From positions 1-64,000 of the IMG/VR virus record IMGVR_UViG_3300021962_000072: a stretch of DNA of 64,000 nucleotides, one strand, 5' to 3'. Made by a program: the position numbers and the translations under genes. Positions 1 through 64,000 of this stretch are shown piece after piece. Below the pieces are notes generated by a model. The model had not been told where the DNA came from. It was given only the letters and a program-made list of their open reading frames with translations, and made no database searches. The stretch is from an uncultured virus (IMG/VR IMGVR_UViG_3300021962_000072). Taxonomy: Duplodnaviria; Heunggongvirae; Uroviricota; Caudoviricetes. How positions within the stretch are numbered: the stretch's first letter is position 1; each line of letters starts with the position of its first letter.

Positions 1-92
1 CATAACAGGAAATAGAAAAAGATTTCTTCGACGATGTAGATATCGTATGCATTCCCGGTGGTATCGGTGATAGTGAAAGTTACAGATATCTA

Positions 93-542
93 ATGAAAGA
101 ACACAAAGACAAGATAAGACAGTTTGTCAGACGAGGTGGAAAGTACCTTGGAATATGCATGGGAGCATACTGGGCTGACAAACACTACTTTGATCTACTG
201 TGCGATATACGTGCGGATCAATACATAACTAGGCCGGGTGCCGACACACGCAGGCCACATGCTAAAAATCAACGAGTATTATGGAAAGGTGAAGAATATA
301 AAATGTTCTTCTACGACGGTTGTGCATTTTACGGAATGGGTTTAGATACAGCTAAGATATGGTCATTATATCCCAACGGTGACCCTATGGCCATAATACA
401 AGGACGTCTAGGATTGATAGGTTGTCATCCGGAAAGTGAACCACACTGGTATAACAGTTGGAGTTGGATGAACGGGAAATACCACAACGGTGAACATCAC
501 AAACTTCTGTTAGAGTTTGTAGATGAGCTTATGAAAAGTTAA
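93..542 (+). CDS. Class I glutamine amidotransferase-like (BPL_N-like) protein; N-terminus uncertain
   Basis: YLGICMGAY nucleophile elbow and HPE motif. The frame is open upstream to nt 6 (includes IPGGIGD), with an in-frame TAA at 3-5. Confidence 0.7.
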   Translation: MKEHKDKIRQFVRRGGKYLGICMGAYWADKHYFDLLCDIRADQYITRPGADTRRPHAKNQRVLWKGEEYKMFFYDGCAFYGMGLDTAKIWSLYPNGDPMAIIQGRLGLIGCHPESEPHWYNSWSWMNGKYHNGEHHKLLLEFVDELMKS

Positions 543-898
543 TTCTTCTTTTCTTCTTTTTCTTTATTCTTTGCGCCGATGTTATCAGCTTCTTCCATTG
601 CATCGTGAAACTTAGCGTTAGCCTTAGCCTCTACGATAGCAGTCTCCATAACGCGGTCTGATTCAATCATTTTACCGCGTATGGTCAACACCGTATTAAC
701 TTTCTGATTTAGACGAATCAGATCGTTGTCTAGCATACGGATACGATCAATTAGTGCTATAAGCACAGTATTGGCGTCACTGATAACGGGCTTAACTTCT
801 TTTGTTGCCCATTCCCAAACATATTTGATAATGAAGCCCATTCCAACTGCCATCACAATCGGAAATCCATACTTATTGACTAACTCTACTACATCCAT
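539..898 (-). CDS. Holin-like membrane protein (N-terminal TM helix plus coiled coil)
   Basis: YGFPIVMAVGMGFII TM segment; paralogous to 1430-1711. Confidence 0.5.
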   Translation of the reverse strand: MDVVELVNKYGFPIVMAVGMGFIIKYVWEWATKEVKPVISDANTVLIALIDRIRMLDNDLIRLNQKVNTVLTIRGKMIESDRVMETAIVEAKANAKFHDAMEEADNIGAKNKEKEEKKN

Positions 899-902
899 GT
901 TC

Positions 903-1103
903 TTATCCTATTAATGGTTTGAAACAATTTACTATAGGTTTAAATGCCCATTCATAGCCTACAACTACACCTATAACAAATCCTATGCCTACTCCGAACA
1001 TTAATGATTTAAACATGTCACGGTCGTGCCATATGGGTTGACGTTTTAAATATTCTTGCATCTGGGGATTAAGGCTATCCCACCATTGCTTATACTTGCT
1101 CAT
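903..1103 (-). CDS. Small hypothetical membrane protein
   Basis: 66 aa, one Gly-rich TM segment, packed in the minus-strand operon. Confidence 0.6.
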   Translation of the reverse strand: MSKYKQWWDSLNPQMQEYLKRQPIWHDRDMFKSLMFGVGIGFVIGVVVGYEWAFKPIVNCFKPLIG

Positions 1104-1287
1104 TGTCTATCGATCCTTTTACGATAAATTTTTCTAGGTCTCCGACTTTGCGCAGCATCTGGCGACCGTTGATATTAACCAACTTGAAATAATCTCCGCC
1201 CTTCCATCCGAGCTTGTCACTGTCGAATTCCTCATCTAAAATGATTCCTTCTTTGTCACAATTCCAGGAGTAGTCTACATACAACAT
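1090..1287 (-). CDS. Hypothetical protein
   Basis: 65 aa ORF overlapping its neighbours in the operon. Confidence 0.6.
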   Translation of the reverse strand: MLYVDYSWNCDKEGIILDEEFDSDKLGWKGGDYFKLVNINGRQMLRKVGDLEKFIVKGSIDNEQV

Positions 1288-1430
1288 TATCTACCCTGTC
1301 CTCTATAGGCTTTGTGCGTTTTTCTTTCAGTCTTGTTCATAGAACTAGTTTTAACTCTGCCGCCCTGTTTTGTTCTTTTTACAACAGAGTTATGTGTCTT
1401 TCCAGATGTGCTACCTTTTGCTTTAGCCAT
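1287..1430 (-). CDS. Small basic protein (47 aa, MAKAKGSTSG...AYRGQGR), not in the ORF track
   Basis: Translated by hand; fills the gap exactly with 1-nt stop/start overlaps on both sides; K/R-rich. Confidence 0.7.
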   Translation of the reverse strand: MAKAKGSTSGKTHNSVVKRTKQGGRVKTSSMNKTERKTHKAYRGQGR

Positions 1431-1711
1431 TAGTCTCTCCTTGCGTCATTTTTACCGTCTGCACGAGCAATACGGTCTACGTCTGGTCTTAAACCCAGTG
1501 CGTTACTAACTATCGTATCGATACGAACAACATCGTGATTCATTGTTTTGACACGATTATCGAGAGCAGTGATGATCCCGGCCATTCCTTTGATGCTGCC
1601 TAAAACGCCCTGTAGCAAAAGTTTGATGGTCAAGTAAACGAAGTAACCGCCGGCTAATGCAGCAGCTACAGGAAATCCTAGATCTCCGATTATTTTGAAA
1701 ACTTCATTCAT
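1430..1711 (-). CDS. Holin-like membrane protein, paralog of 539-898
   Basis: LGFPVAAALAGGYFV TM segment; LDNRVKTMNHDVVRID resembles LIDRIRMLDNDLIRLN of the paralog. Confidence 0.5.
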   Translation of the reverse strand: MNEVFKIIGDLGFPVAAALAGGYFVYLTIKLLLQGVLGSIKGMAGIITALDNRVKTMNHDVVRIDTIVSNALGLRPDVDRIARADGKNDARRD

Positions 1712-1748
1712 TCGCTCCCGCTCCTAACTTATATGTGTATTTAACTAC

Positions 1749-1777
1749 TTGACACTCAAATTATCAGGCTATATAAT
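1749..1777 (+). promoter_or_regulatory. Sigma70-type promoter
   Basis: TTGACA-17 nt-TATAAT, perfect consensus. Confidence 0.8.
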
Positions 1778-1802
1778 ATACGTATATTTCTATAAATTCA
1801 TT

Positions 1803-2606
1803 ATGCGAATCAAACTAGTATCAGACCTACATTTGGAGTTTTCGGATATCAATATCCAAAATGACCAAAACTACGATGTGCTTATTCTGAGCGGTGATAT
1901 CCTTGTGGCTAGTAAAGTACTGAAACCTGAAAGCGAATACGGTATTCGTTTCCGTGACTTCTTGAAGCGTGTGAGCTTTCAATTCCCGCATGTGATCTAT
2001 ATTGCTGGCAATCACGAGTTCTACGACAGCGGTCGATTCTTTGACAGCATCGATTGGTTACGTGCTGCCTGCGGGGTTCACGACAATATCTATTTCTTAG
2101 AAAGGGATGTTAAGGTAATAGACGATGTTACATTCATCGGTGCTACTCTATGGACTGATCTTAACCGAGGTGATCCATTGACCATGCATTTTATACGAGA
2201 TCGCATGAATGACTATCGTGCCATTAGGAATGACAAAAAAGGTTTTGTTAACTTAAAGCCCGCCGACACATACGAACGTCATATTAACACTAAGCAATAC
2301 ATCGAAACTGTATTGAAAGAAAACAAAGATAAGAAGTGTGTGGTAGTTACACATCACGCTCCTACCTATCAGAGTGTAAGCGAATACTACAGGCCAGATC
2401 ATTTAATGAATGGTGCATACTACAGTGAGCTCACGGATCTCATATTAGATCATCCACAGATAGTGCTGTGGACACACGGGCATATGCATCAGCCGTTTGA
2501 TTACCTAGTCGGTACTACTCGAGTTGTCTGCAATCCTAGAGGTTACGAAAGCGCAACCTACAGCGAACAAACAGGCTGGGATCCAAATATCTTAATCGAA
2601 GTGTAA
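1803..2606 (+). CDS. Calcineurin-like metallophosphoesterase
   Basis: DLH, GD, GNHE, HH and HGHMH motifs; ATG at 1803 preferred over the TTG inside the promoter. Confidence 0.9.
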   Translation: MRIKLVSDLHLEFSDINIQNDQNYDVLILSGDILVASKVLKPESEYGIRFRDFLKRVSFQFPHVIYIAGNHEFYDSGRFFDSIDWLRAACGVHDNIYFLERDVKVIDDVTFIGATLWTDLNRGDPLTMHFIRDRMNDYRAIRNDKKGFVNLKPADTYERHINTKQYIETVLKENKDKKCVVVTHHAPTYQSVSEYYRPDHLMNGAYYSELTDLILDHPQIVLWTHGHMHQPFDYLVGTTRVVCNPRGYESATYSEQTGWDPNILIEV

Positions 2607-2637
2607 ATACATCTACACTTTGATTAAGGATTGGCCG

Positions 2638-3456
2638 ATGATTAGAATTTTATTATCTATGCTGTTATTCTTTTGCATAAACTCCTATGCGAAATCACAA
2701 CCACATACTGTTTATCTTTATAACATCACTAAGCAAGAATCGGTGATCGCAAATCATATAGACGATGTAAGGCCAATCGCTAGCATTACTAAATTGATGA
2801 CTGCTGTAGTGTCTTTAGATTATACCCGAGACATGAACGAGAGACTTATGCTCAGTCGTAAAGCAGGCAGCAGTCTACCCAGGCAAAAATATCCCAGAGG
2901 AGATATTCTAAATGCTATGTTAGTTAGATCTGACAATGGCAGCGCAGAAACTATAGCAGAGCACTATCCCGGAGGCAGAGAAGAATTCTTATCGGCTATG
3001 AATAGCAAAGCTCGTGAGATAGGAATGACGGAAACACACTTCGATGATCCAACGGGATTACTAGCCACTAACATCAGTACAGCTAAAGATCTTTCGATAC
3101 TGCTAAAGTATGCATTAAGATACGAACATATTAAAAAAATCAGTATTAAAAAACACACTATAGTTGAAGTTCAATATAAAAAGAAAATACGTAAGATTAA
3201 TCTTAACAATACTAATAGTCCAATACTTTTTGAGTTTGATAATGTCCTAGTAACAAAGACTGGTTACACATCTAAAGCCGGTAAGTGTATTGCAATGGTG
3301 GTTGAAAAGGGAAATCAAAAATACACTATTGTTATATTAGGAGCCAAAACAGTAGCACAACGTATTGACTTAATTAAAGACTTAATGTATAATCACCTTA
3401 ATGATGATGAGATAATAATCGAAGCCGAACCACCACCATTAGGTAATCCAATATGA
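2638..3456 (+). CDS. Peptidase S11 (D-Ala-D-Ala carboxy/endopeptidase, PbpG-like) with signal peptide
   Basis: SxxK (SITK), SDN and KTG motifs; hydrophobic N-terminus; AAGGA RBS. Confidence 0.9.
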   Translation: MIRILLSMLLFFCINSYAKSQPHTVYLYNITKQESVIANHIDDVRPIASITKLMTAVVSLDYTRDMNERLMLSRKAGSSLPRQKYPRGDILNAMLVRSDNGSAETIAEHYPGGREEFLSAMNSKAREIGMTETHFDDPTGLLATNISTAKDLSILLKYALRYEHIKKISIKKHTIVEVQYKKKIRKINLNNTNSPILFEFDNVLVTKTGYTSKAGKCIAMVVEKGNQKYTIVILGAKTVAQRIDLIKDLMYNHLNDDEIIIEAEPPPLGNPI

Positions 3457-3920
3457 CCAATGATAAACTGATAGAAGAAATCAAAGGAATCCGCCGAATA
3501 GTCATTAACAAATGCCACGGCGGATTTGGTTTGAGTAACGAAGCTGTTCTTAGATACCTAGAACTTTCAGGTACAAGAGTTTGGCCCGAAGCTAATGAGA
3601 AGTTTGGGGGTATAATTCCTTTTACATACTTTTTGGTTCCTCCGGAAGAACGTATACCTGGAGATCCGGACAACTGGCACGACATGACATTAGCTGAACG
3701 TGCTGCCCACAATGCTGCATACAGCAAGACAGTTTTTTACGATCGAGAAGTAGCTCGCGACGATCCTTATCTTGTTAAGGTAGTTCAAGAATTGGGAGAA
3801 CAAGCCAATGGAGATCATGCAAATCTAAGAGTTGTAGAAGTTCCTGCAGATGTTGATTGGATCGTAGAAGAATATGACGGACTCGAATGGATCGCTGAGA
3901 GACATAGGACATGGGATTAG
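3453..3920 (+). CDS. Phage hypothetical protein
   Basis: 155 aa with VINKCHGGFGLS and EYDGLEWIAE motifs; ATGA overlap. Confidence 0.75.
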   Translation: MTNDKLIEEIKGIRRIVINKCHGGFGLSNEAVLRYLELSGTRVWPEANEKFGGIIPFTYFLVPPEERIPGDPDNWHDMTLAERAAHNAAYSKTVFYDREVARDDPYLVKVVQELGEQANGDHANLRVVEVPADVDWIVEEYDGLEWIAERHRTWD

Positions 3921-4174
3921 GCAAAGGTTTGAAGGTTGGTAGTGTGAGCGAGATCTTGGCAACAAGAGCTCGCGCCACCTTCTCTCATCGTATTAACTTT
4001 GATAATGTAGCATATCTCAATCTTGATGAGATGAAGTGGTGGTGCGAAGAAAACTGTCAAGATCTTTGGCGAGCAGAAACTACCCACGCACTGTATTGGC
4101 AGTTTGCCAATGAGAAAGATGCTATGATGTTTATGCTACGTTGGGGTAGCGCAGAAGGGAACAAATTAAAATGA
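3911..4174 (+). CDS. Small protein, tandem paralog family (F..E.DA..F.LRW)
   Basis: Shares the C-terminal motif with neighbouring ORFs. Confidence 0.7.
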   Translation: MGLGKGLKVGSVSEILATRARATFSHRINFDNVAYLNLDEMKWWCEENCQDLWRAETTHALYWQFANEKDAMMFMLRWGSAEGNKLK

Positions 4175-4377
4175 TTGCCGTTGAATTTGGAAAAGACCGT
4201 TATCATCTACAAGAAGAAATGATCAAATGGTGTCGTACTACCCTTGGCAAGGGCGGCTGGGCTGCTAACTTAGAATTAAGTGACAATAACTGGTCAGTGG
4301 ATAGTATGTTCGGTAATACCTTCTTTAAATTTAAAGAAAGCAAAGATGCCGTGTTATTTCAATTGAGGTGGGCATGA
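4171..4377 (+). CDS. Small protein, tandem paralog family
   Basis: FKESKDAVLFQLRW. Confidence 0.7.
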   Translation: MIAVEFGKDRYHLQEEMIKWCRTTLGKGGWAANLELSDNNWSVDSMFGNTFFKFKESKDAVLFQLRWA

Positions 4378-4378
4378 T

Positions 4379-4678
4379 ATGAAAAAGAAAAAACTATTAA
4401 CAGATCGCTCCGGAGACCTGCAGGAAAAAATGCTAGAAGAATCAGCTAAGGCGATGGCTAATGATATTGATAGAGAAGTACTGTGGGGTATGCTCGAGGG
4501 TATAGGATGGACTAGAGCAGGATGTTATCCTCGAGCACATTTCGTTACTGCTGACAGGATCAAAGAAATACACGATTGGGTTAAAAATAACGCCAAGGGT
4601 CATTACGAAAATCATCATACAGATTTTATATTTGAAAATTCACAAGACGCAGTAAATTTTATATTGAGATGGAAGTAA
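4379..4678 (+). CDS. Small protein, tandem paralog family
   Basis: FENSQDAVNFILRW. Confidence 0.7.
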   Translation: MKKKKLLTDRSGDLQEKMLEESAKAMANDIDREVLWGMLEGIGWTRAGCYPRAHFVTADRIKEIHDWVKNNAKGHYENHHTDFIFENSQDAVNFILRWK

Positions 4679-4709
4679 GAATACGCTGAATTATTTGATA
4701 TATTAACTT

Positions 4710-5108
4710 ATGGCGATCAAGAAAAAAATACAGTGGCCTGATGCTAGAGATTTTACTGCTCAAATAAATCAGCAGTTGGCGGATAGTTACTTCCAATACC
4801 ACTCTCCCTTCACTCACAAGCCCCCACGCCATAAGTACAACATCGTAGGAGATCGTGTGGAAGAATGTAAAGAATTTGTAGTTCACTCATTCCAAATGGG
4901 TGATGTTGAAGATCCTGATCTTTATGCAGCTGAACCTTTATGGAAATGGCAAAACAGTGACATAGGCCAATGGGTAATGAAGAATGCCGCAGATACTCCT
5001 ACCTGGCATAGAATGGCCGATGCAGTTACCTATGGATATCGATATCAGATACGTGCTAAGTTTATGGGTCCAGCACTAACTGAATACCTTCTTAGAAGCA
5101 GTAAATGA
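4710..5108 (+). CDS. Phage hypothetical protein
   Basis: 132 aa, DVEDPDLYAAEPL motif, operon packing. Confidence 0.7.
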   Translation: MAIKKKIQWPDARDFTAQINQQLADSYFQYHSPFTHKPPRHKYNIVGDRVEECKEFVVHSFQMGDVEDPDLYAAEPLWKWQNSDIGQWVMKNAADTPTWHRMADAVTYGYRYQIRAKFMGPALTEYLLRSSK

Positions 5109-5368
5109 CAGACGGTAAACAAGTAATGGAAAAAATAGCACACAAAAAAATTGGTGCTATGATGATGGAAAATGATAAGTTGATGCAGATACTGCAAGAC
5201 TATCATATAGTGAGGTTAGAACAGGACGACGACTTCAATGATAAATTATCCTGGTGCATGGAACACTGTCAACAGAAATTCCGTGACATAAGAGAAGATG
5301 ATTGCCGTGCTTGGTATTTTCAAAACGAACAAGATGCTACAATGTTTGCATTGAAATGGAGTAAATGA
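5105..5368 (+). CDS. Small protein, tandem paralog family
   Basis: FQNEQDATMFALKW. Confidence 0.7.
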   Translation: MTDGKQVMEKIAHKKIGAMMMENDKLMQILQDYHIVRLEQDDDFNDKLSWCMEHCQQKFRDIREDDCRAWYFQNEQDATMFALKWSK

Positions 5369-5637
5369 TGTATGTATATTCGGATGATTGGAAGAAATTC
5401 AAACCTCCTGATGAAGTGTTACAGCAATGTTATCAAATATTGATAACGGACGACGAATCAAAACGTGCAGGAATGCCATTCTGGAAAATAAAGAAATGGT
5501 GTTTAGAACATACAGAAAGCTTTGTTTGGATGGATGTTACTGATGTTAGCGACGCTAGCTATCATTGGGATGAAATCGCTGCCTATTATTTTCTTAAAGA
5601 ATCAGATAAGATGTTGGTTGCATTAAAATTTAAATGA
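5365..5637 (+). CDS. Small protein, tandem paralog family
   Basis: FLKESDKMLVALKF. Confidence 0.65.
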   Translation: MMYVYSDDWKKFKPPDEVLQQCYQILITDDESKRAGMPFWKIKKWCLEHTESFVWMDVTDVSDASYHWDEIAAYYFLKESDKMLVALKFK

Positions 5638-5664
5638 TGTTATAGTTATTGAAGTTAACAACAT

Positions 5665-6123
5665 TTGGATTCAATGATGTACGACGAAGATCAATACGAA
5701 GCATTTGCTAAAGAAATGGAAACACGACATCCTGAGATGTTTAAAAATGCCTACGGTGGATTTGCTGTAGGTGCAGGATGGTGGCCTATCCTACAAGAAC
5801 TCTGTAGGCAAATAGATTCTTATACACAATGGCGCAATAAAACACGCGAGTCATTGCTCAAAGACAACCCTCACGATCATCCCATCCCTGATGCAGTTCC
5901 TCAGGTAACTGTTGCACAGATCAAAGAGAAGTTCGGCGGTTTGCGTTTTTACTACGACGGTGGGGACGAACATATTAGCGGAATGGTGCGTATGGCAGAA
6001 ATATGGGCCGGTCACTCTTGTGAAGAATGTGGTAAGCCGGGCAAACAACGCAGTGGCGGATGGATTAAAACTTTGTGTGATGAACACGAAATCGCACGTC
6101 AACAGAAGTATAGGAATCAATAA
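5665..6123 (+). CDS. Phage hypothetical protein with a C-terminal Cys/His zinc-binding motif
   Basis: QIKEKFGGLRFY and CEECG...LCDEH; upstream TTGCAT-17-TATAGT promoter at 5618-5646. Confidence 0.75.
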   Translation: MDSMMYDEDQYEAFAKEMETRHPEMFKNAYGGFAVGAGWWPILQELCRQIDSYTQWRNKTRESLLKDNPHDHPIPDAVPQVTVAQIKEKFGGLRFYYDGGDEHISGMVRMAEIWAGHSCEECGKPGKQRSGGWIKTLCDEHEIARQQKYRNQ

Positions 6124-6524
6124 TGAAGATCGGTTTTAGTCTTGGTCGTTGCATCCGTGACATTGTCAACGAAGAAGTTTCTGTTGACGATGTTGCATTC
6201 CTTATCACTGCTACAAACATTAAAACTGAAGAACAAATAGACAATGTGATCAGTGTCTACATGGGAGAACCAGGATATCTCTTAGGATTAGATTTTGAAA
6301 AGTGTAAAGAAGTAGCACATATACTGTGGGATAGTAATAGAATTATTCAACCTCGAGCCCAAGGTATGCATCGTCATATGCAACCCGAAAGCTCAATTTG
6401 GGTCGACATGTTTCCCACGACACTGAGTGAAAATGAATCTGTTAAGAAATCCTGGGATGCTTATAGATTTATGTTGCACATGGTAGAGAATGTCGACACC
6501 GAATCAATGGAGGCATTTAAGTGA
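6123..6524 (+). CDS. Hypothetical protein
   Basis: 133 aa, TAATG coupling. Confidence 0.7.
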   Translation: MKIGFSLGRCIRDIVNEEVSVDDVAFLITATNIKTEEQIDNVISVYMGEPGYLLGLDFEKCKEVAHILWDSNRIIQPRAQGMHRHMQPESSIWVDMFPTTLSENESVKKSWDAYRFMLHMVENVDTESMEAFK

Positions 6525-6814
6525 TCAGTTTTAGTTTTAACATACGCAATCCCTGGAGTGATCGTTGGGAATGTATTAAGACCTGGGCAGGTGACACTCC
6601 CTTCAAGAATAAGTTTTGGGAAGCACAAGTCGACCGTACCAGCGATGTGATAGGTTTGGAATTCCGATACACCATCCGACAAGACCATGCAGGACTGTAT
6701 GTGTCTTTAGCATTATTTGGTTATGACGTAATTTTTAACATCTATGATAGTCGCCACTGGAATGATGAAGCTGGTCGCTATTATATCTACAACGAAGAAA
6801 AGGAAATGCATTAA
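6521..6814 (+). CDS. Hypothetical protein
   Basis: 97 aa, overlaps its upstream neighbour. Confidence 0.65.
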   Translation: MISFSFNIRNPWSDRWECIKTWAGDTPFKNKFWEAQVDRTSDVIGLEFRYTIRQDHAGLYVSLALFGYDVIFNIYDSRHWNDEAGRYYIYNEEKEMH

Positions 6815-7048
6815 ATGAGTATCGAACAATCATCAGTGTTTTTAGCAGGCAGCATCTTAACTATGTTAGGATTTATTGTTCTTGTTATCGGTATCGTAGT
6901 AATTAATAACATACTATCTAAATACTGGAAACCTGTAAAATTGTTTACTCCTGATAGTTGGAAGGCATTTAACCCTCCGCCTCACGAGTATGCAGATAAG
7001 ATTTCTCCATCGTTTGAAGAATCTACAAAGGAAGTTAACAAGAAATGA
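6815..7048 (+). CDS. Small membrane protein
   Basis: One N-terminal TM helix. Confidence 0.65.
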   Translation: MSIEQSSVFLAGSILTMLGFIVLVIGIVVINNILSKYWKPVKLFTPDSWKAFNPPPHEYADKISPSFEESTKEVNKK

Positions 7049-7416
7049 CATCACTAGACATCATCCTTGTATTATCTCTTTTAGGAATCAAACACTTTTT
7101 TGCTGACTTTGTTTGGCAGTTTGATTACATGGTCCGTGAAAAAGGTTATTACGGACAACGGGGAGGCATCGATCATAGTCTAATCCACGCTGTACTTACA
7201 TTGTTTGTTTTAGTTCCATTTGCAGGAACCTTTGACGCCTTTATTCTAGCTATGCTAGATGGCATAGTTCACTATCACATTGATTGGGCCAAGATGACCA
7301 TTAATCGAAACAAAGACCTATCTCCTGAAGATAGAGAATTTTGGATTTGGTTAGGCTTAGATCAAATGGCACACTTTTTAACTTACGTAGGCGTTGTTGC
7401 AATTCTAATCCTTTGA
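7045..7416 (+). CDS. DUF3307-like membrane protein
   Basis: KHFFADF, H..IH, HYHIDWAK and GLDQMAH motifs. Confidence 0.75.
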   Translation: MTSLDIILVLSLLGIKHFFADFVWQFDYMVREKGYYGQRGGIDHSLIHAVLTLFVLVPFAGTFDAFILAMLDGIVHYHIDWAKMTINRNKDLSPEDREFWIWLGLDQMAHFLTYVGVVAILIL

Positions 7417-7431
7417 CAGTATAATAATGTC

Positions 7432-7893
7432 ATGAAAAAGATTTTCTACGAAAAGAAAGGTCGCAGATATGTTCCAGTAATGGAATATGACAATGATCTT
7501 TTGGACAGCTTCACTAAAGGTACTCATCTAGTGCAGGTGTACCCGGGTGGCAGTAGTAGAAGGTATAATATTGATCCTGCATATGCTCCAATGATAGCCG
7601 CAGGTCGTGTAGCCGAAGATGCTATCAGCACTGCTGTAATGAAAGCTACAGAAGTGCGACCGAAGCGTAAGGCTATGACTCAGGAAGAAATTGATGCTTG
7701 GAACAACCTCATAGAAGTTTGGGGTGAAGAAGCTCGTAGTCTTATCCGGCCCTGTGCTCGGGATGTTGCCGAAGCAGGGGTCAAGGCAATGATGGAAGAA
7801 GCAGAAAAGCTTTTAGAACACGAAGGTGTTCGCAAGGCATACGATCATTTTATTTTGATGTGTGAACTTACTAAGGAGCAAGAACGTGTTTAA
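7432..7893 (+). CDS. Hypothetical protein
   Basis: 153 aa ORF. Confidence 0.7.
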   Translation: MKKIFYEKKGRRYVPVMEYDNDLLDSFTKGTHLVQVYPGGSSRRYNIDPAYAPMIAAGRVAEDAISTAVMKATEVRPKRKAMTQEEIDAWNNLIEVWGEEARSLIRPCARDVAEAGVKAMMEEAEKLLEHEGVRKAYDHFILMCELTKEQERV

Positions 7894-8152
7894 GGAAATC
7901 GTTAATTTCGTACAGTGGCAGTGGAACAAGTACGAATTCTGGCAAAAATGTTTTGTTGCCAGTTCTGCCTTTTTCGGTGCTGCTCTTGTTGCGCCTGCAC
8001 CCTACGGACAGTATCTTTCTTTTGTGCCAATGTGCGTAATATTTTCATTTATGACCAAGTGGCTAGTTTGGGACGGAGCCAAGGCTCAGTGGAAGAAATA
8101 CAAAGAAGAGAAAGAAAACCTTTTTACAACTATCAAAGAAAGTGACAAATGA
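7886..8152 (+). CDS. Small membrane protein
   Basis: GTG start after AAGGAG; two hydrophobic segments. Confidence 0.6.
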   Translation: MFKEIVNFVQWQWNKYEFWQKCFVASSAFFGAALVAPAPYGQYLSFVPMCVIFSFMTKWLVWDGAKAQWKKYKEEKENLFTTIKESDK

Positions 8153-8748
8153 TTAGTATCAAACAATGGATGGAAATCTGCAACTATCGCATAACTGAAG
8201 GTAGCGATTATCAGTGGCAGTGCTTTGGATATAATGCATACCGCCTAGACAGCTGGAACGGTGATCAGGAAGGTCACACTATCAGTATCCTCTTTGATAC
8301 TAAGACGCAAGAGGTATATCAGGTAGAAGCATTTGACTATGCTCGCGAACGTGCATATCGTATGACCAACCCCGATTACAAAAAAGAATTTGACAGTGAG
8401 TGTGAAGATCGCGAAATCTTAGATTGTGCCTGGGAACGAGATGATGGTACTCCTGTAAACTATGTCGATCTAGATGTGGATGAAGATTTTATAGAAAAAG
8501 CAACAGCTATTATTAACGATGAAGATTACGATACTCGTGTTAGAGTACCAGTAGACTTCACAGACGACGAACTTTTGACTTACATGAAAATGGCACACGA
8601 CCGTGACATGACATTTAATCAATTTGTAGAAGAAGCGTTAAGAGCTACAATCGAACAGTATCGAGATGAACAAGAGTTAATCAACGAACTCGAGATTGAA
8701 GAGACAGTAGAAAAAAACAAAAAACGTAAAAAAGGAAAAAACAAATGA
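8149..8748 (+). CDS. Hypothetical protein with a possible C-terminal ribbon-helix-helix-like segment
   Basis: VPVDFTDDELLTYMKMAHDRDMTFNQFVEEAL resembles the RHH pattern. Confidence 0.6.
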   Translation: MISIKQWMEICNYRITEGSDYQWQCFGYNAYRLDSWNGDQEGHTISILFDTKTQEVYQVEAFDYARERAYRMTNPDYKKEFDSECEDREILDCAWERDDGTPVNYVDLDVDEDFIEKATAIINDEDYDTRVRVPVDFTDDELLTYMKMAHDRDMTFNQFVEEALRATIEQYRDEQELINELEIEETVEKNKKRKKGKNK

Positions 8749-9032
8749 CCACAATGATTTGGAAGATGCCTGTTAGGCAAGAACCCGTAGTTCAAGTACA
8801 CGTACCTAAAGGCGCTGTGTTTATCTCTGCTGATTTCCAGGGAGACGAGATCTATACCTATGCTATCGTAGAGGCAGAATCTCAGGATACTGAAAATCGT
8901 ACTTTTAAAGTCGCTAAAACAAATGAAGCTATCGACCTTAATGGACATTGGTTATTCGTAGCCACTTGCCAAAAAGGTGAAGAAGAATTCCATCTGTTCG
9001 TAGACGACACACGAATGAAAGACCCAGAATAA
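8745..9032 (+). CDS. Hypothetical protein
   Basis: 95 aa ORF. Confidence 0.65.
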   Translation: MTTMIWKMPVRQEPVVQVHVPKGAVFISADFQGDEIYTYAIVEAESQDTENRTFKVAKTNEAIDLNGHWLFVATCQKGEEEFHLFVDDTRMKDPE

Positions 9033-9106
9033 TTAAACTTTGGTTATTGGCGGTAGTGCTAATGTTAACGTAGAAAAATAATAGACTATATTTCAAAGGT
9101 GGATAA

Positions 9107-9232
9107 ATGGTATTCGAAGTAGTGTTGTGGGGATTTTTATCAGCGTTCGGGTGGTGGGGTGCTCAACACTATGTTATTGAACCCTACTTTCCTCCTCCGA
9201 TAGAAAAGAAAACAGATAAGAAGGCAGAATGA
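9107..9232 (+). CDS. 41-aa membrane peptide (MVFEVVLWGFLSAFGWWGAQH...), not in the ORF track
   Basis: AGGTGG RBS; ATGA overlap with the next gene. Confidence 0.6.
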   Translation: MVFEVVLWGFLSAFGWWGAQHYVIEPYFPPPIEKKTDKKAE

Positions 9233-9705
9233 AACTATTTGGACGCACAGGCGGTTACTGGTTGTTCTGGACAGGAGTCATTTACCTTGTATTTGGCTTA
9301 CCTGTTGCCTTATACTTCAAAGACATACCAACACCACTGATACAACTAGTTTGGTTAGTGGCGCTGGCCCTGCCTTTTGCGATTCCACCATTTGGCCGTT
9401 GGCTTAACTTAGATGTAGAATGGGATAGAAAAATGTTAGATTGGCTTAAGAAAAAACCTAGCAATGTAATTCCGTTTCCTGAACAAAAGGAAACCACAGA
9501 GTACGGTGGTGGGAGTTACGTGCCCCCAGAACCAAAGAAACCTCCTGTAACCTACTACACTCTAGGAATGACCAGTGAGAATCGTGTAGAATTCAAAATG
9601 GGTTACAGCGCCATTACAATGAATCATGACGGGCTGGTTAACTTAATGGAACAACTCGAAGTCTTTCGCAAACAACTCGCTGAATATGAGGGTATTGAAG
9701 AATGA
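9229..9705 (+). CDS. Membrane protein
   Basis: Two TM helices followed by a soluble tail. Confidence 0.65.
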   Translation: MKLFGRTGGYWLFWTGVIYLVFGLPVALYFKDIPTPLIQLVWLVALALPFAIPPFGRWLNLDVEWDRKMLDWLKKKPSNVIPFPEQKETTEYGGGSYVPPEPKKPPVTYYTLGMTSENRVEFKMGYSAITMNHDGLVNLMEQLEVFRKQLAEYEGIEE

Positions 9706-9884
9706 GCGGACGTGGTGTTATAATGCAAGAGCCAGAACAGTTCTGTGAACTGTGTGGCAAGTTAGATGAATGTCGGCCATATGGTCCTAACGATGAACAA
9801 ATCTGTTTTGATTGTGCCATGAAGGATGACGAATCTAAAGCAATCGCAGAAAAGAAAATGGCAGCATATATTTTTGGAGAATAA
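9702..9884 (+). CDS. Small zinc-finger protein
   Basis: CELC...CFDC. Confidence 0.65.
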   Translation: MSGRGVIMQEPEQFCELCGKLDECRPYGPNDEQICFDCAMKDDESKAIAEKKMAAYIFGE

Positions 9885-9959
9885 GCGTCTATCGCCAAAT
9901 GGAAAGGCAGGGGCCTCTAAAACCTCTATGCGTGGGTTCGATTCCCACTGGACGCACCA
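9885..9959 (+). tRNA. tRNA with CTA anticodon (amber suppressor)
   Basis: Acceptor GCGTCTA/TGGACGC-A-CCA; D arm GCC/GGC; anticodon loop CT-CTA-AA (9915-9921); T arm GTGGG-TTCGATT-CCCAC. Confidence 0.85.
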
Positions 9960-9967
9960 AATACAGT

Positions 9968-9975
9968 TATAAATA
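9968..9975 (+). promoter_or_regulatory. T4-like late promoter motif TATAAATA
   Basis: Exact match to the T4 late consensus, directly 5' of the structured leader. Confidence 0.5.
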
Positions 9976-9979
9976 AAAT

Positions 9980-10074
9980 GCCGGACCTGTAACCATACTC
10001 CGGCTCCGCTGACGCGAAAACAGGATGGGCTGCGCTCACGGGGTTGATAGTTTCCCGACACAACAAAACTATCA
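9980..10074 (+). ncRNA. Structured RNA / 5' leader (three helices with loop-loop complementarity)
   Basis: GCCGGA/TCCGGC; CCGcTGACGC/GCGcTCACGG; TGATAGTTT/AAACTATCA; loop CCTGT and CCAT are complementary to loop ACAGG and ATGG. Confidence 0.6.
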
Positions 10075-10095
10075 CATAACTTAAAGGAAAATAAA

Positions 10096-10671
10096 ATGAA
10101 ATAGATTGAATATGCATGTAAGGACATAGTGTTCCATTTTAACAAAAAACACTTAGAAGATCAGACCATTCCCATGTGGGTCTTAAAATTCCATGGCGAA
10201 ACTCTTTATGTGAATCACGTCGATTGTTCTGTTCCTTGGAGTACCAAAGAAACACCAGATAACAATCATACTAAAGGTAGCATCAAAGTCAAAGATGTGC
10301 TGTTGCAGATCAGTGATACTAACGAAGCTACAATTTCAAATCTCACTCTAATAGACAAATACAGACTTCGTAATCAAAAGTTGGGTATCACACGAGTGAT
10401 GTTTAGACCGAGTACTAAGTTTCATAAGGCGCTACAGGCGAATGAATTTAAGCACAGTCCTTTTAAAACTATATACGGTCGTTGTAGTAGTCCGTTTATC
10501 ATTTGTGATCTATTAAACAAATCGGAAATTACTTTAGCTGCTCTCAAGTACACCAATGACTTTCGTATAGTACAACCTAACGAAACTTATTTCCAACAGT
10601 ATGATGAGATCAAAGGTGATAATATTCCAGTAGATTATGGACATCCTAGCACACCGTTTGAATATAGTTAA
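10096..10671 (+). CDS. Hypothetical protein with an in-frame TAG at codon 3 (ATG AAA TAG ATT GAA TAT GCA TGT AAG GAC ATA GTG TTC...)
   Basis: AAAGGA RBS 7 nt before ATG 10096; TAG at 10102-10104 is in frame with the 10129-10671 ORF; adjacent tRNA(CTA). Confidence 0.75.
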
Positions 10672-10737
10672 GGATAAAAAATAATCTCCGTCCGATTCTC
10701 TTGTGTAAATACAATCACTTGAAAAGAAAGGATAATA

Positions 10738-10971
10738 ATGTCAACAGCTAAAGAAATAACTGACCAGTTAATAGACAGAGCAAAAGCAGCTAAAAAATTC
10801 GATCTCAAATTACGAGTACACGAAAATTGGATGCCTTGCGGAGTAGTTCCATTTGATATACACATCAAAGATGGAATAGCCACTGTTTCTGTCATAGCTC
10901 AAAGTTTAGAAGAAGCTCAATTTCAAGTGTCATTATTCATGGAATCGGACGATTGGATCTCTGATAAGTAA
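10738..10971 (+). CDS. Hypothetical protein
   Basis: AAGGA RBS, 77 aa. Confidence 0.7.
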   Translation: MSTAKEITDQLIDRAKAAKKFDLKLRVHENWMPCGVVPFDIHIKDGIATVSVIAQSLEEAQFQVSLFMESDDWISDK

Positions 10972-10994
10972 TGTTAGCACATTAAGAGGATCCT

Positions 10995-11555
10995 GTGAAA
11001 AACTTCAATGAATTTAATGCGGGCGATCGCGTTGAGGTTAAACTTCTAGAAAATTCGGTACATTTTCTTGTTGGCGAAATTTCAGAAGATAATATCAGCG
11101 AGTGTATAAAATGGATAGTCTATGAAAATCTAGACACCAGCAAACAAAAGATCCTAACACTGTATATCAACTCAACTGGCGGCAATCTTTACGATGCATT
11201 TGCCCTCATCGATGTGATGAGATCTAGCACACATCAAATCCGAACGATTGGTATAGGAGCAGTAATGAGTGCAGCATTCCTTATATTTGCCGCTGGACAT
11301 CAGGGTGAACGATATGCTGCTCGTAACACCAGCTATATGTGTCATCAATTTACAGAAAGTATGCACGACAAATATCACGACCTCAAGGCCACTATGCGAG
11401 AGAACGATCTCTGCAATCAAAAAATGATCAACATATTACGGGATTCAACAGGCTTGACAGCAAGTAAAATCAAAGTTAAACTACTACCAGCGAGCGATGT
11501 ATACCTTAAGGCAGACGAACTCATCGAGCTAGGCGTAGCGGATCACATCCTGTAA
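10995..11555 (+). CDS. clpP: ClpP-like protease subunit
   Basis: [15 protein letters not shown] (catalytic Ser), MCHQ (His) and ELGVADHI motifs. Confidence 0.85.
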
Positions 11556-11560
11556 TAAAT

Positions 11561-11776
11561 ATGGCTAAAGAATCAGTTTTAAAAATCTCAGGCACCATCA
11601 CCGAAGTTTTACCTAACACTACATACAGAGTGAAGTTAGAAACTGGAACAGAAATATTCGCTTATACCAGCGGAAAAATGCGCCAACATAATATTAAGAT
11701 TTTGTTAGGCGATCAGGTATCACTGGAGCTCAGCCCTTATGACCTTACTAAAGGAAGAATTGTTTACAGAAAATGA
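11561..11776 (+). CDS. infA: Translation initiation factor IF-1
   Basis: MAKE...GTITEVLPN...SGKMR...[22 protein letters not shown]. Confidence 0.95.
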
Positions 11777-12407
11777 AATAATTGATCCTAACAAGGTCAT
11801 AGAATTTCTTGACGGACGATTGAAATCTGTTAAGTTTATGAGTTCAGAAGATCTTATACTCATACTAGCAGAAATGCTGCCCACCAAATCTGGAATTAAA
11901 GTTTCGTATAGACGATCAAAAGCATTAGTTGATTGTTTTGGAATCAATGGATATTTTGATTCAGAAGTTAAAAAAGATATCGAAATAGAAGTTTGCTGTT
12001 CTAGTTACAAAAAGAAAATCCCCATTAATGCAAAATTTAAAAAACTACTGATCCACGATGTAGCTGACACTCTCTGTCACGAGAGTATACATAGAAAGCA
12101 ATTTAAACTGCGCGGGAAAGATTCTTCTTATGATGGGTCTGGAGTTCCGGAAAGAGACTACTACCTAGATCCGGACGAAATGTTTGCGTATTCAGTAAAC
12201 ATAGCACATAATTTTTATAGGATGTACGGTAATCGTGCAGTAGATCAGCTGAACGATATAGATTCTGCTGTTAAGAAAGACTGCTATCTAGCTGACTATT
12301 ACTACTGGTTTTACAACGGACAGCCCTTTAGAAAGCTGCTCAAAATGATAACCCAAAACTTAGAAGCGATTTCTGAGGGGAAAGTCTGTCATCGTTCTTT
12401 GCTCTAG
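11739..12407 (+). CDS. Hypothetical protein with HExxH (putative metallopeptidase); start uncertain
   Basis: CHESIHRKQ and [11 protein letters not shown]; ends in TAG. Confidence 0.6.
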
Positions 12408-12446
12408 TCCAAGATAAATATACTATAATATTTTTGGATTGACAAA

Positions 12447-13346
12447 ATGCCTAACTTTCAAATAGCTCAATCGGGTGTAGAACCCGGAACATACGGTGGA
12501 CTTAACAAAGTACCCTGTATCAAAGTCGATAAAACGGGTAGAATCACCTTTGCTGATAACATCGATATTTCAACTATGTTATCTTCGGTAGAAGGCAGCT
12601 TAAATGTAAACGTAAACGGAAATGTCACAGGCGATGTTGTAGGTAGCGTAACAGGAAATGTTTTCACTAACACTATCAGTTCAAACGGAGATATATCAAT
12701 AACTGTAAATTCGGAACTAAGAGTTGTATCTGATGTTGTAACTGAAGGTAGATTTAGAGGAACAGTTTTAGGAGATGTATACGGTGACGTTACAGGATCA
12801 ACTTATGGACTGCATACTGGAGCATTGACTACTGACCTAGTCCATGTTACTCATCTAAATGATAGATCATTACCTCCGCAGATTAAGATCGAAACTGAAG
12901 AAGACAATCAGCGTTCACACGCTCTTATGATCAAAGGTGCGTTTCCAGGAAGAGATGCACAATCGTTTCTTGTTGGAAGATCTAGAGGCACTCTTGCAGA
13001 TCCTAAGCCACTAGAGAAAGACGACATCATTTATAGTTTTGAATACTTAGGTGCTGATGCAGATAGTAATCTCACAATGTCCGCTGCTCTATTTTTTGAA
13101 GTAGACGACGATGTGAAAAAAGGAGCAGTTCCTAGTAGATTAAGTGTTGTAACTTCTAGCCCAGACGACGGATGGAAATTAGCGTTAGGTCTCGACAAAC
13201 ATCAAGTATTACATTTAGCCAATAATCTAATACCTGCTGAAAGAGTAAATACTGAATCACCCGCATATCTTAAGATCAGTATTTGGACAGATGGAACACA
13301 TCCAGGTACAGAATTTGCTATACCAGTCTTTCCATTAAAATCATAA
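12447..13346 (+). CDS. Tail-fibre/virion-like protein
   Basis: GxVxGxV beta repeats and SRGTLADP motif typical of phage fibre proteins; TAAATA upstream. Confidence 0.55.
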   Translation: MPNFQIAQSGVEPGTYGGLNKVPCIKVDKTGRITFADNIDISTMLSSVEGSLNVNVNGNVTGDVVGSVTGNVFTNTISSNGDISITVNSELRVVSDVVTEGRFRGTVLGDVYGDVTGSTYGLHTGALTTDLVHVTHLNDRSLPPQIKIETEEDNQRSHALMIKGAFPGRDAQSFLVGRSRGTLADPKPLEKDDIIYSFEYLGADADSNLTMSAALFFEVDDDVKKGAVPSRLSVVTSSPDDGWKLALGLDKHQVLHLANNLIPAERVNTESPAYLKISIWTDGTHPGTEFAIPVFPLKS

Positions 13347-14228
13347 GATTTTATCAATAATCGTTTTAAACGATCTAGGTTTGAACTCTGGATAATAGGA
13401 TTTAAGTTTTTCTATATCCGGAGTTCTTCTCGATGTGCTACCAGGAAGGCTGTCTTTAGTAATCCAATTGATATTTTTAATTCCTAATCTTTGTGCGATC
13501 AAGTTTGCAGCATCGACTATTTTTATTTCTTCATCAGACCCGATATTAACAACTTGCCCAGATACATTAGAAATTTTAATCATTGCGTCTACAGCATCTT
13601 CAACATAACAAAAACTTCTTGTTTCAGTTGAACCTATCAACTCGTAATTTTCATTTTTAATTTTTTCAACTATATCTTTGAAAAAATGTCCCTGGCCGCT
13701 GTGTTCGCTGTAGACATTAAAAAATCTAATAATTAAAAAATCAATAGGACTATTGAATAGATAGTTTTCTGCAAGCATCTTGGGCAGCATGTAACTCCAT
13801 CTGGGATTGTGTAGATTGCCTATAGTAATATCAACAATTTCAGGAGTGGGGAAAATATATGAGCCTGATACAACTTCGCTACTACTTGCATAGATTAATT
13901 TACACTTAGGATTAGATTCTGCAAATTTAAAAATAGATAAGTCTAGTGTTACATTGTTACGCAACACATCATTGGGTTGACTATAAAAATATTTGGTACC
14001 ATTAGTTGCTGCTAAATGATATATTATATCAAATGTATTCCTAGTTTGTTCTAAGTATTCCGACAAATTAGATCTGACATAGATACAGTTTTTAGGAGTG
14101 TAATCTCTAAAACGTTGATTGTTATCCACAGCCGTAACATCGTGATGCAAGCTGAGTTGATTGCACAATTCTCGACCAATTAGTCCACACGCACCTGTGA
14201 TTAGGATTTTCTTACGGTTACTGGCCAT
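13341..14228 (-). CDS. NAD-dependent epimerase/dehydratase
   Basis: TGACGLIG, SSSEV, YMLPK (YxxxK) and RFFNVY. Confidence 0.9.
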   Translation of the reverse strand: MASNRKKILITGACGLIGRELCNQLSLHHDVTAVDNNQRFRDYTPKNCIYVRSNLSEYLEQTRNTFDIIYHLAATNGTKYFYSQPNDVLRNNVTLDLSIFKFAESNPKCKLIYASSSEVVSGSYIFPTPEIVDITIGNLHNPRWSYMLPKMLAENYLFNSPIDFLIIRFFNVYSEHSGQGHFFKDIVEKIKNENYELIGSTETRSFCYVEDAVDAMIKISNVSGQVVNIGSDEEIKIVDAANLIAQRLGIKNINWITKDSLPGSTSRRTPDIEKLKSYYPEFKPRSFKTIIDKIL

Positions 14229-14941
14229 AGTTGGTTGTCTTCTTTCATTGCTGTAAAATAAGTCTGCGGAATACCTAGCTGCTTAAAAGTATTGATCAAA
14301 AAATCTAAATCTTTTGGTAAGCACTTGCCTCCGAATGCTCGCATGTTCTCATTTACTTCTAAATAGTTTTGATCGTGATTAACCTGAAGGTATGCATTTA
14401 GTACGTTATCGTAATTTGCACCGGCTGCCTTGCTTAGTTCATACATGTGATTTGCAAATACAACTCTTGCCGCAGCCATGTTGTTGCTCAACATCTTAAT
14501 AACTTCTGCTTCTTCTAATGTACAAAATATACATTCCTCTCCCTGTAACCAAATAGGAACTGCCTGGCTATCGCTACCTACAATTATAGGGCGATCGAAA
14601 CAATCTTCTTCCCACATACGTTCACGCAGGAATTCTGGCATATAGTAAATTTTATCATTGATTATTTTTTCAATAGATTTACACGTACCTACAGGAACAG
14701 TACTTCTAATAATAATAACGCAACTAGGATTAACTGCCTTAAGGCGTTTGATTTCGTCAACTAGTATTTGTATGCTCGCGTCAGTGTCAGTTGGAATACA
14801 AAAGAACACATAGTTACACACATACAAGTCTTCAATAGTTGTGCCTGTTAATAAATCGTGTATTACTACAGGACTATTTTTAAGTAAACCTTTGTGTGTG
14901 GCCTTTCCCACAATGCCGTAACCTGCAATTCCCAATTTCAT
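14201..14941 (-). CDS. UDP-glucose/GDP-mannose 6-dehydrogenase family (short form)
   Basis: GYGIVG, RSTVPVG, PEFLRE and FGGKCLPKD. Confidence 0.9.
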   Translation of the reverse strand: MKLGIAGYGIVGKATHKGLLKNSPVVIHDLLTGTTIEDLYVCNYVFFCIPTDTDASIQILVDEIKRLKAVNPSCVIIIRSTVPVGTCKSIEKIINDKIYYMPEFLRERMWEEDCFDRPIIVGSDSQAVPIWLQGEECIFCTLEEAEVIKMLSNNMAAARVVFANHMYELSKAAGANYDNVLNAYLQVNHDQNYLEVNENMRAFGGKCLPKDLDFLINTFKQLGIPQTYFTAMKEDNQLWPVTVRKS

Positions 14942-15423
14942 TTGAATGAACTCACTTGACAAGAATAAAAAGGAACATTGCTGGCATTAACACCGTAGTG
15001 TGTTTCCTCGCTATCAAAGATCCAAACATCACCGGCTTTCCAATTTGTTATATTAATTTTTTCAAATCCCACATAATGCCCAAATGTCCAATCTTCTAAA
15101 AAGATTAGATATCTAAAACATCTGTCTATGTTTACACTATGTTGTTCTCGTAGGGTATAGAATGTGTCTGAATGCGTAGGCAATATTAAATTTGGAAGTA
15201 TGCAAGTCCAACTAACAGAACCTTCTACAACATCCAACACTTTTTTAAATTCTTCAGCATTGACTAATTCGTCATTGAAGCTCTGCAATAGATAACCAGA
15301 ATTATAAAACTTCCTATCCAAATGATCAAAATTCTTAGCAACAAACGGAACTTGCCTTGCAAACTCGTGGGTTTTTAAATCACCATCCCAAAAGTTTGTT
15401 ATGTTCCTTACATATTCAATCAT
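14938..15423 (-). CDS. 2OG-Fe(II) oxygenase/cupin-like protein
   Basis: HSD...H facial triad pattern, WKAGDV. Confidence 0.7.
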   Translation of the reverse strand: MIEYVRNITNFWDGDLKTHEFARQVPFVAKNFDHLDRKFYNSGYLLQSFNDELVNAEEFKKVLDVVEGSVSWTCILPNLILPTHSDTFYTLREQHSVNIDRCFRYLIFLEDWTFGHYVGFEKINITNWKAGDVWIFDSEETHYGVNASNVPFYSCQVSSFK

Positions 15424-15658
15424 TTTTCTTTCTGGCCTTTTCTATTAAATCCTGATATTCTGTATTTGGATGATCTGTTAGATGAGAATGATAAATGTCG
15501 ATCACTGTCCTAGGTGCTGTGCTATTGAACAACGAAGGAAATACTCCGTGGATAATACTAGCTATGCCCGCATAGATTAATCTTATTCCAGAAATAAACG
15601 CCCAGGATAGATGCTCTAGGTATGTAACTTTGCTTTTATTGAGATGTTCATCAAACAT
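15416..15658 (-). CDS. DUF6356-like small protein
   Basis: HL...VTYLEHL..A...G..L..AG.A..IHG.FP.LF pattern. Confidence 0.55.
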   Translation of the reverse strand: MFDEHLNKSKVTYLEHLSWAFISGIRLIYAGIASIIHGVFPSLFNSTAPRTVIDIYHSHLTDHPNTEYQDLIEKARKKND

Positions 15659-17093
15659 AATTTCTAAAGTATTCTCTTAACAATTCGTTATCTATCTTAA
15701 TACCTGTTAAGAATTTATGTTTATTTAATACTGAGGTCTTTACTATCTCTATCCGTTTGAAATTGTTTTTAAAAAAGTTAGTATACTCGTTTAGTATGTA
15801 GGAATCTTTATCGTCCCAAAATGCTAGGTATAGACAATTTTTTACAGTGTCTGTGACTAGGTATGAGTTAGTATTTTTATCGTTAAAATCATTAACAATT
15901 TTTATGTCTAATACTTCGCCATTAATTTTAACTAGATCACTTCTGCCCTTATGTTTGTAAAACACTCCCTGTTGCTCAAAAAGATCGTTGGTTATTATTT
16001 CTGTATCATATACTGGCAAGGTAACTCCTAGCAGCCCGCCTTGATAAATTTTAATTTTATAAAAATCATCTACGTGATCAAATATCGCAGAATCCTGATA
16101 TACATTTGATTTATCAATGACTACTGTAAAAATTGGTCCACTAGTTTCATTAGAACCAAATATGCTAGTAATGGATCTAAATACTCCCTGTGCGATGGCC
16201 TGTTTTGATTTATCTTGTATGTATGATAAAGTTTGTACATTTAAATTAGGCCATTGGATGTTATTTTTTATGCTAACATCTATGAACCTATCTATCATAA
16301 ACGGATAAGGGAATATAACAAACTCTAGATCATTTTTAAATTCGTAGATATCGTTTATAAAATCTTCCATTGGAAGCAGTTCATCTAGATCGTAGAATAG
16401 GTGTTCAGTTACCTTGTCGCTAATTAATGTTGGTAAAAGATACACAGCTAAACTACTTCCGTGATTTAGATTTCTTACGTGTAAACATTTTCCAGAAAAC
16501 TTTTTTGAATTTCTCATAGAAACTTTATACAAGAATTCGTGTGTATGTTCTACTATTTTAGGTGTTCCTGTAGTACCGCTGCTAGTGCATCGCATTACTA
16601 CGTCGGATGGGTTAGGGAAAATATTCTTAGAAACTTCAAACTGTTTATCATCAACAGTAAAATCTATCTCTTTTATACTGTAGGTTCTATTTGAGCAATT
16701 TGAAAAAAATATAAATTTAGAAAATGCTTTTGGCTTTTCTTCGATTTCTTTTTTTGAAAAGTCGTGCAAAAATATATCTATAGGTGATAATATTTTTGTC
16801 TTTGGATCGTAATATGTAACGTCTGAAAAATCATCATTTCTAGTGTAGTCTACTATCACTATCTTTAAAGACAATTCTGCCGCAGCGAAACACACTGCAA
16901 GATAATCAATATTGAGTGTCTGCATTCCTATGAGAATAGATTCACCAGACTGTGCATCACATTTATATTTCAATACATATTTCCAAAGATCGATTTTAGA
17001 AACTAAATCTTTTTTATCGTACTGGTGCCCCTTATGTAAAGGTAATCCTATAAAATTATCACTGATCATGTATCTAGAGATAGTATTCTGCAT
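15651..17093 (-). CDS. AMP-binding (acyl-adenylate-forming) enzyme
   Basis: TSSGTTGTPK, FGSNETSG, TNDLF and GRSDLVKING motifs. Confidence 0.8.
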   Translation of the reverse strand: MQNTISRYMISDNFIGLPLHKGHQYDKKDLVSKIDLWKYVLKYKCDAQSGESILIGMQTLNIDYLAVCFAAAELSLKIVIVDYTRNDDFSDVTYYDPKTKILSPIDIFLHDFSKKEIEEKPKAFSKFIFFSNCSNRTYSIKEIDFTVDDKQFEVSKNIFPNPSDVVMRCTSSGTTGTPKIVEHTHEFLYKVSMRNSKKFSGKCLHVRNLNHGSSLAVYLLPTLISDKVTEHLFYDLDELLPMEDFINDIYEFKNDLEFVIFPYPFMIDRFIDVSIKNNIQWPNLNVQTLSYIQDKSKQAIAQGVFRSITSIFGSNETSGPIFTVVIDKSNVYQDSAIFDHVDDFYKIKIYQGGLLGVTLPVYDTEIITNDLFEQQGVFYKHKGRSDLVKINGEVLDIKIVNDFNDKNTNSYLVTDTVKNCLYLAFWDDKDSYILNEYTNFFKNNFKRIEIVKTSVLNKHKFLTGIKIDNELLREYFRNYV

Positions 17094-18148
17094 TAAAAAT
17101 AATCCTCGAGATTTCCTTGTCTTGCTAGATCTAATGTAGCACAATGATACCCCCCACTAAGAGTTTGTGCGTGTCTCATTCGTGTTGGTATGACCGTGAA
17201 CTTGTGCTGCTCTAATACTTTTATTAAATTAGTTTGATCTTTTCCTACTATTACAGTGTCCTGATCGATACTTAGAATGTTCATTCCGATGTAAGGACTA
17301 CACGGACTAATACTGCCCGGACCCGATTGTGTAACAGGATTGACATTAACATCTTTAAAATAAATCTTATCCCACTTCTCAAATAATTTAGGACAGTTCT
17401 CCGGTGTTACTCTTGTACTGTTTAACAACACCAAACCAGGACGAAGAGGAATGATAGTGCTGTCAAAGTGTGCGAAACTGTAGATATGTTCCGCTGCGTG
17501 TAATCTATAACCCCTAGGCTCTAGCGTATTTTTTAACCATTGGAATCCTAACCAATTACCTGTATTAGATATCTGAAACAAAATATCTCGTCCTAATCTT
17601 ATACAATTAGGAGCATCAAATATAGGTTCTAGGTTATTGAGACTGGGCTTACTCAACTCTTTAAACTGATATGACTCGTCTAATAATCTAGGTTTCGGAG
17701 CAGCGATCCATTCAGTTCCGTCTTTAACTGCATCTATCATTATGTTGTGATATGCTCTAGTTTCAAATAGTCTGCTGCGACAAGGACTAGGAGTTTCAAT
17801 CATTAGATTGTTTAATGGTAATAACAGATCTCTAGGACACCAGGTATACCAACCAGTAGTAGTCCAGTCTGGTGTAGAAAATATTTTAGAATGATCTATT
17901 AGTTCTGGTCTATGTACCTTGACCCCTGCTTGTTCTAGTACCGAAGATAACTCGTCGGCATCTTCGTTGGCTTCATCAATTAACCATTGCGGATACTCTC
18001 CTTCTAAAGGCTTGACTTTTTCAATGGCATAGTTAGTATAACTCATGCTCATAGTGCTAAGGTCAACTGTGGGGACTCGAGCTTTATCTGCTCGACCTAC
18101 TACTATTTCTTTTAAAGGATCCCAGTCGTTATTTGATTGTATTTTCAT
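17093..18148 (-). CDS. Amidinotransferase (glycine/inosamine-phosphate amidinotransferase family)
   Basis: WDPLKEIVVG, CPRD, FDA, HFDST and GGYHCATLD catalytic motifs. Confidence 0.9.
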   Translation of the reverse strand: MKIQSNNDWDPLKEIVVGRADKARVPTVDLSTMSMSYTNYAIEKVKPLEGEYPQWLIDEANEDADELSSVLEQAGVKVHRPELIDHSKIFSTPDWTTTGWYTWCPRDLLLPLNNLMIETPSPCRSRLFETRAYHNIMIDAVKDGTEWIAAPKPRLLDESYQFKELSKPSLNNLEPIFDAPNCIRLGRDILFQISNTGNWLGFQWLKNTLEPRGYRLHAAEHIYSFAHFDSTIIPLRPGLVLLNSTRVTPENCPKLFEKWDKIYFKDVNVNPVTQSGPGSISPCSPYIGMNILSIDQDTVIVGKDQTNLIKVLEQHKFTVIPTRMRHAQTLSGGYHCATLDLARQGNLEDYF

Positions 18149-18800
18149 CTTGTTTAAATTTGGTTTTGTCTATTCTCAACATCATAAAAATCCAGTCGCT
18201 GTCGGAGAGATTAGATGACGAATGTTCTATCTGCGGAATAAATGTAAAAAATTCTCTATCTTTAAAATTAAATTCCTCACCAGTGCTCATGTGTAGAGTA
18301 ACTTTTTCCGGATTACTTTTCGATATAGAAAAAGTTAACAACATAGAATAAAGGCTCGAAGAATCAGTATGTTTGACTATCAGAAATTTAGGGCTGACAA
18401 AATGTACACTTGCATGTATTAATCCAGAAAGAGTTTCTATATGTTTAATCGTGTTCTTAAAGTGTTCTACAACTCTAGGATTATTTGTTTGCTTGTTCCA
18501 TTCATTATCTAGAAAAGTTACACATAACCAAGTTCCTAGATCATGCTTCGGGTCATTGTTAATAACTTCTTGCAATGATCTACTATCTTCGTAACTTTGC
18601 ATTCCTTCTTCAACATTGCTTTTCAGTACCATCCAAGAAGGACCGTCATTAGTTTCGTCATCCTTTGGTTGGGTCAGTAGGAAATCCTTTAACTCTTTCC
18701 AGTCTATTTTAGAAACTTCGTCGGCACATATCTGTTTCAGTTCTAGTACCTTATTAAAATCTACATATTGACTAGATAAGATTTCTGCACTGTTATACAT
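18129..18800 (-). CDS. Asp/Asn beta-hydroxylase-like 2OG-Fe(II) oxygenase
   Basis: HTD...EHSSSN pattern. Confidence 0.6.
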   Translation of the reverse strand: MYNSAEILSSQYVDFNKVLELKQICADEVSKIDWKELKDFLLTQPKDDETNDGPSWMVLKSNVEEGMQSYEDSRSLQEVINNDPKHDLGTWLCVTFLDNEWNKQTNNPRVVEHFKNTIKHIETLSGLIHASVHFVSPKFLIVKHTDSSSLYSMLLTFSISKSNPEKVTLHMSTGEEFNFKDREFFTFIPQIEHSSSNLSDSDWIFMMLRIDKTKFKQDENTIK

Positions 18801-19893
18801 TGTTATATGCCCTTATCAAATGTGAGAACCCTGTCTGATTAAACCACTTGTCTATTTCGTGTTGTTCTATGTTGAATTTATCTTTTATGTATAGCAGCTT
18901 GTCTGCATTACTTTTTGCCAGTTTAAAAAAATGATCGTAGTTATAGTTGATATCATTTTCTATATCATCTTCGAATCTTTGATAATTTTCTAAAAAATAC
19001 TTTGTGTTTTTTACTATGGCTTCTAATCTCTCATCTTCGTCGGCTAGGTATGCATAATCTTTTATTAGCATATATTCTTCAAAAGTTTTAAATCCTAATT
19101 CTTTAATGTATCTAAACATCTCCGGAGTAGAAGCATGTAAAAATGGATGGCGTTGAACAAATACTCTATAGGTCTTTTCTGTAAGATATCTAGAAGTTAA
19201 GTCACTGCTGCTCACACCTTCTGAAATTATGCTTAATACGGTGTTCTTATAAACTGTTGGTTCGATCCATCCTATATTCTTTGTCCACTCGTTCTGGGAA
19301 GGACTAGTTCCGTAATGCTTAGATGAGGAATAAACATCGTCTATGGACTGCTCGATTATCTCATCATATCCATCTACATTATTTTTACACCATTGTTCTT
19401 GTTCTTCAGTCCAGGGTTTAAAAAATGTATACACTGAATCTTTTAATAAATCGCTTTTTCTAAATTTATTCAAGAGACCTGCTCTGTTGGGCCTGTTAGG
19501 AACTCCTCCTAGAAATAAAAATTTATTAGAATTTTTATTCCAGGTATATGTTTCTTTATTTTTATATCCCATAAAAACAGTGTGCATCATAAAATCAAAA
19601 TGAATTATATTCTTGTATTGATGTTGGTCGTTAACTATGCCTGCAACTACATGCAGATCGATGCTGTTGTCTATTAGATCTATGTTACAGTTGTTATTAA
19701 AAAGAAATCCATCTAATAACAACAACCCTAAAATATGTTTGCTATCACCTATCTCTTGCTTTAATAAATCTTCAACGGTGTCTTGTGAAACAGCAAATGT
19801 TTCTAAATTAACAATCTTATACATAGTGCTTGTATAATCCCAGACGATTCGTTGGACCGCCCCTGTTGTATTCTGGATAACGATTGTATTCAT
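18793..19893 (-). CDS. Hypothetical protein, possibly glycosyltransferase-like
   Basis: IISE...YLTEKTYR...HPF...LGFKTF, reminiscent of the GT10-type C-terminal motif. Confidence 0.5.
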   Translation of the reverse strand: MNTIVIQNTTGAVQRIVWDYTSTMYKIVNLETFAVSQDTVEDLLKQEIGDSKHILGLLLLDGFLFNNNCNIDLIDNSIDLHVVAGIVNDQHQYKNIIHFDFMMHTVFMGYKNKETYTWNKNSNKFLFLGGVPNRPNRAGLLNKFRKSDLLKDSVYTFFKPWTEEQEQWCKNNVDGYDEIIEQSIDDVYSSSKHYGTSPSQNEWTKNIGWIEPTVYKNTVLSIISEGVSSSDLTSRYLTEKTYRVFVQRHPFLHASTPEMFRYIKELGFKTFEEYMLIKDYAYLADEDERLEAIVKNTKYFLENYQRFEDDIENDINYNYDHFFKLAKSNADKLLYIKDKFNIEQHEIDKWFNQTGFSHLIRAYNNV

Positions 19894-20674
19894 CTATACC
19901 AAATAACACAGTATTGCTAGGTTTAATACCAAGAGTCTTACAAAGTTCTATTTGATGTTTCTTGTAACGCTGAACAATAAAATCTGGAGAGAATCTTTCG
20001 ATCATTTTATATCCCAATCCTGCTCCTACTCTATTGGTATAGTCGATCTTGTGCAACATTAGTAAAGAATCGTCATTGTCCTCTCTGGTCAGTCTCATAC
20101 CAACACGAGCATATGCTAAAGGAAATGCTTTTGATAGACTAAACGTAATATCTGTAATGCAGTCAAAATTAAAATTAAAATCTATGTCAGAACATACACC
20201 AAAATATACACAGTCAACCAATACAGGAATTTCAAGTTCTGTACAGATACGCAAAGTTTCTCTCATTTTGGAATGCTCGTTACCTGTGTCGCTAAACGGT
20301 AGACTGATAACCACTGCATCGTTAGTTTCTAATGGTGCATCTTCTATAAATTTCCAATCCGGCCAGCTGTTCCTCCAGGTCACTTGATGATAGATGTATT
20401 CTCCTTTGAAGCAGCGGAATCGTCTTTTGTTATTTTTTATATAAAACTTATCAAATGCTTCTGTGGTTCCGTTGGAAAATACAGCGTATGGAAAATTTTC
20501 TATTCCCGTAATGGTGTTTAGTTCAGTAGACTTTATCCACTCTAAGTATCTTTTACAAAATGTCTCGGCATCTATGTTCACAGCCTGAGGTAGGCTGTCC
20601 AAAGTCTCTGGATCCATAATAGCAAATGATCCGCCATAGGGTAGAGATCTTTTATCGTTAGGTGGTGCAGTCAT
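19817..20674 (-). CDS. PLP-dependent aminotransferase-like protein
   Basis: VDCVY, SLSKAF (PLP lysine) and RVGMR. Confidence 0.7.
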   Translation of the reverse strand: MTAPPNDKRSLPYGGSFAIMDPETLDSLPQAVNIDAETFCKRYLEWIKSTELNTITGIENFPYAVFSNGTTEAFDKFYIKNNKRRFRCFKGEYIYHQVTWRNSWPDWKFIEDAPLETNDAVVISLPFSDTGNEHSKMRETLRICTELEIPVLVDCVYFGVCSDIDFNFNFDCITDITFSLSKAFPLAYARVGMRLTREDNDDSLLMLHKIDYTNRVGAGLGYKMIERFSPDFIVQRYKKHQIELCKTLGIKPSNTVLFGIDEYNRYPEYNRGGPTNRLGLYKHYV

Positions 20675-20713
20675 ATAACTACTTATTCGTTAAATACGCA
20701 GATAATTACATAT

Positions 20714-21469
20714 ATGAATACCCAAACAGCATTTGATTTTTATTTGAAGAACAAAGATATAATTTGGAAGACTCCAGAAATACCAGAAGACCTTCTCGGT
20801 AATCTACAGATTGCCCGATGGATTTTAAACTATTCTAAGATAGGATGGTTGGAACTTGACCTAGACATTGATGTAGAATCCTGGCAAAGAGAATCGGACA
20901 AATCTGAATTTCGATTAGTACCACATAGAGAAACAGACAGCAAGGGATGGAACAGTTGTTGTATACACGGTATTGATGTTGATAAAACAGGAGCCTGGAC
21001 GAACTATGGCTATACTGATGAGTCTCAAGTTCCTTATCATTGGACATCTTTATCGGAACAGACTCCTTCTATAAAATCTTTTTGGACAGATTTTCCTTAC
21101 GAGTCTTATCGCAGAATAAGATTTATGCAGGTAGAACCTAACGGATATATTAATCCTCATAGCGATGCACCTGGAAAACTACCAGGTGAAAATAATCTTG
21201 ATATGTTAGACTTCGGAGTACCAATCAACATAGCTATCCATCATCCAGATACTTGTTATCTATCAGTCGAGGGGTACGGAGTTGTTCCTTTTAAAGAAGG
21301 TCGAGCATTTATTGTTAACATAAGGAACTATCATAGTGTTATCAATCTTTCTAACATTCCTAGAGTACACTTAATATCACACGGTATACCTGGTATTAAA
21401 AAAGAAGAATTTGCAGAGTTAGTCGTTCGCAGTTATATAAAACAGTATGATAAACATTCTAGAATTTAA
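20714..21469 (+). CDS. Asp/Asn beta-hydroxylase-like 2OG-Fe(II) oxygenase
   Basis: PHSD...HSVIN...RVHL. Confidence 0.75.
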   Translation: MNTQTAFDFYLKNKDIIWKTPEIPEDLLGNLQIARWILNYSKIGWLELDLDIDVESWQRESDKSEFRLVPHRETDSKGWNSCCIHGIDVDKTGAWTNYGYTDESQVPYHWTSLSEQTPSIKSFWTDFPYESYRRIRFMQVEPNGYINPHSDAPGKLPGENNLDMLDFGVPINIAIHHPDTCYLSVEGYGVVPFKEGRAFIVNIRNYHSVINLSNIPRVHLISHGIPGIKKEEFAELVVRSYIKQYDKHSRI

Positions 21470-22577
21470 TCCCGGATGGGATAGAAACATAGCTGTATGT
21501 TTTGTTGATAACACAAGACAGTATCAGCCTGAGATCCGCGAATTAATAAAAAATCAAGCAGATGGAGTGTTATCTAATCTGTACAAAAAAGGTTATACTG
21601 TTTTTCAATGGGTAGATGAGGATGCACTGATTAATCATGTATCTACATTAGGATACGAATTTGCATTAGTGGTCAGCACTGGTACAGAATTTATCAACGG
21701 AACTGCATTCTTTGATGCATTATCAAATCTGATTACAAAAGATTTCTTTGTAGCAGGACATATACTAGATCGTGGCGATGCGTATTACGAATTGCATCAC
21801 CAATGTTATGTTATTAACTTAAAGTATTACAAACAACTAGGTAAACCCGAAATAGGAAAACAACAATTAGGAGCAAAACACAAGCAGTGGATGCCCTGGC
21901 GTAGCCCTGAAAACTGGCACGACGACTATACTCCTAAATGGGTCAGCGTAGGAGATGATACTAAGCAGTACCATCATCAATGCCACGGTTGGAATATACT
22001 TAGCAAAGGCTTCGAAGAAGATTCTACTATGTTAGTGTTTGACGAAGAACTTAGAAATAATAAAAAACATTTCTATCCTGAAAGTCCTGCTGATTTTTAC
22101 AAGCAATTAAGTTGGGCATACCATCGACTAAACTACTGTCACGATACATTTGTTCACACAGCCAACACAGAAACTGTAGATCTTCCTATAAAGAAATATG
22201 ATCAGATTGTTACTCCTGCCAGTGGAGTGTGGTTTACTGAATATCTGTCCGATAAAGGAACAGTAATTATGTACGATTACAACAAATCTTCTTTAGATTA
22301 TTGGCAGAAGCAATATCCTAATTACAAATTTGTAAAGTGTGATCTTCTAGGCAACGATAATTTGTTAGATTATGTAGACACGAGTATAGGCAATACACTA
22401 ATAAATCTATCAAACATTTTTAACTACGAAGGAACTTTGTTTTTCTACAGTTTAAATTATAGAAAATATAAAGAAAACTCGTTAATAAGAGATATTGAAA
22501 ATACAATGCCCGATGCAGATATAAATGTCAGCCTATCGGCAAACATAATTACTGCTGTGCCTACTTGGCATCTATAA
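21447..22577 (+). CDS. Hypothetical protein
   Basis: 376 aa; GHILDR and YELHHQC motifs. Confidence 0.7.
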   Translation: MINILEFNPGWDRNIAVCFVDNTRQYQPEIRELIKNQADGVLSNLYKKGYTVFQWVDEDALINHVSTLGYEFALVVSTGTEFINGTAFFDALSNLITKDFFVAGHILDRGDAYYELHHQCYVINLKYYKQLGKPEIGKQQLGAKHKQWMPWRSPENWHDDYTPKWVSVGDDTKQYHHQCHGWNILSKGFEEDSTMLVFDEELRNNKKHFYPESPADFYKQLSWAYHRLNYCHDTFVHTANTETVDLPIKKYDQIVTPASGVWFTEYLSDKGTVIMYDYNKSSLDYWQKQYPNYKFVKCDLLGNDNLLDYVDTSIGNTLINLSNIFNYEGTLFFYSLNYRKYKENSLIRDIENTMPDADINVSLSANIITAVPTWHL

Positions 22578-23178
22578 TCTCTATTAGTAAATTCGCTAGT
22601 TTAGAATTAATCGCATCACCTTCGAAATGATTAGGTGCAGAAGGCGAACTATCAGCTGACAGTTCTTTTAAAATTACAGGAACAGTAATTCCATTTTGCC
22701 AGTCATATGATTTTTCAAAACACCATAGGTGTATAATTTTTGTATTTTTTAAATTAGATAATACTTCTCTATCAAATCTATAAAACGCAGAAATCATTTC
22801 TTCTCTAGCTTTTCTATCATCATACAAAAATTTGTAATAATGTTTTGCAGCATTAACTACACCGTGATTTAATATATTAGAAAGTTTTATATCTTTTAAC
22901 TTTAAATCCAGCACAGTAGAATAAGTTAAATTTCTAACCACAGGATGATATATTCTGTGATGACTGGTCCAACAAAAAATACACACGTCGGGAGTATCTA
23001 CAGATGTGAATTGATCTAATATAGTATCCCAATAGCTGCTACCCGGCCGACCTAGATTTACTATATCTGCTTTATAGTTGTTTTTGATTTTTCTAATATA
23101 AGTTTCGTAATTAAGAAACCAACTATGCGGGTTACTTTCTTCCATGCAAAAACTATCGCCAAAGAATCCTATTTTCAT
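22561..23178 (-). CDS. SGNH/GDSL hydrolase-like protein
   Basis: GFFGDSFC, G..GSS and NH; paralog of 23188-23916. Confidence 0.65.
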   Translation of the reverse strand: MKIGFFGDSFCMEESNPHSWFLNYETYIRKIKNNYKADIVNLGRPGSSYWDTILDQFTSVDTPDVCIFCWTSHHRIYHPVVRNLTYSTVLDLKLKDIKLSNILNHGVVNAAKHYYKFLYDDRKAREEMISAFYRFDREVLSNLKNTKIIHLWCFEKSYDWQNGITVPVILKELSADSSPSAPNHFEGDAINSKLANLLIEIIDAK

Positions 23179-23187
23179 AGCAGCGTA

Positions 23188-23916
23188 TCACCTACAAGAT
23201 TTATCATAAACAATTAATTTTCCAGTTTCGTAGTTATCGATAGCATCAATAATTAGATTTGCTACCTTTGAGTTTGATTCATCTGTGCCTATATGATTAG
23301 CTGAGTGGAAGAATTTAGGACCTTCTAATCTAAAACAAGATAATGCTGGCCGTATCTCTACTCCGGATGACCACCTATAATCATATGTTACGTTTTCTGG
23401 ATCTACAGTTCGATCCTCGTTACGTTTTTGTATGTTGCCAAAACTCCATAAATGGATGATTTTAGTTTTATTCTCTAGAGGCTTTAGCACGGTGTTATCA
23501 AAATGATACCATGCTGCTTGCATTTCTCTAACAGCTTTTCTTTCATTGTGTATATGTGTGTAATACTCTCTAGCAGCATCGTATGTTTTTCTGTTAAACC
23601 AATGTATAGCATTTACTACTGGATCTTTTCTGTGTTCAGGATCCATCACCCATAGGCCTATGTTCCTAATATTTTCATTGAATAATCTATTGCAATCTGT
23701 CCAACAAAAAATACATACATCCGGGAGCTGGTCTCGATGCTGGGGGAATTGATTTAAAATAACATCCCATCCGGAGCTTCCTCCGTGTCCCAGACACGCA
23801 ACCTTAGCACCGTAATGTTTTTTAAGTTTACGTATATAAGTTTCGTATCCATTGCCCCAACTATGAAAGTTACTCTCTTCCATACAGAAGCTATCACCGA
23901 AGAACCCTATTTTCAT
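23188..23916 (-). CDS. SGNH/GDSL hydrolase-like protein
   Basis: Identical N-terminus MKIGFFGDSFCMEESN. Confidence 0.65.
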   Translation of the reverse strand: MKIGFFGDSFCMEESNFHSWGNGYETYIRKLKKHYGAKVACLGHGGSSGWDVILNQFPQHRDQLPDVCIFCWTDCNRLFNENIRNIGLWVMDPEHRKDPVVNAIHWFNRKTYDAAREYYTHIHNERKAVREMQAAWYHFDNTVLKPLENKTKIIHLWSFGNIQKRNEDRTVDPENVTYDYRWSSGVEIRPALSCFRLEGPKFFHSANHIGTDESNSKVANLIIDAIDNYETGKLIVYDKSCR

Positions 23917-24419
23917 GTATATTCAGTGATCAACAAAGATAGTCTTGTTTGATGTCCGATGTTAGCAGCACCGTGTACATCGTAAGAGTCTAAAAATACA
24001 AATACATCGCCCTTCTTATAATCGGTCATTAGCTTGTCATTGTATATAAACACGTGACCTGAATGATAATCTTGCAAAGGTATCCAATATCGTGTACCAT
24101 CTCTTTCATAAACGTGAGGATCTGAATGCATAGGCATATACTGGCCTGGTAACAATTTTGTAACCCACCAGTGATAATCGTTTTTTAAGAAAGGAAAATT
24201 TAATTTAAAACTTAAATCAGGTGGGTCAAATACAAACCAATGAACGCCCTCTAGGTCATATCCAGCATCTCTAGCCTTTTTATATTCGTCACTTTCGTGT
24301 TTAAAAGCTGGAGGCCAATCTCTAGGTCTGGCTTTTCCGTCCTTGGACATTATTTCTTCTATCCATTCGTCTTGTATAAATTCGGCAAAATTGCCGATGT
24401 ATTTCATTGCGTCTGTCAT
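23913..24419 (-). CDS. 2OG-Fe(II) oxygenase/cupin-like protein
   Basis: PMHSD...HGAAN...R. Confidence 0.7.
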   Translation of the reverse strand: MTDAMKYIGNFAEFIQDEWIEEIMSKDGKARPRDWPPAFKHESDEYKKARDAGYDLEGVHWFVFDPPDLSFKLNFPFLKNDYHWWVTKLLPGQYMPMHSDPHVYERDGTRYWIPLQDYHSGHVFIYNDKLMTDYKKGDVFVFLDSYDVHGAANIGHQTRLSLLITEYT

Positions 24420-24429
24420 ATGCTGATAT

Positions 24430-25368
24430 TTATGGAGTAGTTACTGGGGTAATTTTAAATTGTCTAAATTTTTTCTTGCGGCTAGCATCGAGTGTAACCG
24501 GAATACTCAAACACAATGTATCTTTTTGTTTGTCAAACGCACACAGTTTGCACACAGGAATCGATTCTGGTAGCCGTTGAACGAACTCTTTAATTAATTC
24601 ATATTCGTCAAATGGATTGCAGCCTTTGTATTTCTCTAAAACTTCCTGGGCTTCTGGTTCGTATCTAATCTGCAATTTGGCTTCTGGATAGTTTGTAACT
24701 GGCGGACACTTATATAAACGACCATTTTGGAATGTGTATGTATCTTTCCAAGCACAATTCTGATGGCTTGCTTCCTGATCCCCACCCATTTCAAAATATA
24801 CTATACCATTTTCAACCGTCTTATGATACGGTGGAGCCATTTCAGTTACCTGCTGTAATCGTATTGCTATCCGACCATCTAAGTAATACTCTATCATCTT
24901 CCATTCTTTGAGATGGACTTTTTCTTTTTCTATAGTAGTAACTCGATCCATCCAGGGAGATAGTATGTCTAAAACATCTTTTCTTTGTTTTTCAAATGTA
25001 CTTTCATCGTGACAAGAAACTTGTATCCAGGTTTTTTGATCTTGTACAAATTTTCTAGACAGTTCTTTTCGTTGGGCAAGGCGTGTACCATTAGTTAATA
25101 TTTCTAGTCTAGCGTCTGGCCATAACTGTCGAACATTATCAAACCATAATTCTAATTCAGGATGCAGGTATGGTTCCCCTCCGCACAAGGATATGTATTT
25201 TAAATCTAAAATCTTAGCCCATTCTTTGTAATATTCTTCGTAAGAGGTCCACTTAAATGTTCCTAGAAAATCATACATTGCTAATCCTGTGCAATGACTA
25301 CAGGTCATGTTACAAAGATTGTTAACCATTATAGAAACGTTTGTTTCTATTAATATTTTTTCATTCAT
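24430..25368 (-). CDS. Radical SAM protein
   Basis: CNMTCSHC, GGEP and TNG. Confidence 0.9.
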   Translation of the reverse strand: MNEKILIETNVSIMVNNLCNMTCSHCTGLAMYDFLGTFKWTSYEEYYKEWAKILDLKYISLCGGEPYLHPELELWFDNVRQLWPDARLEILTNGTRLAQRKELSRKFVQDQKTWIQVSCHDESTFEKQRKDVLDILSPWMDRVTTIEKEKVHLKEWKMIEYYLDGRIAIRLQQVTEMAPPYHKTVENGIVYFEMGGDQEASHQNCAWKDTYTFQNGRLYKCPPVTNYPEAKLQIRYEPEAQEVLEKYKGCNPFDEYELIKEFVQRLPESIPVCKLCAFDKQKDTLCLSIPVTLDASRKKKFRQFKITPVTTP

Positions 25369-26032
25369 AATTAATTTTAAAATCGTCCGTTGTTATCTGT
25401 TTAAAATCTTCTAACAATTCTCTCTCTAATCTAAATGATACCTTAGACGAATTATGAAAAAAGTCTGCTAGTTTGTATTTCTGATTAGCACGATTTAAAA
25501 ATGGACTAAAGATCTTATCAAACTTGTATCTATAATCGTGCTGTTCATACGCAGGTTCAATAGAAATGTCAATTAGATCTGTCGGAGTTCGACTAGTAAA
25601 CAGCAGCTCTCTTACTACAAGTTGTAAACGTGGAATAGATCCGTAATTGGTAGCAGCGTGTATATGACTAGCATCCATGTATGCCCATCGATTATCTCTA
25701 ACACATTCGTGCATTACCTTATTATCTAAATCAATTAGATAAGATTGTTCGCCTGTTAAATTTAAGTGCCAGCGATTGTCTATATCAGCGTGTGCCATGT
25801 AACTTTCGCCGGGCTCTAATTTGATAATACGTGCCTGTCCAACAGTGTAGGGAAGTGTATTTAAAACTTCTTCCCAGGCCGTGCCCTTATAAATCTCTTT
25901 AATAGTCCATTCATCATAAAAGAAATTACCAGTTGGTTCGTTAAGTACCGCACTATCATCCTGAATAGGACATTCTTTAAGGGCCTTCTCAATTAATCCA
26001 TCTGGGCATTGCCATCGTTGCTTCTTAATCAT
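25361..26032 (-). CDS. Asp/Asn beta-hydroxylase-like 2OG-Fe(II) oxygenase
   Basis: HADID...HAATN...RLQLV. Confidence 0.7.
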   Translation of the reverse strand: MIKKQRWQCPDGLIEKALKECPIQDDSAVLNEPTGNFFYDEWTIKEIYKGTAWEEVLNTLPYTVGQARIIKLEPGESYMAHADIDNRWHLNLTGEQSYLIDLDNKVMHECVRDNRWAYMDASHIHAATNYGSIPRLQLVVRELLFTSRTPTDLIDISIEPAYEQHDYRYKFDKIFSPFLNRANQKYKLADFFHNSSKVSFRLERELLEDFKQITTDDFKINYE

Positions 26033-26072
26033 AGAAATATTTATGTGCTACTATAATGATGTAAATACGTTT

Positions 26073-26753
26073 ATGAACCTATACCTTAACCCCGAGTGGA
26101 AAAAGATTGGAATTAGCATAAGTGGTGGAGCAGACAGTGCGCTATTATCATTTTTAATTTGTTCTAATACTGATGCAGAAATACATTTTACCAATCAGAT
26201 ACGACTTTGGAAAACTAGACCTTGGCAGGAATACGTAGCCGATAAAGTAATAGGTTGGTTTCAGAAACGTTTTAAAAATAAATTTTATGTACATCGAAAT
26301 CTAATTCCTCCCGAATTAGAATGGGCAGACAAAGGTCCTAATATTATCGACGAATACGGAAAGTTGAAAAGCGGTAATCAAATCATATTGAGATCGCACA
26401 ATGAATATATCGCTCACAAATATAATTTAAATGCACTATATGGGGGCATAAACAAAAATCCAAATATTCCGATAGACGGCTCATTGAGTGATAGAGATGA
26501 AGGACATATACCTCCGTACTTTGAACATAATGGAATTAGTATTTGTCATCCGTTCGTACACACAACTAAAGATTGGATAGTAAAACAATATTATGAAAAT
26601 CATATTGAAGATTTATTAAATCTAACTCGCAGTTGTGAGGGAGAATTTGAAGGTATTGATTATCAAACCTATCAACCTGGTCAATATGTTCCTACTTGTG
26701 GGAAATGTTTTTGGTGTAAAGAAAGAGCCTGGGCAATTGAATCATCCAAGTAA
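26073..26753 (+). CDS. QueC-like PP-loop ATPase
   Basis: SGGADS PP-loop; TRSC...CGKCFWCKER zinc motif. Confidence 0.75.
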   Translation: MNLYLNPEWKKIGISISGGADSALLSFLICSNTDAEIHFTNQIRLWKTRPWQEYVADKVIGWFQKRFKNKFYVHRNLIPPELEWADKGPNIIDEYGKLKSGNQIILRSHNEYIAHKYNLNALYGGINKNPNIPIDGSLSDRDEGHIPPYFEHNGISICHPFVHTTKDWIVKQYYENHIEDLLNLTRSCEGEFEGIDYQTYQPGQYVPTCGKCFWCKERAWAIESSK

Positions 26754-28002
26754 AACCTTTTGTATGCATCCTTTTACAGGATTAGCAACACGCGAAGACG
26801 GTGCAATTAAAATATGCTGCCGCAGCCAACCTATTGGTTGGATACAAGAACAAAGTTTAGAAGAAGTGTGGAACAGTGATAACATGAAACTGGTCCGGCA
26901 ACAGGTCTTACATAATGAAAGACCTGAAGTTTGTAAACCTTGTTTCGATCTAGAAGATCAGGGAGTTGAAAGTCTACGCCAGCGTCACATTAATGGCGTC
27001 ATTCCTGAAGCACGTATTAACTTATATCCACACGCACTAAATGGAATGGATCATAACTTCAATATGCCATTTACATTTCCTACTATTGAGATTAAACTTA
27101 ACAATCTTTGCAATCTCAAATGTAGAATGTGCAATCCGTTGGATAGCACGAACTGGAAAGATTGGGATGAAGTTAAACCTTTCTACGAAAAAGAAAACAA
27201 TTACCTAGTACCTACTGTAGCCAAGTTAGTTAAGACTCCCGGACAATACATAGGACCGTTTGATAACACTGATAATTGGTGGAATAGTTTTGAAAAATTA
27301 CTTCCTCATTTTAGACGTGTAGAATTTGCAGGCGGCGAACCTCTAATGGATCCGCAGCATTATCGAATACTAGATATGCTAGAGCCATATGGCAAGAATA
27401 TAGAATTAAAATATGCCACTAATGGCACAACACTAGGAATAAAGGGAGGAAGAAGTGTTCACGAATATTGGCCTAAGTTTAGATCAGTTGCCGTTAATGT
27501 CAGCCTTGACGGCGTTGGGAATGTTTACAATTACATACGCACTAACAGTAACTGGGATTTGGTTGTTAACAACATACGAGAAATACAAAAAATCAAAAAT
27601 GTTACGCGAATAGTAGGAGCATTTACCGCGCAGGCCGCTAATATATTACAGGCTGCAGAATGTGTAGATCATTTTATCAACGAATTAGGAATAGTATTCT
27701 ATAGTCATAGAGTAAGTTACCCTAATGTGTTATCTGCACAGGTATTGCCTCAACCGTTAAAAGAAGAAGCAATTAACAGATTGAAATCAGTAGAACAAAG
27801 ACTGTTTACGTTTCCAGCTATAACAGAAAATGCTTTGCTAGAAAAAGTAACAAGACAACAAATCAAAGATAATATAAATTATCTACAGGCTAAAGATCAA
27901 AGTCATCTATGGAACGACTTTGTTGAATTTAATAAAAGATTAGACAGCACACGTAATCAAAGTCTAACAGATGCTGTGCCAGAGTTTAAAGACTATGTAT
28001 AA
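26737..28002 (+). CDS. Radical SAM protein with N-terminal SPASM/twitch-like domain
   Basis: CMHPF...CC...CKPC, then CNLKCRMC and GGEP; TTG start inferred. Confidence 0.9.
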   Translation: MNHPSKTFCMHPFTGLATREDGAIKICCRSQPIGWIQEQSLEEVWNSDNMKLVRQQVLHNERPEVCKPCFDLEDQGVESLRQRHINGVIPEARINLYPHALNGMDHNFNMPFTFPTIEIKLNNLCNLKCRMCNPLDSTNWKDWDEVKPFYEKENNYLVPTVAKLVKTPGQYIGPFDNTDNWWNSFEKLLPHFRRVEFAGGEPLMDPQHYRILDMLEPYGKNIELKYATNGTTLGIKGGRSVHEYWPKFRSVAVNVSLDGVGNVYNYIRTNSNWDLVVNNIREIQKIKNVTRIVGAFTAQAANILQAAECVDHFINELGIVFYSHRVSYPNVLSAQVLPQPLKEEAINRLKSVEQRLFTFPAITENALLEKVTRQQIKDNINYLQAKDQSHLWNDFVEFNKRLDSTRNQSLTDAVPEFKDYV

Positions 28003-28987
28003 ACTTTCCGACATAAAAAGTATACACTTGGAATTAACCACAAGATGCCAAGCTAGGTGTCCTATGTGTCCTAGAAGAATCAATGGTGGAATATTAAATC
28101 CATTGTTTGAAATAACAGAAATTGATCTAGATGTATTTAAAAAATGGTTTCCTGAAAGTTTTATTCAGCAGTTACAGGGAATTAATCTATGCGGGAATCT
28201 TGGAGATCCTATAATTGCCAAGGATTGTTTAGAAATATTAGAATACATTAGATCTATAAATCCTTCTGTTATATTGAATATGCACACTAATGGAAGTGCT
28301 AGAGATATCAAATGGTGGGAAAGATTAGCCAAGCTCAACATAAGGGTAGCATTCGGCATCGATGGACTAAAGGATACACATCATTTGTATAGGATCGATA
28401 CTGACTTTGATAAGATAATAGAAAATGCTCGGGCATTTATACAAGCAGGCGGTAACGCTGAATGGGCTATGTTAGCGTTTGCTCATAATGAACACCAGAT
28501 AGAATCCTGCAGATCTATGTCTCAAGATTTAGGATTTAGAAAATTTACTGTTAAACACACATCTAGATTTCAAGATGATAAACTGCACGTCATTGACGAG
28601 CGAGGAAAAACTACACATATACTTCAACCAACAGTTAAGAGCAAGGAGATGATTCCTAAAATCGTAGAATCATTGAAAGTAGAAAAACCTTTTATAAACT
28701 GCAAGGTGCAAAATAATAAAGAATTTTATATAGGAGCATCGGGATCTATTAGTCCTTGTTGCTGGTTAGATTTTAGTTGGATACTTCCTAGACACGAAAG
28801 CAGAGTAGACTACATGGATCAAATAGATATGCTACCTAGTCTAAGAGAAAATACACTTGAAGAAATTTTTAATTCTGACTATTTTCACAAGATAGAATCT
28901 ACCTGGATGAATAAACCTCTAAGAGAATGTAGCAGACAGTGCGGATCATTTGATAAGTTGGGAGAACAATTTGTACAAGATCACTAG
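27995..28987 (+). CDS. Radical SAM/SPASM protein
   Basis: CQARCPMC, GDP and C-terminal PCC...C...C. Confidence 0.9.
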   Translation: MYKLSDIKSIHLELTTRCQARCPMCPRRINGGILNPLFEITEIDLDVFKKWFPESFIQQLQGINLCGNLGDPIIAKDCLEILEYIRSINPSVILNMHTNGSARDIKWWERLAKLNIRVAFGIDGLKDTHHLYRIDTDFDKIIENARAFIQAGGNAEWAMLAFAHNEHQIESCRSMSQDLGFRKFTVKHTSRFQDDKLHVIDERGKTTHILQPTVKSKEMIPKIVESLKVEKPFINCKVQNNKEFYIGASGSISPCCWLDFSWILPRHESRVDYMDQIDMLPSLRENTLEEIFNSDYFHKIESTWMNKPLRECSRQCGSFDKLGEQFVQDH

Positions 28988-29867
28988 TTCTTGGCCACAT
29001 CAGGATCAACTTAAAGTAGAGTGGAATCTAGGCAAGCGGTGTAACTACGACTGTTCATATTGTCCTAGCAGCATACACGATAATTACAGTCCTCACACTG
29101 ATATAAACGTTCTCGAGTCAGCAGTTGATACTTTATGTGAAATAGGTAAACCCTTAAGAATTAGTTTAACTGGTGGAGAACCTTGCGTTCATCCCGACAT
29201 CGAGGATTTTCTAGAATACTTAAAAAGAAAATATGTGTTTTGGGTTAACGTAACTACCAACGGTACCAGAGGATATAAATGGTATTTAGATAACGAAATT
29301 TTTTATAATCATTTAGTATTCAGTCTGCACTTCGAACAAGAATGGATGAGAGTGTTTGACACTATTCTTAAGTTTTATGACAGCACCGAGCGTGATTTTC
29401 ATGTTAATGTAATGGCGCATCATAAACACATGCACAGTGTTCGTACGGTAGTGAAAAAATTCCAAGAGTTAGGCATCAGGTATGCTGTTCGTAGGATAAG
29501 ATGGACTGATGGAGATCATAATATATTTGATGATTTAAGATATGACGGTGACGATCTAGAATGGCTATTAAGTCAAGATGCAACTGCCAAGCCCAATTGC
29601 AGAATAGATGACCAACAGATAATACATGCTAATGATATTATTAAGAATCACTTGAATCAATTCAAAGGATGGACTTGTAATGCCGGAATTGAAAGTTTGA
29701 TGATTAACTGGAACGGTGAAGTACATAGAGCAACCTGTAGGGTCGGTGGAAGCCTTGGCAACATATACGAAGGAACATTTGAAATTCCTTCCAGTCCAAT
29801 TGTTTGTACTAGAGATTGGTGTACTTGTGCAGCCGATATCCCGCTAACAAAATACAAAAATGATTGA
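28971..29867 (+). CDS. Radical SAM/SPASM protein
   Basis: CNYDCSYC, GGEP and C-terminal CNAG...C...CTC. Confidence 0.9.
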   Translation: MYKITSSWPHQDQLKVEWNLGKRCNYDCSYCPSSIHDNYSPHTDINVLESAVDTLCEIGKPLRISLTGGEPCVHPDIEDFLEYLKRKYVFWVNVTTNGTRGYKWYLDNEIFYNHLVFSLHFEQEWMRVFDTILKFYDSTERDFHVNVMAHHKHMHSVRTVVKKFQELGIRYAVRRIRWTDGDHNIFDDLRYDGDDLEWLLSQDATAKPNCRIDDQQIIHANDIIKNHLNQFKGWTCNAGIESLMINWNGEVHRATCRVGGSLGNIYEGTFEIPSSPIVCTRDWCTCAADIPLTKYKND

Positions 29868-30963
29868 AACTACTGCTATTAATTTAAAAAATCCTTCCGG
29901 ATTAATGATAACCTGGGATATGTTAAGAAGGTGTAACTTAGATTGCTCCTACTGCGAAAGCACCAGACACAATAATTACAGTCCTTACCCCTCACTAGAA
30001 GAATTAAAAGAAACTTTCAACTTCATTAAACAATATACTGACTTGTATAAAGACAAAAGAGTATACAAAGATCACAGCAATATAGATTTTACCGGAGGTG
30101 AGCCTACGGCTAATCCTAACTTCTGGCCTTTAATTGATTATATAAAATCCGTAGGAGGATTCAAATTAGGTCTTACTACCAACGGAACCTGGGGACCTCA
30201 ATTCACAAGCAAGATCTTAGATAACTTTATACACGTTACTATCAGTTATCATACGGAAGCTTCTCCGAAATTAAAGTTACGCAGCTGGAAGAACATCATT
30301 GAATTGCATAAAGCGGGAATGAGTGTGCAGGCCAATATAATGTTACACTGTGACCACTTCGATGAAGCTGTTGAGATTTGTGAAAATCTAAGATCTAACG
30401 GTATTACAAAGATAAACCCTGTGCCCATCGGTGATGGTAACATGGAACGCAAGGGATGGTTCATAGATTCAGAAGGTAAGAATCGTAGAACCAGTCACGA
30501 ATATACTAAAGAACAACAAGATTGGTTCTTTAAATTTATGAATCTTGATAGATCGGCTGAACAAAAACAAGAAGGAACTAACATAGGTCGAGCCTGCTGC
30601 GGTGGCAGATGCACTACAGGAAAAGTCAACGGCGAGTGGACTGAGGTAAAGTTAGTAAAGAACTGGTTTAAAGATTGGCATTGTACAGTTAATTGGTTCT
30701 TTATGCACATTGACCAACATACAGGAAATGTCTTTCATCATCAAACTTGTCAAGCTACATTTGATGGCAAGGGTCCTATTGGTAATATAAAAGAATCACA
30801 ACAGATCCTAGATAATTTAAAAGAGTTTTTAAACAAGGATAAACTTCCTGCAATCGTATGTCCTAATCAGAGATGCGGTTGTGGTATGTGTGTACCTAAA
30901 GCACAATCGTTTGAAGATTTTAAACAGCTTTGGAAAGAAGTTACAACGGCTGAATTGGAATAA
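29860..30963 (+). CDS. Radical SAM protein
   Basis: CNLDCSYC, GGEP and Cys-rich C-terminus (CC, CGCGMC). Confidence 0.9.
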   Translation: MIETTAINLKNPSGLMITWDMLRRCNLDCSYCESTRHNNYSPYPSLEELKETFNFIKQYTDLYKDKRVYKDHSNIDFTGGEPTANPNFWPLIDYIKSVGGFKLGLTTNGTWGPQFTSKILDNFIHVTISYHTEASPKLKLRSWKNIIELHKAGMSVQANIMLHCDHFDEAVEICENLRSNGITKINPVPIGDGNMERKGWFIDSEGKNRRTSHEYTKEQQDWFFKFMNLDRSAEQKQEGTNIGRACCGGRCTTGKVNGEWTEVKLVKNWFKDWHCTVNWFFMHIDQHTGNVFHHQTCQATFDGKGPIGNIKESQQILDNLKEFLNKDKLPAIVCPNQRCGCGMCVPKAQSFEDFKQLWKEVTTAELE

Positions 30964-31915
30964 ATTTATTAATTCCGGTTTCAAAACCGCACTCACATAT
31001 GTCTTTCTGACAAACTATCGGTTTGATATTGGGACTAAACTCTCTAACAAAGTTCTCATCATAGAGATTATAAAAAGAATCTCTCCCGTAAACCTTCTGT
31101 TTACAATTGCCACCTATACGGCCTGTCTGAAATATTTCAAGATGATCTACACCTAAGTTACAGATCCATCCTTTGAATTTATTTTTCCCTTGTAGAGTAA
31201 GCCAATTATCTGCAACAAGTTTCTTTTTTCCGTTCTCGATCACCCATAGTTTATAATATTCTTTGTAGGGCAAAGTAAACCACCACCATAGATTAGGCCA
31301 ACGTTTGAGAGGCTTCTCGAGATATTGAACTTGATCAGAGTTGTATCTACTTTCTCCGTTAAAGTGTACCCATTTGGCAACTATAGGCCAACGCTTTTCG
31401 CTGCCCCTTAACATCTCTAATATGCCTTTGCACTTATCCCAATGTGCAGGATCCATTAATACATTGGCAACTAGATTAGTTTTTTCTCTATAAAGAGCAT
31501 CCCCTACATCGATAATGTGATGCGGTTTGGCATATTCGTGATGCACAGATATTTCTACAGCATCAAACAACTTAGCATGTTGTTTCCACCAGTTGCTACT
31601 TTTGTAACCATTAGTTGATAATCGGATAACTGCATTATAATTTGATTTTAAAAACTTACATAAGTCAGGCAACTTCTTCCACAGTGTAGGTTCACCACCT
31701 ACTAAGTAGAATTCAAAAACATCTTTACCGTTATTTTTATAAGTGTCTAAAAGATATTTTAAATTTTTAATTAATAATTCATAATCTGGCCAGGGATGAT
31801 CACCTTCGTTGCTGCCAGGAAAGCAATACGAACATTTGTAATTGCATAGATTACCTAACATAAATTCTATGCTAAGAACATTTGATTTTCTGCTGTTAAT
31901 AACACGAGTCAGCAT
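30941..31915 (-). CDS. Radical SAM protein
   Basis: CNYKCSYC and GGEP. Confidence 0.9.
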   Translation of the reverse strand: MLTRVINSRKSNVLSIEFMLGNLCNYKCSYCFPGSNEGDHPWPDYELLIKNLKYLLDTYKNNGKDVFEFYLVGGEPTLWKKLPDLCKFLKSNYNAVIRLSTNGYKSSNWWKQHAKLFDAVEISVHHEYAKPHHIIDVGDALYREKTNLVANVLMDPAHWDKCKGILEMLRGSEKRWPIVAKWVHFNGESRYNSDQVQYLEKPLKRWPNLWWWFTLPYKEYYKLWVIENGKKKLVADNWLTLQGKNKFKGWICNLGVDHLEIFQTGRIGGNCKQKVYGRDSFYNLYDENFVREFSPNIKPIVCQKDICECGFETGINKFIPIQPL

Positions 31916-32991
31916 TTGTACTTTTCCATTATTTCATCAAACATTTCTTTTGTTTCTGCTTTAGGAGCACACAGTCCACACCAACAACTATGTTTCTTAC
32001 AAATTATATCTGGTAATGTATCGGTTGATATCCGTTCTTTTAGGTCTTTTAAAATTTTATCTGAGTCTTTTAACATCCCTATGACTCCAACCTTTCCCTC
32101 TAGATTCATTCTACAGTCTTTATTAGTATAGATCTCTCCTGTTGTTTGCCTAATGTAGAGAAAGAATCTATTCACAGAACAATGCCAGCCTTTAAAATTA
32201 TTTCCTTTTATGTAGGTTGTTTCTTTATCTTTGTCTGTGCATAGTACTTCTCCCCCGCAGCAAGCTCTGCCCTGAGAAGAAAGATTGATACCATTTCTAA
32301 AAAATGAAATGACCTTAGTTGTAATCGGAACTTGTTTTATTCCTGTCAAGTATTCAGTTTGTTCAGCGTTGTAATTAAATCTAAACTCAGTCCAAGTATG
32401 ATCTAGTTGTCTTGGAGTATAACTTATATTGTTTTCTTTACACCATTCAACAATCTCTACACACCTATCCCAGTGTTTAGGATGCATCAATACGGAAACT
32501 TTAAAATTCTTTTTTTGATCTCTAAGATAAAGAACATTAGATTTAAATAGTTCCTGTTGCTTAGGCAAGCTTTCTGAATGAAAACTCATTGTAAAGTAGT
32601 CAACAAGATCTGCAATACGTTTCCATCGATCGGTTCCTGTAGTTCCATTTGTAATCAATGCTACATTCAAGTTCCAATCATTGTAGAGGCTTTTCTTTTT
32701 TCTCAAGTACTCTAATATTTCTATAATATTTGGATGGAATATACTTTCTCCGCCTTGGATATTTAGATTTGCAAATCTTATATGCTCGGGCCTATCCATC
32801 ATGTAAAGATTGAGATACTCTACTATAAAGTCAATTGTAGATAAACTATCTTCTAAACTAGGATGATCTATCTTATTGTCGTGCCCATCACCGCAATAAC
32901 TACAATCAAGATTACATTTTAAAGTAGATTCCCAAGCTACTTGAAATGAGTGATGATTATTAGTTTGATCTAAAAACTTAAAATCTGGCAT
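31909..32991 (-). CDS. Radical SAM protein, paralog of 29860-30963
   Basis: CNLDCSYC, GGE, GRACCGG and CWCGLC. Confidence 0.9.
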   Translation of the reverse strand: MPDFKFLDQTNNHHSFQVAWESTLKCNLDCSYCGDGHDNKIDHPSLEDSLSTIDFIVEYLNLYMMDRPEHIRFANLNIQGGESIFHPNIIEILEYLRKKKSLYNDWNLNVALITNGTTGTDRWKRIADLVDYFTMSFHSESLPKQQELFKSNVLYLRDQKKNFKVSVLMHPKHWDRCVEIVEWCKENNISYTPRQLDHTWTEFRFNYNAEQTEYLTGIKQVPITTKVISFFRNGINLSSQGRACCGGEVLCTDKDKETTYIKGNNFKGWHCSVNRFFLYIRQTTGEIYTNKDCRMNLEGKVGVIGMLKDSDKILKDLKERISTDTLPDIICKKHSCWCGLCAPKAETKEMFDEIMEKYKC

Positions 32992-34400
32992 TATTCTATG
33001 AATTTTAATTCTGGGAAGAAAGTAGAAAACTTTGTATTTCTTACTTTATCTAACTCTGCGAGATATTCTTTTAATGCTGGTAACAAATGACTGTTGTCTG
33101 CCGAATCCATAAATTCTAGTACAGCTTGCCAGCGGCGCCAACCATAAGGATTCTTTTTCCAAAAGTCTTCATCCTGTCTGTAATTTTCGTGTAACCAGGT
33201 TGCAAATTCTGCAAATGATTTTCTTACTTCTGCTTTATCTTCTTGCGGTAAACATCTAATATCTAAAAATGTAGGTATGTAAAGCAGATGCATATTAAAG
33301 ATACCGCCACCTGCTTGTATTCCGCCCGTGACATTTTCAAAATTTATCTTTTTAAAGTTCTGTTTTATCTTCCATCGAGCAAAGTCTGGCAGATGTTTGA
33401 TGTTTAGTATCTGTATAGCTGTGGCTATACTGACTTGTATATTGTCTGGGGTGTTATCTAACCTGTGCAAGTTCTTTTCGATAACTGACCAATCGCTAGG
33501 ATATCTTATGTAATAATTTTTATCACCATAAGCATCTATGCTAAATCCTACTTTAACTTTTTTAAATTTTGTCCATAGATCAATGATCTCTTCATTTACT
33601 AATAATCCGTTTGTGTTGTATCTGATTAGGATCTTATCCGCATATCCTTGACTGATTATTTCTTCTAAAAACTTTTTGTGTTCTTTTATTAGTAAAGGTT
33701 CCCCGCCTGCAAAGTAAACTTGTTTTAGATTAGGAATCTGTTTATACATTTCTTTCCAGAAGTCTGGATTTTCGTGCCAATAATTGTTGAACTCCTTTTG
33801 GTCCCAACTCATTTGACTCTTCAATGCATCGTGTTTGAATAACGGATAGACTTTTTTATGATCTGCTACCCACAAACTCGAATCGTGTGGACTGCACATA
33901 ACACATTTTAAGTTACAGGTATGGCCTAATCTAAGATCTAGATAGACTAACTTCTCCGGCACAGTGCCATCTTGAGCAGTCTGTTCTACTAACTCCTCTA
34001 AATCGATTCCGTCCAAAGACCAGGATGCTGTTTCCCAAATGCGCTTGCTGGCTATTCCTTTGCTTTCTTCTTCAAAACATTTACGACAGCTAGCAGGAAT
34101 TTCATTGCGCAGCATCGTTGTTCTAACCGAACGCATGTATTCGTTATTCCAGGCGCTCATAGGAGTTTCTCTACCGAAGTTAGCAGGTCGTCCTGTTTCG
34201 TTTTTTACTAATCCTACTATATGATCTTCGCCAGCACCAGAGGCATTTGACGAACAACATAATCTCATGTCGCCATTTGGTCTAGTTGCAAAGTGTATCC
34301 AGGGCAATGCACAAAAAGTATTGCTGCCGGTCATCGATGCTATTTTATTTTGCCAATGGCCTAGCTCAGTATCTTGAGGTTTAATCCAAAATTCTTCCAT
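32991..34400 (-). CDS. Radical SAM protein with N-terminal twitch-like domain
   Basis: CALPW...CC...CRKC; CNLKCVMC; GGEP. Confidence 0.9.
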   Translation of the reverse strand: MEEFWIKPQDTELGHWQNKIASMTGSNTFCALPWIHFATRPNGDMRLCCSSNASGAGEDHIVGLVKNETGRPANFGRETPMSAWNNEYMRSVRTTMLRNEIPASCRKCFEEESKGIASKRIWETASWSLDGIDLEELVEQTAQDGTVPEKLVYLDLRLGHTCNLKCVMCSPHDSSLWVADHKKVYPLFKHDALKSQMSWDQKEFNNYWHENPDFWKEMYKQIPNLKQVYFAGGEPLLIKEHKKFLEEIISQGYADKILIRYNTNGLLVNEEIIDLWTKFKKVKVGFSIDAYGDKNYYIRYPSDWSVIEKNLHRLDNTPDNIQVSIATAIQILNIKHLPDFARWKIKQNFKKINFENVTGGIQAGGGIFNMHLLYIPTFLDIRCLPQEDKAEVRKSFAEFATWLHENYRQDEDFWKKNPYGWRRWQAVLEFMDSADNSHLLPALKEYLAELDKVRNTKFSTFFPELKFIE

Positions 34401-34999
34401 TAGATCACCCTAGGTCCGTTTGCTATAAACGTAGCACAGATCCATTTCTCGCCTTTGGTTATTACTGTTGACTCGTGTACGCCAGACTGATTAATTGATT
34501 CATCTGGATAGTCATATTCTAGCCAAGCCATTGAACCTTTTTTAGGCTTTATCGAAAAACCTAATACAGGAAAACTAAGTTCTCCACCTTCATAATCATC
34601 ATTCAAATAGAATATAGCAGTATGCTTTCGATCTCCGCCCTTTTCATAATATTTGATCTTCCTTGGTTCTAAAGGAAAATCTACGTGTAGATCAAAAAAC
34701 TGACCTTGATCGTATCTATAAATGTCTCCAGCTTCAATATGACTTCGAGGTACTCCTGTGACTTGGGTTATTATGGCCCAAAAGTGTTCTCTGATTTCTT
34801 GTGGCGTATCCCAACTTATGTTACGTTGTTCAATTCCTTCGTGTACTTGTCCGTCTGACTGCTGATAGGATTCCCACCCTGCTCTAGGATTCATTCCGTC
34901 TTTATTAAACTTGTCAATGATATAATCACAGTATTCGTGATCAACAACATCTTCGTAGACGGCAACTAAAGGCATTTCTGAATATACTATTTTGTTCAT
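34400..34999 (-). CDS. Prolyl 4-hydroxylase-like 2OG-Fe(II) oxygenase
   Basis: HVD, YLNDDYEGGE, HES...GEKW. Confidence 0.85.
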   Translation of the reverse strand: MNKIVYSEMPLVAVYEDVVDHEYCDYIIDKFNKDGMNPRAGWESYQQSDGQVHEGIEQRNISWDTPQEIREHFWAIITQVTGVPRSHIEAGDIYRYDQGQFFDLHVDFPLEPRKIKYYEKGGDRKHTAIFYLNDDYEGGELSFPVLGFSIKPKKGSMAWLEYDYPDESINQSGVHESTVITKGEKWICATFIANGPRVI

Positions 35000-36144
35000 A
35001 AATCTATCTGTGGATATAATTTTTGTAAATCTATTTGTTTAACTTGCTTCTTTGATTTGTAAGATTTCATAAAATCATACAACTCCGGGTTTACTTCTTT
35101 TAAAAATTCTTGTCTTAGCTTATCAATTGAATTACTATAAAAAATAAATTCATCGAAGTACTCAGTATCTTCGTTGTTTAAAAATTTAAGAACTTCCGGA
35201 TATGGTTCAACTGAAGATCTTATTTTATTTTTATACTCGGCGGGCAAAGAACTTATTCTTAAAAATTCCGGATAGAATAAAAATTTCTTCTCTAACCCAA
35301 ACTCAGGAAATTCTTTCTTAATAAATGAATCTAAGTCTTGTAACTTATTAACATTGTATATATTCACAAGAGTCGACACGCCGATAAAAGTACTTTCGGG
35401 AGGTCTTGATTTCATTAAAGACCGCAAGAAATTTAGTGTGTTAACAATATCATCAAAGTTTGACTTTCCTCTAATGTATTCATTCAATCCGCCGTATGCA
35501 TCTATGCTAACAAACAAATCAAGATACCTACATTTTTCAAACGCTTCTAAAATGTATCCTGAAGGTGTGACCATTCCGTTAGTGTATGTAGAGATTACAA
35601 CTTGAGATATTTCTCCGGAGGTCGTAAAGTCTTTAAAAAATTCTTGAGCTCTAGGACTTATTAACGGTTCACCGCCCCAAAATTTAATTTCTTTTAAATG
35701 TGTCTTATCTATTTCATTATGTCTTGTTGTTAAGATAAACTTTTTAGGATTGATTGTCTTACCTAATACTTCTATTTCATCTTCATACAACATATGACTA
35801 TTAGTAGATGCACACATTCTACATTTTAAATTACACAAGTTATCAAACTGCATTTGAATTGCGTGGATCTCAACATTATCAACATATCCGTATCGGTTAA
35901 TACTTCTTTGCCTCATAGATTCTACACCGGCAGCTTCTTCGTTATAACATTGGTCGCAGCCTTTAACAGGTTGGCCGGACAACAATTGATTCCTGAACTG
36001 TTCTAACACTCCTGTGTTAAAAGACTGATCGAAGGAATCTTTTATAAAAACTTTATAAGCGTGATTTTGACAACAGGGCTGTAAAATGTCACCGTTGAAT
36101 AGAACTACTTCCCTAAAGGGCAAAGGACAATACTTGGAAGTCAT
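34996..36144 (-). CDS. Radical SAM protein with N-terminal twitch-like domain
   Basis: CPLPF...PCC...CDQC; CNLKCRMC; GGEP. Confidence 0.9.
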   Translation of the reverse strand: MTSKYCPLPFREVVLFNGDILQPCCQNHAYKVFIKDSFDQSFNTGVLEQFRNQLLSGQPVKGCDQCYNEEAAGVESMRQRSINRYGYVDNVEIHAIQMQFDNLCNLKCRMCASTNSHMLYEDEIEVLGKTINPKKFILTTRHNEIDKTHLKEIKFWGGEPLISPRAQEFFKDFTTSGEISQVVISTYTNGMVTPSGYILEAFEKCRYLDLFVSIDAYGGLNEYIRGKSNFDDIVNTLNFLRSLMKSRPPESTFIGVSTLVNIYNVNKLQDLDSFIKKEFPEFGLEKKFLFYPEFLRISSLPAEYKNKIRSSVEPYPEVLKFLNNEDTEYFDEFIFYSNSIDKLRQEFLKEVNPELYDFMKSYKSKKQVKQIDLQKLYPQIDL

Positions 36145-36959
36145 TAATAAAAATCCAAATGATCTATGTTTATAATTTTTCTAAATTCTTTACTAAACTT
36201 ACAATCTATTCTTAGTCCGTATTCTTGTTCTAAACTGTGTTCTCCACCGTGCCAATCTTGGTCGTTCCAGAAAGCGGCATGTGAGTTTACATAGTGTTTG
36301 TCTTGTGTGTCTGGATCCCAAATATAGAACCCACGTTTGGTACGATAACGTATGTGTATAAACTCATTGTTATGAGGAGTATAGTAGTCGTTTTCAAACA
36401 CACCATTCTTAGCATCTAAGTCTCTGTGCTCAAAAGCCTTACCGTTATGGTCGCAATGAAAGAATATCACACGTCCAATACGATCTATCACACCGTGTGC
36501 CTGCAAACTTTTTACCCAACTTACTACGCCCGGAAAGAATCGACTTTCTTCTGTTAGCTGACGTTCAGCATTGCGTTCATTCCAGTCGCCTTCATTCCAT
36601 AGGAAATAATATACGTAAGGATCATTAGCACCCAACACACTCTTAAGATAACGTGTGAATAAATTGCGCTGTTTATAATCTTTAAAGTCTGTAGGATAGA
36701 TTTCTTTTCCCTGCACCTTAATAGGATGATCATCGGGTAGTTTCTGATATTCTTCAAACGCTTTGTAGATTGGTTTCCAATCGATAACATAACTACCTCT
36801 GCTTTGATCAAAGCCAGGTGCCATCCAAGTTCCTTCCTTGGCATAATCTCTAGCCAAAGCAAAACCTTTACAGATCTCAGCGTGTAGATCTATAAATCCT
36901 TTTACATCCAAAAACGGATCTAAGTTAATGTAGGGCTTACCGCCAATACCTCTAATCAT
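36144..36959 (-). CDS. Probable 2OG-Fe(II)/cupin-fold oxygenase
   Basis: EHRD...WHGG...LRID pattern. Confidence 0.55.
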   Translation of the reverse strand: MIRGIGGKPYINLDPFLDVKGFIDLHAEICKGFALARDYAKEGTWMAPGFDQSRGSYVIDWKPIYKAFEEYQKLPDDHPIKVQGKEIYPTDFKDYKQRNLFTRYLKSVLGANDPYVYYFLWNEGDWNERNAERQLTEESRFFPGVVSWVKSLQAHGVIDRIGRVIFFHCDHNGKAFEHRDLDAKNGVFENDYYTPHNNEFIHIRYRTKRGFYIWDPDTQDKHYVNSHAAFWNDQDWHGGEHSLEQEYGLRIDCKFSKEFRKIINIDHLDFY

Positions 36960-36986
36960 AGCAATACTTAGCTGATAAGTATTTGC

Positions 36987-37682
36987 ATGAATACGGATTA
37001 CGAATATTACTACAATGATGTTCCTGGCAAAGGCCTTTGCCGAAATAATTTAATCTACACAAGCCTTATAAGCAAAGACCGTAAAACATTTTGCCAATGG
37101 TATCATAACGATACTGAATATCATCGAGGACAAAATCAAGTCGTAGATTCTTCTTTAATGGAAGAAAAATGGTTGCGTGAAGTAAATTATATTACACAGA
37201 TGCGTAATTCGTTTCCGGACTTGGTACCAAAGATACTTAATATAGATCTAGACAAAAGAAAAATCTATCTAGAAATCGACGGTTATGATTTTTGGCAACA
37301 GGCAGGGACTGTAGAACAAAATTATGACAGCGTTCTTCCTGATTGGAAAGAACAGATGCTTGACATATTTAGAGCACATAGACAATTAGGAATCTATAAG
37401 TATAGTCTACACCCTAGTAGTTACTTTGTAATTAATGGAAAATTAAAAAGCATCAATTATTTCTTTTGTTACAAAGATCACGAAGCTCCGATCACGATTA
37501 ACAGTGTGTTGAGCCACATCAGTGAAGATAGACAAAAGGATCTCTATTTAAAAATAGATAAACTAGGACTGTCAGTCGATAGCCCTGTTCCGTTTATTGA
37601 TTTACAGATGCTGGCATTTGATAGTTTTAAAAATAATTTTCCAGACGATTTAATGGAACAAGCCAAAAACATATACAAATAA
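36987..37682 (+). CDS. Protein-kinase-like fold protein with a degenerate catalytic loop
   Basis: REV...VPKIL.ID..KRKIYLE; GIYKYSLHPSSYF; KSINYF; paralog of 41335-42012. Confidence 0.45.
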   Translation: MNTDYEYYYNDVPGKGLCRNNLIYTSLISKDRKTFCQWYHNDTEYHRGQNQVVDSSLMEEKWLREVNYITQMRNSFPDLVPKILNIDLDKRKIYLEIDGYDFWQQAGTVEQNYDSVLPDWKEQMLDIFRAHRQLGIYKYSLHPSSYFVINGKLKSINYFFCYKDHEAPITINSVLSHISEDRQKDLYLKIDKLGLSVDSPVPFIDLQMLAFDSFKNNFPDDLMEQAKNIYK

Positions 37683-37683
37683 A

Positions 37684-38673
37684 ATGATATTCAAACCATA
37701 TTTAAAAATGTTAGACATCTACTACGGTGCAAGATGTAATTTGTTTTGCAACCAATGTGACACTCGTAGTGATACTATCAGAGATACAACTAACGATCCT
37801 GACCTTGAAACTATATTCGAGGGGATTCGATTAGCAAGAGAAAAGTTTGAAATCGAACTTTACAGCATGATTGGTGGCGAACCCTTGTATTACCTTGATA
37901 AAATAGATGCTATCCTTTCATACATAAGGTCTCTTGATCCGGATACTCCAATACAGTTCTCTACAAACGGAACATTATTGTCTAAAAGAATAAATGAAGT
38001 TTCTGAATTACTAAGAAAACATAAATGCAGTCTATTTGTGTGCAATCATTTTTCATCATTTGATGCATCGATGTCAGAGAAAATATCAAACAGCGTTGAC
38101 GAATTAGTAAATCAGTTAGGTCTGAAACCCGGTGATGCTAACAAATTCTTGTACGACTTTATGAAATTAGACAATCCTAGAAACGATCCGTTCTTTGCTA
38201 AGTGGATTGATATTAATAAAGATTACAGCCAGGGAGAACAACCCAACGATCTTTACTATCACGACAACGAAATATTTGTACACTTTAGACCGCAAGGAGA
38301 ATTTAAAAAGAATCATTATATGAAAGATGGTAAACCTAAACCATTTCAAACAGGACTACCACATCTTTCGTATAAGCAAGGATGTAGTAGTCCTATGTGC
38401 AGTTTTCTAATAGACAAGAAAATATATAAATGTGCTGCACTTGGCACACTAAAAAGATTGTTAGAATTTCATAATAGTCTAGATGATCCGGACTGGAAAA
38501 AGTATCTCGATTACAATTATCTAGATTTAGAAAACTGCACAGACGGCGATGTGATGAAATTTCATTTAAGTAAATTTTGTGCCATTGCAGAATGTGATAT
38601 GTGCGGAACCAAATATTTTAATAGATCCAAGGAAGATGTTACCAATGTACAAGTTATTAGAATGGACCTCTGA
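37684..38673 (+). CDS. Radical SAM protein
   Basis: CNLFCNQC, GGEP and TNG. Confidence 0.9.
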   Translation: MIFKPYLKMLDIYYGARCNLFCNQCDTRSDTIRDTTNDPDLETIFEGIRLAREKFEIELYSMIGGEPLYYLDKIDAILSYIRSLDPDTPIQFSTNGTLLSKRINEVSELLRKHKCSLFVCNHFSSFDASMSEKISNSVDELVNQLGLKPGDANKFLYDFMKLDNPRNDPFFAKWIDINKDYSQGEQPNDLYYHDNEIFVHFRPQGEFKKNHYMKDGKPKPFQTGLPHLSYKQGCSSPMCSFLIDKKIYKCAALGTLKRLLEFHNSLDDPDWKKYLDYNYLDLENCTDGDVMKFHLSKFCAIAECDMCGTKYFNRSKEDVTNVQVIRMDL

Positions 38674-39199
38674 TCTAGATCTAACTGACTTTTATAATAA
38701 AGCTGACCAAAAAGGTTTTTACAATAACAGTAATCAACAAAGAATGATAGACTGTTTTAAAAACGAGAGAGATTGGAAAGCTTGGATACTCTACGAAAAT
38801 GATCAAGCAGTGGGTAGTGTAGTCTCTCACACTTTTGATGATGTAATGGGTACGGGTAGTTACAGAGTGTTGGCGAGATGCTGTGTACTAACAGGTGCTA
38901 GATCAAACGGTGGAATGATGACTGCTCGAGTGGCAATAGGTCAACATCAAAACATCACCGATCAATTCTTCCTACCTGCTTGCATTGAGTGGGCTGGAGA
39001 TAATATCTATGCAACCTCTAATGAAAGTATTGTTGCTAGCCAAAGATTTGTACACAGAACTTACTTCCCTACTCTTGAAAAACTAGGAATCGTTGAAAAA
39101 GTTAAAGATGTATTTTATAGAGGAACTGATCAAACTGTTTGGAAAATAAAAGTTGATAAGTTCTATGAAAATTTAAATCGTTATCCTAGATGGATCTAA
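38645..39199 (+). CDS. Hypothetical protein (possibly GNAT-like)
   Basis: ORF overlaps the upstream stop; the fold guess rests only on strand/helix pattern. Confidence 0.5.
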   Translation: MYKLLEWTSDLDLTDFYNKADQKGFYNNSNQQRMIDCFKNERDWKAWILYENDQAVGSVVSHTFDDVMGTGSYRVLARCCVLTGARSNGGMMTARVAIGQHQNITDQFFLPACIEWAGDNIYATSNESIVASQRFVHRTYFPTLEKLGIVEKVKDVFYRGTDQTVWKIKVDKFYENLNRYPRWI

Positions 39200-39799
39200 A
39201 TTTGGATTAATCCTGTATAGCTGCTCCCTTAGATAAGGAGTCAGCTTCCATCTAAATTCCATTTGTCTTACAACGGGATGTCTAGTCCAGAACACAATCG
39301 ACTCTATTATATCGTCGTGGCTAGTGGTATAATCACTAACAAACGCAGCAGGATCATTGTCAACTGTTGTGCCTTCGATAAAACTAAGATCTAAATGCAG
39401 TATAGGTATTCCGTTTGGATCTAAACTTATCAATCTACATTCTTCTGCTAACTCTTGCTTGTCTTTCACATATTGCGTAGGTATAATTTCTGGATAAAAT
39501 CTACTGACACTGCCCATAACTACCATAGAATCAACTTTATTCTTTAGTGCTTGTAGCAACTTTAACTGCTGTCCGTCCCTGTAGGCATTGTTAATAAACA
39601 ACTCACAACCAGACGCTTCTTCGACCACTCGATCAAAATCTTTATCAATGTCGTATCCATTACTGCGAGACAACCCTACAATTTCTCTACAGCTATCTTG
39701 CTTGAGAGCATCATATATAGATTTGCCAATGCCGCTGGTGTGACCAGTTATAACTATCCTCTTACTCAATTCTTTTCTCCGTGAATAAACGATACACAA
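39173..39799 (-). CDS. Short-chain dehydrogenase/reductase-like protein
   Basis: ITGHTSGIG, NNA and YVKDK (YxxxK); true start probably TTG near 39769. Confidence 0.8.
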   Translation of the reverse strand: MCIVYSRRKELSKRIVITGHTSGIGKSIYDALKQDSCREIVGLSRSNGYDIDKDFDRVVEEASGCELFINNAYRDGQQLKLLQALKNKVDSMVVMGSVSRFYPEIIPTQYVKDKQELAEECRLISLDPNGIPILHLDLSFIEGTTVDNDPAAFVSDYTTSHDDIIESIVFWTRHPVVRQMEFRWKLTPYLREQLYRINPNLDPSRITI

Positions 39800-40221
39800 G
39801 TTACTGTTGGATTAGCAAGCCAAAAATCAATAACTTTACCTATTGTTTCTGGATCATTATAACTTGCACCTGTTAGTTCTAATAACAATATATTTCTGTC
39901 ACTTGTATTCGCTACTTCTAATACACGTTGTTTTAATTCTTTTTTATTCTGACTATATTCAGGCATACTAGGATCGGGATAGTCTGCGGCTACGCTACCC
40001 ATTACTACTATATTTTTAATTCTAGAGTGTAATTCATTAAAAAGATCTATTTGCAATTTTCCGCCGTAAGCATTATTAATAAACAAATTACAACCTACTG
40101 CCGAAGTAACGATATCATCACCTCGATTTAATCCAATAACAAAATATCCCTTCTTGGTAAAATATTCTTTTAAAAATTTACCAAGTCCTCTAGTTGTACC
40201 TGTAATACAAACTTTAAACAT
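39766..40221 (-). CDS. Short SDR-like protein
   Basis: ITGTTRGLG, NNA and YSQNK. Confidence 0.75.
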   Translation of the reverse strand: MFKVCITGTTRGLGKFLKEYFTKKGYFVIGLNRGDDIVTSAVGCNLFINNAYGGKLQIDLFNELHSRIKNIVVMGSVAADYPDPSMPEYSQNKKELKQRVLEVANTSDRNILLLELTGASYNDPETIGKVIDFWLANPTVTCVSFIHGEKN

Positions 40222-40224
40222 ACA

Positions 40225-40770
40225 TCACCACAAATTCAAAATATATTTAGGTTCTAGTCCGCAGTTAGATCCGGCGTGCCAGTATCTCCTATCTGCCCAT
40301 TTAAATGTATCGCCTTGCGCTTTGTTATAGAAGCATTGATCTTCTACTATAAAAACGTGTCCGAACTTTGGTTTTGATATATGACAATGATATCGGACCA
40401 TAGGAGGTAACTTAGATAATTGTTCTTCCTGATCGTTTACATCCCAATGTATAGGAGCAAAGTGTCCAACATCTATCCTACTGATCCAGGCAGTGCGATA
40501 AGTTTCAATATTGTAAAATCCACAAAACTTATCAATCACTGAAGAATCAAATTGCTTACCTGGAAGATACATACTCCATCCAACGGTGCCGCCTTCATTT
40601 AGATTTTTGTATCCGGCATGGTCCCATAAGTCCGAGACTTCTTTAAGACCAGGAATGTCATCACTTTTCTTATGACTAGGTCCTATGTATTCCGGAGCAG
40701 TCGATGCACACTGTTTTATTATTTCATCCCAATCTATTATCTGAGAACAGTTTCCTATGTATTCTATCAT
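40225..40770 (-). CDS. 2OG-Fe(II) oxygenase/cupin-like protein
   Basis: HWD...WHAGSNCG. Confidence 0.7.
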   Translation of the reverse strand: MIEYIGNCSQIIDWDEIIKQCASTAPEYIGPSHKKSDDIPGLKEVSDLWDHAGYKNLNEGGTVGWSMYLPGKQFDSSVIDKFCGFYNIETYRTAWISRIDVGHFAPIHWDVNDQEEQLSKLPPMVRYHCHISKPKFGHVFIVEDQCFYNKAQGDTFKWADRRYWHAGSNCGLEPKYILNLW

Positions 40771-41342
40771 CTAGGTTTTCCTAAAAAATGAAATAGGTAA
40801 TAGGGCTCTGAACCACAATTAGTTCCAGCATGCCAATTCCTATAGTTGTCCCATTCCCATACATCGTGTTGTTTGGTATTATAAAAAATATCATTTTCAA
40901 TTATCAACACATGACCAAATTGAGGCTTCTCCATAAAGCAAACGTAACGAACTAGATCGCCTTCGGCTAACCATTCTTTCTCTTTGTCTTCTACATCCCA
41001 GTGGTATGGAACACATCGGCCTGGCCATAGTTCGCTAACAAATACCCTTCTTGGATCTGCATTGACTAGATCTGCAAATTTATTTTGTACCTCTATATCA
41101 AAATGAGTTCCTGGATAGTAATCGTACCACTGTATTTTTTCTAAGGCATATCCAGCATCGGTCCAAATTTTTATAACTTCTCTATAAGACCCTAACAGAT
41201 CCTGATCCTCCTGCCAGCTAGATTCAGATCTATCAACTACTGTGGTTACAGAATTAAAGTCACCATCATTCCTGGACTTGCATATTTTTACAATGCTTCC
41301 CCAGTCTATTAAATTTTCAGTGGAACCTACATACTTAGGCAT
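40767..41342 (-). CDS. 2OG-Fe(II) oxygenase/cupin-like protein, paralog of 40225-40770
   Basis: HWD...WHAGTNCG. Confidence 0.7.
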   Translation of the reverse strand: MPKYVGSTENLIDWGSIVKICKSRNDGDFNSVTTVVDRSESSWQEDQDLLGSYREVIKIWTDAGYALEKIQWYDYYPGTHFDIEVQNKFADLVNADPRRVFVSELWPGRCVPYHWDVEDKEKEWLAEGDLVRYVCFMEKPQFGHVLIIENDIFYNTKQHDVWEWDNYRNWHAGTNCGSEPYYLFHFLGKPR

Positions 41343-42012
41343 TGAAGAGATCCTTATAAATGAAACTCATGTTTTCTTCTCCCCAGAGGACGTGAGATCT
41401 TAAACTATTCTTGAACATGATTTCAAGATTGTATCTATGGTCGATCTGATCTCCTGTTTCGTCTAATCTAAATTTAGCTGTCTCGTGTATGATTCCGTCC
41501 ATGTAAACAGCTTCTACAAAAGGGTCTGATACAGGAACACATCCGTACCAATCAATCGCCCTCATGTTATTTTGATCATCGATGTAATGGCAGTGCGGAT
41601 ACATCGTGAGTTTGTATACACCATCTCGGTATTGATCTTTAATTATGTCTTTTATCTGTTGTTTCCAAATATCTTTAGGCCAAAACTTCCCACCATACAT
41701 AATTTGATTACAGGTTTCGTTATACCATTTGATGTAGATCTTTTTATTTTTTAAATCTATGTCAACAACTTCTGGAGCATATGGTTTATTTTTAAAAAAT
41801 TCTAACCATTTGATTTCGTTATTAAAAAACCAATCAACTACTTCTCTAGTATACAAAGGTCTCGGGTATCCTGTTAATTTTTGGTATTCGTTATCCTGAT
41901 CGTAGTTTTTACAAAAAGTTTTGCCATCCTCGCTAACTAACGGTTCATAGGTCTGCTGGGCCATACAGCGATTGCCCTGCTCATCTAATTTAAAGTATTG
42001 ATTCCAAATCAT
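41335..42012 (-). CDS. Protein-kinase-like fold protein
   Basis: NEI...APEVVDID; GVYKLTMYPHCHY; RAIDWYG (DFG-like). Confidence 0.45.
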   Translation of the reverse strand: MIWNQYFKLDEQGNRCMAQQTYEPLVSEDGKTFCKNYDQDNEYQKLTGYPRPLYTREVVDWFFNNEIKWLEFFKNKPYAPEVVDIDLKNKKIYIKWYNETCNQIMYGGKFWPKDIWKQQIKDIIKDQYRDGVYKLTMYPHCHYIDDQNNMRAIDWYGCVPVSDPFVEAVYMDGIIHETAKFRLDETGDQIDHRYNLEIMFKNSLRSHVLWGEENMSFIYKDLFNA

Positions 42013-42983
42013 TGTATTCTTTTTGGTATTTTACTGTCTGCTGAACTTACACAAGTTTCTGTTACACAGACCTTAGGTTCTTTAAAAATTTGGAAATCCT
42101 CCAAAGTTCCTAAGGGTTCTTCTTTGCAACTGTAAGCACGTTTTACTTCATTTCCTCTGATCACTAGACTTTGATACCCGCTGTTGCAGGTCCAATTTTT
42201 AAATTTATTAAATCCAAAAGCATTAAATCTTTCTGCTTGATCAAAGTAATAATCTGTTGTTCCGTTGTTTAAACGGATTTGATATACATTTTCATCTTCA
42301 GATCTTTGGGGAAATCCTGTTTGCATAATCTTTATCATTTCGTCAGTGTACCCTTCTACTACACGGCTAGCAGTAGGATCACTTTGGGGTTTCAATGTGA
42401 CGTTGATACCTTTCCTGTGGAATCGATCGCAGCGTTCATACAGCTCATAGAATCGATCAGGCACCATTACTTGATTGATAGTTACATGCACACGCTCATA
42501 CATTAGTTGCAAACACTTGTCTCCAAACTCTTGCTCTTTGGCAAACTCCTCGTGAAAGCTGGCTGTGATGCTTCTTCTTTGTAATAAACAAGTATTACTA
42601 CACCAGGTGTTCCACCATTTGCTTCCCGGACTAAGATTAGTAGTCATATGCACACTTTGATAGGAACTTTCCTTCTCGTCCAAATACTTGACTAAGTCAT
42701 TTAGATGTTTATAAGCAGTTGGCTCGCCGCCGCTGAAGCTCCAATGGAACTCTGTGAATCCGTTCGAACGGGCTTGACTTTTAATTTGATCAATTGTATT
42801 CTTATACACATCAAGTGATTGGTAGTCTTGTTGATCGCTTCTGGCGTAGGGCCAACAGTAGCTACATTTGTAATTGCAGAACCTGCCCAGTATCCAACTT
42901 ATGTTGAACAGTGGACGATCTAACATTGTTTGTTGACCAAACGATTTTATAGACTGCCAAGAAATTTTTTCGTAATTCATCAT
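42009..42983 (-). CDS. Radical SAM protein
   Basis: CNYKCSYC and GGEP. Confidence 0.9.
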   Translation of the reverse strand: MMNYEKISWQSIKSFGQQTMLDRPLFNISWILGRFCNYKCSYCWPYARSDQQDYQSLDVYKNTIDQIKSQARSNGFTEFHWSFSGGEPTAYKHLNDLVKYLDEKESSYQSVHMTTNLSPGSKWWNTWCSNTCLLQRRSITASFHEEFAKEQEFGDKCLQLMYERVHVTINQVMVPDRFYELYERCDRFHRKGINVTLKPQSDPTASRVVEGYTDEMIKIMQTGFPQRSEDENVYQIRLNNGTTDYYFDQAERFNAFGFNKFKNWTCNSGYQSLVIRGNEVKRAYSCKEEPLGTLEDFQIFKEPKVCVTETCVSSADSKIPKRIQ

Positions 42984-43065
42984 CCAGTGTATTTACAGAA
43001 CATAAATAACTGTGTACAATATTTAGAATGTTGTAAAAATACCACATTATAGTGTACTTTTTAGA

Positions 43066-43094
43066 TTGACAACTAAATAAAGTTACATTATAAT
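43066..43094 (+). promoter_or_regulatory. Sigma70-type promoter P1
   Basis: TTGACA-17-TATAAT. Confidence 0.8.
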
Positions 43095-43127
43095 TTTTGC
43101 AATGGTTAGGAAGAATGCCAAAATAGG

Positions 43128-43156
43128 TTGACAAGCTTCTTAACAGTTGTTATAGT
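43128..43156 (+). promoter_or_regulatory. Sigma70-type promoter P2
   Basis: TTGACA-17-TATAGT. Confidence 0.8.
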
Positions 43157-43195
43157 AAGAACATCGCTGGAAACAGCACAAGGAAAGAAAAGCAA

Positions 43196-43339
43196 ATGAA
43201 ACAATTATCGTTACATAGACAAGCGAAACAGATAGCCCAGTTGGGAGGCTTTATGCCCTCATATTGGTCTGTATGTGAGATTAGTCTATCTAATGATCGT
43301 ACACCAGAATCGGGGTCCTCGGAGGATCGTGTAGCGTAA
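43196..43339 (+). CDS. Putative attenuator leader peptide, 47 aa (MKQLSLHRQAKQIAQLGGFMPSYWSVCEISLSNDRTPESGSSEDRVA)
   Basis: AAGGA upstream; all 20 amino acids occur by codon 36; the 3' end overlaps the antiterminator strand. Confidence 0.65.
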   Translation: MKQLSLHRQAKQIAQLGGFMPSYWSVCEISLSNDRTPESGSSEDRVA

Positions 43340-43369
43340 ACAAAACTACACAAACTTCAAAAGGACCCC
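43312..43369 (+). promoter_or_regulatory. Antiterminator hairpin
   Basis: Nested helices GGGGTCCT/AGGACCCC, GGAG/CTTC and GTGTAG/CTACAC enclose the leader stop codon. Confidence 0.7.
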
Positions 43370-43397
43370 AGGATTAAAAACCCTGGGGTTTTTGTTT
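43365..43397 (+). terminator. Rho-independent terminator, mutually exclusive with the antiterminator
   Basis: ACCCCAGG-loop-CCTGGGGT followed by TTTTGTTT. Confidence 0.85.
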
Positions 43398-43411
43398 GCC
43401 GAAAGGAACAG

Positions 43412-43570
43412 ATGGAATTTGAGATAGATGACGATTACAAAGTTGAGCACAGTGAAGGATTTGTTTTAACTGAAGAACAATTTAAGAAATTAATTGAATC
43501 TAAAGTGAAAAGAAACACATTTTTTTACTCGTTAGACAAAGTGCGGGAACGTAAGGAAGACCTTTCGTAG
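43412..43570 (+). CDS. 52-aa hypothetical protein (MEFEIDDDYK...), not in the ORF track
   Basis: AAAGGA RBS; first ORF past the attenuator; TAG stop. Confidence 0.55.
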   Translation: MEFEIDDDYKVEHSEGFVLTEEQFKKLIESKVKRNTFFYSLDKVRERKEDLS

Positions 43571-43577
43571 AACGCGA

Positions 43578-43804
43578 AGTGTGATAGGGAACGCGACCCT
43601 GCAGGGCACTATAAAAATCTTGCTACTAATGTGGGCGGCCTACCGGATGGTAAGTCTAGGGCGACAACCTAGATGCGTAAAATGGTAGCGTATTAAAGTG
43701 TTCTATCGACCTCTGAACAAGGCGGCGCATAGCGTACATAGAGCACTTTAATACACACTCTTCATTCAGCCCCTGACGCTGTCTAAAACCATAGGGAAGA
43801 GTGT
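43578..43804 (+). ncRNA. Unknown structured RNA(s)
   Basis: 17-bp stem 43690-43706/43738-43754; 9-bp stem 43755-43763/43796-43804; GCTACTA/TGGTAGC and TCTAGG/CCTAGA helices. Confidence 0.5.
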
Positions 43805-43818
43805 TTAACCAAAAAGTA

Positions 43819-43846
43819 TTGACAAGTAAAATAACTTGTATATAAT
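43819..43846 (+). promoter_or_regulatory. Sigma70-type promoter upstream of the large ncRNA
   Basis: TTGACA-16-TATAAT. Confidence 0.7.
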
Positions 43847-43852
43847 AGAGAC

Positions 43853-44740
43853 TTAGGGCAGTTTATTGTCCTGTAGCGTATGGTTCGCCCAGCGTTACGA
43901 AGAATAACTGTGGTGACACAGCCAAAGCTAGAATGCCTACATACTAGCGCCAGCAATGGTTCACGTAAACAAGCCTGCTCACTACCGCGAGGTAGCGTTC
44001 ACTGATAAGACCGGTGGATGTAACTGTGAAGCAAGTGTTAGGGAAAGAATGTGCGTCGACAGGCCGTAAGGAACCTGGGCGTATGAAAAGTAACAGGTGG
44101 TGCTGACTTCCTAACAAAACCAACTTGCGAACAGGTATGAGAAAGGGTAGTGCATTGGTTCGAGATGTTGCAGTCAAGAGCTCGTGTGCAATGTTAATGG
44201 TTAGTGGACTGTTTTGATGCAGGACACCGATCGTGAAACATCACTGAGTAGTCCGCAAGACAAAAGGTATGTGGTGAGTTGTATTCAGTAGTCCAAAAGA
44301 TTATTGAGCAACAGAGGTAGCTCATCACGGTAGGTTCGATATAGCTCATTCGGTAGAGCATCTGTATGTTAAACAGACGGCAGTTGGTTCGATTCCAACT
44401 ATCAACACAAAAATGCAAAGACTGCCTCGGTCATACGTGAAAAGCATCTAATGCTTGACACGCAAGTGAATCAAGCCTAGTAAAGCTCGCAAGGTGATAC
44501 TAGTTTGTATTGGAAGTTTCGTAAAGTGTTAGCGCACTTGAATGGCTCGCAAGGTCAACGGGATAGATGATACAGAATAGCGTATGACGACAAGACTACT
44601 GCCTGTCTTTAAAAACGGCGATGCTGGTAGCAGACATAGGTACCGCAAGGGCTTATGTGGATGTCGAGAGAAGCTGTGCTCGCAAGGTGCAGTATAATGC
44701 TCGAGGTGTTACTGGTTAAAGTGTAATCTCAGCTTTAACA
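43853..44740 (+). ncRNA. Large structured ncRNA, GOLLD-like
   Basis: ~0.9 kb with no credible ORF; six CGCAAG (GNRA) capped hairpins plus GCGA/GTAA loops; embedded tRNA; terminal hairpin GTTAAAGT/GCTTTAAC; adjacent to a phage tRNA array. Family assignment is from size and context only. Confidence 0.6.
44334..44407 (+). tRNA. tRNA-Asn(GTT)-like element embedded in the large ncRNA; imperfect acceptor stem, no CCA
   Basis: TAGCTCATTCGGTAGAGC D arm; TCTGT-ATGTTAA-ACAGA; GTTGG-TTCGATT-CCAAC. Confidence 0.65.
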
Positions 44741-44827
44741 CTATTCTAAAACATATTGGCCACAGCCTAGACGCATAGAAATAGGATGCATAGCATATTG
44801 TCGTCAGTGTATTTCAGAATAGTTTTT

Positions 44828-44912
44828 GGATGTGTAGGAAAATTGGTAACCCCAGTGGACTGTAAATCCGCCGCCTCTGGCACTGCTGGTTCGACTCCAG
44901 CCGCATCCACCA
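44828..44912 (+). tRNA. tRNA-Tyr(GTA)
   Basis: Cloverleaf, long variable arm, CCA. Confidence 0.9.
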
Positions 44913-44918
44913 AAGAAT

Positions 44919-44993
44919 GTATCCCTAGTGTCAACGGCAGCACGACAGTCTCCAAAACTGCTAGTCGGGGTTCGAATCCCTGGGGGTACGCCA
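44919..44993 (+). tRNA. tRNA-Trp(CCA)
   Basis: Anticodon loop CTCCAAA; CCA end. Confidence 0.9.
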
Positions 44994-45090
44994 GTAAAGT
45001 CTTAATGGGAGAGTTGCGGGAGGAGACTTTTACGTAAAGTCGCCGCTCACTCTTAAACAACAGCCCTGTGTGTCCCTTAGCAGTTTTTAT

Positions 45091-45166
45091 GCACGGTTCG
45101 TCTATCGGTCGAGGACGCTGCCCTTTCAAGGCGGAAAGACGGGTTCGATTCCCGTACCGTGTACCA
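45091..45166 (+). tRNA. tRNA-Glu(TTC)
   Basis: Loop CTTTCAA; CCA end. Confidence 0.9.
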
Positions 45167-45171
45167 GTTAT

Positions 45172-45249
45172 GCACCGGTGGCAGAGAGGCCCAATGCAGT
45201 GGATTGCAAATCCATAAAACCGTAGGTTCAAATCCTACCCGGTGCTCCA
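45172..45249 (+). tRNA. tRNA-Cys(GCA)
   Basis: Loop TTGCAAA; U73 discriminator; CCA. Confidence 0.9.
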
Positions 45250-45278
45250 TTGACAAACTAATTTTTATACTATACACT
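45250..45278 (+). promoter_or_regulatory. Sigma70-type promoter for the nuclease-like ORF
   Basis: TTGACA-17-TACACT, 5 nt before the ATG (probably leaderless). Confidence 0.6.
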
Positions 45279-45283
45279 GTAGT

Positions 45284-45784
45284 ATGGGAATTAAATTTAG
45301 AAAATCATTAGCTGTAGGCCAAGTATGGGAATCCAAGATGGAGAAATGGATGGACCAATACTTCGCTAATACAAACTGGGAAGTCAATGATACCCGAGAC
45401 GTACATAGAGACGAGGACGGAGATCAATTTCCCGACTATGTTCTTTACAATACTGAGACAGAAAAGATCTGTTTTATAGATGCTAAGAAAAGAAACTGTT
45501 ACGAAATGTATGGTCAAAGATACTTTGGCTTTGATGAACGATTCTATAACAGTTATAAAAACATAGCTAAGAAACACGATACAAAAGTTTACATAGGATT
45601 CAATGATCCTAAGTTTGATCCAGACCATGTCTATATCCTAGACATGGATCTACCTCACAGTAAAAAATTATTCTTTAGTAATGAGCATGGCACTAGTTAT
45701 GCTTATCGTTGGAGTGTAGACATTCTAACAAAATTTAAAATCGAAGGAAGTGTGGCAGAGTCCGGTTTATTGCACCTGTCTTGA
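45284..45784 (+). CDS. PD-(D/E)XK nuclease-like protein inserted in the tRNA array
   Basis: GQVWE...FPDY...FIDAKKR motif order; the 3' end runs into tRNA-Ser. Confidence 0.65.
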   Translation: MGIKFRKSLAVGQVWESKMEKWMDQYFANTNWEVNDTRDVHRDEDGDQFPDYVLYNTETEKICFIDAKKRNCYEMYGQRYFGFDERFYNSYKNIAKKHDTKVYIGFNDPKFDPDHVYILDMDLPHSKKLFFSNEHGTSYAYRWSVDILTKFKIEGSVAESGLLHLS

Positions 45785-45835
45785 AAACAGACGATCAGAA
45801 ATGGTCCGTGAGTTCGAATCTCACCGCTTCCGCCA
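45746..45835 (+). tRNA. tRNA-Ser(TGA)
   Basis: Loop CTTGAAA; long variable arm; G73; CCA. Confidence 0.9.
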
Positions 45836-45841
45836 ACATTA

Positions 45842-45916
45842 GGTCTCAAAGTGTTCATGGACGCACATCAGCCTGTCACGCTGAAAGAAGGGGATCGTTA
45901 CCCCTTGGGACCGCCA
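45842..45916 (+). tRNA. tRNA-Asp(GTC)
   Basis: Loop CTGTCAC; T-loop variant ATCGTTA. Confidence 0.9.
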
Positions 45917-45918
45917 AC

Positions 45919-45993
45919 GGTAACGTAGCATAATGGTCGTGCAACAGCTTCATACGCTGCAAGGTATAGGTTCGAGTCCTATCGTTACCACCA
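45919..45993 (+). tRNA. tRNA-Met/Ile2(CAT)
   Basis: Loop TTCATAC; G1-C72 paired. Confidence 0.85.
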
Positions 45994-46003
45994 AATAAAA
46001 TTT

Positions 46004-46078
46004 GCCTCAGTAGCTCAGTGGTAGAGCAACGTCTTGATAAGGCGTAGGTCGGTGGATCGTTCCCACCCTGCGGCACCA
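46004..46078 (+). tRNA. tRNA-Ile(GAT)
   Basis: Loop TTGATAA; T-loop ATCGTTC. Confidence 0.9.
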
Positions 46079-46081
46079 AGT

Positions 46082-46305
46082 TTGTAGCGTTAGCAAGTAA
46101 AAAGCACATTGTAAAAAGGTTCGAAACTTAATACAATGTAGAGCAGGAGGGGGTTCGACTCCCCACCGTCCATTCCGGGCGGTAGCTGAAGTGGAAGCGC
46201 CTGGCTTAGTAGCCCAAGTAACATGTCCTGGAAAACCTCCGCATAAGGAAGTCCGGCTCTGTATGCGTAAACACTAGCGATGAACCTGAGGACGCTAGGC
46301 TACAA
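46082..46305 (+). ncRNA. Unknown ~225-nt structured RNA with two T-loop-like hairpins
   Basis: Closing stem TTGTAGC/GCTACAA; ACATTGTA/TACAATGT enclosing AAGGTTCGAAACTT; GGGGG-TTCGACT-CCCC; CTAGCG/CGCTAG. Confidence 0.6.
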
Positions 46306-46314
46306 TCCTTTAAC

Positions 46315-46393
46315 CTGGGTGTAATGTCAATCTGCGTAGACGGCGATCTTTGGAAGATCGAGGTTGTAGGTTCGAATCCTACCATCCAGACCA
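46315..46393 (+). tRNA. tRNA-Pro(TGG), atypical D arm
   Basis: CGATC-TTTGGAA-GATCG; CCA. Confidence 0.8.
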
Positions 46394-46396
46394 ATT

Positions 46397-46471
46397 CGGC
46401 CTGTAGCTCAGTGGAAGAGTTCTGGTCTTCGAAACCAGCTGTCGGGAGTTCGAATCTCTCCAGGCCGGCCA
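46397..46471 (+). tRNA. tRNA-Arg(TCG)
   Basis: Loop CTTCGAA. Confidence 0.85.
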
Positions 46472-46473
46472 AT

Positions 46474-46549
46474 ACCCCTGTAACTCATTGGACAGAGTAC
46501 GATGCTACGAACATCGGAGTAGGAGGTTCGATTCCTTCCAGGGGTGCCA
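46474..46549 (+). tRNA. tRNA-Arg(ACG)
   Basis: Loop CTACGAA. Confidence 0.9.
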
Positions 46550-46556
46550 GAAATAT

Positions 46557-46641
46557 GCGAGCGTGGTGGAATTGGTATACACAGCAGACTTAAAATCTGC
46601 CGCCTTCGGGATTGAGGGATCGTGACCCTCCGCTCGCACCA
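46557..46641 (+). tRNA. tRNA-Leu(TAA)
   Basis: Loop CTTAAAA; variable arm; T-loop ATCGTGA. Confidence 0.9.
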
Positions 46642-46644
46642 AAT

Positions 46645-46726
46645 GCCCCTGTGGCCAAATTGGTAAAGGCAGCTCTCTCAAAAGGAGTGTTAGTTTCTCC
46701 CGGTTCGAGTCCGGGCAGGGGTACCA
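46645..46726 (+). tRNA. tRNA-Leu(CAA)
   Basis: Loop CTCAAAA; shortened variable region. Confidence 0.85.
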
Positions 46727-46903
46727 TTAAAGGAGAAAACAAAATGGGGCGATCGCAGTTATTATTTTGGTTGTAGTAGGATTAATTTGGATAGACAAAA
46801 ATTTAAAATAGGAGAATGGCATGAAGGTAGGTAAACCTTAGTGTCGCCCGGTACTCCGTGTGGTCCGGGTTGGCACAGTAAATCAATCTAATACGGACTA
46901 TAC

Positions 46904-46979
46904 GGAGGTATAGCTCAATGGCTAGAGCAACCGGCTTTTAACCGGTAGGTTCAGGGTTCGAGTCCCTGTGCCTCCACCA
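46904..46979 (+). tRNA. tRNA-Lys(TTT)
   Basis: Loop CTTTTAA. Confidence 0.9.
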
Positions 46980-46984
46980 ATTTT

Positions 46985-47060
46985 GCTGCTTTAGCTGATG
47001 TGGTCATAGCACCGGTCTGAAGAACCGAGGAACGTGGTTCGATCCCACGAGGCAGCACCA
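46985..47060 (+). tRNA. tRNA-Phe(GAA)
   Basis: Loop CTGAAGA. Confidence 0.9.
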
Positions 47061-47065
47061 AATAT

Positions 47066-47139
47066 AGCGGTATGGTGTAATGGTAACACAACTGACTTTG
47101 ACTCAGTCGTTCTAGGTTCGAGCCCTGGTACCGCCGCCA
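47066..47139 (+). tRNA. tRNA-Gln(TTG)
   Basis: Loop CTTTGAC. Confidence 0.9.
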
Positions 47140-47145
47140 CACAAT

Positions 47146-47219
47146 GGTGTCTTTAGTGTAGTGGTAGCAAAGCTGACTGTGAATCAGCAGGCGAGGGTTC
47201 GATTCCCCAAGGCACCCCA
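47146..47219 (+). tRNA. tRNA-His(GTG)
   Basis: Loop CTGTGAA; G-1/C73. Confidence 0.9.
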
Positions 47220-47230
47220 AGGAGATAATT

Positions 47231-47416
47231 ATGAAGCCTGTAACTTTTGAAAACATTCTTAATCACGAAAAATTTGTTTGTGAGAACACGCGAGATGTGC
47301 AGGTAATAGATGGTGTTGAATATCTCGTCGTTCATAGGCCTAGTCAGGAAAGACGATTCTTAATGCGCAAGGATACTCTAAAAAAATTAGAAAAGAGACT
47401 TGACACAGCTAAGTAA
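47231..47416 (+). CDS. Hypothetical protein (61 aa)
   Basis: AAGGAG RBS. Confidence 0.7.
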   Translation: MKPVTFENILNHEKFVCENTRDVQVIDGVEYLVVHRPSQERRFLMRKDTLKKLEKRLDTAK

Positions 47417-47427
47417 TTTGCTATAAT
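47400..47427 (+). promoter_or_regulatory. Sigma70-type promoter inside the tRNA array
   Basis: TTGACA-16-TATAAT with extended -10 TG. Confidence 0.7.
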
Positions 47428-47435
47428 AGATTTAT

Positions 47436-47519
47436 GCCCCGGTGGTGGAATGGTAGACACGTTGGTCTTAGAAGCCAATGTCGCAAGGCGTGAGAGTTCG
47501 AGTCTCTCCTGGGGCACCA
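47436..47519 (+). tRNA. tRNA-Leu(TAG)
   Basis: Loop CTTAGAA; variable arm. Confidence 0.9.
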
Positions 47520-47528
47520 AGGATAATC

Positions 47529-47750
47529 ATGGAAGAGATTAATTTCGCAAAATTTACCAAAGACATGGCGGACTTTGAAAAGAAACTGCCTAATGTCGAC
47601 TTCGTAGTAGAACAAGTTGAAAGCCCTCATGACGCAGACGAAATAATGTGGGTACTTGAGATACAAGGGGACAAACTTCATTTTCCTACATATAAAGAAA
47701 TGAAACAGTATCTAACTAAAGTTTCTAAAGAGATAGGGAAAAAGAAATAA
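47529..47750 (+). CDS. Hypothetical protein
   Basis: ATG after AAGGA, downstream of the tRNA. Confidence 0.65.
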   Translation: MEEINFAKFTKDMADFEKKLPNVDFVVEQVESPHDADEIMWVLEIQGDKLHFPTYKEMKQYLTKVSKEIGKKK

Positions 47751-47825
47751 GCATCGTTAGCTCAGTGGTAGAGCAGGGCCCTTACAAGGCCAAGGTCGGG
47801 AGTTCAACCCTCTCACGATGCACCA
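47751..47825 (+). tRNA. tRNA-Val(TAC)
   Basis: Loop CTTACAA. Confidence 0.9.
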
Positions 47826-47830
47826 AAAAT

Positions 47831-47929
47831 GCCTCCGTAGCTTAATGGTAAAGAAGCGAGCTTATACCTCGCCAAAGCACAGGCCAGATAAGCCTGAGTG
47901 TGCAGGTTCGAGTCCTGCCGGAGGCACCA
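47831..47929 (+). tRNA. tRNA with TAT anticodon (Ile AUA) and a ~29-nt variable arm
   Basis: GCCTCCG/CGGAGGC-A-CCA; GCGAG-CTTATAC-CTCGC; variable arm CAGGC/GCCTG. Confidence 0.8.
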
Positions 47930-47969
47930 ATTTATTATAGAAAACTATTTTTCTATAATATATACAAAT

Positions 47970-49574
47970 ATGAAAATAAAAAATATAGTTATAGTCGGTG
48001 GCGGCACTTCTGGCTGGTTTACAGCAGGAGCTCTTTCAAAAGTCTATGATCAATTTAATATCACTTTGATAGAGTCTCCGGATATTCCAAAGATTGGAGT
48101 AGGAGAAAGTGTTACACCGCACGTACAAGGATTTTTTGATTTTCTAGAAATTGACACAAAGCACTGGATGAATGAAACTGGTGCTGTTTATAAATTAGCT
48201 AACAAGTTCACTGGATGGATCACTGGGGATCAAAATGAATCCGAATATTTTGGATTTTCGTATCCTTCCGCAGCAGAGTTGCTGTACAGAGAAACTTCAG
48301 AATTAGTCAGCTACAACGATTTAAAATATCCAGAGAGTACTGTTAAAACAACAGATGTATTTTCTCAACTGTTGTTAGATGGTTCCATAGACAAGTTTGA
48401 TAGGTATTGGAGTAGTGCATATCATTACATGGAGAAAAACGTTTCTCCGTTTTTAAATGACAAGTATCTACTTAATCAGTTTTACAGCTGGAGTCAACAC
48501 ATCAACGCAGATAAATGCGGAGACTATGTAAGAGATTTTATTGCATTACCGAACGGTGTGAAACATATTTCTAAAAAAGTCATAGAAGTAAAATGTGAAC
48601 AGGATAAAATATCATCCGTTGTTTTAGAAGATGGAGAAGTTGTTACAGCTGATTTGTTTGTTGATGCTTCTGGTTTCGCGAGACTGTTAGTCAAAGCACT
48701 AAACTGGAATGTGATTCCCTACAAAGATTATGCCATCGATACTGCTGTAGTTGCACAATTAGAATATAACGACATACAAAAAGAGTTAGTAAATTACACA
48801 CAATCGATAGCACAACCCAACGGATGGATGTTTAAGATCGGTTTATATCATAGGATGGGATGTGGACTTTGTTTTAGTTCTAGTCACTTAGATGTTGAAC
48901 AGGCTATAGACGAGTACAAAAAACTAAATTCTAATAGAAGATTAGAACCCAGAGTGCTATCCTGGAAACCTGCTAGATTAGAACAATTTGCCAATGGTAA
49001 CGTAGCCACTGTAGGACTGTGTTCTGGTTTCTACGAACCATTAGAAGCAAATGCGTTATACATTTTGATCAGTGGAATATACGAATTGATCAACAGTTTA
49101 GACGGATATAAAAAAACTGGAAACTTAGATTGGTCCAATTACAATAAGAAACTGGCATACACCATTGACGATCTAACAGATTTTATAAAGATACATTACA
49201 CTCTTAGTAAGAGAACTGACACTGACTTTTGGAACGACATGCGATCGATCGGCGACAAAGAACGTCACGAAGATTTGATTTTTCAAAAGTATAGCGATGG
49301 AAGAAATTCCATAACCAATGCTAAAGACCATTGGACATTATTTGCAGAATATATGTGGTTGCAGTTAGCGGCTTCTTGGAAATTAGATTTATCTAAATTT
49401 AAGAAAGATTCGATAACTAAAAATCAGTTGAACTTAGGACGTCATTATTTTACTTCGAGAGAAGTAAAGCACGATTTAATCAGCGATGACTTACCTAATA
49501 ATTATGAATGGTTAAAAGAAAATATATTCCAGGATGTAGATTATAAAACCTGGGAAAGAAAGTATCTCAAGTGA
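47970..49574 (+). CDS. Flavin-dependent halogenase (tryptophan halogenase family)
   Basis: VGGGTSGW, IGVGESV, DLFVDASGF, GWMFKI and FYEPLEA. Confidence 0.85.
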   Translation: MKIKNIVIVGGGTSGWFTAGALSKVYDQFNITLIESPDIPKIGVGESVTPHVQGFFDFLEIDTKHWMNETGAVYKLANKFTGWITGDQNESEYFGFSYPSAAELLYRETSELVSYNDLKYPESTVKTTDVFSQLLLDGSIDKFDRYWSSAYHYMEKNVSPFLNDKYLLNQFYSWSQHINADKCGDYVRDFIALPNGVKHISKKVIEVKCEQDKISSVVLEDGEVVTADLFVDASGFARLLVKALNWNVIPYKDYAIDTAVVAQLEYNDIQKELVNYTQSIAQPNGWMFKIGLYHRMGCGLCFSSSHLDVEQAIDEYKKLNSNRRLEPRVLSWKPARLEQFANGNVATVGLCSGFYEPLEANALYILISGIYELINSLDGYKKTGNLDWSNYNKKLAYTIDDLTDFIKIHYTLSKRTDTDFWNDMRSIGDKERHEDLIFQKYSDGRNSITNAKDHWTLFAEYMWLQLAASWKLDLSKFKKDSITKNQLNLGRHYFTSREVKHDLISDDLPNNYEWLKENIFQDVDYKTWERKYLK

Positions 49575-49580
49575 AACATT

Positions 49581-49675
49581 GGAGTGTTGGCCGAGTTGGT
49601 CGAAGGCACCTTCCTGCTAAGAAGGCATGTGGGCAAAAACCTGCATCATTGGTTCGAATCCAATACACTCCGCCA
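49581..49675 (+). tRNA. tRNA-Ser(GCT)
   Basis: Loop CTGCTAA; long variable arm. Confidence 0.9.
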
Positions 49676-49695
49676 AATTTTTAAAAAGGAAAAAT

Positions 49696-49878
49696 ATGTT
49701 AAAACCAGGCGCTAATTATAGAATGTCAAAACCTCTAAAGACAAGTTTAGCATTGTCTAAGTTTCAAGATCCTCACAAAAAGGCTCAGTGGAAACGTGCA
49801 ATGATACAAGCCGAGATGGCTGCGTTGATTAAACCAGTATCGTCGAGATCTCGAAATAAAGACAAAGCAGAAGAATAA
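49696..49878 (+). CDS. Small basic hypothetical protein
   Basis: AAGGA RBS, 60 aa. Confidence 0.6.
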   Translation: MLKPGANYRMSKPLKTSLALSKFQDPHKKAQWKRAMIQAEMAALIKPVSSRSRNKDKAEE

Positions 49879-49886
49879 CTCGTCTA

Positions 49887-50366
49887 ATGAAAAAGAGGAT
49901 TTTAATAATTATAGATCCCTGGGAATTAGATTGGATTAATATTTTACTTTTTCCGTTGTCAGCGCATTATGCTGTGTTGAGAAATATCAAAAGATTCGTT
50001 GAATCGAGAAATGACATCGACACTATAGTCATAGCTGCATACGATAACAAGAAAGCATCTTCTATAGTATGTAATCTTAAAGGTAAAAAAATTTACGCCA
50101 CTACTATCGATGAGATTAAATTCTTACTAGATGACGATACCGTCGATGGAATATTCTTAGCAGGAATGGCTTGGAATATGTGTGTAAGAAACAGAGAACT
50201 AGGATACTTAAATCTATCCAAGTTTTCTGGTAATAAAGATTTGTTAGTAAAAAATGATTGTGTTATATATTCTGGAGAATACGATTCTAAATATTTTGAT
50301 CCTTTAGAAAATCCGGAATGGTTACCAGTAGAAAAAAACGTTTATAAGTACACAATGGGGGTATAG
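49887..50366 (+). CDS. Isochorismatase/cysteine hydrolase-like protein
   Basis: LIIIDPW and LAGMAWNMCV motifs. Confidence 0.55.
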   Translation: MKKRILIIIDPWELDWINILLFPLSAHYAVLRNIKRFVESRNDIDTIVIAAYDNKKASSIVCNLKGKKIYATTIDEIKFLLDDDTVDGIFLAGMAWNMCVRNRELGYLNLSKFSGNKDLLVKNDCVIYSGEYDSKYFDPLENPEWLPVEKNVYKYTMGV

Positions 50367-50432
50367 CTCAGCTGGGAGAGCAGTAGCTTTGCAAGCTAAA
50401 GGTCATCGGTTCGATCCCGTTTACCTCCACCA
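50357..50432 (+). tRNA. tRNA-Ala(TGC)
   Basis: G3:U70; loop TTTGCAA. Confidence 0.92.
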
Positions 50433-50446
50433 AATAAGAGGATAAT

Positions 50447-50614
50447 ATGTCAAAAACAAATCATGCAGATCCAATGAAAACAAAAACAGGAAAGACTAGA
50501 CTAGGACCACTTAATCTAGTACAATTACGTGAGATGTTAGAAAAGAGCTCTCGTCCAAAAGACAAGAGCAAGATTCAAAATAGAATCAGGACATTAGAAT
50601 CAAGAAGTAAGTAA
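50447..50614 (+). CDS. 55-aa basic protein (MSKTNHADPMKTKTGKTRLGPL...), not in the ORF track
   Basis: GAGGA RBS; fills the gap between tRNAs. Confidence 0.6.
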   Translation: MSKTNHADPMKTKTGKTRLGPLNLVQLREMLEKSSRPKDKSKIQNRIRTLESRSK

Positions 50615-50620
50615 AGTTTC

Positions 50621-50694
50621 GCCCTTATAGTTAAATGGTATAACGACGGTTTTGTAATCCGTAGTTTGCAGTTCGATTCTGTGTAGGGGCACCA
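50621..50694 (+). tRNA. tRNA-Thr(TGT)
   Basis: Loop TTTGTAA. Confidence 0.9.
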
Positions 50695-50701
50695 AACACA
50701 T

Positions 50702-50777
50702 TCCCCGGTAGCTCAGCGGTAGTAGCAGTTGACTGTTAATCAATTGGTCGGAAGTTCGATCCTTCCCCGGGGAGCCA
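50702..50777 (+). tRNA. tRNA-Asn(GTT)
   Basis: Loop CTGTTAA. Confidence 0.9.
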
Positions 50778-50804
50778 AAATAAAGAAAAATTTAAGACAA
50801 CTGG

Positions 50805-50832
50805 TTGACATTAGTTTTAAATCAACTATAAT
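50805..50832 (+). promoter_or_regulatory. Sigma70-type promoter
   Basis: TTGACA-16-TATAAT. Confidence 0.7.
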
Positions 50833-50838
50833 AGTTTT

Positions 50839-51110
50839 GCTGAGGTAGTAATACCAAAGCCGGTGAAGTAGAGGGTAGAAGAGAATAGACAATCGTTTTC
50901 GCCCATAAGCGAATACGAACTAATCCTGGCAAACAGTCTTGAAAACTGTTCGTGCTTGAGTGAACCGATTCTTATATACCTGTCAATTGCTAATCGGAAA
51001 TATTCAGGTCTCTGTAGCCTGTCTATTGCATATTGTCCAGACCGACGACATCGCACAATAGGTCTTGTCAATTGTCCGGTCTATTACTTGACCCTTTACC
51101 GACCCGTTAA
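50839..51110 (+). ncRNA. ~270-nt structured leader/ncRNA with repeated TGTCWATTG
   Basis: Long-range pairing of 50861-50890 with 51079-51101; motif copies at 50981, 51020 and 51066. Confidence 0.5.
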
Positions 51111-51125
51111 CATAGAGAGGCACAA

Positions 51126-51698
51126 ATGAAAGTAACATTACGTAAAGCAAATGCAATTCAAAACAGCATCAACGATGCCGTTAAAAATATCAAAGTAGAG
51201 TTCAATGTAACTCTCAACGAATTTCAAAATCCAGAAGCTGAGATTGAAAAAGCCAATCAGAAGATGCTGGAAAATGATCTCCGAAGGACTAACCTGTTGG
51301 TTGCCCTTTACAACATTCGCGGACTAGTGTGTGCCGCAAATGCCGAAAGCGGAATCGATCTTAAGCTGACTAAAGCAGCTTTCATCGACAAGCGTGTTGC
51401 ACAACTGACTGAAATCGTTGGTCGTGACACTGTCACTGACATCGAAGTTGTCAAAGGCAAACTTGAGAAGATCAAGAATTTGAAAGACGAAGCACGTAGT
51501 CGTATCTATGGCTACGGTGACACTGTTGAAACCAGTGTGTTGCGAGTAGGAGACATTGATCGTTTCCGTGCTCAATTAAATGATCTCAAGAAACAGAAAC
51601 AATCTTTGAATGATGAAGTTCTTGAGTTAAACATCAAAACTGAGATCCCTCTCAGCGATGAAGTTGTTGCAACTCTTCAACTAGAAGGATTAATCTAA
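51126..51698 (+). CDS. Coiled-coil protein (weak resemblance to the DIP1984/septicolysin-like family)
   Basis: GAGG RBS; helical heptad pattern; C-terminal LELNIKTEI. Confidence 0.6.
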   Translation: MKVTLRKANAIQNSINDAVKNIKVEFNVTLNEFQNPEAEIEKANQKMLENDLRRTNLLVALYNIRGLVCAANAESGIDLKLTKAAFIDKRVAQLTEIVGRDTVTDIEVVKGKLEKIKNLKDEARSRIYGYGDTVETSVLRVGDIDRFRAQLNDLKKQKQSLNDEVLELNIKTEIPLSDEVVATLQLEGLI

Positions 51699-51902
51699 CA
51701 GACCCCGGGGTCCCTTCCTCGTTATTAAAGGGGGTAATTGACTTCACCAAAACGTCAGGGTGCAAACGGTAATCGACCCCAAGGCCTTTTCGGCGACTTG
51801 AGACACCGTGGCGGCAGAAGCAGAACTGGCGACAAAAATTTAAATACTGATCGACAGGGTAGACAACTCAGTCTAGGGCGGAACAGGGAACTGTAGCTAG
51901 AC

Positions 51903-52046
51903 ACTTTTGTTAATGGTACAGCTCGTGGGCTAATGTACACAGCTAACCTTGCCCAAAGCGGAAAGCCTATGATACTAGTAAATGGTCTGTGTAACAGATC
52001 AACAATAGGTAGCAAGAGGGTAGTAAACTGTACCATTAACAAAAGT
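51903..52046 (+). repeat. Perfect 19-bp inverted repeat enclosing a ~106-nt structured core
   Basis: ACTTTTGTTAATGGTACAG (51903-51921) / CTGTACCATTAACAAAAGT (52028-52046). Confidence 0.85.
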
Positions 52047-52050
52047 TTGA

Positions 52051-52126
52051 CGCAGGGTGTTAGAAGCGGTATCTGGCAAGGCTCATAACCTTGAGGTCGG
52101 GGGTTCGATTCCCTCCCCTGCAACCA
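52051..52126 (+). tRNA. tRNA-fMet-like (CAT)
   Basis: C1:A72 mismatch; loop CTCATAA. Confidence 0.85.
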
Positions 52127-52231
52127 TTTTAGGGAATAGCACTCTTGACGCATCGTTATTGTGCTCATTTTAAATAACAAAGATGACATTAGTATTGTAG
52201 ATACTTTTAGTTGTTGTGCCCTAAATCTATT

Positions 52232-52308
<77 letters not shown>

Positions 52309-52357
52309 ATTTCGCCCTGACACATGGCGTATAATAGGATAAGTAGTGTGTCTCAAT

Positions 52358-52433
<76 letters not shown>

Positions 52434-52444
52434 AAGGATAATAT

Positions 52445-52855
52445 ATGTTAGAATGTTTAATCGTAGGCGACAGTATTGCAGTAGGAACAGCTAACGTAAG
52501 GAAAGAATGCGTTAGTTACAGTGTTGGCGGGATCAACAGTTGGGGCTGGAATAAAAAGTTTGCTGAAAAAAATATAGCAGCAAGCACAGTTATCATCAGT
52601 CTCGGAACTAATGACCATTCTGGTGTTCATACTTTTAAAGAATTGTCTGCTATGCGGGCCAGAGTAGAAGCAGATAAAGTGTTCTGGATCTTGCCGCCTT
52701 GTAATGACAAGTTCTGTAAACCCAACGTTAATGATATCGTTAACATAATCGCAAGAAGCCGAGGAGATACTATCATTAAAACAGATCGTTTACAAAAAGA
52801 TTCAATACATCCTAGCTGGGCAGGTTATAAAGAACTTGCAGAAAAATCAAGATGA
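52445..52855 (+). CDS. SGNH/GDSL hydrolase
   Basis: GDSIA, LGTND and DSIHP. Confidence 0.85.
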   Translation: MLECLIVGDSIAVGTANVRKECVSYSVGGINSWGWNKKFAEKNIAASTVIISLGTNDHSGVHTFKELSAMRARVEADKVFWILPPCNDKFCKPNVNDIVNIIARSRGDTIIKTDRLQKDSIHPSWAGYKELAEKSR

Positions 52856-52873
52856 TGCTACAGTAATATCTAT

Positions 52874-52947
52874 GCGGGGTTCGTATAGTGGTAATACCTC
52901 AGCCTTCCAAGCTGATGCGGAGAGTTCGATTCTCTTACCCCGCTCCA
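52874..52947 (+). tRNA. tRNA-Gly(TCC)
   Basis: Loop CTTCCAA. Confidence 0.92.
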
Positions 52948-52952
52948 AATAT

Positions 52953-53029
52953 CTGACTGTAGCTCAACTGGATAGAGCAACAGCCTTCTAAGCTGTAGGT
53001 CGGGGGTTCGAGTCCCTCCAGTCAGGCCA
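52953..53029 (+). tRNA. tRNA-Arg(TCT)
   Basis: Loop CTTCTAA. Confidence 0.92.
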
Positions 53030-53033
53030 AATT

Positions 53034-53108
53034 CTCCCTATAGTTAAATGGATATAACAAAACACTCCTAAGGTTTAGTTGTAGGTTCGATTCCTACTGG
53101 GGAGGCCA
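53034..53108 (+). tRNA. tRNA-Arg(CCT)
   Basis: Loop CTCCTAA. Confidence 0.85.
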
Positions 53109-53119
53109 TAAATATCCAC

Positions 53120-53764
53120 ATGAACATATTAATATTAGGCGACAGTTGGGGGGTCCCAAATTACTACGGACCGCCCGGAGTTGATGCAAAATACCATACA
53201 GAATTTCTACTAAAAGATCTAGGGTACACAGTTTACAACTGTGCTAACAATGGCGGATCTAATCTAGCATCGATTAGTTCAGCAAAGAATCATTTAATAT
53301 CTAAAATAGATTGGATCATTTGGTTTCACACAGAATCTCTAAGAGATAGGAATCTTTTCGATGCTGATAAATCATTCCTTATAAATGATGTTATAGAAAG
53401 TAATTCTAGAATAATCTATCAGGAATTTGATAAACTTAAAAAGTTCACCTCGGCTAAAACATTAGTCATTGGTGGACAGGCAAAATTATTAGATTGTTTC
53501 TATGAGATAACATCTGCAGATTTTGTGATTCCTGATTGGCGCAGTTCTATTTTTGGCAAACAATTTCCAACTGTACATACACTCTGTCATTTGGACCTCA
53601 TAGAAAAATCCGCAGACAGTTTAGAGTTTAAAAACCGTCTTTTAAAAGATCACAAAACTATCTTAGATCAAATGAAATGGTCTGAAGATTTTCCGGATAA
53701 CTGCCATCCTGGAATCCGACCACATAGAGAACTAGTAGAAAAATTTTCGGCTCTCATAGTATAA
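53120..53764 (+). CDS. SGNH hydrolase-like protein
   Basis: GDSWG, GGSN and DNCHP. Confidence 0.7.
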   Translation: MNILILGDSWGVPNYYGPPGVDAKYHTEFLLKDLGYTVYNCANNGGSNLASISSAKNHLISKIDWIIWFHTESLRDRNLFDADKSFLINDVIESNSRIIYQEFDKLKKFTSAKTLVIGGQAKLLDCFYEITSADFVIPDWRSSIFGKQFPTVHTLCHLDLIEKSADSLEFKNRLLKDHKTILDQMKWSEDFPDNCHPGIRPHRELVEKFSALIV

Positions 53765-53823
53765 AGGTATTACACTACATTGGTAATGTAGAAACACTGG
53801 ATCGTTACCAGTTGGGAGCACCA
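53750..53823 (+). tRNA. tRNA-Thr(GGT)
   Basis: Loop TTGGTAA; T-loop ATCGTTA; overlaps the upstream CDS end. Confidence 0.85.
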
Positions 53824-53852
53824 TAGACAAGAATGAAAAAAGAAGATATAAT
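53824..53852 (+). promoter_or_regulatory. Sigma70-type promoter
   Basis: TAGACA-17-TATAAT. Confidence 0.6.
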
Positions 53853-53858
53853 CAAGGA

Positions 53859-54077
53859 ATGTATAAAGTAAATTGGAAAGACGCAAGGGGAAGAGCTTGC
53901 GAGGAAGAAGTAGACACTCTAGAATTAGCATTAACTAGATCAAAAGAAATTGGTTTATTTGTAAAAATAAATGGAGACGATTTTGAACTAGTTGGAGTTT
54001 TTGGATCCGATAGCGTCAAGGACGGACTGTTACCAGATGGATCAAAATACACTTGGATGAAAAGGCGGCGACAATGA
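53859..54077 (+). CDS. Hypothetical protein
   Basis: 72 aa. Confidence 0.65.
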   Translation: MYKVNWKDARGRACEEEVDTLELALTRSKEIGLFVKINGDDFELVGVFGSDSVKDGLLPDGSKYTWMKRRRQ

Positions 54078-54256
54078 ACACAGACAGAATTAAGATAGAC
54101 TACATCGGTAATAAGATCAAATGGCAACAGGATTTGAGATTTCAAAAATCCGTTGCCTATGATTACCTAAATAATGAGATTATCGTAGAGGAGTGCATCA
54201 ATAACTTTGATCAGGCCAACGATATCATTAATAAAATTAAGAAGAATTTAAAATGA
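54074..54256 (+). CDS. Hypothetical protein
   Basis: ATGA overlap. Confidence 0.55.
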   Translation: MNTDRIKIDYIGNKIKWQQDLRFQKSVAYDYLNNEIIVEECINNFDQANDIINKIKKNLK

Positions 54257-54816
54257 ATCCCTGGATCCAAAACGTATCTTTGAGCGATATTAAAAAAGGA
54301 TTTCACATCGATGCCGGTTTTAATTCTATGCTCATACAGATCGTTGATCCAGACATGGAATTTCCAGAACCTAAACATCAGTTTCGCGAAACACATCAAT
54401 TTAAGTTTCTCGACGTTGAAGCTAAAGATCTTGTAATAGACGAGACCATGCGATGCAGTCAAGAACAAGCCGACGAGCTTGTTCGACTACTGCAACACGC
54501 ACTCGAGGAACATATGAACGTAGTAGTTCATTGCCACGCAGGTGTATGTCGTTCTGGTGCCGTAGCAGAAGTAGGTGTTATGTTAGGCTTTCGTGATTCC
54601 GAGGCTTTTCGATCACCTAACCTGTTAGTCAAGCATCGAATGATGAAGTGCCTAGGTTGGACCTATGACGAGAATGAGCCCCATACTATCAACGGTCATA
54701 CAACCGAGTTCGGGATCATTCTTCCTAAAACAGTAGAGTGGACCAACGACAACGAAAAAGTTTTTACACTGGCCGCAGAGCGTAGAGCTCGTAGAGAACG
54801 TGAAGGAGATATTTAA
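54253..54816 (+). CDS. Cys-based (CX5R) dual-specificity/tyrosine phosphatase-like protein
   Basis: VHCHAGVCRS. Confidence 0.85.
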   Translation: MNPWIQNVSLSDIKKGFHIDAGFNSMLIQIVDPDMEFPEPKHQFRETHQFKFLDVEAKDLVIDETMRCSQEQADELVRLLQHALEEHMNVVVHCHAGVCRSGAVAEVGVMLGFRDSEAFRSPNLLVKHRMMKCLGWTYDENEPHTINGHTTEFGIILPKTVEWTNDNEKVFTLAAERRARREREGDI

Positions 54817-55007
54817 TGTACTTACATAGAGATGATATCAAAAGAATGATGGAAATTTTTGAAAAGTTTCCAGATGTAGAGGTAGCAGAAATTACTCAGG
54901 ATAATAGTTCTGGTATTGGCAGTCATACGACTATGACCATAGAGACAAAAGTCAATGATCAAACTGGGAGGTTTGAAGTTGTAGTTTCTAGTGTGGAGAA
55001 TTGGTAA
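54816..55007 (+). CDS. Hypothetical protein
   Basis: 63 aa, GGAG RBS. Confidence 0.65.
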   Translation: MYLHRDDIKRMMEIFEKFPDVEVAEITQDNSSGIGSHTTMTIETKVNDQTGRFEVVVSSVENW

Positions 55008-55016
55008 TAGAATAAA

Positions 55017-55565
55017 ATGAAAACTTATATAACAAGTGACTTACATTTCGGACATACGAACATAATGAAGTTCTGTCCTGTCACGAGAGCAAGATTTAAA
55101 AACGATGTAGATTACATGAACGAACAAATGGTCAAGGAATGGAACGAAATAGTCGAACCAGAAGACCAAGTTTATATCTTAGGCGATGTTGCATTTTTGC
55201 CATCGGCTAAGGCTGTACAATACATGAAACGATGCAATGGTGTTAAAATATTAGTTAAAGGAAATCACGATCGCAAATTGTTGAACGATCCAGTATTCCG
55301 CTCTTGCTTTGAGGAAATACACGATTACTTAGATATCACTTACAATGGTACTAAGTGTGTTATGTTCCATTATCCAATAGCAGAATGGGATCAAATGCAT
55401 CGAGGCGCTGTTCACTTCCACGGTCACTTGCATGGCAACACCAGTGGATTAGAAAAGTTTCGTGCATTAGATGTAGGCATGGATTCAACTGGTTGGATCG
55501 TCCTTGAAATGGAAGATGCTATCTCAAGAGCATTAAAAGGCGAAATCAAAGGTCATCACGTTTAA
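55017..55565 (+). CDS. Calcineurin-like metallophosphoesterase
   Basis: SDLHFGH, LGD, GNHD and HGHLH. Confidence 0.9.
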   Translation: MKTYITSDLHFGHTNIMKFCPVTRARFKNDVDYMNEQMVKEWNEIVEPEDQVYILGDVAFLPSAKAVQYMKRCNGVKILVKGNHDRKLLNDPVFRSCFEEIHDYLDITYNGTKCVMFHYPIAEWDQMHRGAVHFHGHLHGNTSGLEKFRALDVGMDSTGWIVLEMEDAISRALKGEIKGHHV

Positions 55566-55574
55566 GGAGATGTT

Positions 55575-56078
55575 ATGGACATAGTAGAAAAGGCTAGAGT
55601 ATTTGCTACAGCAGCTCACGGTGCGGCGGCTCAATTACGCAAGTATACCAACGAGCCCTACATCGTCCATCCTGCTGAAGTTGTAAAAATCGTCAGCAAA
55701 GTATCTCATTCAAAGGAGATGTTGGCAGCGGCTTGGTTACATGATGTTGTTGAAGACACAGGAGTTACTATTGAAGTTATTCGAGCAGAGTTCGGTGAAG
55801 AAGTCAGTGAGTTGGTGGGATGGCTTACGGACGTATCCCGTCCGGAACAAGGCAATCGTGCCACACGCAAAGCAATCGACAGAGCGCACACTGCAATGGC
55901 ACCAGCCGAAGCACAAACCGTCAAGTTGGCTGACTTAATCTCTAACACTCGTAGTATTATGCAACACGATGAAAAGTTTGCTAAGACCTACTTAGAAGAA
56001 AAGAGATTGTTGTTAGAAGTAATGACCAAAGGTGATCCTGCCTTAATGGCGGAAGCCCGTCAACACATCGGAGGCTAA
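55575..56078 (+). CDS. HD-domain small alarmone ((p)ppGpp) hydrolase-like protein (Mesh1/SpoT HD family)
   Basis: A..AH...RK....PYIVHP, AAWLHDVVEDT and VKLAD..SN. Confidence 0.85.
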   Translation: MDIVEKARVFATAAHGAAAQLRKYTNEPYIVHPAEVVKIVSKVSHSKEMLAAAWLHDVVEDTGVTIEVIRAEFGEEVSELVGWLTDVSRPEQGNRATRKAIDRAHTAMAPAEAQTVKLADLISNTRSIMQHDEKFAKTYLEEKRLLLEVMTKGDPALMAEARQHIGG

Positions 56079-56540
56079 ATGCCAACTTTATATATGTTAA
56101 TCGGTGTTCCAGGTAGCGGAAAGTCTACCTGGATCTCTAATCAAGACTGGGTCAAAGATTGCACAGTTGTAAGTTCTGATCGTTTTGTTGACGAGGAAGC
56201 TGCTCGTGTGGGCAAAACTTATAACGAGATTTTTAACGACTATATTAAAATCGCAACCAAGTTGATGGAAAATCACGTGGCTATTGCACAGGCAAATAAT
56301 CTCAACATCATCTGGGATCAAACAAATACTAGCGCAAAAAGTCGTAAAGCAAAATTGGCAATGTTGCCTAACTACGAAAAAATCGCTATCGTATTTAGAA
56401 CTCCTGATGAGGAAGAATTATCTCGAAGACTGGTTAATCGACCAGGCAAGTCTATTCCAGATAATGTCATGCGTTCTATGATCGCTAACTTGCAAGAGCC
56501 AACTGAAGAAGAAGGCTTTAAGGAAATTTGGAGAGTTTAA
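56079..56540 (+). CDS. P-loop kinase (AAA_33/polynucleotide kinase-like)
   Basis: GVPGSGKST, SSD, WDQTN and R...R. Confidence 0.85.
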   Translation: MPTLYMLIGVPGSGKSTWISNQDWVKDCTVVSSDRFVDEEAARVGKTYNEIFNDYIKIATKLMENHVAIAQANNLNIIWDQTNTSAKSRKAKLAMLPNYEKIAIVFRTPDEEELSRRLVNRPGKSIPDNVMRSMIANLQEPTEEEGFKEIWRV

Positions 56541-56722
56541 TGACCCCTGAGTTTATTGAACGTGTGCGACGTGATTACGATAAAGAGTCTAACAAGCTGG
56601 ACTGGGAAAGTTATCTCGCTGGTTATTTGGCTGGTGTAAAACGTTTCGCCGAGCGACGAGAGACTCGCAGAGAAACACGAAGTAAACTTGGTTATTCAAG
56701 GATTGGACTAGGAAATGTTTAA
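56540..56722 (+). CDS. Hypothetical protein
   Basis: TAATG coupling. Confidence 0.55.
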   Translation: MTPEFIERVRRDYDKESNKLDWESYLAGYLAGVKRFAERRETRRETRSKLGYSRIGLGNV

Positions 56723-57614
56723 AGATGAATTAAAAAAGTATGTTGCTGAATCCGGACTGGTAAACATGAAGTCTGCCGGAGATGGCATTTATGTCCTAAA
56801 GTACAAGAAAAAAGTTTTCTACGATAACTTATGGAACGAATACATTGCCGAATGCCGTGGATCCATTGTGGACAAGGATTTCAACTTGGTTGCTTATCCA
56901 TTTACAAAGATCTATAACTATGGTATCGAAAAGGAAGCACCAGTGCTTGCTCCAGATACTAAGGTTACAGCATTCCGAAAGGTTAACGGCTTTATGGTTG
57001 TCTGCACTTGGTACAATGGAGACGTATTAGTGTCTACTACTGGCAGCACTGACAGCGACTTTGTTACCATGGCCAAAGATAGAATGCTGCAACATATGTC
57101 CTGGCCAGATTGGCAATTGGCGTTTTCTACTGCCGACATGCAAGGCCTTACTGTTATGTTTGAATGTGTACATCCGTTGGATCCACATATTATTCCAGAA
57201 TCGTCAGGTATGTATGTGCTAGGATATCGTGAAAACGAATGGGGTAGTCGAGTAGGTCACGATCCTTTTGTACTGCAAGACCTGAGTCGTATGTTCAACT
57301 GTTTCGTTCCAGAAAGCGTAACAACGTCAATGGAACGTCTAGAACAAATGGCCAAGGAGTGCAGGCACGAAGGTTATGTATTCTACACAGACGAAGGTAT
57401 TAGTGCTAAGATCAAGTCACCTTACTACTTGACTTCGAAGTGGGTTGCTCGCAATCCACGCACAGACAAGTTAGTAGATTTGAAGAAAGACATCAAGCAC
57501 AATCTAGACGAAGAATACTATCCTCTAGTTGACGCCATACGTGCTAATATAGTAGAATATACAGCAATGGACGAGCAATCTCGTCTGGCTTGGGTAAGGG
57601 AACAATTAGCATGA
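56715..57614 (+). CDS. RNA ligase, T4 Rnl1-like
   Basis: CRG, F.KIYNYG, KVNG (motif I), FE, EGYV and KIKSPYY. Confidence 0.8.
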   Translation: MFKDELKKYVAESGLVNMKSAGDGIYVLKYKKKVFYDNLWNEYIAECRGSIVDKDFNLVAYPFTKIYNYGIEKEAPVLAPDTKVTAFRKVNGFMVVCTWYNGDVLVSTTGSTDSDFVTMAKDRMLQHMSWPDWQLAFSTADMQGLTVMFECVHPLDPHIIPESSGMYVLGYRENEWGSRVGHDPFVLQDLSRMFNCFVPESVTTSMERLEQMAKECRHEGYVFYTDEGISAKIKSPYYLTSKWVARNPRTDKLVDLKKDIKHNLDEEYYPLVDAIRANIVEYTAMDEQSRLAWVREQLA

Positions 57615-57835
57615 AAGATGAAAGTCATTTACCGGTCAGTGAACAAAGTTTAGTTTTCCGCCTTCGTAAGCGGGCAGAGATTAGACGACAGAATCAAGAT
57701 CGAAAATCAGTTCAAGAAGGTAAACCAGATCGAATATCAGATCTTTTAGAAGAAGCTGCCAATGAAATTGAACGTCTTCAAACTAGAAATTCTGAATTAG
57801 GTTGGATGGTCAATCCCGATAGAATGGGACAATAA
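57611..57835 (+). CDS. Hypothetical protein
   Basis: LRKRAEIRRQ...DRISDLLEEAA.EI motif. Confidence 0.65.
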   Translation: MKDESHLPVSEQSLVFRLRKRAEIRRQNQDRKSVQEGKPDRISDLLEEAANEIERLQTRNSELGWMVNPDRMGQ

Positions 57836-57862
57836 TAGGGCACTTTGGTGCCCTATTTTTTT
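57835..57862 (+). terminator. Rho-independent terminator
   Basis: TAGGGCAC-TTTG-GTGCCCTA followed by a T run. Confidence 0.85.
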
Positions 57863-57894
57863 GACTTTTTAGTTTATTAATATATAATTACAAT

Positions 57895-58005
57895 GTGGTC
57901 GTGAGTGGAATATGGTATACCTCCGGTCCGTTGTGATAACGCACTTGGGATGGGGCACAGACGTAGTCGCCGCCTTTGTAGGTTCAAATCCTACCGACCA
58001 CACCA
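57895..58005 (+). tRNA. Aberrant 111-nt tRNA-like RNA with an expanded anticodon arm
   Basis: GTGGTCG/CGACCAC-A-CCA; GTAGG-TTCAAAT-CCTAC; no 7-nt anticodon loop; own TTGACT-16-TATAAT promoter at 57861-57888. Confidence 0.7.
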
Positions 58006-58044
58006 TTCTCTATAATAAGTAGAGAACATATATAAGGAAAAATT

Positions 58045-58239
58045 ATGTCAAATACAGTAGAACAATTAAAATCTCATTTCGAAGCATTCTTAGCAGAAGA
58101 TGCAAAATTTTCAAGTGGTAATGGTGCAGCAGGTACTCGTGCTCGTAAAGCATTACAGGAAGTTGCAAAATTAGTTAAAGCTCGTAGAACAGAAATTACA
58201 GAAGAAAAGAACGCTCGCAAAGAAGCCAAGGCTGCGTAA
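58045..58239 (+). CDS. Histone H1-like (Hc1 family) small protein
   Basis: F..GNGAAGTRARKALQE..KL.K.RR.EI.E.K. Confidence 0.7.
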   Translation: MSNTVEQLKSHFEAFLAEDAKFSSGNGAAGTRARKALQEVAKLVKARRTEITEEKNARKEAKAA

Positions 58240-58240
58240 A

Positions 58241-58708
58241 ATGAGCGATGATAAGATCGAAGACAATGACATTGTTATCGATCTTGGTAACAGTGTCTAT
58301 ACAGGAGAAAGTTATACATTAAGCAGTTCCGGCATAGACACTATTACCATAGATCCTTTATGGAACAACATGGCAACATCGATAACTATACCTACTTCTT
58401 CAACTACTTCTTTTACCGGCGGAAATTATACTATCGCTGGCAGTAATGGATACACCTGGTCAAATAGCGGTCTTGGTATCAATAATAATGCAAACGTTGT
58501 AATTACCCAAGGCGGAATGGAAATCAAGGACGGTGATATAAAAATAGGCGAAAGAAGTTTAACAAAATTTATGGAACAAATGGAACAGAGATTGTCAATA
58601 CTTGTTCCCGATCCAGAAAAATTAGAACAGTTCGAAGCACTTAAGAAAGCATACGAACATTACAAAACGATGGAAGCATTGTGCTTCCCTGATAAGAAAG
58701 ACAAATAA
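58241..58708 (+). CDS. Hypothetical protein
   Basis: 155 aa; S/T-rich N-terminus; C-terminal ALKKAYEHYK. Confidence 0.7.
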   Translation: MSDDKIEDNDIVIDLGNSVYTGESYTLSSSGIDTITIDPLWNNMATSITIPTSSTTSFTGGNYTIAGSNGYTWSNSGLGINNNANVVITQGGMEIKDGDIKIGERSLTKFMEQMEQRLSILVPDPEKLEQFEALKKAYEHYKTMEALCFPDKKDK

Positions 58709-59392
58709 ATGAATGTACGATTGGTCTCCTATTCACAACCAACAGAGGAATTTGCAAACTTGGGCATCGACGATGCGCAGGAACTCATTGCGTATTGCGC
58801 CCGTGTCAGCAATCCCTCAAACCAGCTCAATACAGAGACAAGTGAAAAACTCATCAGATACCTGGTCAAACACGCACACTGGAGTCCACTTGAAATGGTC
58901 TCAGCCTGCGTTGAAATCGAAACCACAAGAGACATCGCAAGACAAATCTTGCGACACAGAAGTTTCTCATTCCAAGAGTTCAGCCAACGATATGCTGACC
59001 CTACTCGAGACCTCTCGTTTACTATTAGAGAAGCAAGATTACAAGATCCAAAAAATAGACAGAACAGTGTCCCTCTGGACGGCACACTTGGCCATGCAAT
59101 CATACAAGATGAATGGAGAGATAGACAACTCGAACTCATCAGAGTCGCCAAGGAAACATACGAATGGGCTATATCTAAGGGCATAGCTAAAGAACAAGCC
59201 CGTGCGGTGCTGCCAGAGGGATTAACTGTGAGTCGTCTATACATGAATGGTACCTTACGTAGTTGGGTTCATTTTATTGAACTGCGTTCTGGAAACGGTA
59301 CACAAAAAGAGCATCAATTAGTTGCTCTTGCCTGCGCCAAAGCTATCGCTGCTATATTTCCTATGAGCGAGAGTTTAATCAGCAATGACTGA
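58709..59392 (+). CDS. thyX: FAD-dependent thymidylate synthase
   Basis: HWSPLE, RQILRHRSFSFQEFSQRY, EQARAVLP and LR...TQKE. Confidence 0.95.
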   Translation: MNVRLVSYSQPTEEFANLGIDDAQELIAYCARVSNPSNQLNTETSEKLIRYLVKHAHWSPLEMVSACVEIETTRDIARQILRHRSFSFQEFSQRYADPTRDLSFTIREARLQDPKNRQNSVPLDGTLGHAIIQDEWRDRQLELIRVAKETYEWAISKGIAKEQARAVLPEGLTVSRLYMNGTLRSWVHFIELRSGNGTQKEHQLVALACAKAIAAIFPMSESLISND

Positions 59393-59768
59393 AGAATTAA
59401 AAGATTTCTGTCAAAATTACGAGGTTCGTGTCCTGAACGACCAAAAACGCAGGGCACGATATCACCCTCCCAGATTCTTTACAGAACCAGAACGTGCTGA
59501 CATCATCCGAAATGACATTGTAGAATACGAAACTGAAAAAGTCATTACTTTAGAAATACCAGAAGGTAGACTACGCACTCTTATAGAAATGGAGCGCAGA
59601 TTCTTTAGATGGCAACGGCACAGTCAGGGTGAGGTCGATATGTTCCAAACTTTAATGGACAAAGAAAGAGAAGAAGCACACTATCGTAATACCAATCCTG
59701 CTGTACAAAAAGCCTACGAACAATATTCTGTAATGCTTAATCTAGCCGGATATCAAAGAAAATTTTGA
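59385..59768 (+). CDS. Hypothetical protein
   Basis: 127 aa. Confidence 0.7.
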   Translation: MTEELKDFCQNYEVRVLNDQKRRARYHPPRFFTEPERADIIRNDIVEYETEKVITLEIPEGRLRTLIEMERRFFRWQRHSQGEVDMFQTLMDKEREEAHYRNTNPAVQKAYEQYSVMLNLAGYQRKF

Positions 59769-59785
59769 ATCAAAATTCATAAGTA

Positions 59786-59814
59786 TTGACAGGTTTTAAA
59801 AAATATCTTATAAT
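59786..59814 (+). promoter_or_regulatory. Sigma70-type promoter
   Basis: TTGACA-17-TATAAT. Confidence 0.8.
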
Positions 59815-59823
59815 TACTTTACT

Positions 59824-60633
59824 ATGAGAAATTACTGGACTTGTTCAAAATTTGCAGACTGGATCCGCGGGACCACAAAACTAAAGTGTGGCACCGGAAA
59901 AGAATGGGCTGAGTGGGAGAAAGCTGCCAAAGCCAGATATCCTTTCCGTTGGTGGTTAGCTGAAGAAGGTCTCGACTACATCCAAGACGTTTGGATGTTC
60001 ATTCCTGATAGGATTAATGATGTTCGCTACTATATTAACAATCGTTGGATTACCCGTACTCATGCTCTTACTGCCCATCCTAGGGACATTAAGCCTGGCG
60101 AATGGCGTGATGTGGGAAATCGTTTTCTTCCCTGTCTTTTTAACGAGCTTGTGGATTTCGTCGAGATAGAACAGGCGTGGCATCACTGTGTATGGGACGA
60201 AGAAGCCCGTAAAAAGCACAGCTATCCCTGGTGGCGTCGTTGGTATCGAAACTGGCGGTGTCCAGAAGCTGGCATTGCTTATCTAAATTGGGCAAAGACT
60301 CTAACTAACAAAGAGTTCATCCAAGAAGGCGAACAGGAAGAACCTACATATCAAGCCAAAGCTGCTAAAGAAATCTTAGAGCTCTATACCTGGTGGAAAG
60401 AAATTTATCCAAATCGTCCAGATGTTCACGACGCTAGCGGTTGGACTGCTTACTGTAATCTTCGCCGCGAAAAAGGTTATCATCTTTTAGATATGGAAGA
60501 TAAAACTCCCGAAATGGCAGAAATGTGTAATACTGCCCTTAATAAAACCAGAGAGCTTGAAGAAGCATACAATAAAGAAGATGAAGAAATGATGATCCGT
60601 CTTATTAAAATTCGCGAATCGTTATGGACTTAA
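59824..60633 (+). CDS. Trp-rich phage hypothetical protein
   Basis: 269 aa, ends RLIKIRESLWT. Confidence 0.75.
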   Translation: MRNYWTCSKFADWIRGTTKLKCGTGKEWAEWEKAAKARYPFRWWLAEEGLDYIQDVWMFIPDRINDVRYYINNRWITRTHALTAHPRDIKPGEWRDVGNRFLPCLFNELVDFVEIEQAWHHCVWDEEARKKHSYPWWRRWYRNWRCPEAGIAYLNWAKTLTNKEFIQEGEQEEPTYQAKAAKEILELYTWWKEIYPNRPDVHDASGWTAYCNLRREKGYHLLDMEDKTPEMAEMCNTALNKTRELEEAYNKEDEEMMIRLIKIRESLWT

Positions 60634-60794
60634 CTCCAAAAACTCCTAGTAGATTCCGGGCGTGGGTTTATCAACTTTGGATAGAAAACTCCGAAGAACA
60701 TTTGACATATGGCGAATCCCCATATAAAATAAAAGAGTATTGGGCCAAACACAAGTATTGGCTTAAACACCAATTTAAGAAAGCATTACAATGA
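60624..60794 (+). CDS. 56-aa hypothetical protein (MDLTPKTPSRFRAWVYQLW...), not in the ORF track
   Basis: Fills the gap; ATGA overlap with the next gene. Confidence 0.6.
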   Translation: MDLTPKTPSRFRAWVYQLWIENSEEHLTYGESPYKIKEYWAKHKYWLKHQFKKALQ

Positions 60795-61066
60795 CTGATG
60801 AAAAGAAAGAAACCAAGGTTGTATTTGCACCCGGTTGCTTCGATCACTTCGAGGGAACCCAAGAAGAACTCAACGAGCTTGTTAAAGATATTCAAAAAAT
60901 GTTCGAAGGAAAAACACACGAAGAAATTAAATCTTCTGGTAGGATGGTTGATCCGGATGATCTCCCCCCTGAAATTCTTGCACAGTTAGCTGAACATTTT
61001 TTTGACGAAGAAGAATTAAACGAATTAGAATCCATGGGTATGCCACGGAATAGGAAACTGCAATGA
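60791..61066 (+). CDS. Acidic hypothetical protein
   Basis: FAPGCFDHFEGTQEEL. Confidence 0.7.
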   Translation: MTDEKKETKVVFAPGCFDHFEGTQEELNELVKDIQKMFEGKTHEEIKSSGRMVDPDDLPPEILAQLAEHFFDEEELNELESMGMPRNRKLQ

Positions 61067-61452
61067 AATTACAAACACCTGCGGAAGGTATTCTTAAAAA
61101 GAACGAATGGGGTGATTCAAAAATGTATCACGTAGTCTGTGACTGTGGTGCAGATTGGCATACTCACGATCTTTGGATAGAGGCTGAAGATGTAGGTGTT
61201 ACTGTAACGATCTATTCAACTGTAAAAAGTCCTTGGTGGTCAATGAATCGATTTAAACAGATTTGGACTTTACTTACTAAAGGTTATCTACAACAGGAAA
61301 CAGTTCTTACTATGTCCGAACAGACTGCATTGAACTATGCAGAAACTTTAAAATCATCTATTAAAGATGTTAAAGAATTCCGTAATAAAAGACTTTCTAA
61401 AAAAGAAAATATACAAGCTGTAAAAGAAGCAAATGAACAAGACTGTGTCTAA
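61063..61452 (+). CDS. Hypothetical protein
   Basis: CDCG...H motif. Confidence 0.7.
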   Translation: MKLQTPAEGILKKNEWGDSKMYHVVCDCGADWHTHDLWIEAEDVGVTVTIYSTVKSPWWSMNRFKQIWTLLTKGYLQQETVLTMSEQTALNYAETLKSSIKDVKEFRNKRLSKKENIQAVKEANEQDCV

Positions 61453-62029
61453 GAGCCCACAGCGGCACTCCTTTCAAAAAGAAGGGTATGTTAAAAGAAT
61501 GGAGGAAAAAGGTGAACCTCCCAGCGAAGCATACCTAGATTATTTTGAAAAGGTCCTCGACGATCACGATCGTAAATTTGAAGATCCCCAAAGCAGAATC
61601 GACAACATGGAATACGATCTCCTAACCACCGATTGGATCCTGGAAAAAGCTCGTGCTGATGATGCCTATGCCCAAAACTTATATGCGGCAATGTGCAATA
61701 ATGACTTTATCAAAATGGAAGTCGTTCCGATTCTTAGGCAAGATCCAGAGAAAGATTTTTGGAGCGCCTCTTGGCGTTATGCCGGAGGCATCGTTGCCGA
61801 CATGCAACAAAAAGGTGATTACATAGATTGGTACTGTTCAGGTATAAGGGATATCGGAATCTATTCACCTGCTAAAGAAAACGAAGAATTTACCGAAGAA
61901 CAATTAGCCAGAAAGGCTGTTGTTGACAGATACGTGCCGGAAGGCTGTATAACCGACGAGATCCGGAATGATCTCCAACGTCTTGGTTGGGCAGTGGCGC
62001 CCGATGGAGATTGGAAAAAATTTGTTTAA
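61433..62029 (+). CDS. Hypothetical protein
   Basis: YAQNLYAAMCNN, SWRYAGGIVA and GDYIDWYCSG. Confidence 0.75.
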   Translation: MNKTVSKSPQRHSFQKEGYVKRMEEKGEPPSEAYLDYFEKVLDDHDRKFEDPQSRIDNMEYDLLTTDWILEKARADDAYAQNLYAAMCNNDFIKMEVVPILRQDPEKDFWSASWRYAGGIVADMQQKGDYIDWYCSGIRDIGIYSPAKENEEFTEEQLARKAVVDRYVPEGCITDEIRNDLQRLGWAVAPDGDWKKFV

Positions 62030-62052
62030 TTCAAGGAGATAAGTGAGATAAA

Positions 62053-62247
62053 ATGACCTGGGAACTCTATGAGGTCTGGGCCGTTGACGAGGCAGGACAC
62101 GAACAGTTAATCGAAACAACTAAAAGTCAAAAAGAAGCGATGGAACTAGCCGAAAGAACATTAGACGAAGGCTTTACAGAAACAGTGATCTATCGCGAAA
62201 CCGAAGATGGTGATTTGGAAGAATTCCAGAGATTCGTACTTGATTGA
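62053..62247 (+). CDS. Small acidic hypothetical protein
   Basis: 64 aa. Confidence 0.6.
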   Translation: MTWELYEVWAVDEAGHEQLIETTKSQKEAMELAERTLDEGFTETVIYRETEDGDLEEFQRFVLD

Positions 62248-62272
62248 CAGAATGTTTTTTCGAAGTTACACT
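62244..62272 (+). promoter_or_regulatory. Sigma70-type promoter
   Basis: TTGACA-17-TACACT. Confidence 0.6.
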
Positions 62273-62310
62273 AAGTATTATTTTGTTTAACTTAACAACA
62301 GGAGCCTAAA

Positions 62311-63480
62311 TTGGTAACCAAAACAAAGAAGTTGTCTATCGCTGTTCGTGAAAACAAAGGACGTGATCTCAGCCCAAAGTGGGATGGTCACGAAACCTGG
62401 TCAGCTGACGAATTCTCTAAACACTTCCGCCGATCAATGGAATGGTATCGTCTTGAAAAAAGCGGTAAAGAATTAAAACCAAAAGTTATTGATTGGATGG
62501 GTCGTAACGGTTATACTAAAGATCAGATTTCTGCTTTTAAGAAAACTAAAGATAATCGTTGTGGACTTACAATGGGTGCCGTAGCAGCCAATCTTCTTAA
62601 AGGAATGCCCGACCTTCGTCCTGATTTCAATGAGGGTCGTAATACTGATACCTGGTTACGTAATGCTATCCAGAATGTCATTAATGAAGGTCGCGATGAT
62701 GCTGAAGATGAAGAAACTGCAGAACCAGTATCAGCTGTTCCGCAGATCAGTATCCAGGAACGTGTAAGAGAAGCCAGCTATAAAATGGCAGAAGAAATTG
62801 AAGATGCCCTAGAGCTGTTTGCTGAAGATCCTGCAACCTTCGATCCAAAAGCATTTAAAGTTCTTAATCTCCTTAAAGGCAAAGACGCCAAGGCTGCACA
62901 CGCTCGAATTATTCGTGACTTTTATCAACGTCAACACGACGAGTATGTCGAACTACAAGAAGGCAAGTGCGAGCAGCTTAAAGAAGCTTATAGACACCTT
63001 AGCAAAGCAGATGTTAAGAAGATCGTCTCTTTCTATAACGAAATTCTTAGTGCCTGCAATATGCTGATGCAGGAAGCTAAAGTTAATCGCAAGCCACGTG
63101 CCAAAAAGACCGTGAGCAAAGATAAACTTGTAGCTAAAGTGAAATATGCTAAAACTTTTGAGCCGCTGAAACTAGTATCGATTAATCCTGCTGACATTAT
63201 TGGTTCTAAAGAGCTGTGGGTTTACAATACTAAAACACGCAAATTAGGCAAATATGTTGCCAATGAATACATGGAATTGGGTATTAAAGGAACCAGCATC
63301 ACAGGATTTAGCGAAAATCTCAGCGTTCAAAAGACCCTGCGTAAGCCTGAAGAGAAACTCAAAGAGTTTAAATCTGCTGGTAAAGTAGCACTACGAAAAT
63401 TCCTTGAAGATATCAATGCTGTTGATACTAAAATGAATGGTCGTATTAACGAAGAAACTGTGCTGTTAAAAATACAATAA
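62311..63480 (+). CDS. Large-phage hypothetical protein
   Basis: 389 aa; TTG start after AGGAG; C-terminal YNTKTRKL...KTLRKP...NGRIN. Confidence 0.8.
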   Translation: MVTKTKKLSIAVRENKGRDLSPKWDGHETWSADEFSKHFRRSMEWYRLEKSGKELKPKVIDWMGRNGYTKDQISAFKKTKDNRCGLTMGAVAANLLKGMPDLRPDFNEGRNTDTWLRNAIQNVINEGRDDAEDEETAEPVSAVPQISIQERVREASYKMAEEIEDALELFAEDPATFDPKAFKVLNLLKGKDAKAAHARIIRDFYQRQHDEYVELQEGKCEQLKEAYRHLSKADVKKIVSFYNEILSACNMLMQEAKVNRKPRAKKTVSKDKLVAKVKYAKTFEPLKLVSINPADIIGSKELWVYNTKTRKLGKYVANEYMELGIKGTSITGFSENLSVQKTLRKPEEKLKEFKSAGKVALRKFLEDINAVDTKMNGRINEETVLLKIQ

Positions 63481-63501
63481 CAAAGTAATTACTCAGTAAC
63501 C

Positions 63502-63524
63502 AGCGGGCTCCGGCCCGCTTTTTT
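63502..63524 (+). terminator. Rho-independent terminator
   Basis: AGCGGGC-TCCG-GCCCGCT followed by a T run. Confidence 0.85.
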
Positions 63525-63546
63525 ATTGGCTGATAAATACAGTACT

Positions 63547-64000
63547 ATGACCAAACAAACTATTGATTCTATCCTTCAAGATCTCGGAAAACATCTCAAT
63601 AACATAGCAGATAAAGCCGCTCTAGATCCAACACAACTGGTATTAGCTATGCCGAAAAGAGGGCTTACCGGTGATCATATCTCTGGCGGGAAAATCGTAA
63701 ATTTTGCCAGCACAGGAATCAAAGATAGTGCTAAAGATCTAGTTTTACAAGTTAACGACGACGGCATAGTAACAAACAAAATAACCACTTCAGTACTGCA
63801 AGGTCCCGTGACTACAGAAGGCGATCTCACTGTAACGGGAACGATAAAAGCAGCAGTATTGGAGGTTGGAGAAATCAAAGCTGATCTCAAATTAGAAAAG
63901 ACATCTCCATTAGAATTTAAAGCGATCAAAGGTGACAGCCCATACGGAAAAGGGTTGCTTTGGACTGGTTGGGGAATTACTAAGCAATTGGTAATGTCAG
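63547..64000 (+). CDS. Probable virion/structural protein, truncated by the window end
   Basis: ATG 63547 after TAAATA; frame open to the window end; GDLTVTGTIKA beta-rich repeats. Confidence 0.6.
   Translation, partial: MTKQTIDSILQDLGKHLNNIADKAALDPTQLVLAMPKRGLTGDHISGGKIVNFASTGIKDSAKDLVLQVNDDGIVTNKITTSVLQGPVTTEGDLTVTGTIKAAVLEVGEIKADLKLEKTSPLEFKAIKGDSPYGKGLLWTGWGITKQLVMS

Follow-up and report, generated by a model that had tools for sequence, protein, structure and literature searches.

The closest described systems are phages with an altered genetic code: in crAss-like phages, Lak phages and others, TAG is read as Gln ('code 15'), and gating of late and lysis genes by suppressor tRNAs has been proposed in the part of the work of Borges et al. 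considered here (bioRxiv 10.1101/2021.08.26.457843). The locus described here resembles these phages in the combination of a phage-borne tRNA(CUA), an in-frame TAG in phage genes and a host with the standard code. Unlike in the code-15 phages, the genome is not recoded and TAG still ends about 9% of ORFs, and the in-frame TAG is restricted to one gene (elsewhere to one small operon), with a single TAG within the first 2-14 codons. The gated genes differ too: they encode a PTH2 hydrolase and a linked protein without a family, and not the structural or lysis proteins of the code-15 proposal.

Suppressor tRNAs have also been described in jumbo phages with the standard code. XacN1 has two CUA tRNAs; their targets were sought by reading through the ends of annotated genes, and none is named in the sections of the paper considered here (PMC5852040). 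Atu_ph07 has one UCA tRNA; UGA stops were only counted, with no target named in the corresponding sections (PMC6102473). Both are phages of the same kind and present the same suppressor puzzle, and Atu_ph07 itself carries a gated operon; unlike in these sections of the two papers, a target is identified here, and the gene concerned has it at its 5' end. If our reading of the sequences is right, the module answers what suppressor tRNAs do in standard-code phages, a question left open in those sections. Full-text searches, with most subscription journals outside their coverage, found no published description of the gated module.

A further parallel is prfB, the gene of RF2, which has an early in-frame UGA that is passed by a +1 frameshift and thereby senses its own product, RF2. 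As in prfB, the early in-frame stop would measure the balance between decoding and termination and set the output accordingly, a role of the product in translation being suggested here by the linkage to PTH2. Unlike in prfB, the frame is unchanged after the TAG: there is no +1 frameshift, the conserved protein continues directly, and the molecule that would be sensed is a tRNA encoded next door.

The locus lies in a stretch of 64,000 nucleotides (the window; positions 1 to 64,000 of the 78-kb IMG/VR record IMGVR_UViG_3300021962_000072) from an uncultured virus of the Caudoviricetes. An earlier note on this DNA, made from the letters alone, had described a complete tRNA with a CTA anticodon and encoded CCA, isolated 35 kb from the main tRNA array and followed by an RBS (AAAGGA) and ATG-AAA-TAG, in frame with a 180-aa ORF. 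The observation of a tRNA(CUA) next to a gene with TAG at codon 3 is confirmed (Table 1): the ORF found with translation table 11 (GTG 10129..10671) has 180 aa, the frame is open for 188 codons after the TAG, and the extended product has the 191 codons that the note had given. The distance from the end of the tRNA to ATG 10096 is 136 nt, where the note had 137.

Table 1. Features of the suppressor tRNA locus and the gated gene (positions refer to the window)
Feature	Position	Strand	Basis
Putative sigma-70-like promoter match (TTGAAG, 18 nt, TATAAT with TG)	9695..9724	+	Consensus scan only, 10/12 matches
60-aa ORF with two Cys pairs	9702..9884	+	ORF list, sequence
tRNA of amber-suppressor type, anticodon CUA	9885..9959	+	ARAGORN, Rfam, own covariance model
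Spacer between tRNA and gene	9960..10082	+	Fold z-score -1.13, not notable
Shine-Dalgarno sequence AAAGGA, 7 nt 5' of ATG 10096	10083..10088	+	Sequence
Two-codon leader, ATG AAA	10096..10101	+	Sequence
Gate codon, in-frame TAG	10102..10104	+	Sequence, conservation
N-terminal all-beta domain, motif FHFNKKHL...PMW...TKETPDN..TKGS	10105..10347	+	AF2, pLDDT 91.8
GTG taken as start by table-11 ORF finding	10129..10131	+	GTG/GTC/GTT/GTA in 80 relatives
C-terminal alpha/beta domain, ferredoxin-like, long form	10348..10668	+	AF2 full model, pLDDT 87.3
TAA stop of the gated gene	10669..10671	+	Sequence

The promoter match stands upstream of the 60-aa ORF, the tRNA and the gated gene, and no terminator-like sites were found on the plus strand between it and position 10671. 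The 60-aa ORF has no Pfam family, and its TAA stop is followed, with no base in between, by the start of the tRNA. The spacer that follows the tRNA has no Rfam match and varies among relatives from about 25 nt to several kb in length, and an SD-like site precedes the leader ATG in the relatives too. A megablast search with positions 9200-11600 against phage records gave no match.

ARAGORN assigns the anticodon cta to the tRNA, and the Rfam tRNA model matches it over its full length (1-71 of 71) with 55.9 bits (E 9.3e-11, gathering score 29). Its minimum free energy fold is the cloverleaf, the 3' CCA is encoded in the DNA, the anticodon loop (C-U-CUA-A-A) has 7 nt with U33 and a purine at position 37, and the acceptor end consists of G1-C72, C2-G71 and G3-C70 with A73. 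Across 45 aligned relatives, 11 of the 15 stem pairs show compensatory changes; acceptor pairs 1-3 and A73 are nearly invariant, and the alignment columns T32-C33-T34-A35-A36 are invariant. Our own covariance model (R1) scores this tRNA at 80.7 bits and no other tRNA of the window above 52, with Met, Lys and Val tRNAs sharing second place at 50-52 bits. The array of 30 tRNAs at 44335-53823 (ARAGORN) is 34.4 kb away, in good agreement with the isolation noted before. The label 'tRNA-Pyl' that ARAGORN gives is driven by the anticodon alone and was rejected: tRNA-Pyl has a shortened D loop and is without G18G19 or the T-psi-C consensus, whereas this tRNA has GG in the D loop and a standard T loop, GTTCGA(T/A)TC. 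To name Lys or Gln as the residue that it would carry is a guess based on U35 and A73.

Judged by its conservation, the gate TAG is neither an error nor a product of chance. All 80 loci of the IMG/VR set, the best 80 of 377 relatives found, have TAG at this position. When loci were located by their coding motif alone, a census blind to the preceding codon, TAG was found directly before the motif stretch in 110 of 111 viral loci (the remaining one has TAG one codon up) and in 118 of 119 metagenome stretches (the remaining one has ATG); ungated variants, with ATG at the position of the TAG, occur in L143 and L437. The leader comprises 2-14 codons including the ATG, is variable in sequence and has two codons in 52 of the 92 distinct contexts, and the base after the gate is a purine in all of these (A 87, G 5). 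The gene's own terminal stop is TAA or TGA and never TAG (63/63 distinct relatives). Over 863,009 bases of related loci, a pattern was counted in which an SD and an ATG are followed by up to 12 codons, a stop and an open frame of 60 codons or more: the stop is TAG in 140 cases, TGA in 12 and TAA in 7; the only real case in the window's own record is 10102. A second candidate gate in the window, at 34412 on the minus strand, was discarded: here the TAG belongs to the 3' end of the gene upstream, and ATG 34400 is the start of the 469-aa gene. The earlier note had named a sense codon at 10102 as one result that would speak against its proposal; contigs over 9700-10700 from three DNA runs and one RNA-library run have no alternative letter at 10102-10104, and these same contigs carry synonymous variants near the gate and alternative leaders. 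Those from the RNA library are limited to 9979-10292, supply few letters and may stem from DNA carry-over.

The suppressor tRNA accompanies the gate, a co-occurrence that the earlier note had proposed to look for: a CUA tRNA is present in 74 of 76 records tested, and the two records without one are 11-kb fragments. In 61 of the 80 loci the flanking sequence retrieved contains a cta tRNA on the same strand; of the other 19 loci, 15 were followed up over the entire record, and 13 of these records have a cta tRNA that either lies at a distance of 3 to 8.5 kb or had escaped ARAGORN. A second set of loci has a cta tRNA within 3 kb in 47 of 67 cases, and the search, limited to this distance, found no suppressor tRNA in the other 20. 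Of the 31 tRNAs in the complete 364-kb relative one is a cta tRNA, and a single gene of this genome is convincingly gated; six other matches to the gate pattern in this genome, judged by eye and overlap only, were dismissed as they lie inside longer ORFs of the opposite strand or just 5' of an ordinary start.

Related phages have the gate on a different gene. In lineages with a short form of the protein, which consists of the N-terminal domain without the C-terminal one, the gated gene is a PTH2 (PF01981; E 2.4e-9, 37.9 bits) that adjoins or overlaps the homologue of the window protein's N-terminal domain. TAG-gated PTH2 genes occur in LR756500 and at 16 metagenomic loci. In the L153/L165 group the short forms start at an ordinary ATG, and each short form overlaps the end of a gated PTH2. 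Among cultured phages, RHph_I1_18 has a TAG-gated short form with a tRNA(cta) 12 nt downstream, Phosso has a TAG-gated PTH2 and a tRNA(cta), and Atu_ph07 has a TGA-gated PTH2 and, partly according to the sections considered of PMC6102473, a tRNA(uca) as its sole suppressor. In these genomes, stop codon and anticodon covary: TAG with CUA in Phosso versus TGA with UCA in Atu_ph07. The PTH2 genes of the cultured phages Xoo-sp13, RsoM2USA, SCTP-2, RAS14, phiM12 and Myrna are ungated, and no PTH2 was found anywhere in two near-complete relatives of the window phage. That the gate is common to PTH2 genes of other phages goes beyond the claims of the earlier note.

We regard it as likely that the tRNA(CUA) decodes the gate and that synthesis of the protein is tied to suppressor activity. 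The tRNA (9885-9959) and the gene (10096-10671) would form one module: ribosomes would initiate at ATG 10096 via the strong RBS and meet UAG at codon 3, where a win of release factor 1 would yield only a dipeptide and a win of the charged suppressor tRNA the full 191-residue protein. With release factor 1 and the suppressor tRNA competing at the UAG, the amount of protein would follow the suppressor activity in the infected cell. Because the pairing of TAG and tRNA is kept in hundreds of related phages, the gated gene is probably made only when tRNA(CUA) works; conservation of the TAG, its co-occurrence with the tRNA and the covariation of stop and anticodon strongly support the earlier proposal of a single gene whose expression depends on a suppressor tRNA of the phage itself. 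Counting against this reading are the ungated variants, the ungated PTH2 genes of many cultured phages and the 20 loci of the second set with no suppressor tRNA within 3 kb. The gate lies in a predicted unstructured tail 5' of the first beta strand, so the inserted residue would hardly matter, and it is placed so early that failed read-through would leave no truncated protein. A purine 3' of the stop codon favours suppression in E. coli, and the purine after the gate would favour it here.

Read-through could also occur without the phage tRNA, through termination on the two-codon ORF so poor that ribosomes pass with near-cognate tRNAs of the host or with RF1 in limiting amounts, while the tRNA serves another purpose, for example extending host proteins or countering defence. 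Very short ORFs such as the lambda bar minigenes terminate badly and shed peptidyl-tRNA, and the suppressor gene can be as far as 8.5 kb from the gated gene and is far from the gated PTH2 in both Phosso and Atu_ph07. However, leaders of up to 14 codons are still gated, and the gate is exclusively TAG where the tRNA is CUA and TGA where it is UCA, a pattern difficult to account for unless the decoding is cognate; we consider such read-through improbable.

In the case of termination followed by reinitiation, ATG-AAA-TAG would be a mini upstream ORF, with translation restarting at the adjacent ATT (Ile) and the tRNA unrelated. The codon after the TAG is indeed ATT, ATC or ATA in 79 of the 92 distinct contexts, AUU is a weak bacterial start codon, as in infC, and the leader is short and variable like that of coupling uORFs. 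In the other 13 contexts, however, this codon is ACT, AAA, AAC or GTN; it is AAC in RHph_I1_18, and GTT and AAC are seen after the gate stop of PTH2 genes, and most of these codons cannot initiate. Reinitiation also leaves the preference for TAG over TGA and TAA, the near-constant presence of the CUA tRNA and the pairing of TGA with tRNA(UCA) in Atu_ph07 unexplained, and we consider it very unlikely.

The aligned codons favour direct decoding of the gate, the comparison showing that coding continues in the same frame from the codon directly after the TAG. In 80 relatives, the codons of the sequence I-E-Y/F-A-C-K/R vary synonymously from the first codon after the TAG. Strand 1 is predicted (AF2) at residues ~2-13, beginning at the second codon after the TAG, and the alignments with distant homologues (RHph_I1_18, Phosso, Atu_ph07) begin at residues 7-9, which lie upstream of the GTG. 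The condition named in the earlier note, that homologues all start at GTG 10129, is contradicted: the codon is not conserved, and 39 of the 92 distinct contexts have no ATG, GTG or TTG between the TAG and the conserved motif. GTG 10129 is therefore probably an internal Val codon. An ordinary gene starting at this GTG, with ATG-AAA-TAG and the neighbouring tRNA as mere coincidences, is the form returned by table-11 ORF finding and exactly the one deposited in the ESM Atlas, where the protein begins with the GTG residue, read as M; it is extremely unlikely, as in 80/80 relatives the nine codons between TAG and GTG change synonymously while the protein sequence that they encode, most of the predicted strand 1, is conserved.

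The genome itself follows the standard code, and here too the earlier note, which had argued against genome-wide recoding, holds. When ORFs were called crudely on the 78-kb record, 14 of the 128 had TAG as their stop, including those ending at 12407, 22561 (minus strand), 28987 and 50366. Coding density is 0.860 with code 11 and rises to 0.897 if TAG is taken as a sense codon, no more than it does for TGA (0.894); pairs of ORFs split by TAG (19) are no commoner than those split by TAA (41) or TGA (20). The complete 364-kb relative is 0.95 coding under code 11, and 38 of its 431 ORF calls end in TAG. We give next to no credence to a TAG-recoded, code-15-like phage with the gated gene as one of many recoded genes: a CUA tRNA is encoded, public protein sets contain forms such as M-S-Q-I-E-F and M-A-Q-I-E-Y, which look like translations of TAG as Q, and the huge relative LR756501 has a PTH2 with two in-frame stops and two CUA tRNAs, but coding under code 11 is dense, TAG still ends ORFs, TAG-split pairs are not in excess and only one convincing gated gene was found in each genome.

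In the complete relative, the median distance to a back-up stop is 13.5 codons after TAG, 9 after TAA and 5.5 after TGA; back-up stops are thus no closer after TAG, and strong global suppression would extend 38 phage proteins. This argues for a suppression that is weak, brief or tolerated. Searches of the two near-complete relatives for aminoacyl-tRNA synthetases of the PF00152 (Lys/Asp/Asn) and PF00749 (Glu/Gln) types found none; an ORF with an RF-1 domain (189-aa open frame) is present in one of them and absent from the window's fragment.

The gated protein belongs to no family in Pfam (E up to 1) or PHROG. Its C-terminal domain has thirteen invariant residues among 63 distinct sequences (R87, R89, N90, Q91, R97, H117, K121, C127, D135, N159, Y162, Y166 and D167). 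Foldseek searches of the PDB with the full model returned nothing at E up to 0.001; VIA-align (wide) matched only the C-terminal domain, to generic ferredoxin-like, ACT and RRM folds (best Z 5.2), and with the N-terminal domain alone gave scattered OB-like rows (best Z 3.4). An ESM Atlas search gave no usable match. The protein is not a PTH2 itself: it has no Pfam match to PF01981, and its hhalign probability is 1% when compared with 15 phage PTH2 sequences; for the long form against the middle gene of Phosso, hhalign gives 0.2%. A complex prediction of the L165 PTH2 with the neighbouring short form, run without controls, has a score of 0.23 against a mark of 0.32 and is not taken as evidence for or against an interaction.

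The product probably belongs to translation quality control, as in other phages PTH2 has the same kind of gate and stands beside the short forms. This role is assigned by association, given that the protein has no family and no informative fold match and that the two near-complete relatives lack PTH2. The module would then couple a factor that handles or limits the consequences of suppression to the level of suppression, and nonsense suppression would be linked to peptidyl-tRNA hydrolysis in phage biology. More tentatively, and with considerable doubt, the parts may form a closed circuit: the suppressor tRNA would be a weapon or takeover tool that makes ribosomes read through the UAG (or UGA) stops of the host, and the early stop would meter PTH2 and/or the FHFNK protein as a rescue factor, so that a factor which clears stalled or dropped-off peptidyl-tRNA, or caps suppression, is made in proportion to suppressor activity. 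If so, one captured codon with one client gene would be the first foothold for full reassignment of a stop codon, and the tRNA and its gate a natural, portable orthogonal pair.

Independently of such a circuit, the module may offer a view of a minimal stage of stop-codon capture, with one codon and one gene, and the three cultured phages that carry it make direct testing possible. It also affects annotation, including the GTG form of the ESM Atlas and the proteins with an apparent TAG-as-Q: the gated gene of RHph_I1_18 is unannotated, and the PTH2 genes of Phosso and Atu_ph07 are annotated from an internal Met, which cuts off the first strand.

The earlier note had described a complete tRNA with a CTA anticodon and an encoded CCA, isolated from the main tRNA array, and all of this holds: ARAGORN calls the gene, the Rfam tRNA model matches over its full length (55.9 bits, E 9.3e-11), the cloverleaf is the minimum-energy fold, CCA is present in the sequence and 34.4 kb separate it from the 30 tRNAs at 44335-53823. 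The spacer to the downstream gene is 136 nt long, has no notable structure (fold z -1.13) and holds no terminator-like site by consensus scan. In that gene (10096-10671) codon 3 is an in-frame TAG, here called the gate; ORF finding with table 11 recovers only the frame from GTG 10129 to 10671 (180 aa). Homologues of ClpP and IF-1 are encoded 0.3 to 1 kb 3' of it.

Features around the suppressor tRNA and the gated gene
Feature	Position	Strand	Basis or remark
Promoter-like site	9695-9724		consensus match only
60-aa ORF	9702-9884		TAA immediately 5' of first base of tRNA
tRNA, anticodon CUA	9885-9959	+	ARAGORN; Rfam tRNA model
AAAGGA (Shine-Dalgarno, SD)	10083-10088		sequence
TAG, preceded by ATG (10096) and AAA	10102-10104		sequence
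TAA ending the open frame after TAG	10669-10671		sequence
ClpP homologue	10995-11555	+	Pfam, E 4.4e-30; ClpP-family protease
IF-1 homologue	11561-11776	+	Pfam eIF-1a/IF-1, E 9.3e-23

A sequencing error at TAG 10102, or a pseudogene, is excluded. Contigs from four runs (three of DNA, one of an RNA library), aligned to 9700-10700, have no alternative letter, and no sense codon, at 10102-10104. The same contigs have synonymous variants at 10116, 10137 and 10146, an ACA inserted after 10098 (resulting in an MTK leader) and, in one form, an entirely different leader that joins at 10102.

A profile search of IMG/VR with the N-terminal domain (N-domain) found 377 relatives, of which the best 80 were kept (identity 64-100%). 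In these best 80 of 377, TAG stands immediately 5' of I-E-Y/F-A-C-K/R-D/E (I-N-E-F-A-C in three), with an ATG 1 to 8 codons 5' of it and an SD-like site before the ATG. The leaders vary (MK, MS, MA, MTK, MSK, MTQ, MSQQ, MTQQ, MTTNQ, M-T/I-DLNPIAI and others), and the codons 3' of TAG vary synonymously (ATT/ATC/ATA, GAA/GAG, TAT/TAC/TTT/TTC, GCN, TGT/TGC, AAR/CGN/AGR). A stop-blind census with the back-translated motif I-E-[YF]-A-C-K-D-x-V-F-H-F-N-K, which makes no requirement upstream, found TAG before the motif in 110 of 111 stretches from viral contigs, the remaining one having TAG one codon farther upstream, and, among the matches listed from metagenome contigs, in 118 of 119, the other having ATG; the two collections overlap partly. 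Apart from this ATG, neither census contained Gln or any other sense codon at the gate position. Proteins in public sets (P0004, P0008, P0015, P0019 and others) start with M-S-Q-I-E-F or M-A-Q-I-E-Y; since no DNA examined has a Gln codon there, this Q is probably the TAG as rendered by code-15 gene calling.

A start at GTG 10129, which would leave the TAG outside the gene, is not shared by the homologues: among the best 80 relatives the codon is GTG, GTC, GTT or GTA, and in 39 of 92 distinct contexts there is no ATG, GTG or TTG between TAG and the FHFNK motif. In the AlphaFold models (pLDDT 87.3 with the full-length protein and 91.8 with the N-domain alone), the first strand starts at residue 2 after TAG and ends at residue 12 or 13. 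The leader has two codons in 52 of the 92 contexts, and in all 92 a purine comes directly 3' of TAG (87 A, 5 G). The gene's own terminal stop is TAG in none of 63 distinct relatives. As judged from these comparisons, an early cognate stop is shown to be under selection before these genes, with translation resuming at the next codon.

Genome-wide recoding was rightly rejected by the earlier note. A crude ORF call on the 78,187-bp source record (estimated completeness 22%) gave 128 ORFs with a coverage of 0.86, ending in TAA (64), TGA (50) or TAG (14). A recoding signal is absent, because reading TAG or TGA as sense raises the coding density alike (0.897 vs 0.894); with 40 or more open codons on either side, TAG occurs 19 times, TAA 41 times and TGA 20 times. 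In this record the gate pattern, defined as an SD, an ATG, no more than 12 codons, a stop and then 80 or more open codons, is present twice with TAG and never with TAA or TGA. One case is 10102; the other, at 34412 on the minus strand, is false, because its TAG falls within the 3' end of the upstream gene. The 363,943-bp relative, rated 100% complete, has 431 ORF calls (coverage 0.95; TAA 247, TGA 146, TAG 38) and 31 tRNAs, one of them CUA, and its only convincing gated gene is the homologue of the window's gene. Back-up stops are not closer after its TAG-ended ORFs (median 13.5 codons vs 9 and 5.5).

Of the 80 loci, 61 have a same-strand cta tRNA by ARAGORN; it lies upstream of the gene in most and downstream in four. 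A covariance model (R1) was built from 45 of these tRNAs and used to search the whole records of 15 of the 19 remaining loci: a CUA tRNA was present in 13, at a distance of 3 to 8.5 kb or within the flank, where ARAGORN had missed it, and the two without are 11-kb fragments. In total, 74 of the 76 records tested have a CUA tRNA, a co-occurrence that shows, at the level of gene content, retention of a matching predicted suppressor in the same genomes as the gated gene. The 45-tRNA alignment has compensatory changes in 11 of 15 pairs and a near-fixed acceptor end (G1-C72 in 44, C2-G71 in 45, G3-C70 in 44, A73 fixed); the constancy of pairs 1-3 and A73, while others covary, suggests that the identity signal resides in the acceptor end. 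Among more distant members, G73 or different stems occur. For the E. coli synthetases, U35 combined with A73 points to LysRS and C34-U35 to GlnRS; neither a Lys-type nor a Gln/Glu-type synthetase gene is present in two near-complete relatives.

R1 also matches 99 nt directly 3' of tRNA-Val in the window (47831-47929, +; 46.6 bits, no ARAGORN call), which could represent a tRNA-like element or a tRNA interrupted by an insert or intron. In one related locus (L085 2189-2612, minus strand, record G004), about 600 nt from the tRNA(cta), ARAGORN reports a tmRNA-like gene of the permuted type that encodes a tag peptide and would be another translation-rescue element. The complete relative has, adjoining its cluster of tRNAs, an RF-1-domain ORF (L464; G003 231273-231590, minus strand; 70.9 bits) in an open frame of 189 aa, which is less than a full release factor needs, so that it is perhaps ArfB-like; the other near-complete relative and the window's fragment have no such ORF.

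With the read-through product as query, tblastn found three cultured phages, aligned from query residues 7-9, upstream of the GTG. Rhizobium phage RHph_I1_18 has an unannotated gene reading M-S-E-F-M-TAG-N-E-S-C-R-E-V-I-F-H-F-N-K..., with 76 residues after the stop, a short form that has the N-domain but no C-terminal domain (C-domain), and a tRNA(cta) 12 nt 3' of it. With this short form as query, 68 further loci were found, of which 67 are readable upstream. The majority carry the TAG gate, on long as well as short forms, and in 47 of the 67 loci a CUA tRNA lies no more than 3 kb away. In one subgroup (L153, L160, L161, L163, L165-167, L170, L171 and L173) an ordinary ATG starts the short form and overlaps the 3' end of a gene that starts ATG-ACT-TAG-ATT... 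60 to 70 nt 3' of the tRNA. This upstream, TAG-gated gene encodes a peptidyl-tRNA hydrolase, PTH2 (Pfam PF01981, E 2.4e-9, 37.9 bits, cut-off 23), and gated PTH2 is found in 16 metagenomic loci and in the 462-kb uncultured phage LR756500.

Sinorhizobium phage Phosso, with an annotated tRNA(cta), has its PTH2 annotated from an internal Met, without the first 12 profile positions; upstream of that Met stand an SD, ATG-AAG-TAT-TAG and then, in frame, 50 codons, among them those for the conserved first strand. The orthologue of Agrobacterium phage Atu_ph07 reads ATG-ATT-GGC-GAA-CAC-TTT-TGA, followed by the same strand, and ARAGORN, run on 14 loci covering 30 of the 31 Rfam tRNA matches, gave one tca tRNA and no cta. 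In both phages PTH2, a small gene and a protein ending in the FHFNK domain follow each other with 4-nt overlaps. No other single observation argues as strongly for decoding of the gate by the tRNA as this pairing of TAG with CUA in one phage and of TGA with UCA in the phage related to it. The sections available of the Atu_ph07 report list 33 tRNAs including one UCA suppressor and name no target (PMC6102473); the UCA tRNA (L178 1014-1088; record 430713-430787) is unannotated in MF403008.1.

The window's protein itself is not PTH2, which was rejected by Pfam and profile comparison. Its N-domain is an all-beta unit of about 80 residues that matches neither Pfam nor PHROG, and its structural comparisons reach Z 3.4 at most. 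The long form also has a C-domain of ferredoxin-like alpha/beta type, for which structural matches are generic only (Z up to 5.2). In it Arg, His, Lys, Cys, Asp and Tyr residues are invariant, a set that would be in keeping with an enzyme or an RNA-binding protein. A large protein collection contains 1,824 or more long forms. Neither of the two near-complete long-form relatives has PTH2, and the PTH2 genes in 148 related loci and three phage records all neighbour a short or fused form (18 metagenomic loci, Phosso and Atu_ph07); given this distribution, one might guess that the C-domain substitutes for PTH2.

Output of the gated gene would follow suppressor activity relative to release factor: unsuccessful decoding of the gate would yield only a di- to tetradeca-peptide, and the purine 3' of the stop would promote suppression, as a purine after the stop does in E. 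coli. Since gating falls on a peptidyl-tRNA hydrolase and on its companion, the circuit could plausibly keep a clean-up or limiting activity in translation in step with how much nonsense suppression takes place. The logic is similar to that of prfB, where an in-frame UGA senses RF2. Full-text literature searches found no description of a module of tRNA(CUA) and early-TAG gene; in the portions available, the XacN1 report describes two CUA suppressors and no targets revealed by reading through 18 amber stops (PMC5852040), and a 2026 jumbo-phage survey discusses suppressor tRNAs only with alternative codes (PMC13037316).

Gating is not a general property of phage PTH2: five other cultured-phage genes and gp84 of Mycobacterium phage Myrna have ordinary starts. 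The GTG start of gp84 immediately follows a TAG, and 130 nt 3' of the gene lies an annotated tRNA-Ser (L467 2972-3043; record 33522-33593) with the ARAGORN anticodon cta. In the uncultured 735-kb phage LR756501 (L466 2486-2830), PTH2 has an early TAG gate and a second in-frame stop 34 codons on, past which homology continues, and two cta tRNAs lie 2.3 kb 3'; this genome may be more widely recoded. One related locus (L144, from 2310, plus strand) has a second TAG-gated ORF 5' of its own gated gene, with leader M-A, then I-E-Y-S-S... and 221 codons; it opens in the manner of the N-terminus of the FHFNK protein before diverging, and by eye it resembles a putative homing-endonuclease-type insert.

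What the first reader, a model, noticed from the sequence alone, without database searches (positions are those of the whole stretch)
43066..43397. Leader peptide containing all 20 amino acids, coupled to an attenuator at the head of the tRNA/ncRNA island: candidate global translation-stress sensor
Seen: two tandem sigma70 promoters, then an RBS and a 47-codon ORF (43196-43339) in which every one of the 20 amino acids has appeared by codon 36. Its last codons form the 5' strand of a nested hairpin (GGGGTCCT/AGGACCCC, GGAG/CTTC, GTGTAG/CTACAC) that sequesters the left arm of a strong intrinsic terminator (ACCCCAGG/CCTGGGGT-TTTTGTTT). Established: in ribosome-mediated attenuation (trp, his) a stalled ribosome permits the antiterminator, but those leaders sense one or a few amino acids through repeated codons. 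Inference: a ribosome reaching the stop melts the antiterminator and transcription terminates, while a stall at any depleted or cleaved tRNA allows read-through into an island of 31 tRNAs covering all 20 amino acids. That would be a phage switch supplying tRNAs on demand. Caveats: internal promoters at 43819, 47400 and 50805 could bypass it, and stalls near codon 36 may partly cover the antiterminator.
Basis: partly seen in the sequence, partly recalled or inferred. Interest (0 to 1): 0.92.

Follow-up and report, generated by a model that had tools for sequence, protein, structure and literature searches.

The report
All-amino-acid leader attenuator heading phage tRNAs
A tiny translated gene that spells out all 20 amino acids and ends inside a stop-or-go RNA switch sits at the head of the tRNA gene array in this lake phage and many relatives, and probably lets transcription run on whenever ribosomes read slowly.

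Summary
Two consensus promoters, a 47-codon ORF (43196-43339) with all 20 amino acids by codon 36, and a nested hairpin share ACCCC with a strong intrinsic terminator.

Comparative data support it:
- 118 related phage loci were found. 88 of 91 complete distinct ORFs hold all 20 amino acids.
- A phylogeny-aware null never reached the observed 79 of 82 (0 of 1000).
- Both the antiterminator and terminator helices covary. They share four columns, and the shared outer pair is the best-covarying pair of the alignment.
- The stop codon always lies in the apex of the antiterminator.
- 45 of 46 loci have a same-strand tRNA within 1200 nt downstream.

Best reading (about 0.65): this is a ribosome-mediated attenuator whose whole leader acts as a decoding-speed sensor.

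- The switch directly precedes a conserved ~55-aa ORF and a new ~240-nt structured RNA, not tRNAs.
- 39 of 66 relatives have a bypass promoter before the first tRNA.
- An unbiased census gives 41 of 61 leaders complete.
- The last residues needed lie at the edge of the predicted sensing window.

Nothing is shown experimentally. Five literature searches found no description. This scan has noted such leaders before on other phage DNA.

The parts
43066..43094 (+). Promoter P1 (TTGACA-17-TATAAT)
   Evidence: 12 of 12 consensus match. 81 of 82 relatives have a >=10/12 promoter within 120 nt of the ATG.
43128..43156 (+). Promoter P2 (TTGACA-17-TATAGT with TG)
   Evidence: 11 of 12 match. Its -10 ends 39 nt before the ATG.
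43180..43187 (+). Purine-rich Shine-Dalgarno-like stretch AAGGAAAG
   Evidence: Read. An SD-like word lies within -20..-4 in 43 of the 66 relatives that have only a distal promoter. 15 of 82 instead have a -10 box ending <=12 nt before the ATG, the leaderless type.
43196..43339 (+). Leader ORF, 47 codons plus TAA, all 20 amino acids, 28 of 32 codon classes
   Evidence: Homologs P0001-P0007 and 118 loci. 88 of 91 complete distinct ORFs have all 20.
43312..43319 (+). Antiterminator 5' arm GGGGTCCT, inside codons 39-42
   Evidence: Alignment columns 156-162 pair with 225-231 in 99.7% of cells, and 5 of 7 pairs show compensatory changes.
43321..43358 (+). Inner stems of the antiterminator (GGAG/CTTC and GTGTAG/CTACAC) with the TAA stop (43337-43339) at the apex
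   Evidence: The stop lies in or next to the apical hairpin in 82 of 82 and the hairpin has a median of 19 pairs. The stop lies 15-24 nt after the 5' arm and 22-32 nt before the 3' arm.
43362..43369 (+). Antiterminator 3' arm AGGACCCC; ACCCC is shared with the terminator
   Evidence: Column 231 pairs with column 156 (GC 54, AU 24, GU 3) and with column 247 (CG 54, UG 23, UA 5).
43365..43397 (+). Intrinsic terminator: ACCCCAGG, 9-nt loop, CCTGGGGT, TTTTGTTT
   Evidence: 98.8% of cells are paired and 4 of 7 pairs are compensatory.
43412..43570 (+). ORF2, 52 aa, the first gene behind the switch (family motif LTxEQxxKLIxxKFERA)
   Evidence: Found 13-19 nt after the terminator with a good RBS in 67 of 82 relatives. 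No Pfam, PHROG or NCBIfam match. The predicted fold is two helices, pLDDT 83.6.
43571..43815 (+). Conserved structured RNA of unknown class between ORF2 and the next promoter
   Evidence: Up to 95% identical in relatives. Present in 78 of 118 loci. 39 distinct full-length copies give 48 consensus pairs, 28 with compensatory changes. No Rfam match.
43819..43846 (+). Promoter P3, which bypasses the switch
   Evidence: 12 of 12 match. 39 of 66 relatives have a >=10/12 promoter between the terminator and the first tRNA.
44271..44735 (+). GOLLD RNA (Rfam-modelled part) with tRNA-Asn inside it
   Evidence: RF02032, 225.6 bits, E 3.3e-63. tRNA-Asn at 44335-44408.
44335..53823 (+). tRNA island: 30 tRNA genes for all 20 amino acids
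   Evidence: and 31 RF00005 matches over the family's gathering score in this span.

Best explanation
This is a ribosome-mediated transcription attenuator built from two competing hairpins, in which the whole leader ORF is the sensor.

Proposed mechanism:
1. Transcription starts at P1 or P2 and a ribosome translates the 47-codon leader.
2. The last ~9 codons encode the 5' strand of a ~19-bp antiterminator hairpin. The 3' strand of that hairpin shares four to five bases with the left arm of an intrinsic terminator.
3. If the lead ribosome keeps pace with RNA polymerase, it sits on or just past the 5' strand when the 3' strand emerges. Its A site is then within the last ~11 codons or on the stop codon. 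The antiterminator cannot close, the terminator forms and transcription ends at 43397.
4. If the ribosome is late for any reason, the antiterminator folds first and polymerase reads on. Possible reasons are a shortage or cleavage of almost any tRNA, lack of an amino acid, or few free ribosomes.
5. Read-through runs into ORF2, the conserved structured RNA and then GOLLD and the tRNA array.

The leader carries (nearly) every amino acid and 26-32 of 32 codon classes. No upstream protector hairpin restricts where a stall counts. The device therefore reports overall decoding speed rather than one amino acid.

Shown by computation: the parts, their conservation, the covariation, the geometry, the selection on composition and the position at the head of tRNA arrays.

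Inferred: that the ORF is translated, that ribosome position decides the fold, the direction of the response, and the biological use (tRNA supply feedback or a response to tRNA-targeting host defence).
For: (1) A large family exists. There are 38 viral loci, and the metagenome scan found 95 relatives of which 80 were kept, giving 118 loci and 96 distinct cores.

(2) The frame is conserved. There are 0 stops in frame 0 in 82 of 82, and the other two frames are open in 0 of 82. All indels are in frame, ORFs are 42-53 aa, and the stop is TAA in 81 of 82.

(3) Composition is selected.
- 88 of 91 complete distinct ORFs have all 20 amino acids.
- Sole-copy residues move between columns: Cys, His, internal Met, Phe, Thr.
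- Re-drawing every inferred substitution on the tree gives mean 17.4, 16.3 or 46.7 complete leaves of 82. The maximum is 72 and 0 of 1000 runs reach the observed 79.

(4) Codon-class coverage is high. The window's leader covers 28 of 32 classes and relatives a median of 30 (range 26-32). Random 47-codon windows of this phage's genes average 22.3 with a maximum of 29.

(5) Both helices covary. The antiterminator is 99.7% paired with 5 of 7 pairs compensatory, 0 of 500 shuffles as high, and slid controls give 15-67% pairing. The terminator is 98.8% paired with 4 of 7 compensatory. They share columns 228-231, and pair 156-231 has the highest mutual information of the whole alignment.

(6) The two states are near iso-energetic.
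- Forced-state energies have medians of -30.75 and -28.95 kcal/mol.
- The nascent RNA, before the terminator's 3' arm exists, folds into the antiterminator in 80 of 82.
- Ensemble scan with a ribosome footprint: P(antiterminator) is 0.98 with no ribosome and 0.91-0.98 with the A site 14 or more codons before the stop. P(terminator) is 1.0 with the A site 2-10 codons before the stop.

(7) Position is conserved. A same-strand tRNA lies within 1200 nt downstream in 45 of 46 loci, and any tRNA within 1200 nt upstream in 6 of 66. A promoter lies upstream in 81 of 82.

(8) A census that does not depend on the peptide agrees. Of 78 loci anchored on the downstream RNA, 73 have an ORF plus a terminator-like run. 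Of 61 distinct leaders, 41 hold 20 amino acids, 7 hold 19 and 7 hold 18. Control ORFs of 40-60 aa from the same stretches give 2 of 61. The other 5 loci also carry the element on inspection. 14 of the 78 carry leaders too diverged for the nucleotide profile, yet those leaders are still rich in residue types.
Against: - There is no experimental evidence and no transcript-end data. The RNA-library contigs hold the leader only at low depth and cannot show ends.
- The sensing window does not clearly include all 20 residues. With a leading edge 12 nt past the A-site codon's first base, only 23 of 82 leaders are complete before the arm. With a laxer boundary that allows two more codons, 74 of 82 are. 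Thr36 is this leader's only Thr and lies at the switch point. 47 of 82 relatives have no Glu before it.
- With the ribosome on the stop codon itself, the energy model gives P(antiterminator) 0.64. My claim that it cannot close there rests on sterics that the model ignores.
- Without any translation the default is read-through, and no protector (1:2-like) helix is supported. The long hairpin in the ORF body is only 72% paired and shows no compensatory change.
- Synonymous positions of the core (GCC, GGC, CCC, TAT, GAT, ACA, CCA) are almost invariant. This points to an extra RNA-level or peptide-level constraint that I cannot explain.
- The codon-level effect beyond the peptide is weak: 29.4 against 27.3 classes, and for the window itself p = 0.38.
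- A Shine-Dalgarno-like word is missing in 23 of 66 relatives with a 5' UTR.
- Bypass promoters lie before the first tRNA in 39 of 66.
- In 5 of 5 phages whose leader lacks 2-5 amino acids, tRNAs for those residues are still encoded.
Confidence: 0.65

Rival explanations
1. The conserved peptide core or the RNA core is the real sensor of one specific signal. One form would be a nascent-chain arrest motif that holds the ribosome over the 5' arm. Another would be an RNA motif bound by a factor. The complete amino-acid set would then be secondary.
For: The GFMPSYW and NDRTP(E) blocks are invariant or nearly so across the family. Their synonymous positions are almost frozen, which the speed-sensor model does not need. 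A ribosome held at the NDRTPE codons would cover the 5' arm and favour termination. From recall only, not tested: known arrest peptides (SecM, TnaC) have a Trp about 11-12 residues before a critical Pro preceded by Arg, and here Trp24 to Pro37 spans 11-15 residues in different relatives.
Against: - The spacer between the two blocks varies by in-frame indels, which fits a fixed exit-tunnel geometry poorly.
- Diverged leader families at the same place lack these blocks yet keep 18-20 residue types.
- This reading does not explain why completeness survives substitution.
Confidence: 0.12
2. This is an ordinary small-protein gene with its own terminator. The long hairpin would be an mRNA-stability or RNase III processing element, and the composition would be incidental to the peptide's own function.
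For: The ORF is conserved with promoter, start and stop. A ~19-bp hairpin is the kind of substrate that double-strand RNases cut (recalled). Strong promoters downstream make the tRNAs independent of it in 39 of 66 relatives.
Against: - The N- and C-terminal thirds of the peptide are free to change, while the residue set is kept.
- The hairpin and the terminator cannot coexist, yet both covary, including at the shared position.
- The placement of the stop codon inside the hairpin is fixed.
- The peptide has no family or fold match.
Confidence: 0.1
3. The terminated ~235-nt leader transcript is itself the product. It would be a trans-acting or dual-function small RNA, as described for the attenuator RNA rnTrpL. 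This is not exclusive of attenuation.
For: The stretch 43160-43400 folds far better than shuffles, z = -5.9 with 0 of 200 as good. Nucleotide conservation is high, including synonymous sites. It has its own strong promoter and terminator. Precedent: PMC6614838 and PMC7968998, of which I saw only the search listings and the start of the abstracts.
Against: No target is known. The helices of the ORF body lack compensatory changes. The frame conservation and the selection on composition require translation.
Confidence: 0.08
4. The peptide is a precursor (RiPP-like) modified by the divergently encoded radical-SAM enzyme at 42009-42983.
For: A radical-SAM gene lies 213 nt upstream on the other strand, and 11 radical-SAM ORFs fill 24430-42983.
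Against: Only 3 of 118 leader loci have a homolog of that enzyme within 2.5 kb, and two of these are the window's own contig. None of 79 relatives of the enzyme has the leader or tRNAs beside it.
Confidence: 0.02

Closest known systems
Leader-peptide transcription attenuators of enterobacterial amino-acid operons (trpL, hisL, leuL, pheL; the multivalent thrL and ilvL)
   Same: Both have a promoter, a short translated leader, an antiterminator that overlaps an intrinsic terminator, a stop codon placed so that a ribosome finishing the leader prevents the antiterminator, and read-through when the ribosome is held back upstream. This is established knowledge, recalled, and compared.
   Different: - There are no runs of one regulatory codon; instead every amino acid appears about once to a few times.
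- No supported protector or pause hairpin exists, so the untranslated default is read-through.
- The leader is 42-53 codons long.
- It lies in phages, in front of a small ORF, a structured RNA and tRNA genes rather than biosynthetic enzymes.
- No Rfam family of any kind, leader families included, reaches its gathering score on 43050-43880; the only overlapping rows are chance-level, E 3.8 and 4.7.
toiL, the uORF upstream of E. coli topAI-yjhQ that senses several classes of ribosome-targeting antibiotics (PMC12121999; I saw only the search listing and the start of the abstract)
   Same: It is a short upstream ORF used as a general sensor of translation stress, read out through ribosome stalling.
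   Different: As I recall it, unread here, toiL acts through Rho and the accessibility of a downstream ribosome-binding site, not through an intrinsic-terminator switch. It is not described as compositionally complete. It is a host gene, not a phage one.
T-box riboswitches
   Same: They are a transcription antitermination switch whose input is the state of tRNA, with an antiterminator competing with a terminator (established knowledge, recalled).
   Different: T-boxes bind one specific uncharged tRNA directly and need no translation. Here there is no T-box match, the sensor is a translated ORF, and the input would be any tRNA.
Antibiotic-sensing leader peptides of resistance genes (ermCL, bmrB-type; recalled, not read)
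   Same: They use a two-hairpin logic without a protector helix. A ribosome stalled in the leader frees or blocks one strand and so changes expression downstream.
   Different: Those stall at one defined peptide motif in the presence of a drug. Here a stall anywhere in about 35 codons would count, and the composition itself is under selection.

Membership tests
Ribosome-mediated (leader-peptide) transcription attenuators | Short ORF with a start codon directly behind a promoter and ahead of the regulated genes | tested here: met
   ATG..TAA of 47 codons. Open in 82 of 82 relatives, and in that frame only. A promoter lies upstream in 81 of 82.
Ribosome-mediated (leader-peptide) transcription attenuators | Mutually exclusive antiterminator and intrinsic terminator that share bases | tested here: met
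   Columns 228-231 are shared. Both helices are 98.8% paired or better, with 5 of 7 and 4 of 7 compensatory pairs. A U-tract follows.
Ribosome-mediated (leader-peptide) transcription attenuators | Position of the leader's end lets a ribosome that completes translation block the antiterminator | tested here: met
   The 5' arm lies in the last ~9 codons. The stop lies 15-24 nt after it and in the hairpin apex in 82 of 82. A footprint scan gives P(terminator) = 1.0 for the A site 2-10 codons before the stop. This is geometry only, not function.
Ribosome-mediated (leader-peptide) transcription attenuators | Clustered regulatory codons for the amino acid(s) whose pathway is controlled | tested here: not met
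   There are no runs. All 20 residues are present, many of them once.
Ribosome-mediated (leader-peptide) transcription attenuators | Upstream protector/pause hairpin (1:2) that gives termination when the leader is not translated | tested here: inconclusive
   The ORF body folds into a long hairpin in the window. Across relatives it is 72% paired with no compensatory change. A 4-bp GATC/GGTC pairing is invariant and therefore uninformative.
Ribosome-mediated (leader-peptide) transcription attenuators | Read-through depends on translation and on stalling | not testable with these tools
   This needs reporters, coupled in-vitro transcription-translation, Term-seq or Ribo-seq. The RNA-library contigs were uninformative.
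Rfam RNA families (all 4227 covariance models, the leader-peptide attenuator and T-box families among them) | Match to the covariance model at or near its gathering score | tested here: not met
   No family reaches its gathering score on 43050-43880. The only rows overlapping the leader are chance-level: SpF11 sRNA at 19.4 bits against a gathering score of 54 (E 3.8), and TCV_H4 at 17.1 bits against 50 (E 4.7). One search gave none at E <= 1.
RiPP precursor with a radical-SAM maturase | Conserved adjacency of the peptide gene and the maturase gene | tested here: not met
   3 of 118 loci have the enzyme nearby. 0 of 79 enzyme relatives have the leader.

The most novel reading that the evidence does not exclude
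Phages carry a ribosome-read 'codon pangram'. This is a leader ORF selected to contain every amino acid and almost every codon class. The time a ribosome takes to read it measures the cell's whole decoding capacity. Through a two-hairpin switch, that time gates a module of a small protein, an unknown structured RNA, GOLLD and a complete tRNA set. It would be a general translation-capacity sensor of a kind not described for any cell or virus. It could also be the trigger by which tRNA-rich phages answer tRNA-cutting host defences.
Probability: 0.5. Interest if true: 0.92.

Novelty: new variant of a known kind. Interest (0 to 1): 0.85.

Why it matters
- Attenuation by leader peptides is textbook, but always for one or a few amino acids and for biosynthetic operons. 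A leader selected to hold all 20 amino acids would be a new sensing logic: overall decoding speed rather than one metabolite. It would also be the first described cis-control of tRNA-array modules in phages.
- It gives a directly testable handle on an open question, namely why and when large phages express full tRNA sets: for codon supply, or for escape from tRNA-targeting defences. The second idea is raised in PMC11555353, of which I saw only the listing and the start of the abstract.
- It points to two unknown partners that would be co-regulated, a ~55-aa helical protein and a ~240-nt structured RNA.
- The element is compact (about 330 nt) and could serve as a portable reporter of translational capacity.

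Tried and rejected
- blastn of 42900-44400 against 50,697 phage records found no match.
- Anchoring on the neighbouring radical-SAM gene gave 79 relatives, none with the leader or tRNAs beside it. That junction is not syntenic.
- The single 47-aa peptide was too short for the search for related loci. I used an alignment of it with its hits instead.
- Genome contigs gave only 5 partial chance-like matches of 8-22 residues. There is no sign of the element in cellular genomes.
- Rfam has no family for the leader or for the RNA at 43571-43815.
- Contigs of four RNA libraries hold the leader region at low depth (two runs cover ORF sequence, one more only the terminator end), and ends and strand cannot be read from contigs. 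I draw no conclusion from them about termination.
- ORF2 has no Pfam, PHROG or NCBIfam family. The model is a two-helix hairpin. I did not run a fold search on so small a fold.
- The long hairpin of the ORF body is not supported as a protector helix by covariation.
- The synonymous-codon test showed only a weak codon-level effect, and none for the window's own leader.
- I tested whether a leader lacks exactly the amino acids whose tRNAs the phage lacks. This was rejected: all 5 phages examined encode tRNAs for every residue that their leader lacks. 4 of them encode tRNAs for all 20 amino acids, and the fifth, on an incomplete contig, lacks only tRNA-Ala.
- The RiPP-precursor idea was rejected.
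- A second copy of the leader elsewhere in the window was not found.
Full report
WHAT IS THERE. The window is part of an uncultured freshwater phage contig. L001, L081 and L091 are the same IMG/VR record. On the + strand, one search finds consensus promoters at 43066-43094 (12 of 12) and 43128-43156 (11 of 12). One search lists an ATG ORF at 43196-43339 (47 aa). It holds all 20 amino acids, the 20th at codon 36.

Read, the stems are GGGGTCCT 43312-43319 with AGGACCCC 43362-43369, GGAG with CTTC, and GTGTAG with CTACAC. The TAA stop (43337-43339) lies at the apex. Folding the longer stretch instead gives the terminator: ACCCCAGG 43365-43372, a 9-nt loop, CCTGGGGT 43382-43389 and TTTTGTTT. The two structures compete for ACCCC. 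The terminator scan missed it only because its loop limit is 8.

Rfam places a GOLLD RNA at 44271-44735 and tRNAs from 44335 to 53823. No Rfam family matches the leader.

CHANCE FOR ONE SEQUENCE. All 20 residues in 47 positions occurs in 5.1% of simulated peptides and in 292 of 12570 windows of this phage's own long ORFs. For 36 positions the figures are 0.54% and 33 of 13241.

RELATIVES. The phage record collection gave nothing. The neighbouring radical-SAM gene has 79 relatives, but none has the leader or tRNAs beside it. The peptide itself has homologs in the protein collection (7 proteins at 80-89% identity). An alignment of these (A1) recovered 38 viral loci. It also recovered 95 metagenome relatives, of which 80 were kept. 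Together these make 118 loci and 96 distinct cores.

Rows dropped before the counts:
- My start-codon finder failed on 2 of the 96 (L115, L116).
- 3 were cut by contig ends.
- This left 91 complete distinct ORFs.
- 86 had the whole stretch from ATG to the U-tract, of which 82 were distinct. These form alignment A2.

THE ORF IS KEPT AS AN ORF. Frame 0 has no stop in 82 of 82. The other frames carry on average 3.3 and 4.9 stops and are open in 0 of 82. Length changes are all in frame, the peptides are 42-53 aa, and the stop is TAA in 81 of 82. A promoter matching at least 10 of 12 lies within 120 nt of the ATG in 81 of 82. In 15 of 82 a -10 box ends no more than 12 nt before the ATG, the leaderless type. 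Among the 66 with only a distal promoter, 43 have a Shine-Dalgarno-like word.

COMPLETENESS IS SELECTED. 88 of 91 distinct ORFs hold all 20 amino acids. The exceptions are L196 without Val, and L206 and L207 without Cys. The middle of the peptide is conserved (GFMPSYW, NDRTP) but the ends are not, and single-copy residues change place:
- Cys is found in at least five different contexts.
- His moves from SLH to KH, QHK or QQHN.
- When the internal Met of GFM is lost, the Leu four codons earlier becomes Met.
- When Phe of GGF is lost, there is a Phe at RQF.

To separate this from shared ancestry, I built a tree of the 82 sequences and inferred every substitution by parsimony (559 changes). I then re-drew the new residue at each change. 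Three sources were used: background frequencies, BLOSUM62-conditioned frequencies, or (most conservatively) that column's own observed residues. The number of complete leaves was on average 17.4, 16.3 and 46.7, with a maximum of 72. In 0 of 1000 runs of each did it reach the observed 79 of 82.

At the codon level the window's leader uses 28 of 32 classes (codon box times pyrimidine or purine ending, with AUA, AUG and UGG apart). Relatives use a median of 30 (range 26-32). Random 47-codon windows of the phage's genes average 22.3 with a maximum of 29. Most of that comes from the peptide. Given the peptide, random synonymous codons give 27.3 against the observed 29.4, and for the window's own leader the test is not significant (p = 0.38).

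THE SWITCH IS CONSERVED AND COVARIES.
- Antiterminator outer stem, A2 columns 156-162 with 225-231: paired in 99.7% of 574 cells, 5 of 7 pairs with compensatory changes, 0 of 500 shuffles as high, 15-67% pairing when slid.
- Terminator stem, columns 228-234 with 244-250: paired in 98.8% of cells, 4 of 7 pairs compensatory.
- Columns 228-231 belong to both helices.
- Column 231 changes from C to U together with G to A at column 156 (GC 54, AU 24, GU 3, one mismatch). It still pairs with G or A at column 247.
- Pair 156-231 has the highest mutual information of any Watson-Crick-consistent column pair in the alignment.

The inner stems vary too much to align. Folded one sequence at a time, the hairpin has 16-25 pairs (median 19), and the stop codon lies in the apical loop (36 of 82) or in or next to its stem (46 of 82).

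GEOMETRY AND ENERGETICS. The stop codon begins 15-24 nt (mode 16) after the last base of the 5' arm. It ends 22-32 nt before the 3' arm. With one helix or the other enforced, the median energies are -30.75 (antiterminator) and -28.95 kcal/mol (terminator). Before the terminator's 3' arm exists, the nascent RNA folds into the antiterminator in 80 of 82.

I scanned a ribosome footprint along the ORF. It ran from 12 nt before the P-site codon to 11 nt past the first base of the A-site codon; these values are recalled, not measured here. I computed pair probabilities on the transcript ending at the terminator's 3' arm:
- No ribosome: P(antiterminator) median 0.98.
- A site 14 or more codons before the stop: 0.91-0.98.
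- A site 12 codons before the stop: 0.73 (0.13 in the window).
- A site 2-10 codons before the stop: P(terminator) 1.0.
- Ribosome on the stop codon: the model returns 0.64 for the antiterminator. The model cannot know that a 7-bp helix would have to close around a ribosome.

An SD-like word lies 13-18 nt before the stop in 81 of 82. It is part of the second stem and might also slow the ribosome there. That is inference.

WHERE IT SITS AND WHAT IT GATES. A same-strand tRNA lies within 1200 nt downstream in 45 of 46 loci with that much sequence. The 46th has tRNAs 2.1 kb away. Any tRNA lies within 1200 nt upstream in 6 of 66. The first tRNA is Tyr in 24 of 45.

The tRNAs are not the first thing behind the terminator.
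- In 67 of 82 relatives a 50-60-aa ORF with a good ribosome-binding site starts 13-19 nt after the terminator. In the window it is 43412-43570. It evolves like a protein, has no known family, and is predicted to be two helices.
- A ~240-nt RNA follows, at 43571-43815 in the window. It is up to 95% identical in relatives whose leaders differ more. It is present in 78 of 118 loci. Across 39 distinct copies its consensus structure has 48 pairs, 28 with compensatory changes. It has no Rfam match.
- In 39 of 66 relatives a promoter matching at least 10 of 12 lies between the terminator and the first tRNA (33 of them at least 11 of 12). In 20 of these relatives its -10 box ends 8-9 nt before the first tRNA (tRNA-Tyr in all 20). 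The window has such a promoter at 43819.
- No terminator-like site was found on the + strand between 43398 and 44335, so read-through transcripts would run on.

The switch therefore controls the small ORF and the RNA directly. It can only add to tRNA transcription where a bypass promoter exists.

AN UNBIASED CENSUS. The relatives above were found through the peptide, so I also anchored on the downstream RNA. The search returned at least 120 viral loci, of which 80 were fetched. 78 of those have at least 560 nt upstream, and 64 of the 78 match the nucleotide profile of A2. The other 14 carry different short ORFs at the same place, each followed by a U-run about 50 nt after the stop.

By an automatic rule (an ATG ORF of 28-75 aa with a G/T run 35-70 nt after its stop), 73 of 78 loci have a leader. 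There are 61 distinct peptides with a median of 46 aa. 41 hold 20 amino acids, 7 hold 19, 7 hold 18 and 6 hold fewer. One of those six (L214) is a wrong pick, because the proper ORF there has 20. Control ORFs of 40-60 aa in the same stretches have 20 in 2 of 61. They use a median of 22 codon classes against 28 for the leaders.

The five loci missed by the rule carry the element with interrupted U-tracts or an unmatched run. Four of them encode leaders that I checked by eye to have all 20. Completeness is thus a strong tendency across several diverged leader families, not an absolute rule.

EVIDENCE AGAINST, AND LIMITS.
- With the stricter footprint, only 23 of 82 leaders are complete before the ribosome's front reaches the 5' arm. 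With the laxer boundary, which allows two more codons, 74 of 82 are. The last residue to arrive is usually the Glu of TPE. In the window it is Thr36, one codon past the strict boundary. 'Any amino acid' is therefore not secured for each leader.
- Five phages whose leaders lack 2-5 amino acids all encode tRNAs for the residues that their leader lacks. Four encode tRNAs for all 20, and the fifth lacks only Ala on an incomplete contig. The leader is therefore not a one-to-one mirror of the phage's tRNA set.
- The frozen synonymous positions of the core are not explained by a pure speed sensor. The long hairpin of the ORF body is not supported by covariation.
- RNA-library contigs show GOLLD at very high depth and the leader at low depth. 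Contigs cannot show ends, and DNA may be present in such libraries. I take nothing from them.
- There is no experimental evidence at all.

RIVALS. These are: a specific nascent-peptide or RNA-motif sensor (0.12); an ordinary small-protein gene with a stability or processing hairpin (0.10); a trans-acting leader RNA, not exclusive of attenuation (0.08); and a radical-SAM peptide precursor (0.02). The last is nearly excluded, because only 3 of 118 loci have the enzyme nearby.

COMPARISON WITH WHAT IS KNOWN. The device works like the trp/his class of leader-peptide attenuators and meets three of their structural criteria. It fails the criterion of clustered regulatory codons, lacks a supported protector helix, and has a different target. 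I file it as a new variant of that kind, not as a member of any described family. The nearest 'general' translation-stress uORF that I found is toiL (PMC12121999; listing and start of abstract only).

Five full-text searches found no description of a compositionally complete leader or of attenuation in front of phage tRNA genes. I read no paper beyond its listing, and subscription journals are not covered.

EARLIER NOTES OF THIS SCAN. After I had recorded my own reading, look-ups showed that this scan has described all-amino-acid leader attenuators before phage tRNA arrays on other DNA. One of them (e1-6058566) shares words with this leader. They agree with my reading but are not independent evidence.

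VERDICT. The element is a conserved, covarying, translation-coupled terminator switch with a leader under selection to contain the whole amino-acid alphabet. Confidence in the mechanism is 0.65, and interest is 0.85.

Noticed in passing
window 43571-43815: A ~240-nt structured RNA of unknown class lies between ORF2 and the tRNA/GOLLD promoter. It is up to 95% identical in relatives. 39 distinct copies give 48 consensus pairs, 28 with compensatory changes. It has no Rfam match, and at least 120 viral contigs hold its core motif.
   Followed up: partly
window 43412-43570: A conserved 50-60-aa two-helix protein family (motif LTxEQxxKLIxxKFERA) lies directly behind the terminator in 67 of 82 relatives. 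No family or function is known.
   Followed up: partly
window 44271-44735 (RNA contigs from about 43893): GOLLD RNA (225.6 bits) has tRNA-Asn (44335-44408) embedded in it. Its own 12/12 promoter is at 43819. Contig depth in the laid RNA libraries reaches thousands in all four and tens of thousands in one.
   Followed up: no
L094, L106, L136, L145, L149 and 15 more loci (list): In 20 relatives a near-perfect promoter has its -10 box ending 8-9 nt before tRNA-Tyr. Transcription would then start at or next to the mature 5' end of the tRNA, so 5' processing may not be needed.
   Followed up: no
L214, L222, L231, L237, L249, L251, L288 and others: Other short-ORF leader families, too diverged for the nucleotide profile, occupy the same place before ORF2 and the RNA. 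They hold 16-20 amino-acid types in 40-58 residues.
   Followed up: partly
window 24430-42983: Eleven ORFs with radical-SAM matches are packed on both strands just upstream of the leader. This is an unusually large paralog cluster for a phage.
   Followed up: no
window 47898-49574: A tryptophan-halogenase-family flavoenzyme (Pfam E 7.7e-89) is encoded inside the tRNA island.
   Followed up: no
window 56715-57614: An RNA ligase matching the PHROG family annotated 'RNA ligase and tail fiber protein attachment catalyst' (PHROG E 2e-51) lies just downstream of the tRNA island. It is a candidate tRNA-repair enzyme.
   Followed up: no
window 9885-9959: A tRNA with anticodon CTA, called tRNA-Pyl by ARAGORN, lies far from the island. 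It is a possible amber suppressor.
   Followed up: no
window 47831-47926, 46316-46389, 46340-46448: Rfam finds two further tRNA-like genes that ARAGORN does not list (59 and 36.5 bits). It also gives a weak YrlA (Y RNA-like) match, 31.4 bits against a gathering score of 69.
   Followed up: no

Follow-up and report, generated by a model that had tools for sequence, protein, structure and literature searches.

A GOLLD RNA carrying a tRNA-shaped linker module at the head of a phage tRNA island

The GOLLD gene and its surroundings

The window analyzed here comprises the first 64,000 nucleotides of a 78-kb virus record in IMG/VR, which CheckV rates as 22% complete. Positions 43853-44737 are the gene of a GOLLD RNA (RF02032), which heads the tRNA island of an uncultured jumbo phage and spans ~885 nt from its predicted start (Table 1). 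In a whole-window Rfam scan, 44271-44735 matched the GOLLD model with 225.6 bits (gathering score 150; E = 1.3e-62); the match is full-length and not truncated (model positions 1-416), and it is the sole one in the source record. A preliminary description, made from the sequence alone, had called the RNA GOLLD-like. It proved to be a GOLLD outright, with the tRNA inside the model's unpaired linker, and among the large-RNA models that the description had named, ROOL (RF03087) was absent from the 33 matches of the whole-window scan at gathering threshold. The description had also tied its reading to covariation, which is plentiful: of the 133 pairs in the RNAalifold consensus of 18 sequences, 109 show compensatory changes.

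Table 1. Features of the GOLLD locus, in window coordinates.
Feature	Position	Strand	Basis or remark
sigma-70-type promoter, TTGACA-16-TATAAT	43819-43846	+	12/12 consensus matches
GOLLD 5' domain, subclass-specific type	43853-44270	+	many covarying helices (RNAalifold, 18 sequences)
5'-domain covarying helices (examples)	43908-43912/43917-43921; 43927-43931/43944-43948; 43973-43976/44145-44148	+	
Further 5'-domain covarying helices	44150-44154/44185-44189; 44158-44166/44173-44181; 44191-44194/44238-44241	+	
CCUAC, 5'-domain hairpin loop	43936-43940	+	pairs with GUAGG 44330-44334
Hairpin, Rfam GOLLD model positions 1-62	44271-44330	+	Rfam alignment, RNAalifold
Outer helix of the model 1-62 hairpin	44273-44279/44322-44330	+	inner hairpin 44278-44312
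GAGGUAG, 5' strand of the pseudoknot closing the tRNA-bearing loop	44314-44320	+	partner 44422-44428
GUAGG linker motif, abutting tRNA position 1	44330-44334	+	pairs with 43936-43940
tRNA-Asn(GUU)-shaped module in the GOLLD linker	44335-44407	+	Rfam tRNA, 56.1 bits
GOLLD 3' domain	44408-44737	+	Rfam model to position 416; holds 5/6 CGCAAG loops
CUGCCUC, 3' strand of the loop-closing pseudoknot helix	44422-44428	+	RNAalifold
Terminal GUGUAAUCUCAGC hairpin, invariant end of the 3' domain	44717-44737	+	Rfam alignment, RNAalifold
Long hairpin then UUUUU, abutting tRNA-Tyr	44740-44827	+	terminator-like or processing spacer
tRNA-Tyr	44828-44912	+	first gene; downstream array of 29 further tRNAs (to 53823)
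Canonical tRNA-Asn(GUU) of the array	50702-50777	+	7/7 acceptor pairs, C32, GCCA

The stretch had been described as free of ORFs and is at least ORF-poor, the longest ORFs overlapping 43853-44740 reaching 77, 74 and 57 aa (minus strand) and 41 aa (plus strand). The six CGCAAG motifs reported as hairpin caps are all present on the plus strand (44254, 44461, 44488, 44548, 44644 and 44681), and five of them form hairpin loops in the Rfam alignment. These six lie within 433 nt; both strands of the whole window hold 27 (shuffle mean 16.6). Covariation supports the helices of the conserved 3' domain. The terminal GUGUAAUCUCAGC is invariant in 18/18 aligned sequences, but 13 of the 17 relatives had been collected with a pattern that included it, and the remaining four with its 14-base core. 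A search with the 14-mer AGTGTAATCTCAGC returned 116 stretches, only four of which were GOLLD relatives by nhmmer and the rest chance-like; a two-motif pattern therefore replaced it for collecting relatives.

The promoter that had been ascribed to the RNA was recovered with a perfect match to consensus and predicts a start near 43853; in the alignment, a -35/-10 pair occupies the same place in the relatives L063, L191 and L135. Upstream, region 42950-43900 gave only a chance-level miRNA model (E = 0.16) when compared with Rfam at E up to 1. Downstream, the spacer hairpin at 44740-44827 has a minimum free energy (MFE) of -22.2 kcal/mol (z = -2.57; 3/200 shuffles fold as well), and its arms change together in the alignment with L063, from ACAUA/UAUGU to ACACA/UGUGU. 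No promoter-like site was found between 44740 and 44828. The window contains 30 stand-alone tRNA genes, and the array begins 91 nt downstream of the GOLLD RNA. Stop-codon recoding behind a tRNA(CUA) at 9885 was considered and set aside with no sign of it, since total ORF length gains less from treating TAG as sense than from treating TGA or TAA that way.

To place the RNA among its relatives, we used viral loci selected by the 3'-end motif. Among the matches listed, 82 loci had at least 950 nt upstream of this motif, and 22 of these fell into a long-hairpin class. A profile of the 5' domain matched 20/22 long-hairpin-class loci and 0/60 other GOLLD-motif loci, again among the matches listed, with 18 of the 20 matched loci having been in the training alignment of that domain. 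ARAGORN called a linker tRNA in at least 17 loci (15 distinct), to which L125 adds one found by eye. Subclass members L124 and L189 have a linker without a tRNA, and L152 retains only an anticodon-arm-like hairpin. In cellular genomes, 76 loci among the matches listed, defined by the motif and not individually confirmed by the Rfam model, had at least 900 nt upstream; they included two linker tRNAs and three 5' domains of the same type. A blastn search of 43700-44800 against 50,697 phage records returned four partial matches, none covering at least 80% of the query: two were the 3' core in Xanthomonas phages and two were ordinary tRNA-Asn genes of Serratia phages. At blastn sensitivity, no cultured phage with this type of GOLLD was found among these records. 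Judged by sequence comparison, the RNA thus falls into a GOLLD subclass, new here, that is set apart by its 5' domain and bears a tRNA module in the linker.

A clamped cloverleaf with an open acceptor top

The module in the linker scores within the range of the array tRNAs (36.5-74.6 bits, Rfam tRNA) and was called by ARAGORN at 44335-44408 with anticodon GTT. Both programs recognize a cloverleaf, whose D loop contains GG and whose T loop is normal. As the preliminary description had noted, the element has a GTT anticodon, A32 and no CCA: its anticodon loop is AUGUUAA (A32, U33, A37), and its 3' tail is AC followed by AAAAAUG. The acceptor stem forms 5/7 pairs, with mismatches at 1-72 (U/C) and 3-70 (C/A) in the ARAGORN structure. 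That description had started the element at G44334 with a bulged acceptor stem. Seven pairs around a bulged C can be drawn for that register, but a covarying long-range helix includes G44334. Folded in isolation, the module forms no acceptor stem at its MFE; this fold is unexceptional (z = -1.71; 12/200 shuffles fold as well) and uninformative either way.

Against the 30 stand-alone tRNAs of the window, the module stands apart. Seven acceptor pairs are formed in 27/30 and six in 3/30, 29/30 end in CCA, and position 32 is C or U in 30/30. Among all 31 window tRNAs, only the embedded module has just five acceptor pairs, only it has A32, and only it and tRNA-His are without terminal CCA. The intact tRNA-Asn reported beforehand at 50702 is indeed there, complete in acceptor stem and tail, and would make the embedded module redundant as a decoder. 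The two share the anticodon and the D-loop and T-loop consensus, but their bodies are only 56% identical. The module's nearest relatives are other embedded modules: UUA of L166 (73%), UUA of L191 (70%) and UUU of L141 (69%).

Two predicted helices hold the module. On its 5' side, GUAGG pairs with a hairpin loop of the 5' domain in 97.8% of 90 cells, with 3/5 pairs changing on both sides; 0/500 shuffles reach this score, and slid controls give 25-51%. GUAGG is retained in 18/18 aligned sequences, including those without a tRNA. A free single-stranded 5' leader for RNase P was therefore not found at 44330-44334, the bases in question being part of this covarying helix. On the 3' side, 14 bases after the module's end, comes the pseudoknot helix that closes the tRNA-bearing loop. 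It too covaries among the 18 sequences, one of its pairs being AU in 10, GC in 6, CG in 1 and GU in 1. The tRNA module is thus clamped, as covariation predicts, at both ends.

We compared 16 distinct modules, 15 of whose contigs hold array tRNAs; the sequences are related, and the counts that follow are not independent events. Covariation extends over the D, anticodon and T stems and the lower part of the acceptor stem, with 93.6% of 297 cells paired and 17/19 pairs changing on both sides (0/500 shuffles reach the score; slid controls 34-46%). The upper acceptor stem behaves differently: pair 3-70 is formed in only 5/11 modules, and the embedded modules have five acceptor pairs in seven cases, six in seven and seven in one, compared with seven in 109 and six in 17 for other tRNAs of the same loci. 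Relative to the array tRNAs of the same contigs, seven acceptor pairs occur in 1/16 modules vs 271/303 (p = 5e-13), an encoded CCA in 0/16 vs 294/303 (p = 5e-21), and a purine at position 32 in 6/16 vs 4/303. Three modules are without U33 (the defects include C33 and G33), and one has an 8-nt anticodon loop. The module nevertheless persists at the same site across GOLLDs that are only ~60% alike. Overall, the linker modules of the subclass maintain a tRNA cloverleaf under selection, consistently without a closed acceptor top or an encoded CCA and often with odd anticodon loops.

The anticodons are far less constant. GUU, UCU, UUU, UUG, CCA, UGG, UGA, CUA, UUA and GAUA were all found, and the modules of L029 and L051 have identical bodies that differ by a single anticodon base. 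Diversity at positions 34-36 is 0.53-0.68, like that of the variable loop (0.53), while the flanking positions 33 and 37 have 0.24 and 0.23, and the T loop (0.20) and D loop (0.29) are the least variable parts of the module. A twin with the same anticodon was found in the array of the same contig for 8/15 modules vs 8/278 non-CAT array tRNAs (p = 6e-8). In the other 7/15 contigs the embedded anticodon is missing from the fetched array, an observation equally compatible with a decoder and with independence. Cases of the latter kind are the UCU of L063 and the UUA of L191, which is present only in the GOLLD of a complete 214-kb phage. Across the modules compared, the anticodon seems to change freely, stop-codon readers included, regardless of the phage's own tRNA set.

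Cargo, cutting signal, relic or fixed domain

Contigs of four RNA libraries, from four studies, lie on 43840-44763; these runs had been selected because they contain the sequence, and many contigs come from relatives. Contigs run unbroken across the 5' junction of the tRNA in three runs, each from a different study (X7, 43997-44376, and X18, 44256-44381, both with 0 differences; X8, 44256-44403, with 2), and the 3' junction is crossed by one relative-grade contig (X7, 44368-44612). Loose contig ends at 44407-44409 can be read as the 3' domain joined to T arms from other embedded tRNAs. The contigs give neither strand, ends nor level, and RNA libraries may contain DNA, so part of the pool may be processed. 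In all four pre-chosen runs, where an uncovered part proves nothing, summed word depth reaches hundreds to thousands across 43840-44680 and does not exceed ~30 on either flank; depth was set aside as a measure of expression or of ends, because the runs were pre-chosen and the flanks of relatives differ. Joints from 44024 to 44134 and from 44431 to 44540 were also rejected, each being a single low-depth contig with sides below 30 nt; such joints within GOLLD are probably cross-matches between CGCAAG hairpins or relatives.

The anticodon is a main identity element of Asn, Lys, Arg and Gln tRNAs, so point shifts of the anticodon could yield working tRNAs. CCA can be added after transcription, and working phage tRNAs with mismatched acceptor stems occur. 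The module itself is a good tRNA by covariance score, with U33, A37 and both loops intact. These points speak against tethering, and the last of them also suits an explanation that we regard as unlikely but worth weighing, in which a real tRNA-Asn is held inactive in a cage and later released by RNase P, trimmed at its 3' end and given CCA. Such "inhibited storage" is stated in the available text of PMC12990946, and tRNAs as covalently linked cargo are proposed in the accessible part of 10.1101/2024.12.08.627333. Cloverleaf covariation, as selection on tRNA shape, would suit stored tRNAs, as would the seven embedded anticodons absent from the array, and timed release would make sense for stop-codon readers that occur only in GOLLD (L166, L191). 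The same modules, however, are without encoded CCA and, with a single exception, without a full acceptor stem. Five leader bases are locked in a covarying helix, the same phage has a canonical tRNA-Asn, and same-anticodon twins are far more frequent than within arrays. The three modules without U33 and the six with purine 32 are likewise unfavorable, as are the RNA contigs that cross the junctions. In the portion of PMC6582537 available, M. aubagnense likewise has a pseudo-tRNA inside GOLLD, and a Northern blot revealed no separate, free tRNA.

Two further explanations were weighed. Punctuation by tRNA shapes is a known processing signal, and the module could be a handle that only recruits RNase P and 3' nucleases, the cut 5' and 3' GOLLD halves then assembling non-covalently. 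The 3' domain of a Streptococcus GOLLD self-assembles alone, according to the available text of PMC12990946, and many other GOLLD loci have a tRNA starting 8-21 nt past the 3' motif, where RNase P probably makes the GOLLD 3' ends. The closed acceptor stem and free leader that RNase P reads best are nevertheless both missing here, L124 and L189 do without a linker tRNA and L152 with only a hairpin, the 5' junction is bridged by contigs of three studies, and anticodon-loop features kept around changing triplets are left unexplained; we consider such a handle highly improbable. The module could instead descend from a tRNA gene that landed in a tolerant linker and decays neutrally, with no role. 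In the accessible part of 10.1101/2024.12.08.627333 the GOLLD linker is both variable and unresolved, the module has been lost or reduced to a fragment in the same three loci, several modules are defective, and anticodon positions are as variable as unconstrained ones. Neutral decay is hard to reconcile with stems maintained by compensatory changes, with T and D loops that vary least, with a module kept in place across GOLLDs of such low identity, and with an acceptor-top defect that follows a constant pattern in place of scattered damage. We therefore hold it to be improbable as well.

Comparative evidence suggests that the module is probably not released as an ordinary decoder but stays in the RNA permanently, as a tRNA-shaped domain. 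The preliminary description had proposed a displayed decoy or a processing handle in place of a decoder. Its denial of an ordinary decoder is favored by the open acceptor top, the missing CCA, the purine at position 32, the array-independent anticodon, the helix-locked leader and the contigs that cross the junctions; a decoy is not separated from other bait or structural roles, and a simple cut-here handle is disfavored. As a whole, we lean towards a promoter-driven GOLLD RNA with a clamped, tethered, tRNA-shaped linker domain. This RNA would be transcribed from its own sigma-70-type promoter. Cryo-EM of GOLLD cages covers a 14-mer of env-38 and a 12-mer of S. agalactiae only, and the linker points inward and sometimes bears a tRNA (PMC12990946 and 10.1101/2024.12.08.627333, in their available text); cages and inward linkers were thus seen in two other GOLLD members, outside this subclass. 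By analogy with these, ~12-14 tRNA-shaped domains would line the interior of a cage.

What such a permanent domain might do is a matter for more tentative proposals. It could be bait, attracting a factor that recognizes both tRNA shape and anticodon, for example an anticodon nuclease of the host or some other protein that binds tRNAs. We rate this below an even chance; it would explain why the shape is kept while the anticodon changes fast. More speculative still, the subclass may have turned a tRNA into a non-releasable, cage-lining domain that acts as a multivalent, anticodon-specific trap or docking site. In such a trap, shape would be conserved while the anticodon turns over rapidly, stop-codon-reading and four-base forms included, and possible targets would be host anticodon nucleases or other tRNA-reading factors inside the RNA nanocage.

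Relation to known RNAs and significance

Two domains, a variable linker and a full model match make this RNA like GOLLD RNAs with a tRNA or pseudo-tRNA in linker J13/15. Like known GOLLDs, it lies in a phage tRNA island with a tRNA at the reported linker site (PMC12990946, 10.1101/2024.12.08.627333 and PMC6582537, as far as their available text goes), and the general statement of the preliminary description, that GOLLD RNAs lie near phage tRNA genes and some embed a tRNA, is borne out by the accessible portions of the first two. Linker placement of a tRNA is therefore already known, and embedded pseudo-tRNAs are not novel to this locus (PMC6582537, available part). Unlike other GOLLDs, the RNA has the 5' domain of the tRNA-bearing subclass, which none of the 60 other loci match, and one extended 3' hairpin. 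The available text of GOLLD papers that mention anticodons does not describe the helix from leader to 5' domain, the uniformly open acceptor top, the missing CCA or the free-running anticodon, part of which older GOLLD papers may cover.

Another ornate phage RNA near tRNA genes is ROOL (RF03087), which forms a cage with a disordered inner linker (10.1101/2024.12.08.627333, accessible part). Its sequence and fold are unrelated, and the window has no ROOL match. In YrlA (a bacterial Y RNA), tmRNA and the 3' tRNA-like ends of plant viruses, a tRNA shape is a fixed domain of a larger RNA, read by tRNA-binding proteins and not a free decoder. Those domains lie at RNA ends or are without an anticodon arm. 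The GOLLD module, unlike them, is internal, a full cloverleaf with a 7-nt anticodon loop, and held at both ends.

The locus is no new kind of RNA, but its subclass offers a sharp and testable contrast. An encoded CCA is present in 97%, and a full acceptor stem in 89%, of the stand-alone tRNAs of the module contigs; the acceptor of the linker tRNA is never finished. The kept shape, unfinished acceptor, two-helix clamp and free anticodon together argue for a working part of the RNA and against cargo awaiting release. Recent structures of GOLLD cages raise the question of what, if anything, sits inside. If the module does act as an anticodon trap, it would provide the first concrete handle on the purpose of GOLLD cages.

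Identity and extent of the GOLLD RNA

The preliminary description had proposed a GOLLD-like giant RNA with its own promoter, and the whole-window Rfam scan bore this out: RF02032 (GOLLD) matched 44271-44735 on the + strand over its full length (model positions 1-416) at 225.6 bits (E 1.3e-62; gathering score 150). It was the sole GOLLD match across the 78,187-base virus record containing the window, whose 22% completeness (CheckV) points to a jumbo phage. Of the 5′ half, the model includes only the final hairpin, which is followed by the linker and the 3′ domain; a perfect promoter places the predicted start near 43853, the left border already suggested, and the conserved 3′ hairpin runs to 44737. 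The stretch holds no ORF longer than 77 aa, in keeping with the ORF-free reading, and the six CGCAAG motifs were all recovered on the + strand within a 433-nt span. The sequence-level features tested for GOLLD membership were all found.

Relatives were collected in two IMG/VR scans. One carries a GOLLD identical letter for letter to the window's (L037), one is about 80% alike (L063) and two are about 60% alike (L051 and L029); the Rfam model scored nine of ten relatives above its cut-off, and the tenth, L179, at 126.5 bits. Consensus folding of the window aligned with 17 relatives gave 133 pairs, 109 of which showed at least one compensatory change; they are distributed across the 5′ region (43853-44270) as well as the 3′ domain. 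A profile of the 5′ region matched 20 of the 22 loci of the extended-3′-hairpin class, 18 of these 20 belonging to its training set, and none of 60 other GOLLD-motif loci, which agrees with the lower conservation of GOLLD 5′ regions described in a published account (10.1101/2024.12.08.627333). On this comparative evidence, the 5′ domain is real and subclass-specific.

Upstream of the promoter, 43066-43800 is ORF-poor and matches no Rfam family; it contains two further near-perfect promoters (43066-43094 and 43128-43156) and an 83-nt hairpin (43683-43765), and in one RNA-library contig 43393 is linked to 43580 through 15 letters of different origin. Further upstream, 24430-42983 is densely packed with 12 radical SAM ORFs in either orientation, an unusual phage cargo; several have SPASM domains, and ORFs matching no family are interleaved with them. 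Three of the 12 (26635-28002, 32991-34400 and 34996-36144) match NF033640 ("twitch domain-containing radical SAM") above cut-off.

Features of the GOLLD gene and RNA-library contigs crossing the tRNA 5′ junction
Feature	Position	Strand	Remark
Sigma-70-type promoter TTGACA-16-TATAAT	43819-43846	+	perfect match
CCUAC	43936-43940	+	5′-domain hairpin loop; pairs with GUAGG
GAGGUAG	44314-44320	+	internal loop of the hairpin preceding the module
GUAGG	44330-44334	+	abuts tRNA position 1; kept in 18 of 18 aligned sequences, tRNA-less ones included
CUGCCUC	44422-44428	+	fourteen bases past the module; pairs with GAGGUAG
Conserved 3′ hairpin of GOLLD	end at 44737	+
Long hairpin and U5	44740-44827	+	downstream of GOLLD; abuts tRNA-Tyr
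Contig, run X7	43997-44376		0 differences
Contig, run X18	44256-44381		0 differences
Contig, run X8	44256-44403		2 differences, 1 gap

A clamped tRNA-shaped module without CCA

The internal tRNA-shaped element lies at 44335-44407 and was correctly described as carrying anticodon GTT, an A at position 32 (loop AUGUUAA) and no CCA, in a genome with a canonical tRNA-Asn(GTT) at 50702. In the acceptor stem just five of seven positions pair; the bulged seven-pair register of the preliminary description needs G44334, which is claimed by the leader helix. Judged as a tRNA-Asn, the module lacks a regular acceptor stem, an encoded CCA and a free 5′ leader, and its anticodon loop is marginal because position 32 is A.

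ARAGORN placed a linker tRNA 320-410 nt upstream of the conserved terminal 3′ motif in 17 loci (15 distinct) and missed one that is present in L125; the linkers of L124 and L189 have none, and all that remains in that of L152 is a hairpin resembling an anticodon arm (UUUGC-CUUUUAA-GCAAA). Across 16 aligned modules, acceptor pairs 4-7 and the stems of the D, anticodon and T arms were paired in 93.6% of 297 cells, a figure lowered by one sequence (L119) lying one column off; at 17 of 19 pairs both partners had changed, no shuffle among 500 equalled the score, and slid controls reached 34-46%. Pair 3-70 formed in just 5 of 11 sequences. In ARAGORN structures, the embedded modules had five (7 cases), six (7 cases) or seven (1 case) acceptor pairs, and other tRNAs of the same loci seven (109 cases) or six (17 cases). 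Compared with the tRNA arrays of the surrounding contigs, modules differed in encoded CCA (0/16 versus 294/303, p 5e-21), seven acceptor pairs (1/16 versus 271/303, p 5e-13) and purine at position 32 (6/16 versus 4/303), counts drawn from related sequences rather than independent events. U33 is absent from three modules, and the anticodon loop of one is eight bases long; two more linker tRNAs, from bacterial genome bins, have five and six acceptor pairs and no CCA.

The GUAGG/CCUAC leader helix was paired in 97.8% of 90 cells, with both-side changes at three of five pairs and variants GGGG/CCCC (L179), GUGGG/CCCAC (L152) and GUAGA/UCUAC (L119); none of 500 shuffles equalled its score, and slid controls reached 25-51%. 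The GAGGUAG/CUGCCUC helix also covaries in the consensus fold. The leader needed by RNase P would therefore sit within a helix and, as the 91-nt loop that bears the tRNA is closed at its base, the module is predicted to be clamped at both ends.

Six RNA-library runs matched part of the stretch, and contigs of four, from four studies, were placed on it; those of three runs crossed the tRNA 5′ junction. The 3′ junction was crossed by one contig about 91% alike (X7, 44368-44612), and a second, exact-grade contig ended 27 nt past it, an overlap below counting length. Loose contig ends at 44407-44409 look like T arms from different tRNAs running into the 3′ domain, so RNA-library contigs of relatives also show the tRNA joined to the 3′ domain. 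Neither RNA ends nor strand or level can be read from the contigs, and the libraries may include DNA; with this proviso, an unprocessed GOLLD-tRNA form probably exists, beside which part of the pool may be processed. In a report on M. aubagnense GOLLD, the internal pseudo-tRNA gave no separate Northern signal (PMC6582537). In other GOLLD classes (e.g. L120, L121, L126, L159 and L178), a tRNA gene begins 8-21 nt past the 3′ motif, so RNase P processing of that tRNA probably generates the GOLLD 3′ end in these classes.

Turnover of the embedded anticodon

The modules carry GUU, UCU, UUU, UUG, CCA, UGG, UGA, CUA, UUA and a four-base GAUA. The window's module is nearest to other embedded modules (L166, UUA, 73%; L191, UUA, 70%; L141, UUU, 69%) and shares just 56% identity with the stand-alone tRNA-Asn of its phage, which argues that it came down with GOLLD and was not recently copied from an array gene. 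The modules of L029 (UGG) and L051 (UGA) match throughout except for one anticodon base, and the body that bears the UGA has a short variable arm. At positions 34-36, pairwise diversity (0.53-0.68) resembled that of the variable loop (0.53); it was low at positions 33 (0.24) and 37 (0.23) and in the T loop (0.20).

The embedded anticodon also occurred on a stand-alone tRNA in 8 of 15 contigs, against same-anticodon twins for 8 of 278 non-CAT tRNAs within arrays (p 6e-8), so it seems unrelated to the set of tRNAs with which the phage decodes. The seven non-redundant contigs fit a decoder role equally well: UCU in L063, and UUA in the complete 214-kb genome L191, were found only in GOLLD.

The GAUA lies in the eight-base loop of L179, and three distinct linkers carry stop-codon readers (L154, L166 and L191; CUA once, UUA twice). 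The window itself encodes a stand-alone amber reader (anticodon CUA, ARAGORN "Pyl") at 9885-9959, with seven of seven acceptor pairs and ACCA; ORF lengths gave no sign of TAG as sense, TAG terminating just 8 of 66 long frames.

Possible roles of the module

Linker tRNAs and pseudo-tRNAs, placed as in the window, are already in print (PMC12990946; 10.1101/2024.12.08.627333; PMC6582537). The combination of open acceptor top, absent CCA, clamping helices and anticodon turnover is a subclass-wide pattern, which we did not find in those examined papers that mention both "GOLLD" and "anticodon".

The GOLLD gene, with its own promoter, heads a tRNA island; a promoter scan found no promoter-like site between GOLLD and tRNA-Tyr, so the array is probably transcribed by read-through from the GOLLD promoter. 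Within the array, between tRNA-Val and tRNA-Ser, lies a 558-aa tryptophan halogenase family ORF (47898-49574; PF04820, E 8e-89). Just past the array, 54253-57614 encodes a dual-specificity phosphatase-like protein, a metallophosphoesterase and a T4 RnlA-type RNA ligase (PF09511; TIGR02308 below cut-off), which together could repair tRNAs in defense against anticodon nucleases. The cultured 199-kb Xanthomonas phage BUDD (ON758385.1, L252 1416-1843) also has a GOLLD (181.9 bits) mid-array; it is unannotated, as is the stretch around it, and its linker contains no tRNA.

We favor, with some confidence, the module as a permanent non-decoding domain of GOLLD RNA. Slow release of a real tRNA from GOLLD, for which the non-redundant anticodons and partial processing leave room and to which the missing CCA and enclosed leader are unfavorable, seems unlikely. 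A neutral relic could account for the tRNA-less linkers; given the covariation of the cloverleaf, we judge it improbable. Least probable is a tRNA shape serving as a cut-here handle: although RNase P probably cuts behind GOLLD in other classes, here contigs run across the 5′ junction.

By cryo-EM, other GOLLD members assemble into cages of 12 or 14 copies whose linkers face inward (PMC12990946; 10.1101/2024.12.08.627333). By analogy, a dozen or so tRNA-shaped domains would line the cage interior, each held by two helices with its anticodon loop presented, and would be unable to act as standard RNase P or synthetase substrates. Selection on the shape, combined with free change of the triplet, suggests that a partner recognizes both tRNA shape and anticodon; tentatively, the permanent domain may serve as bait to capture an anticodon nuclease or another factor that reads tRNAs.
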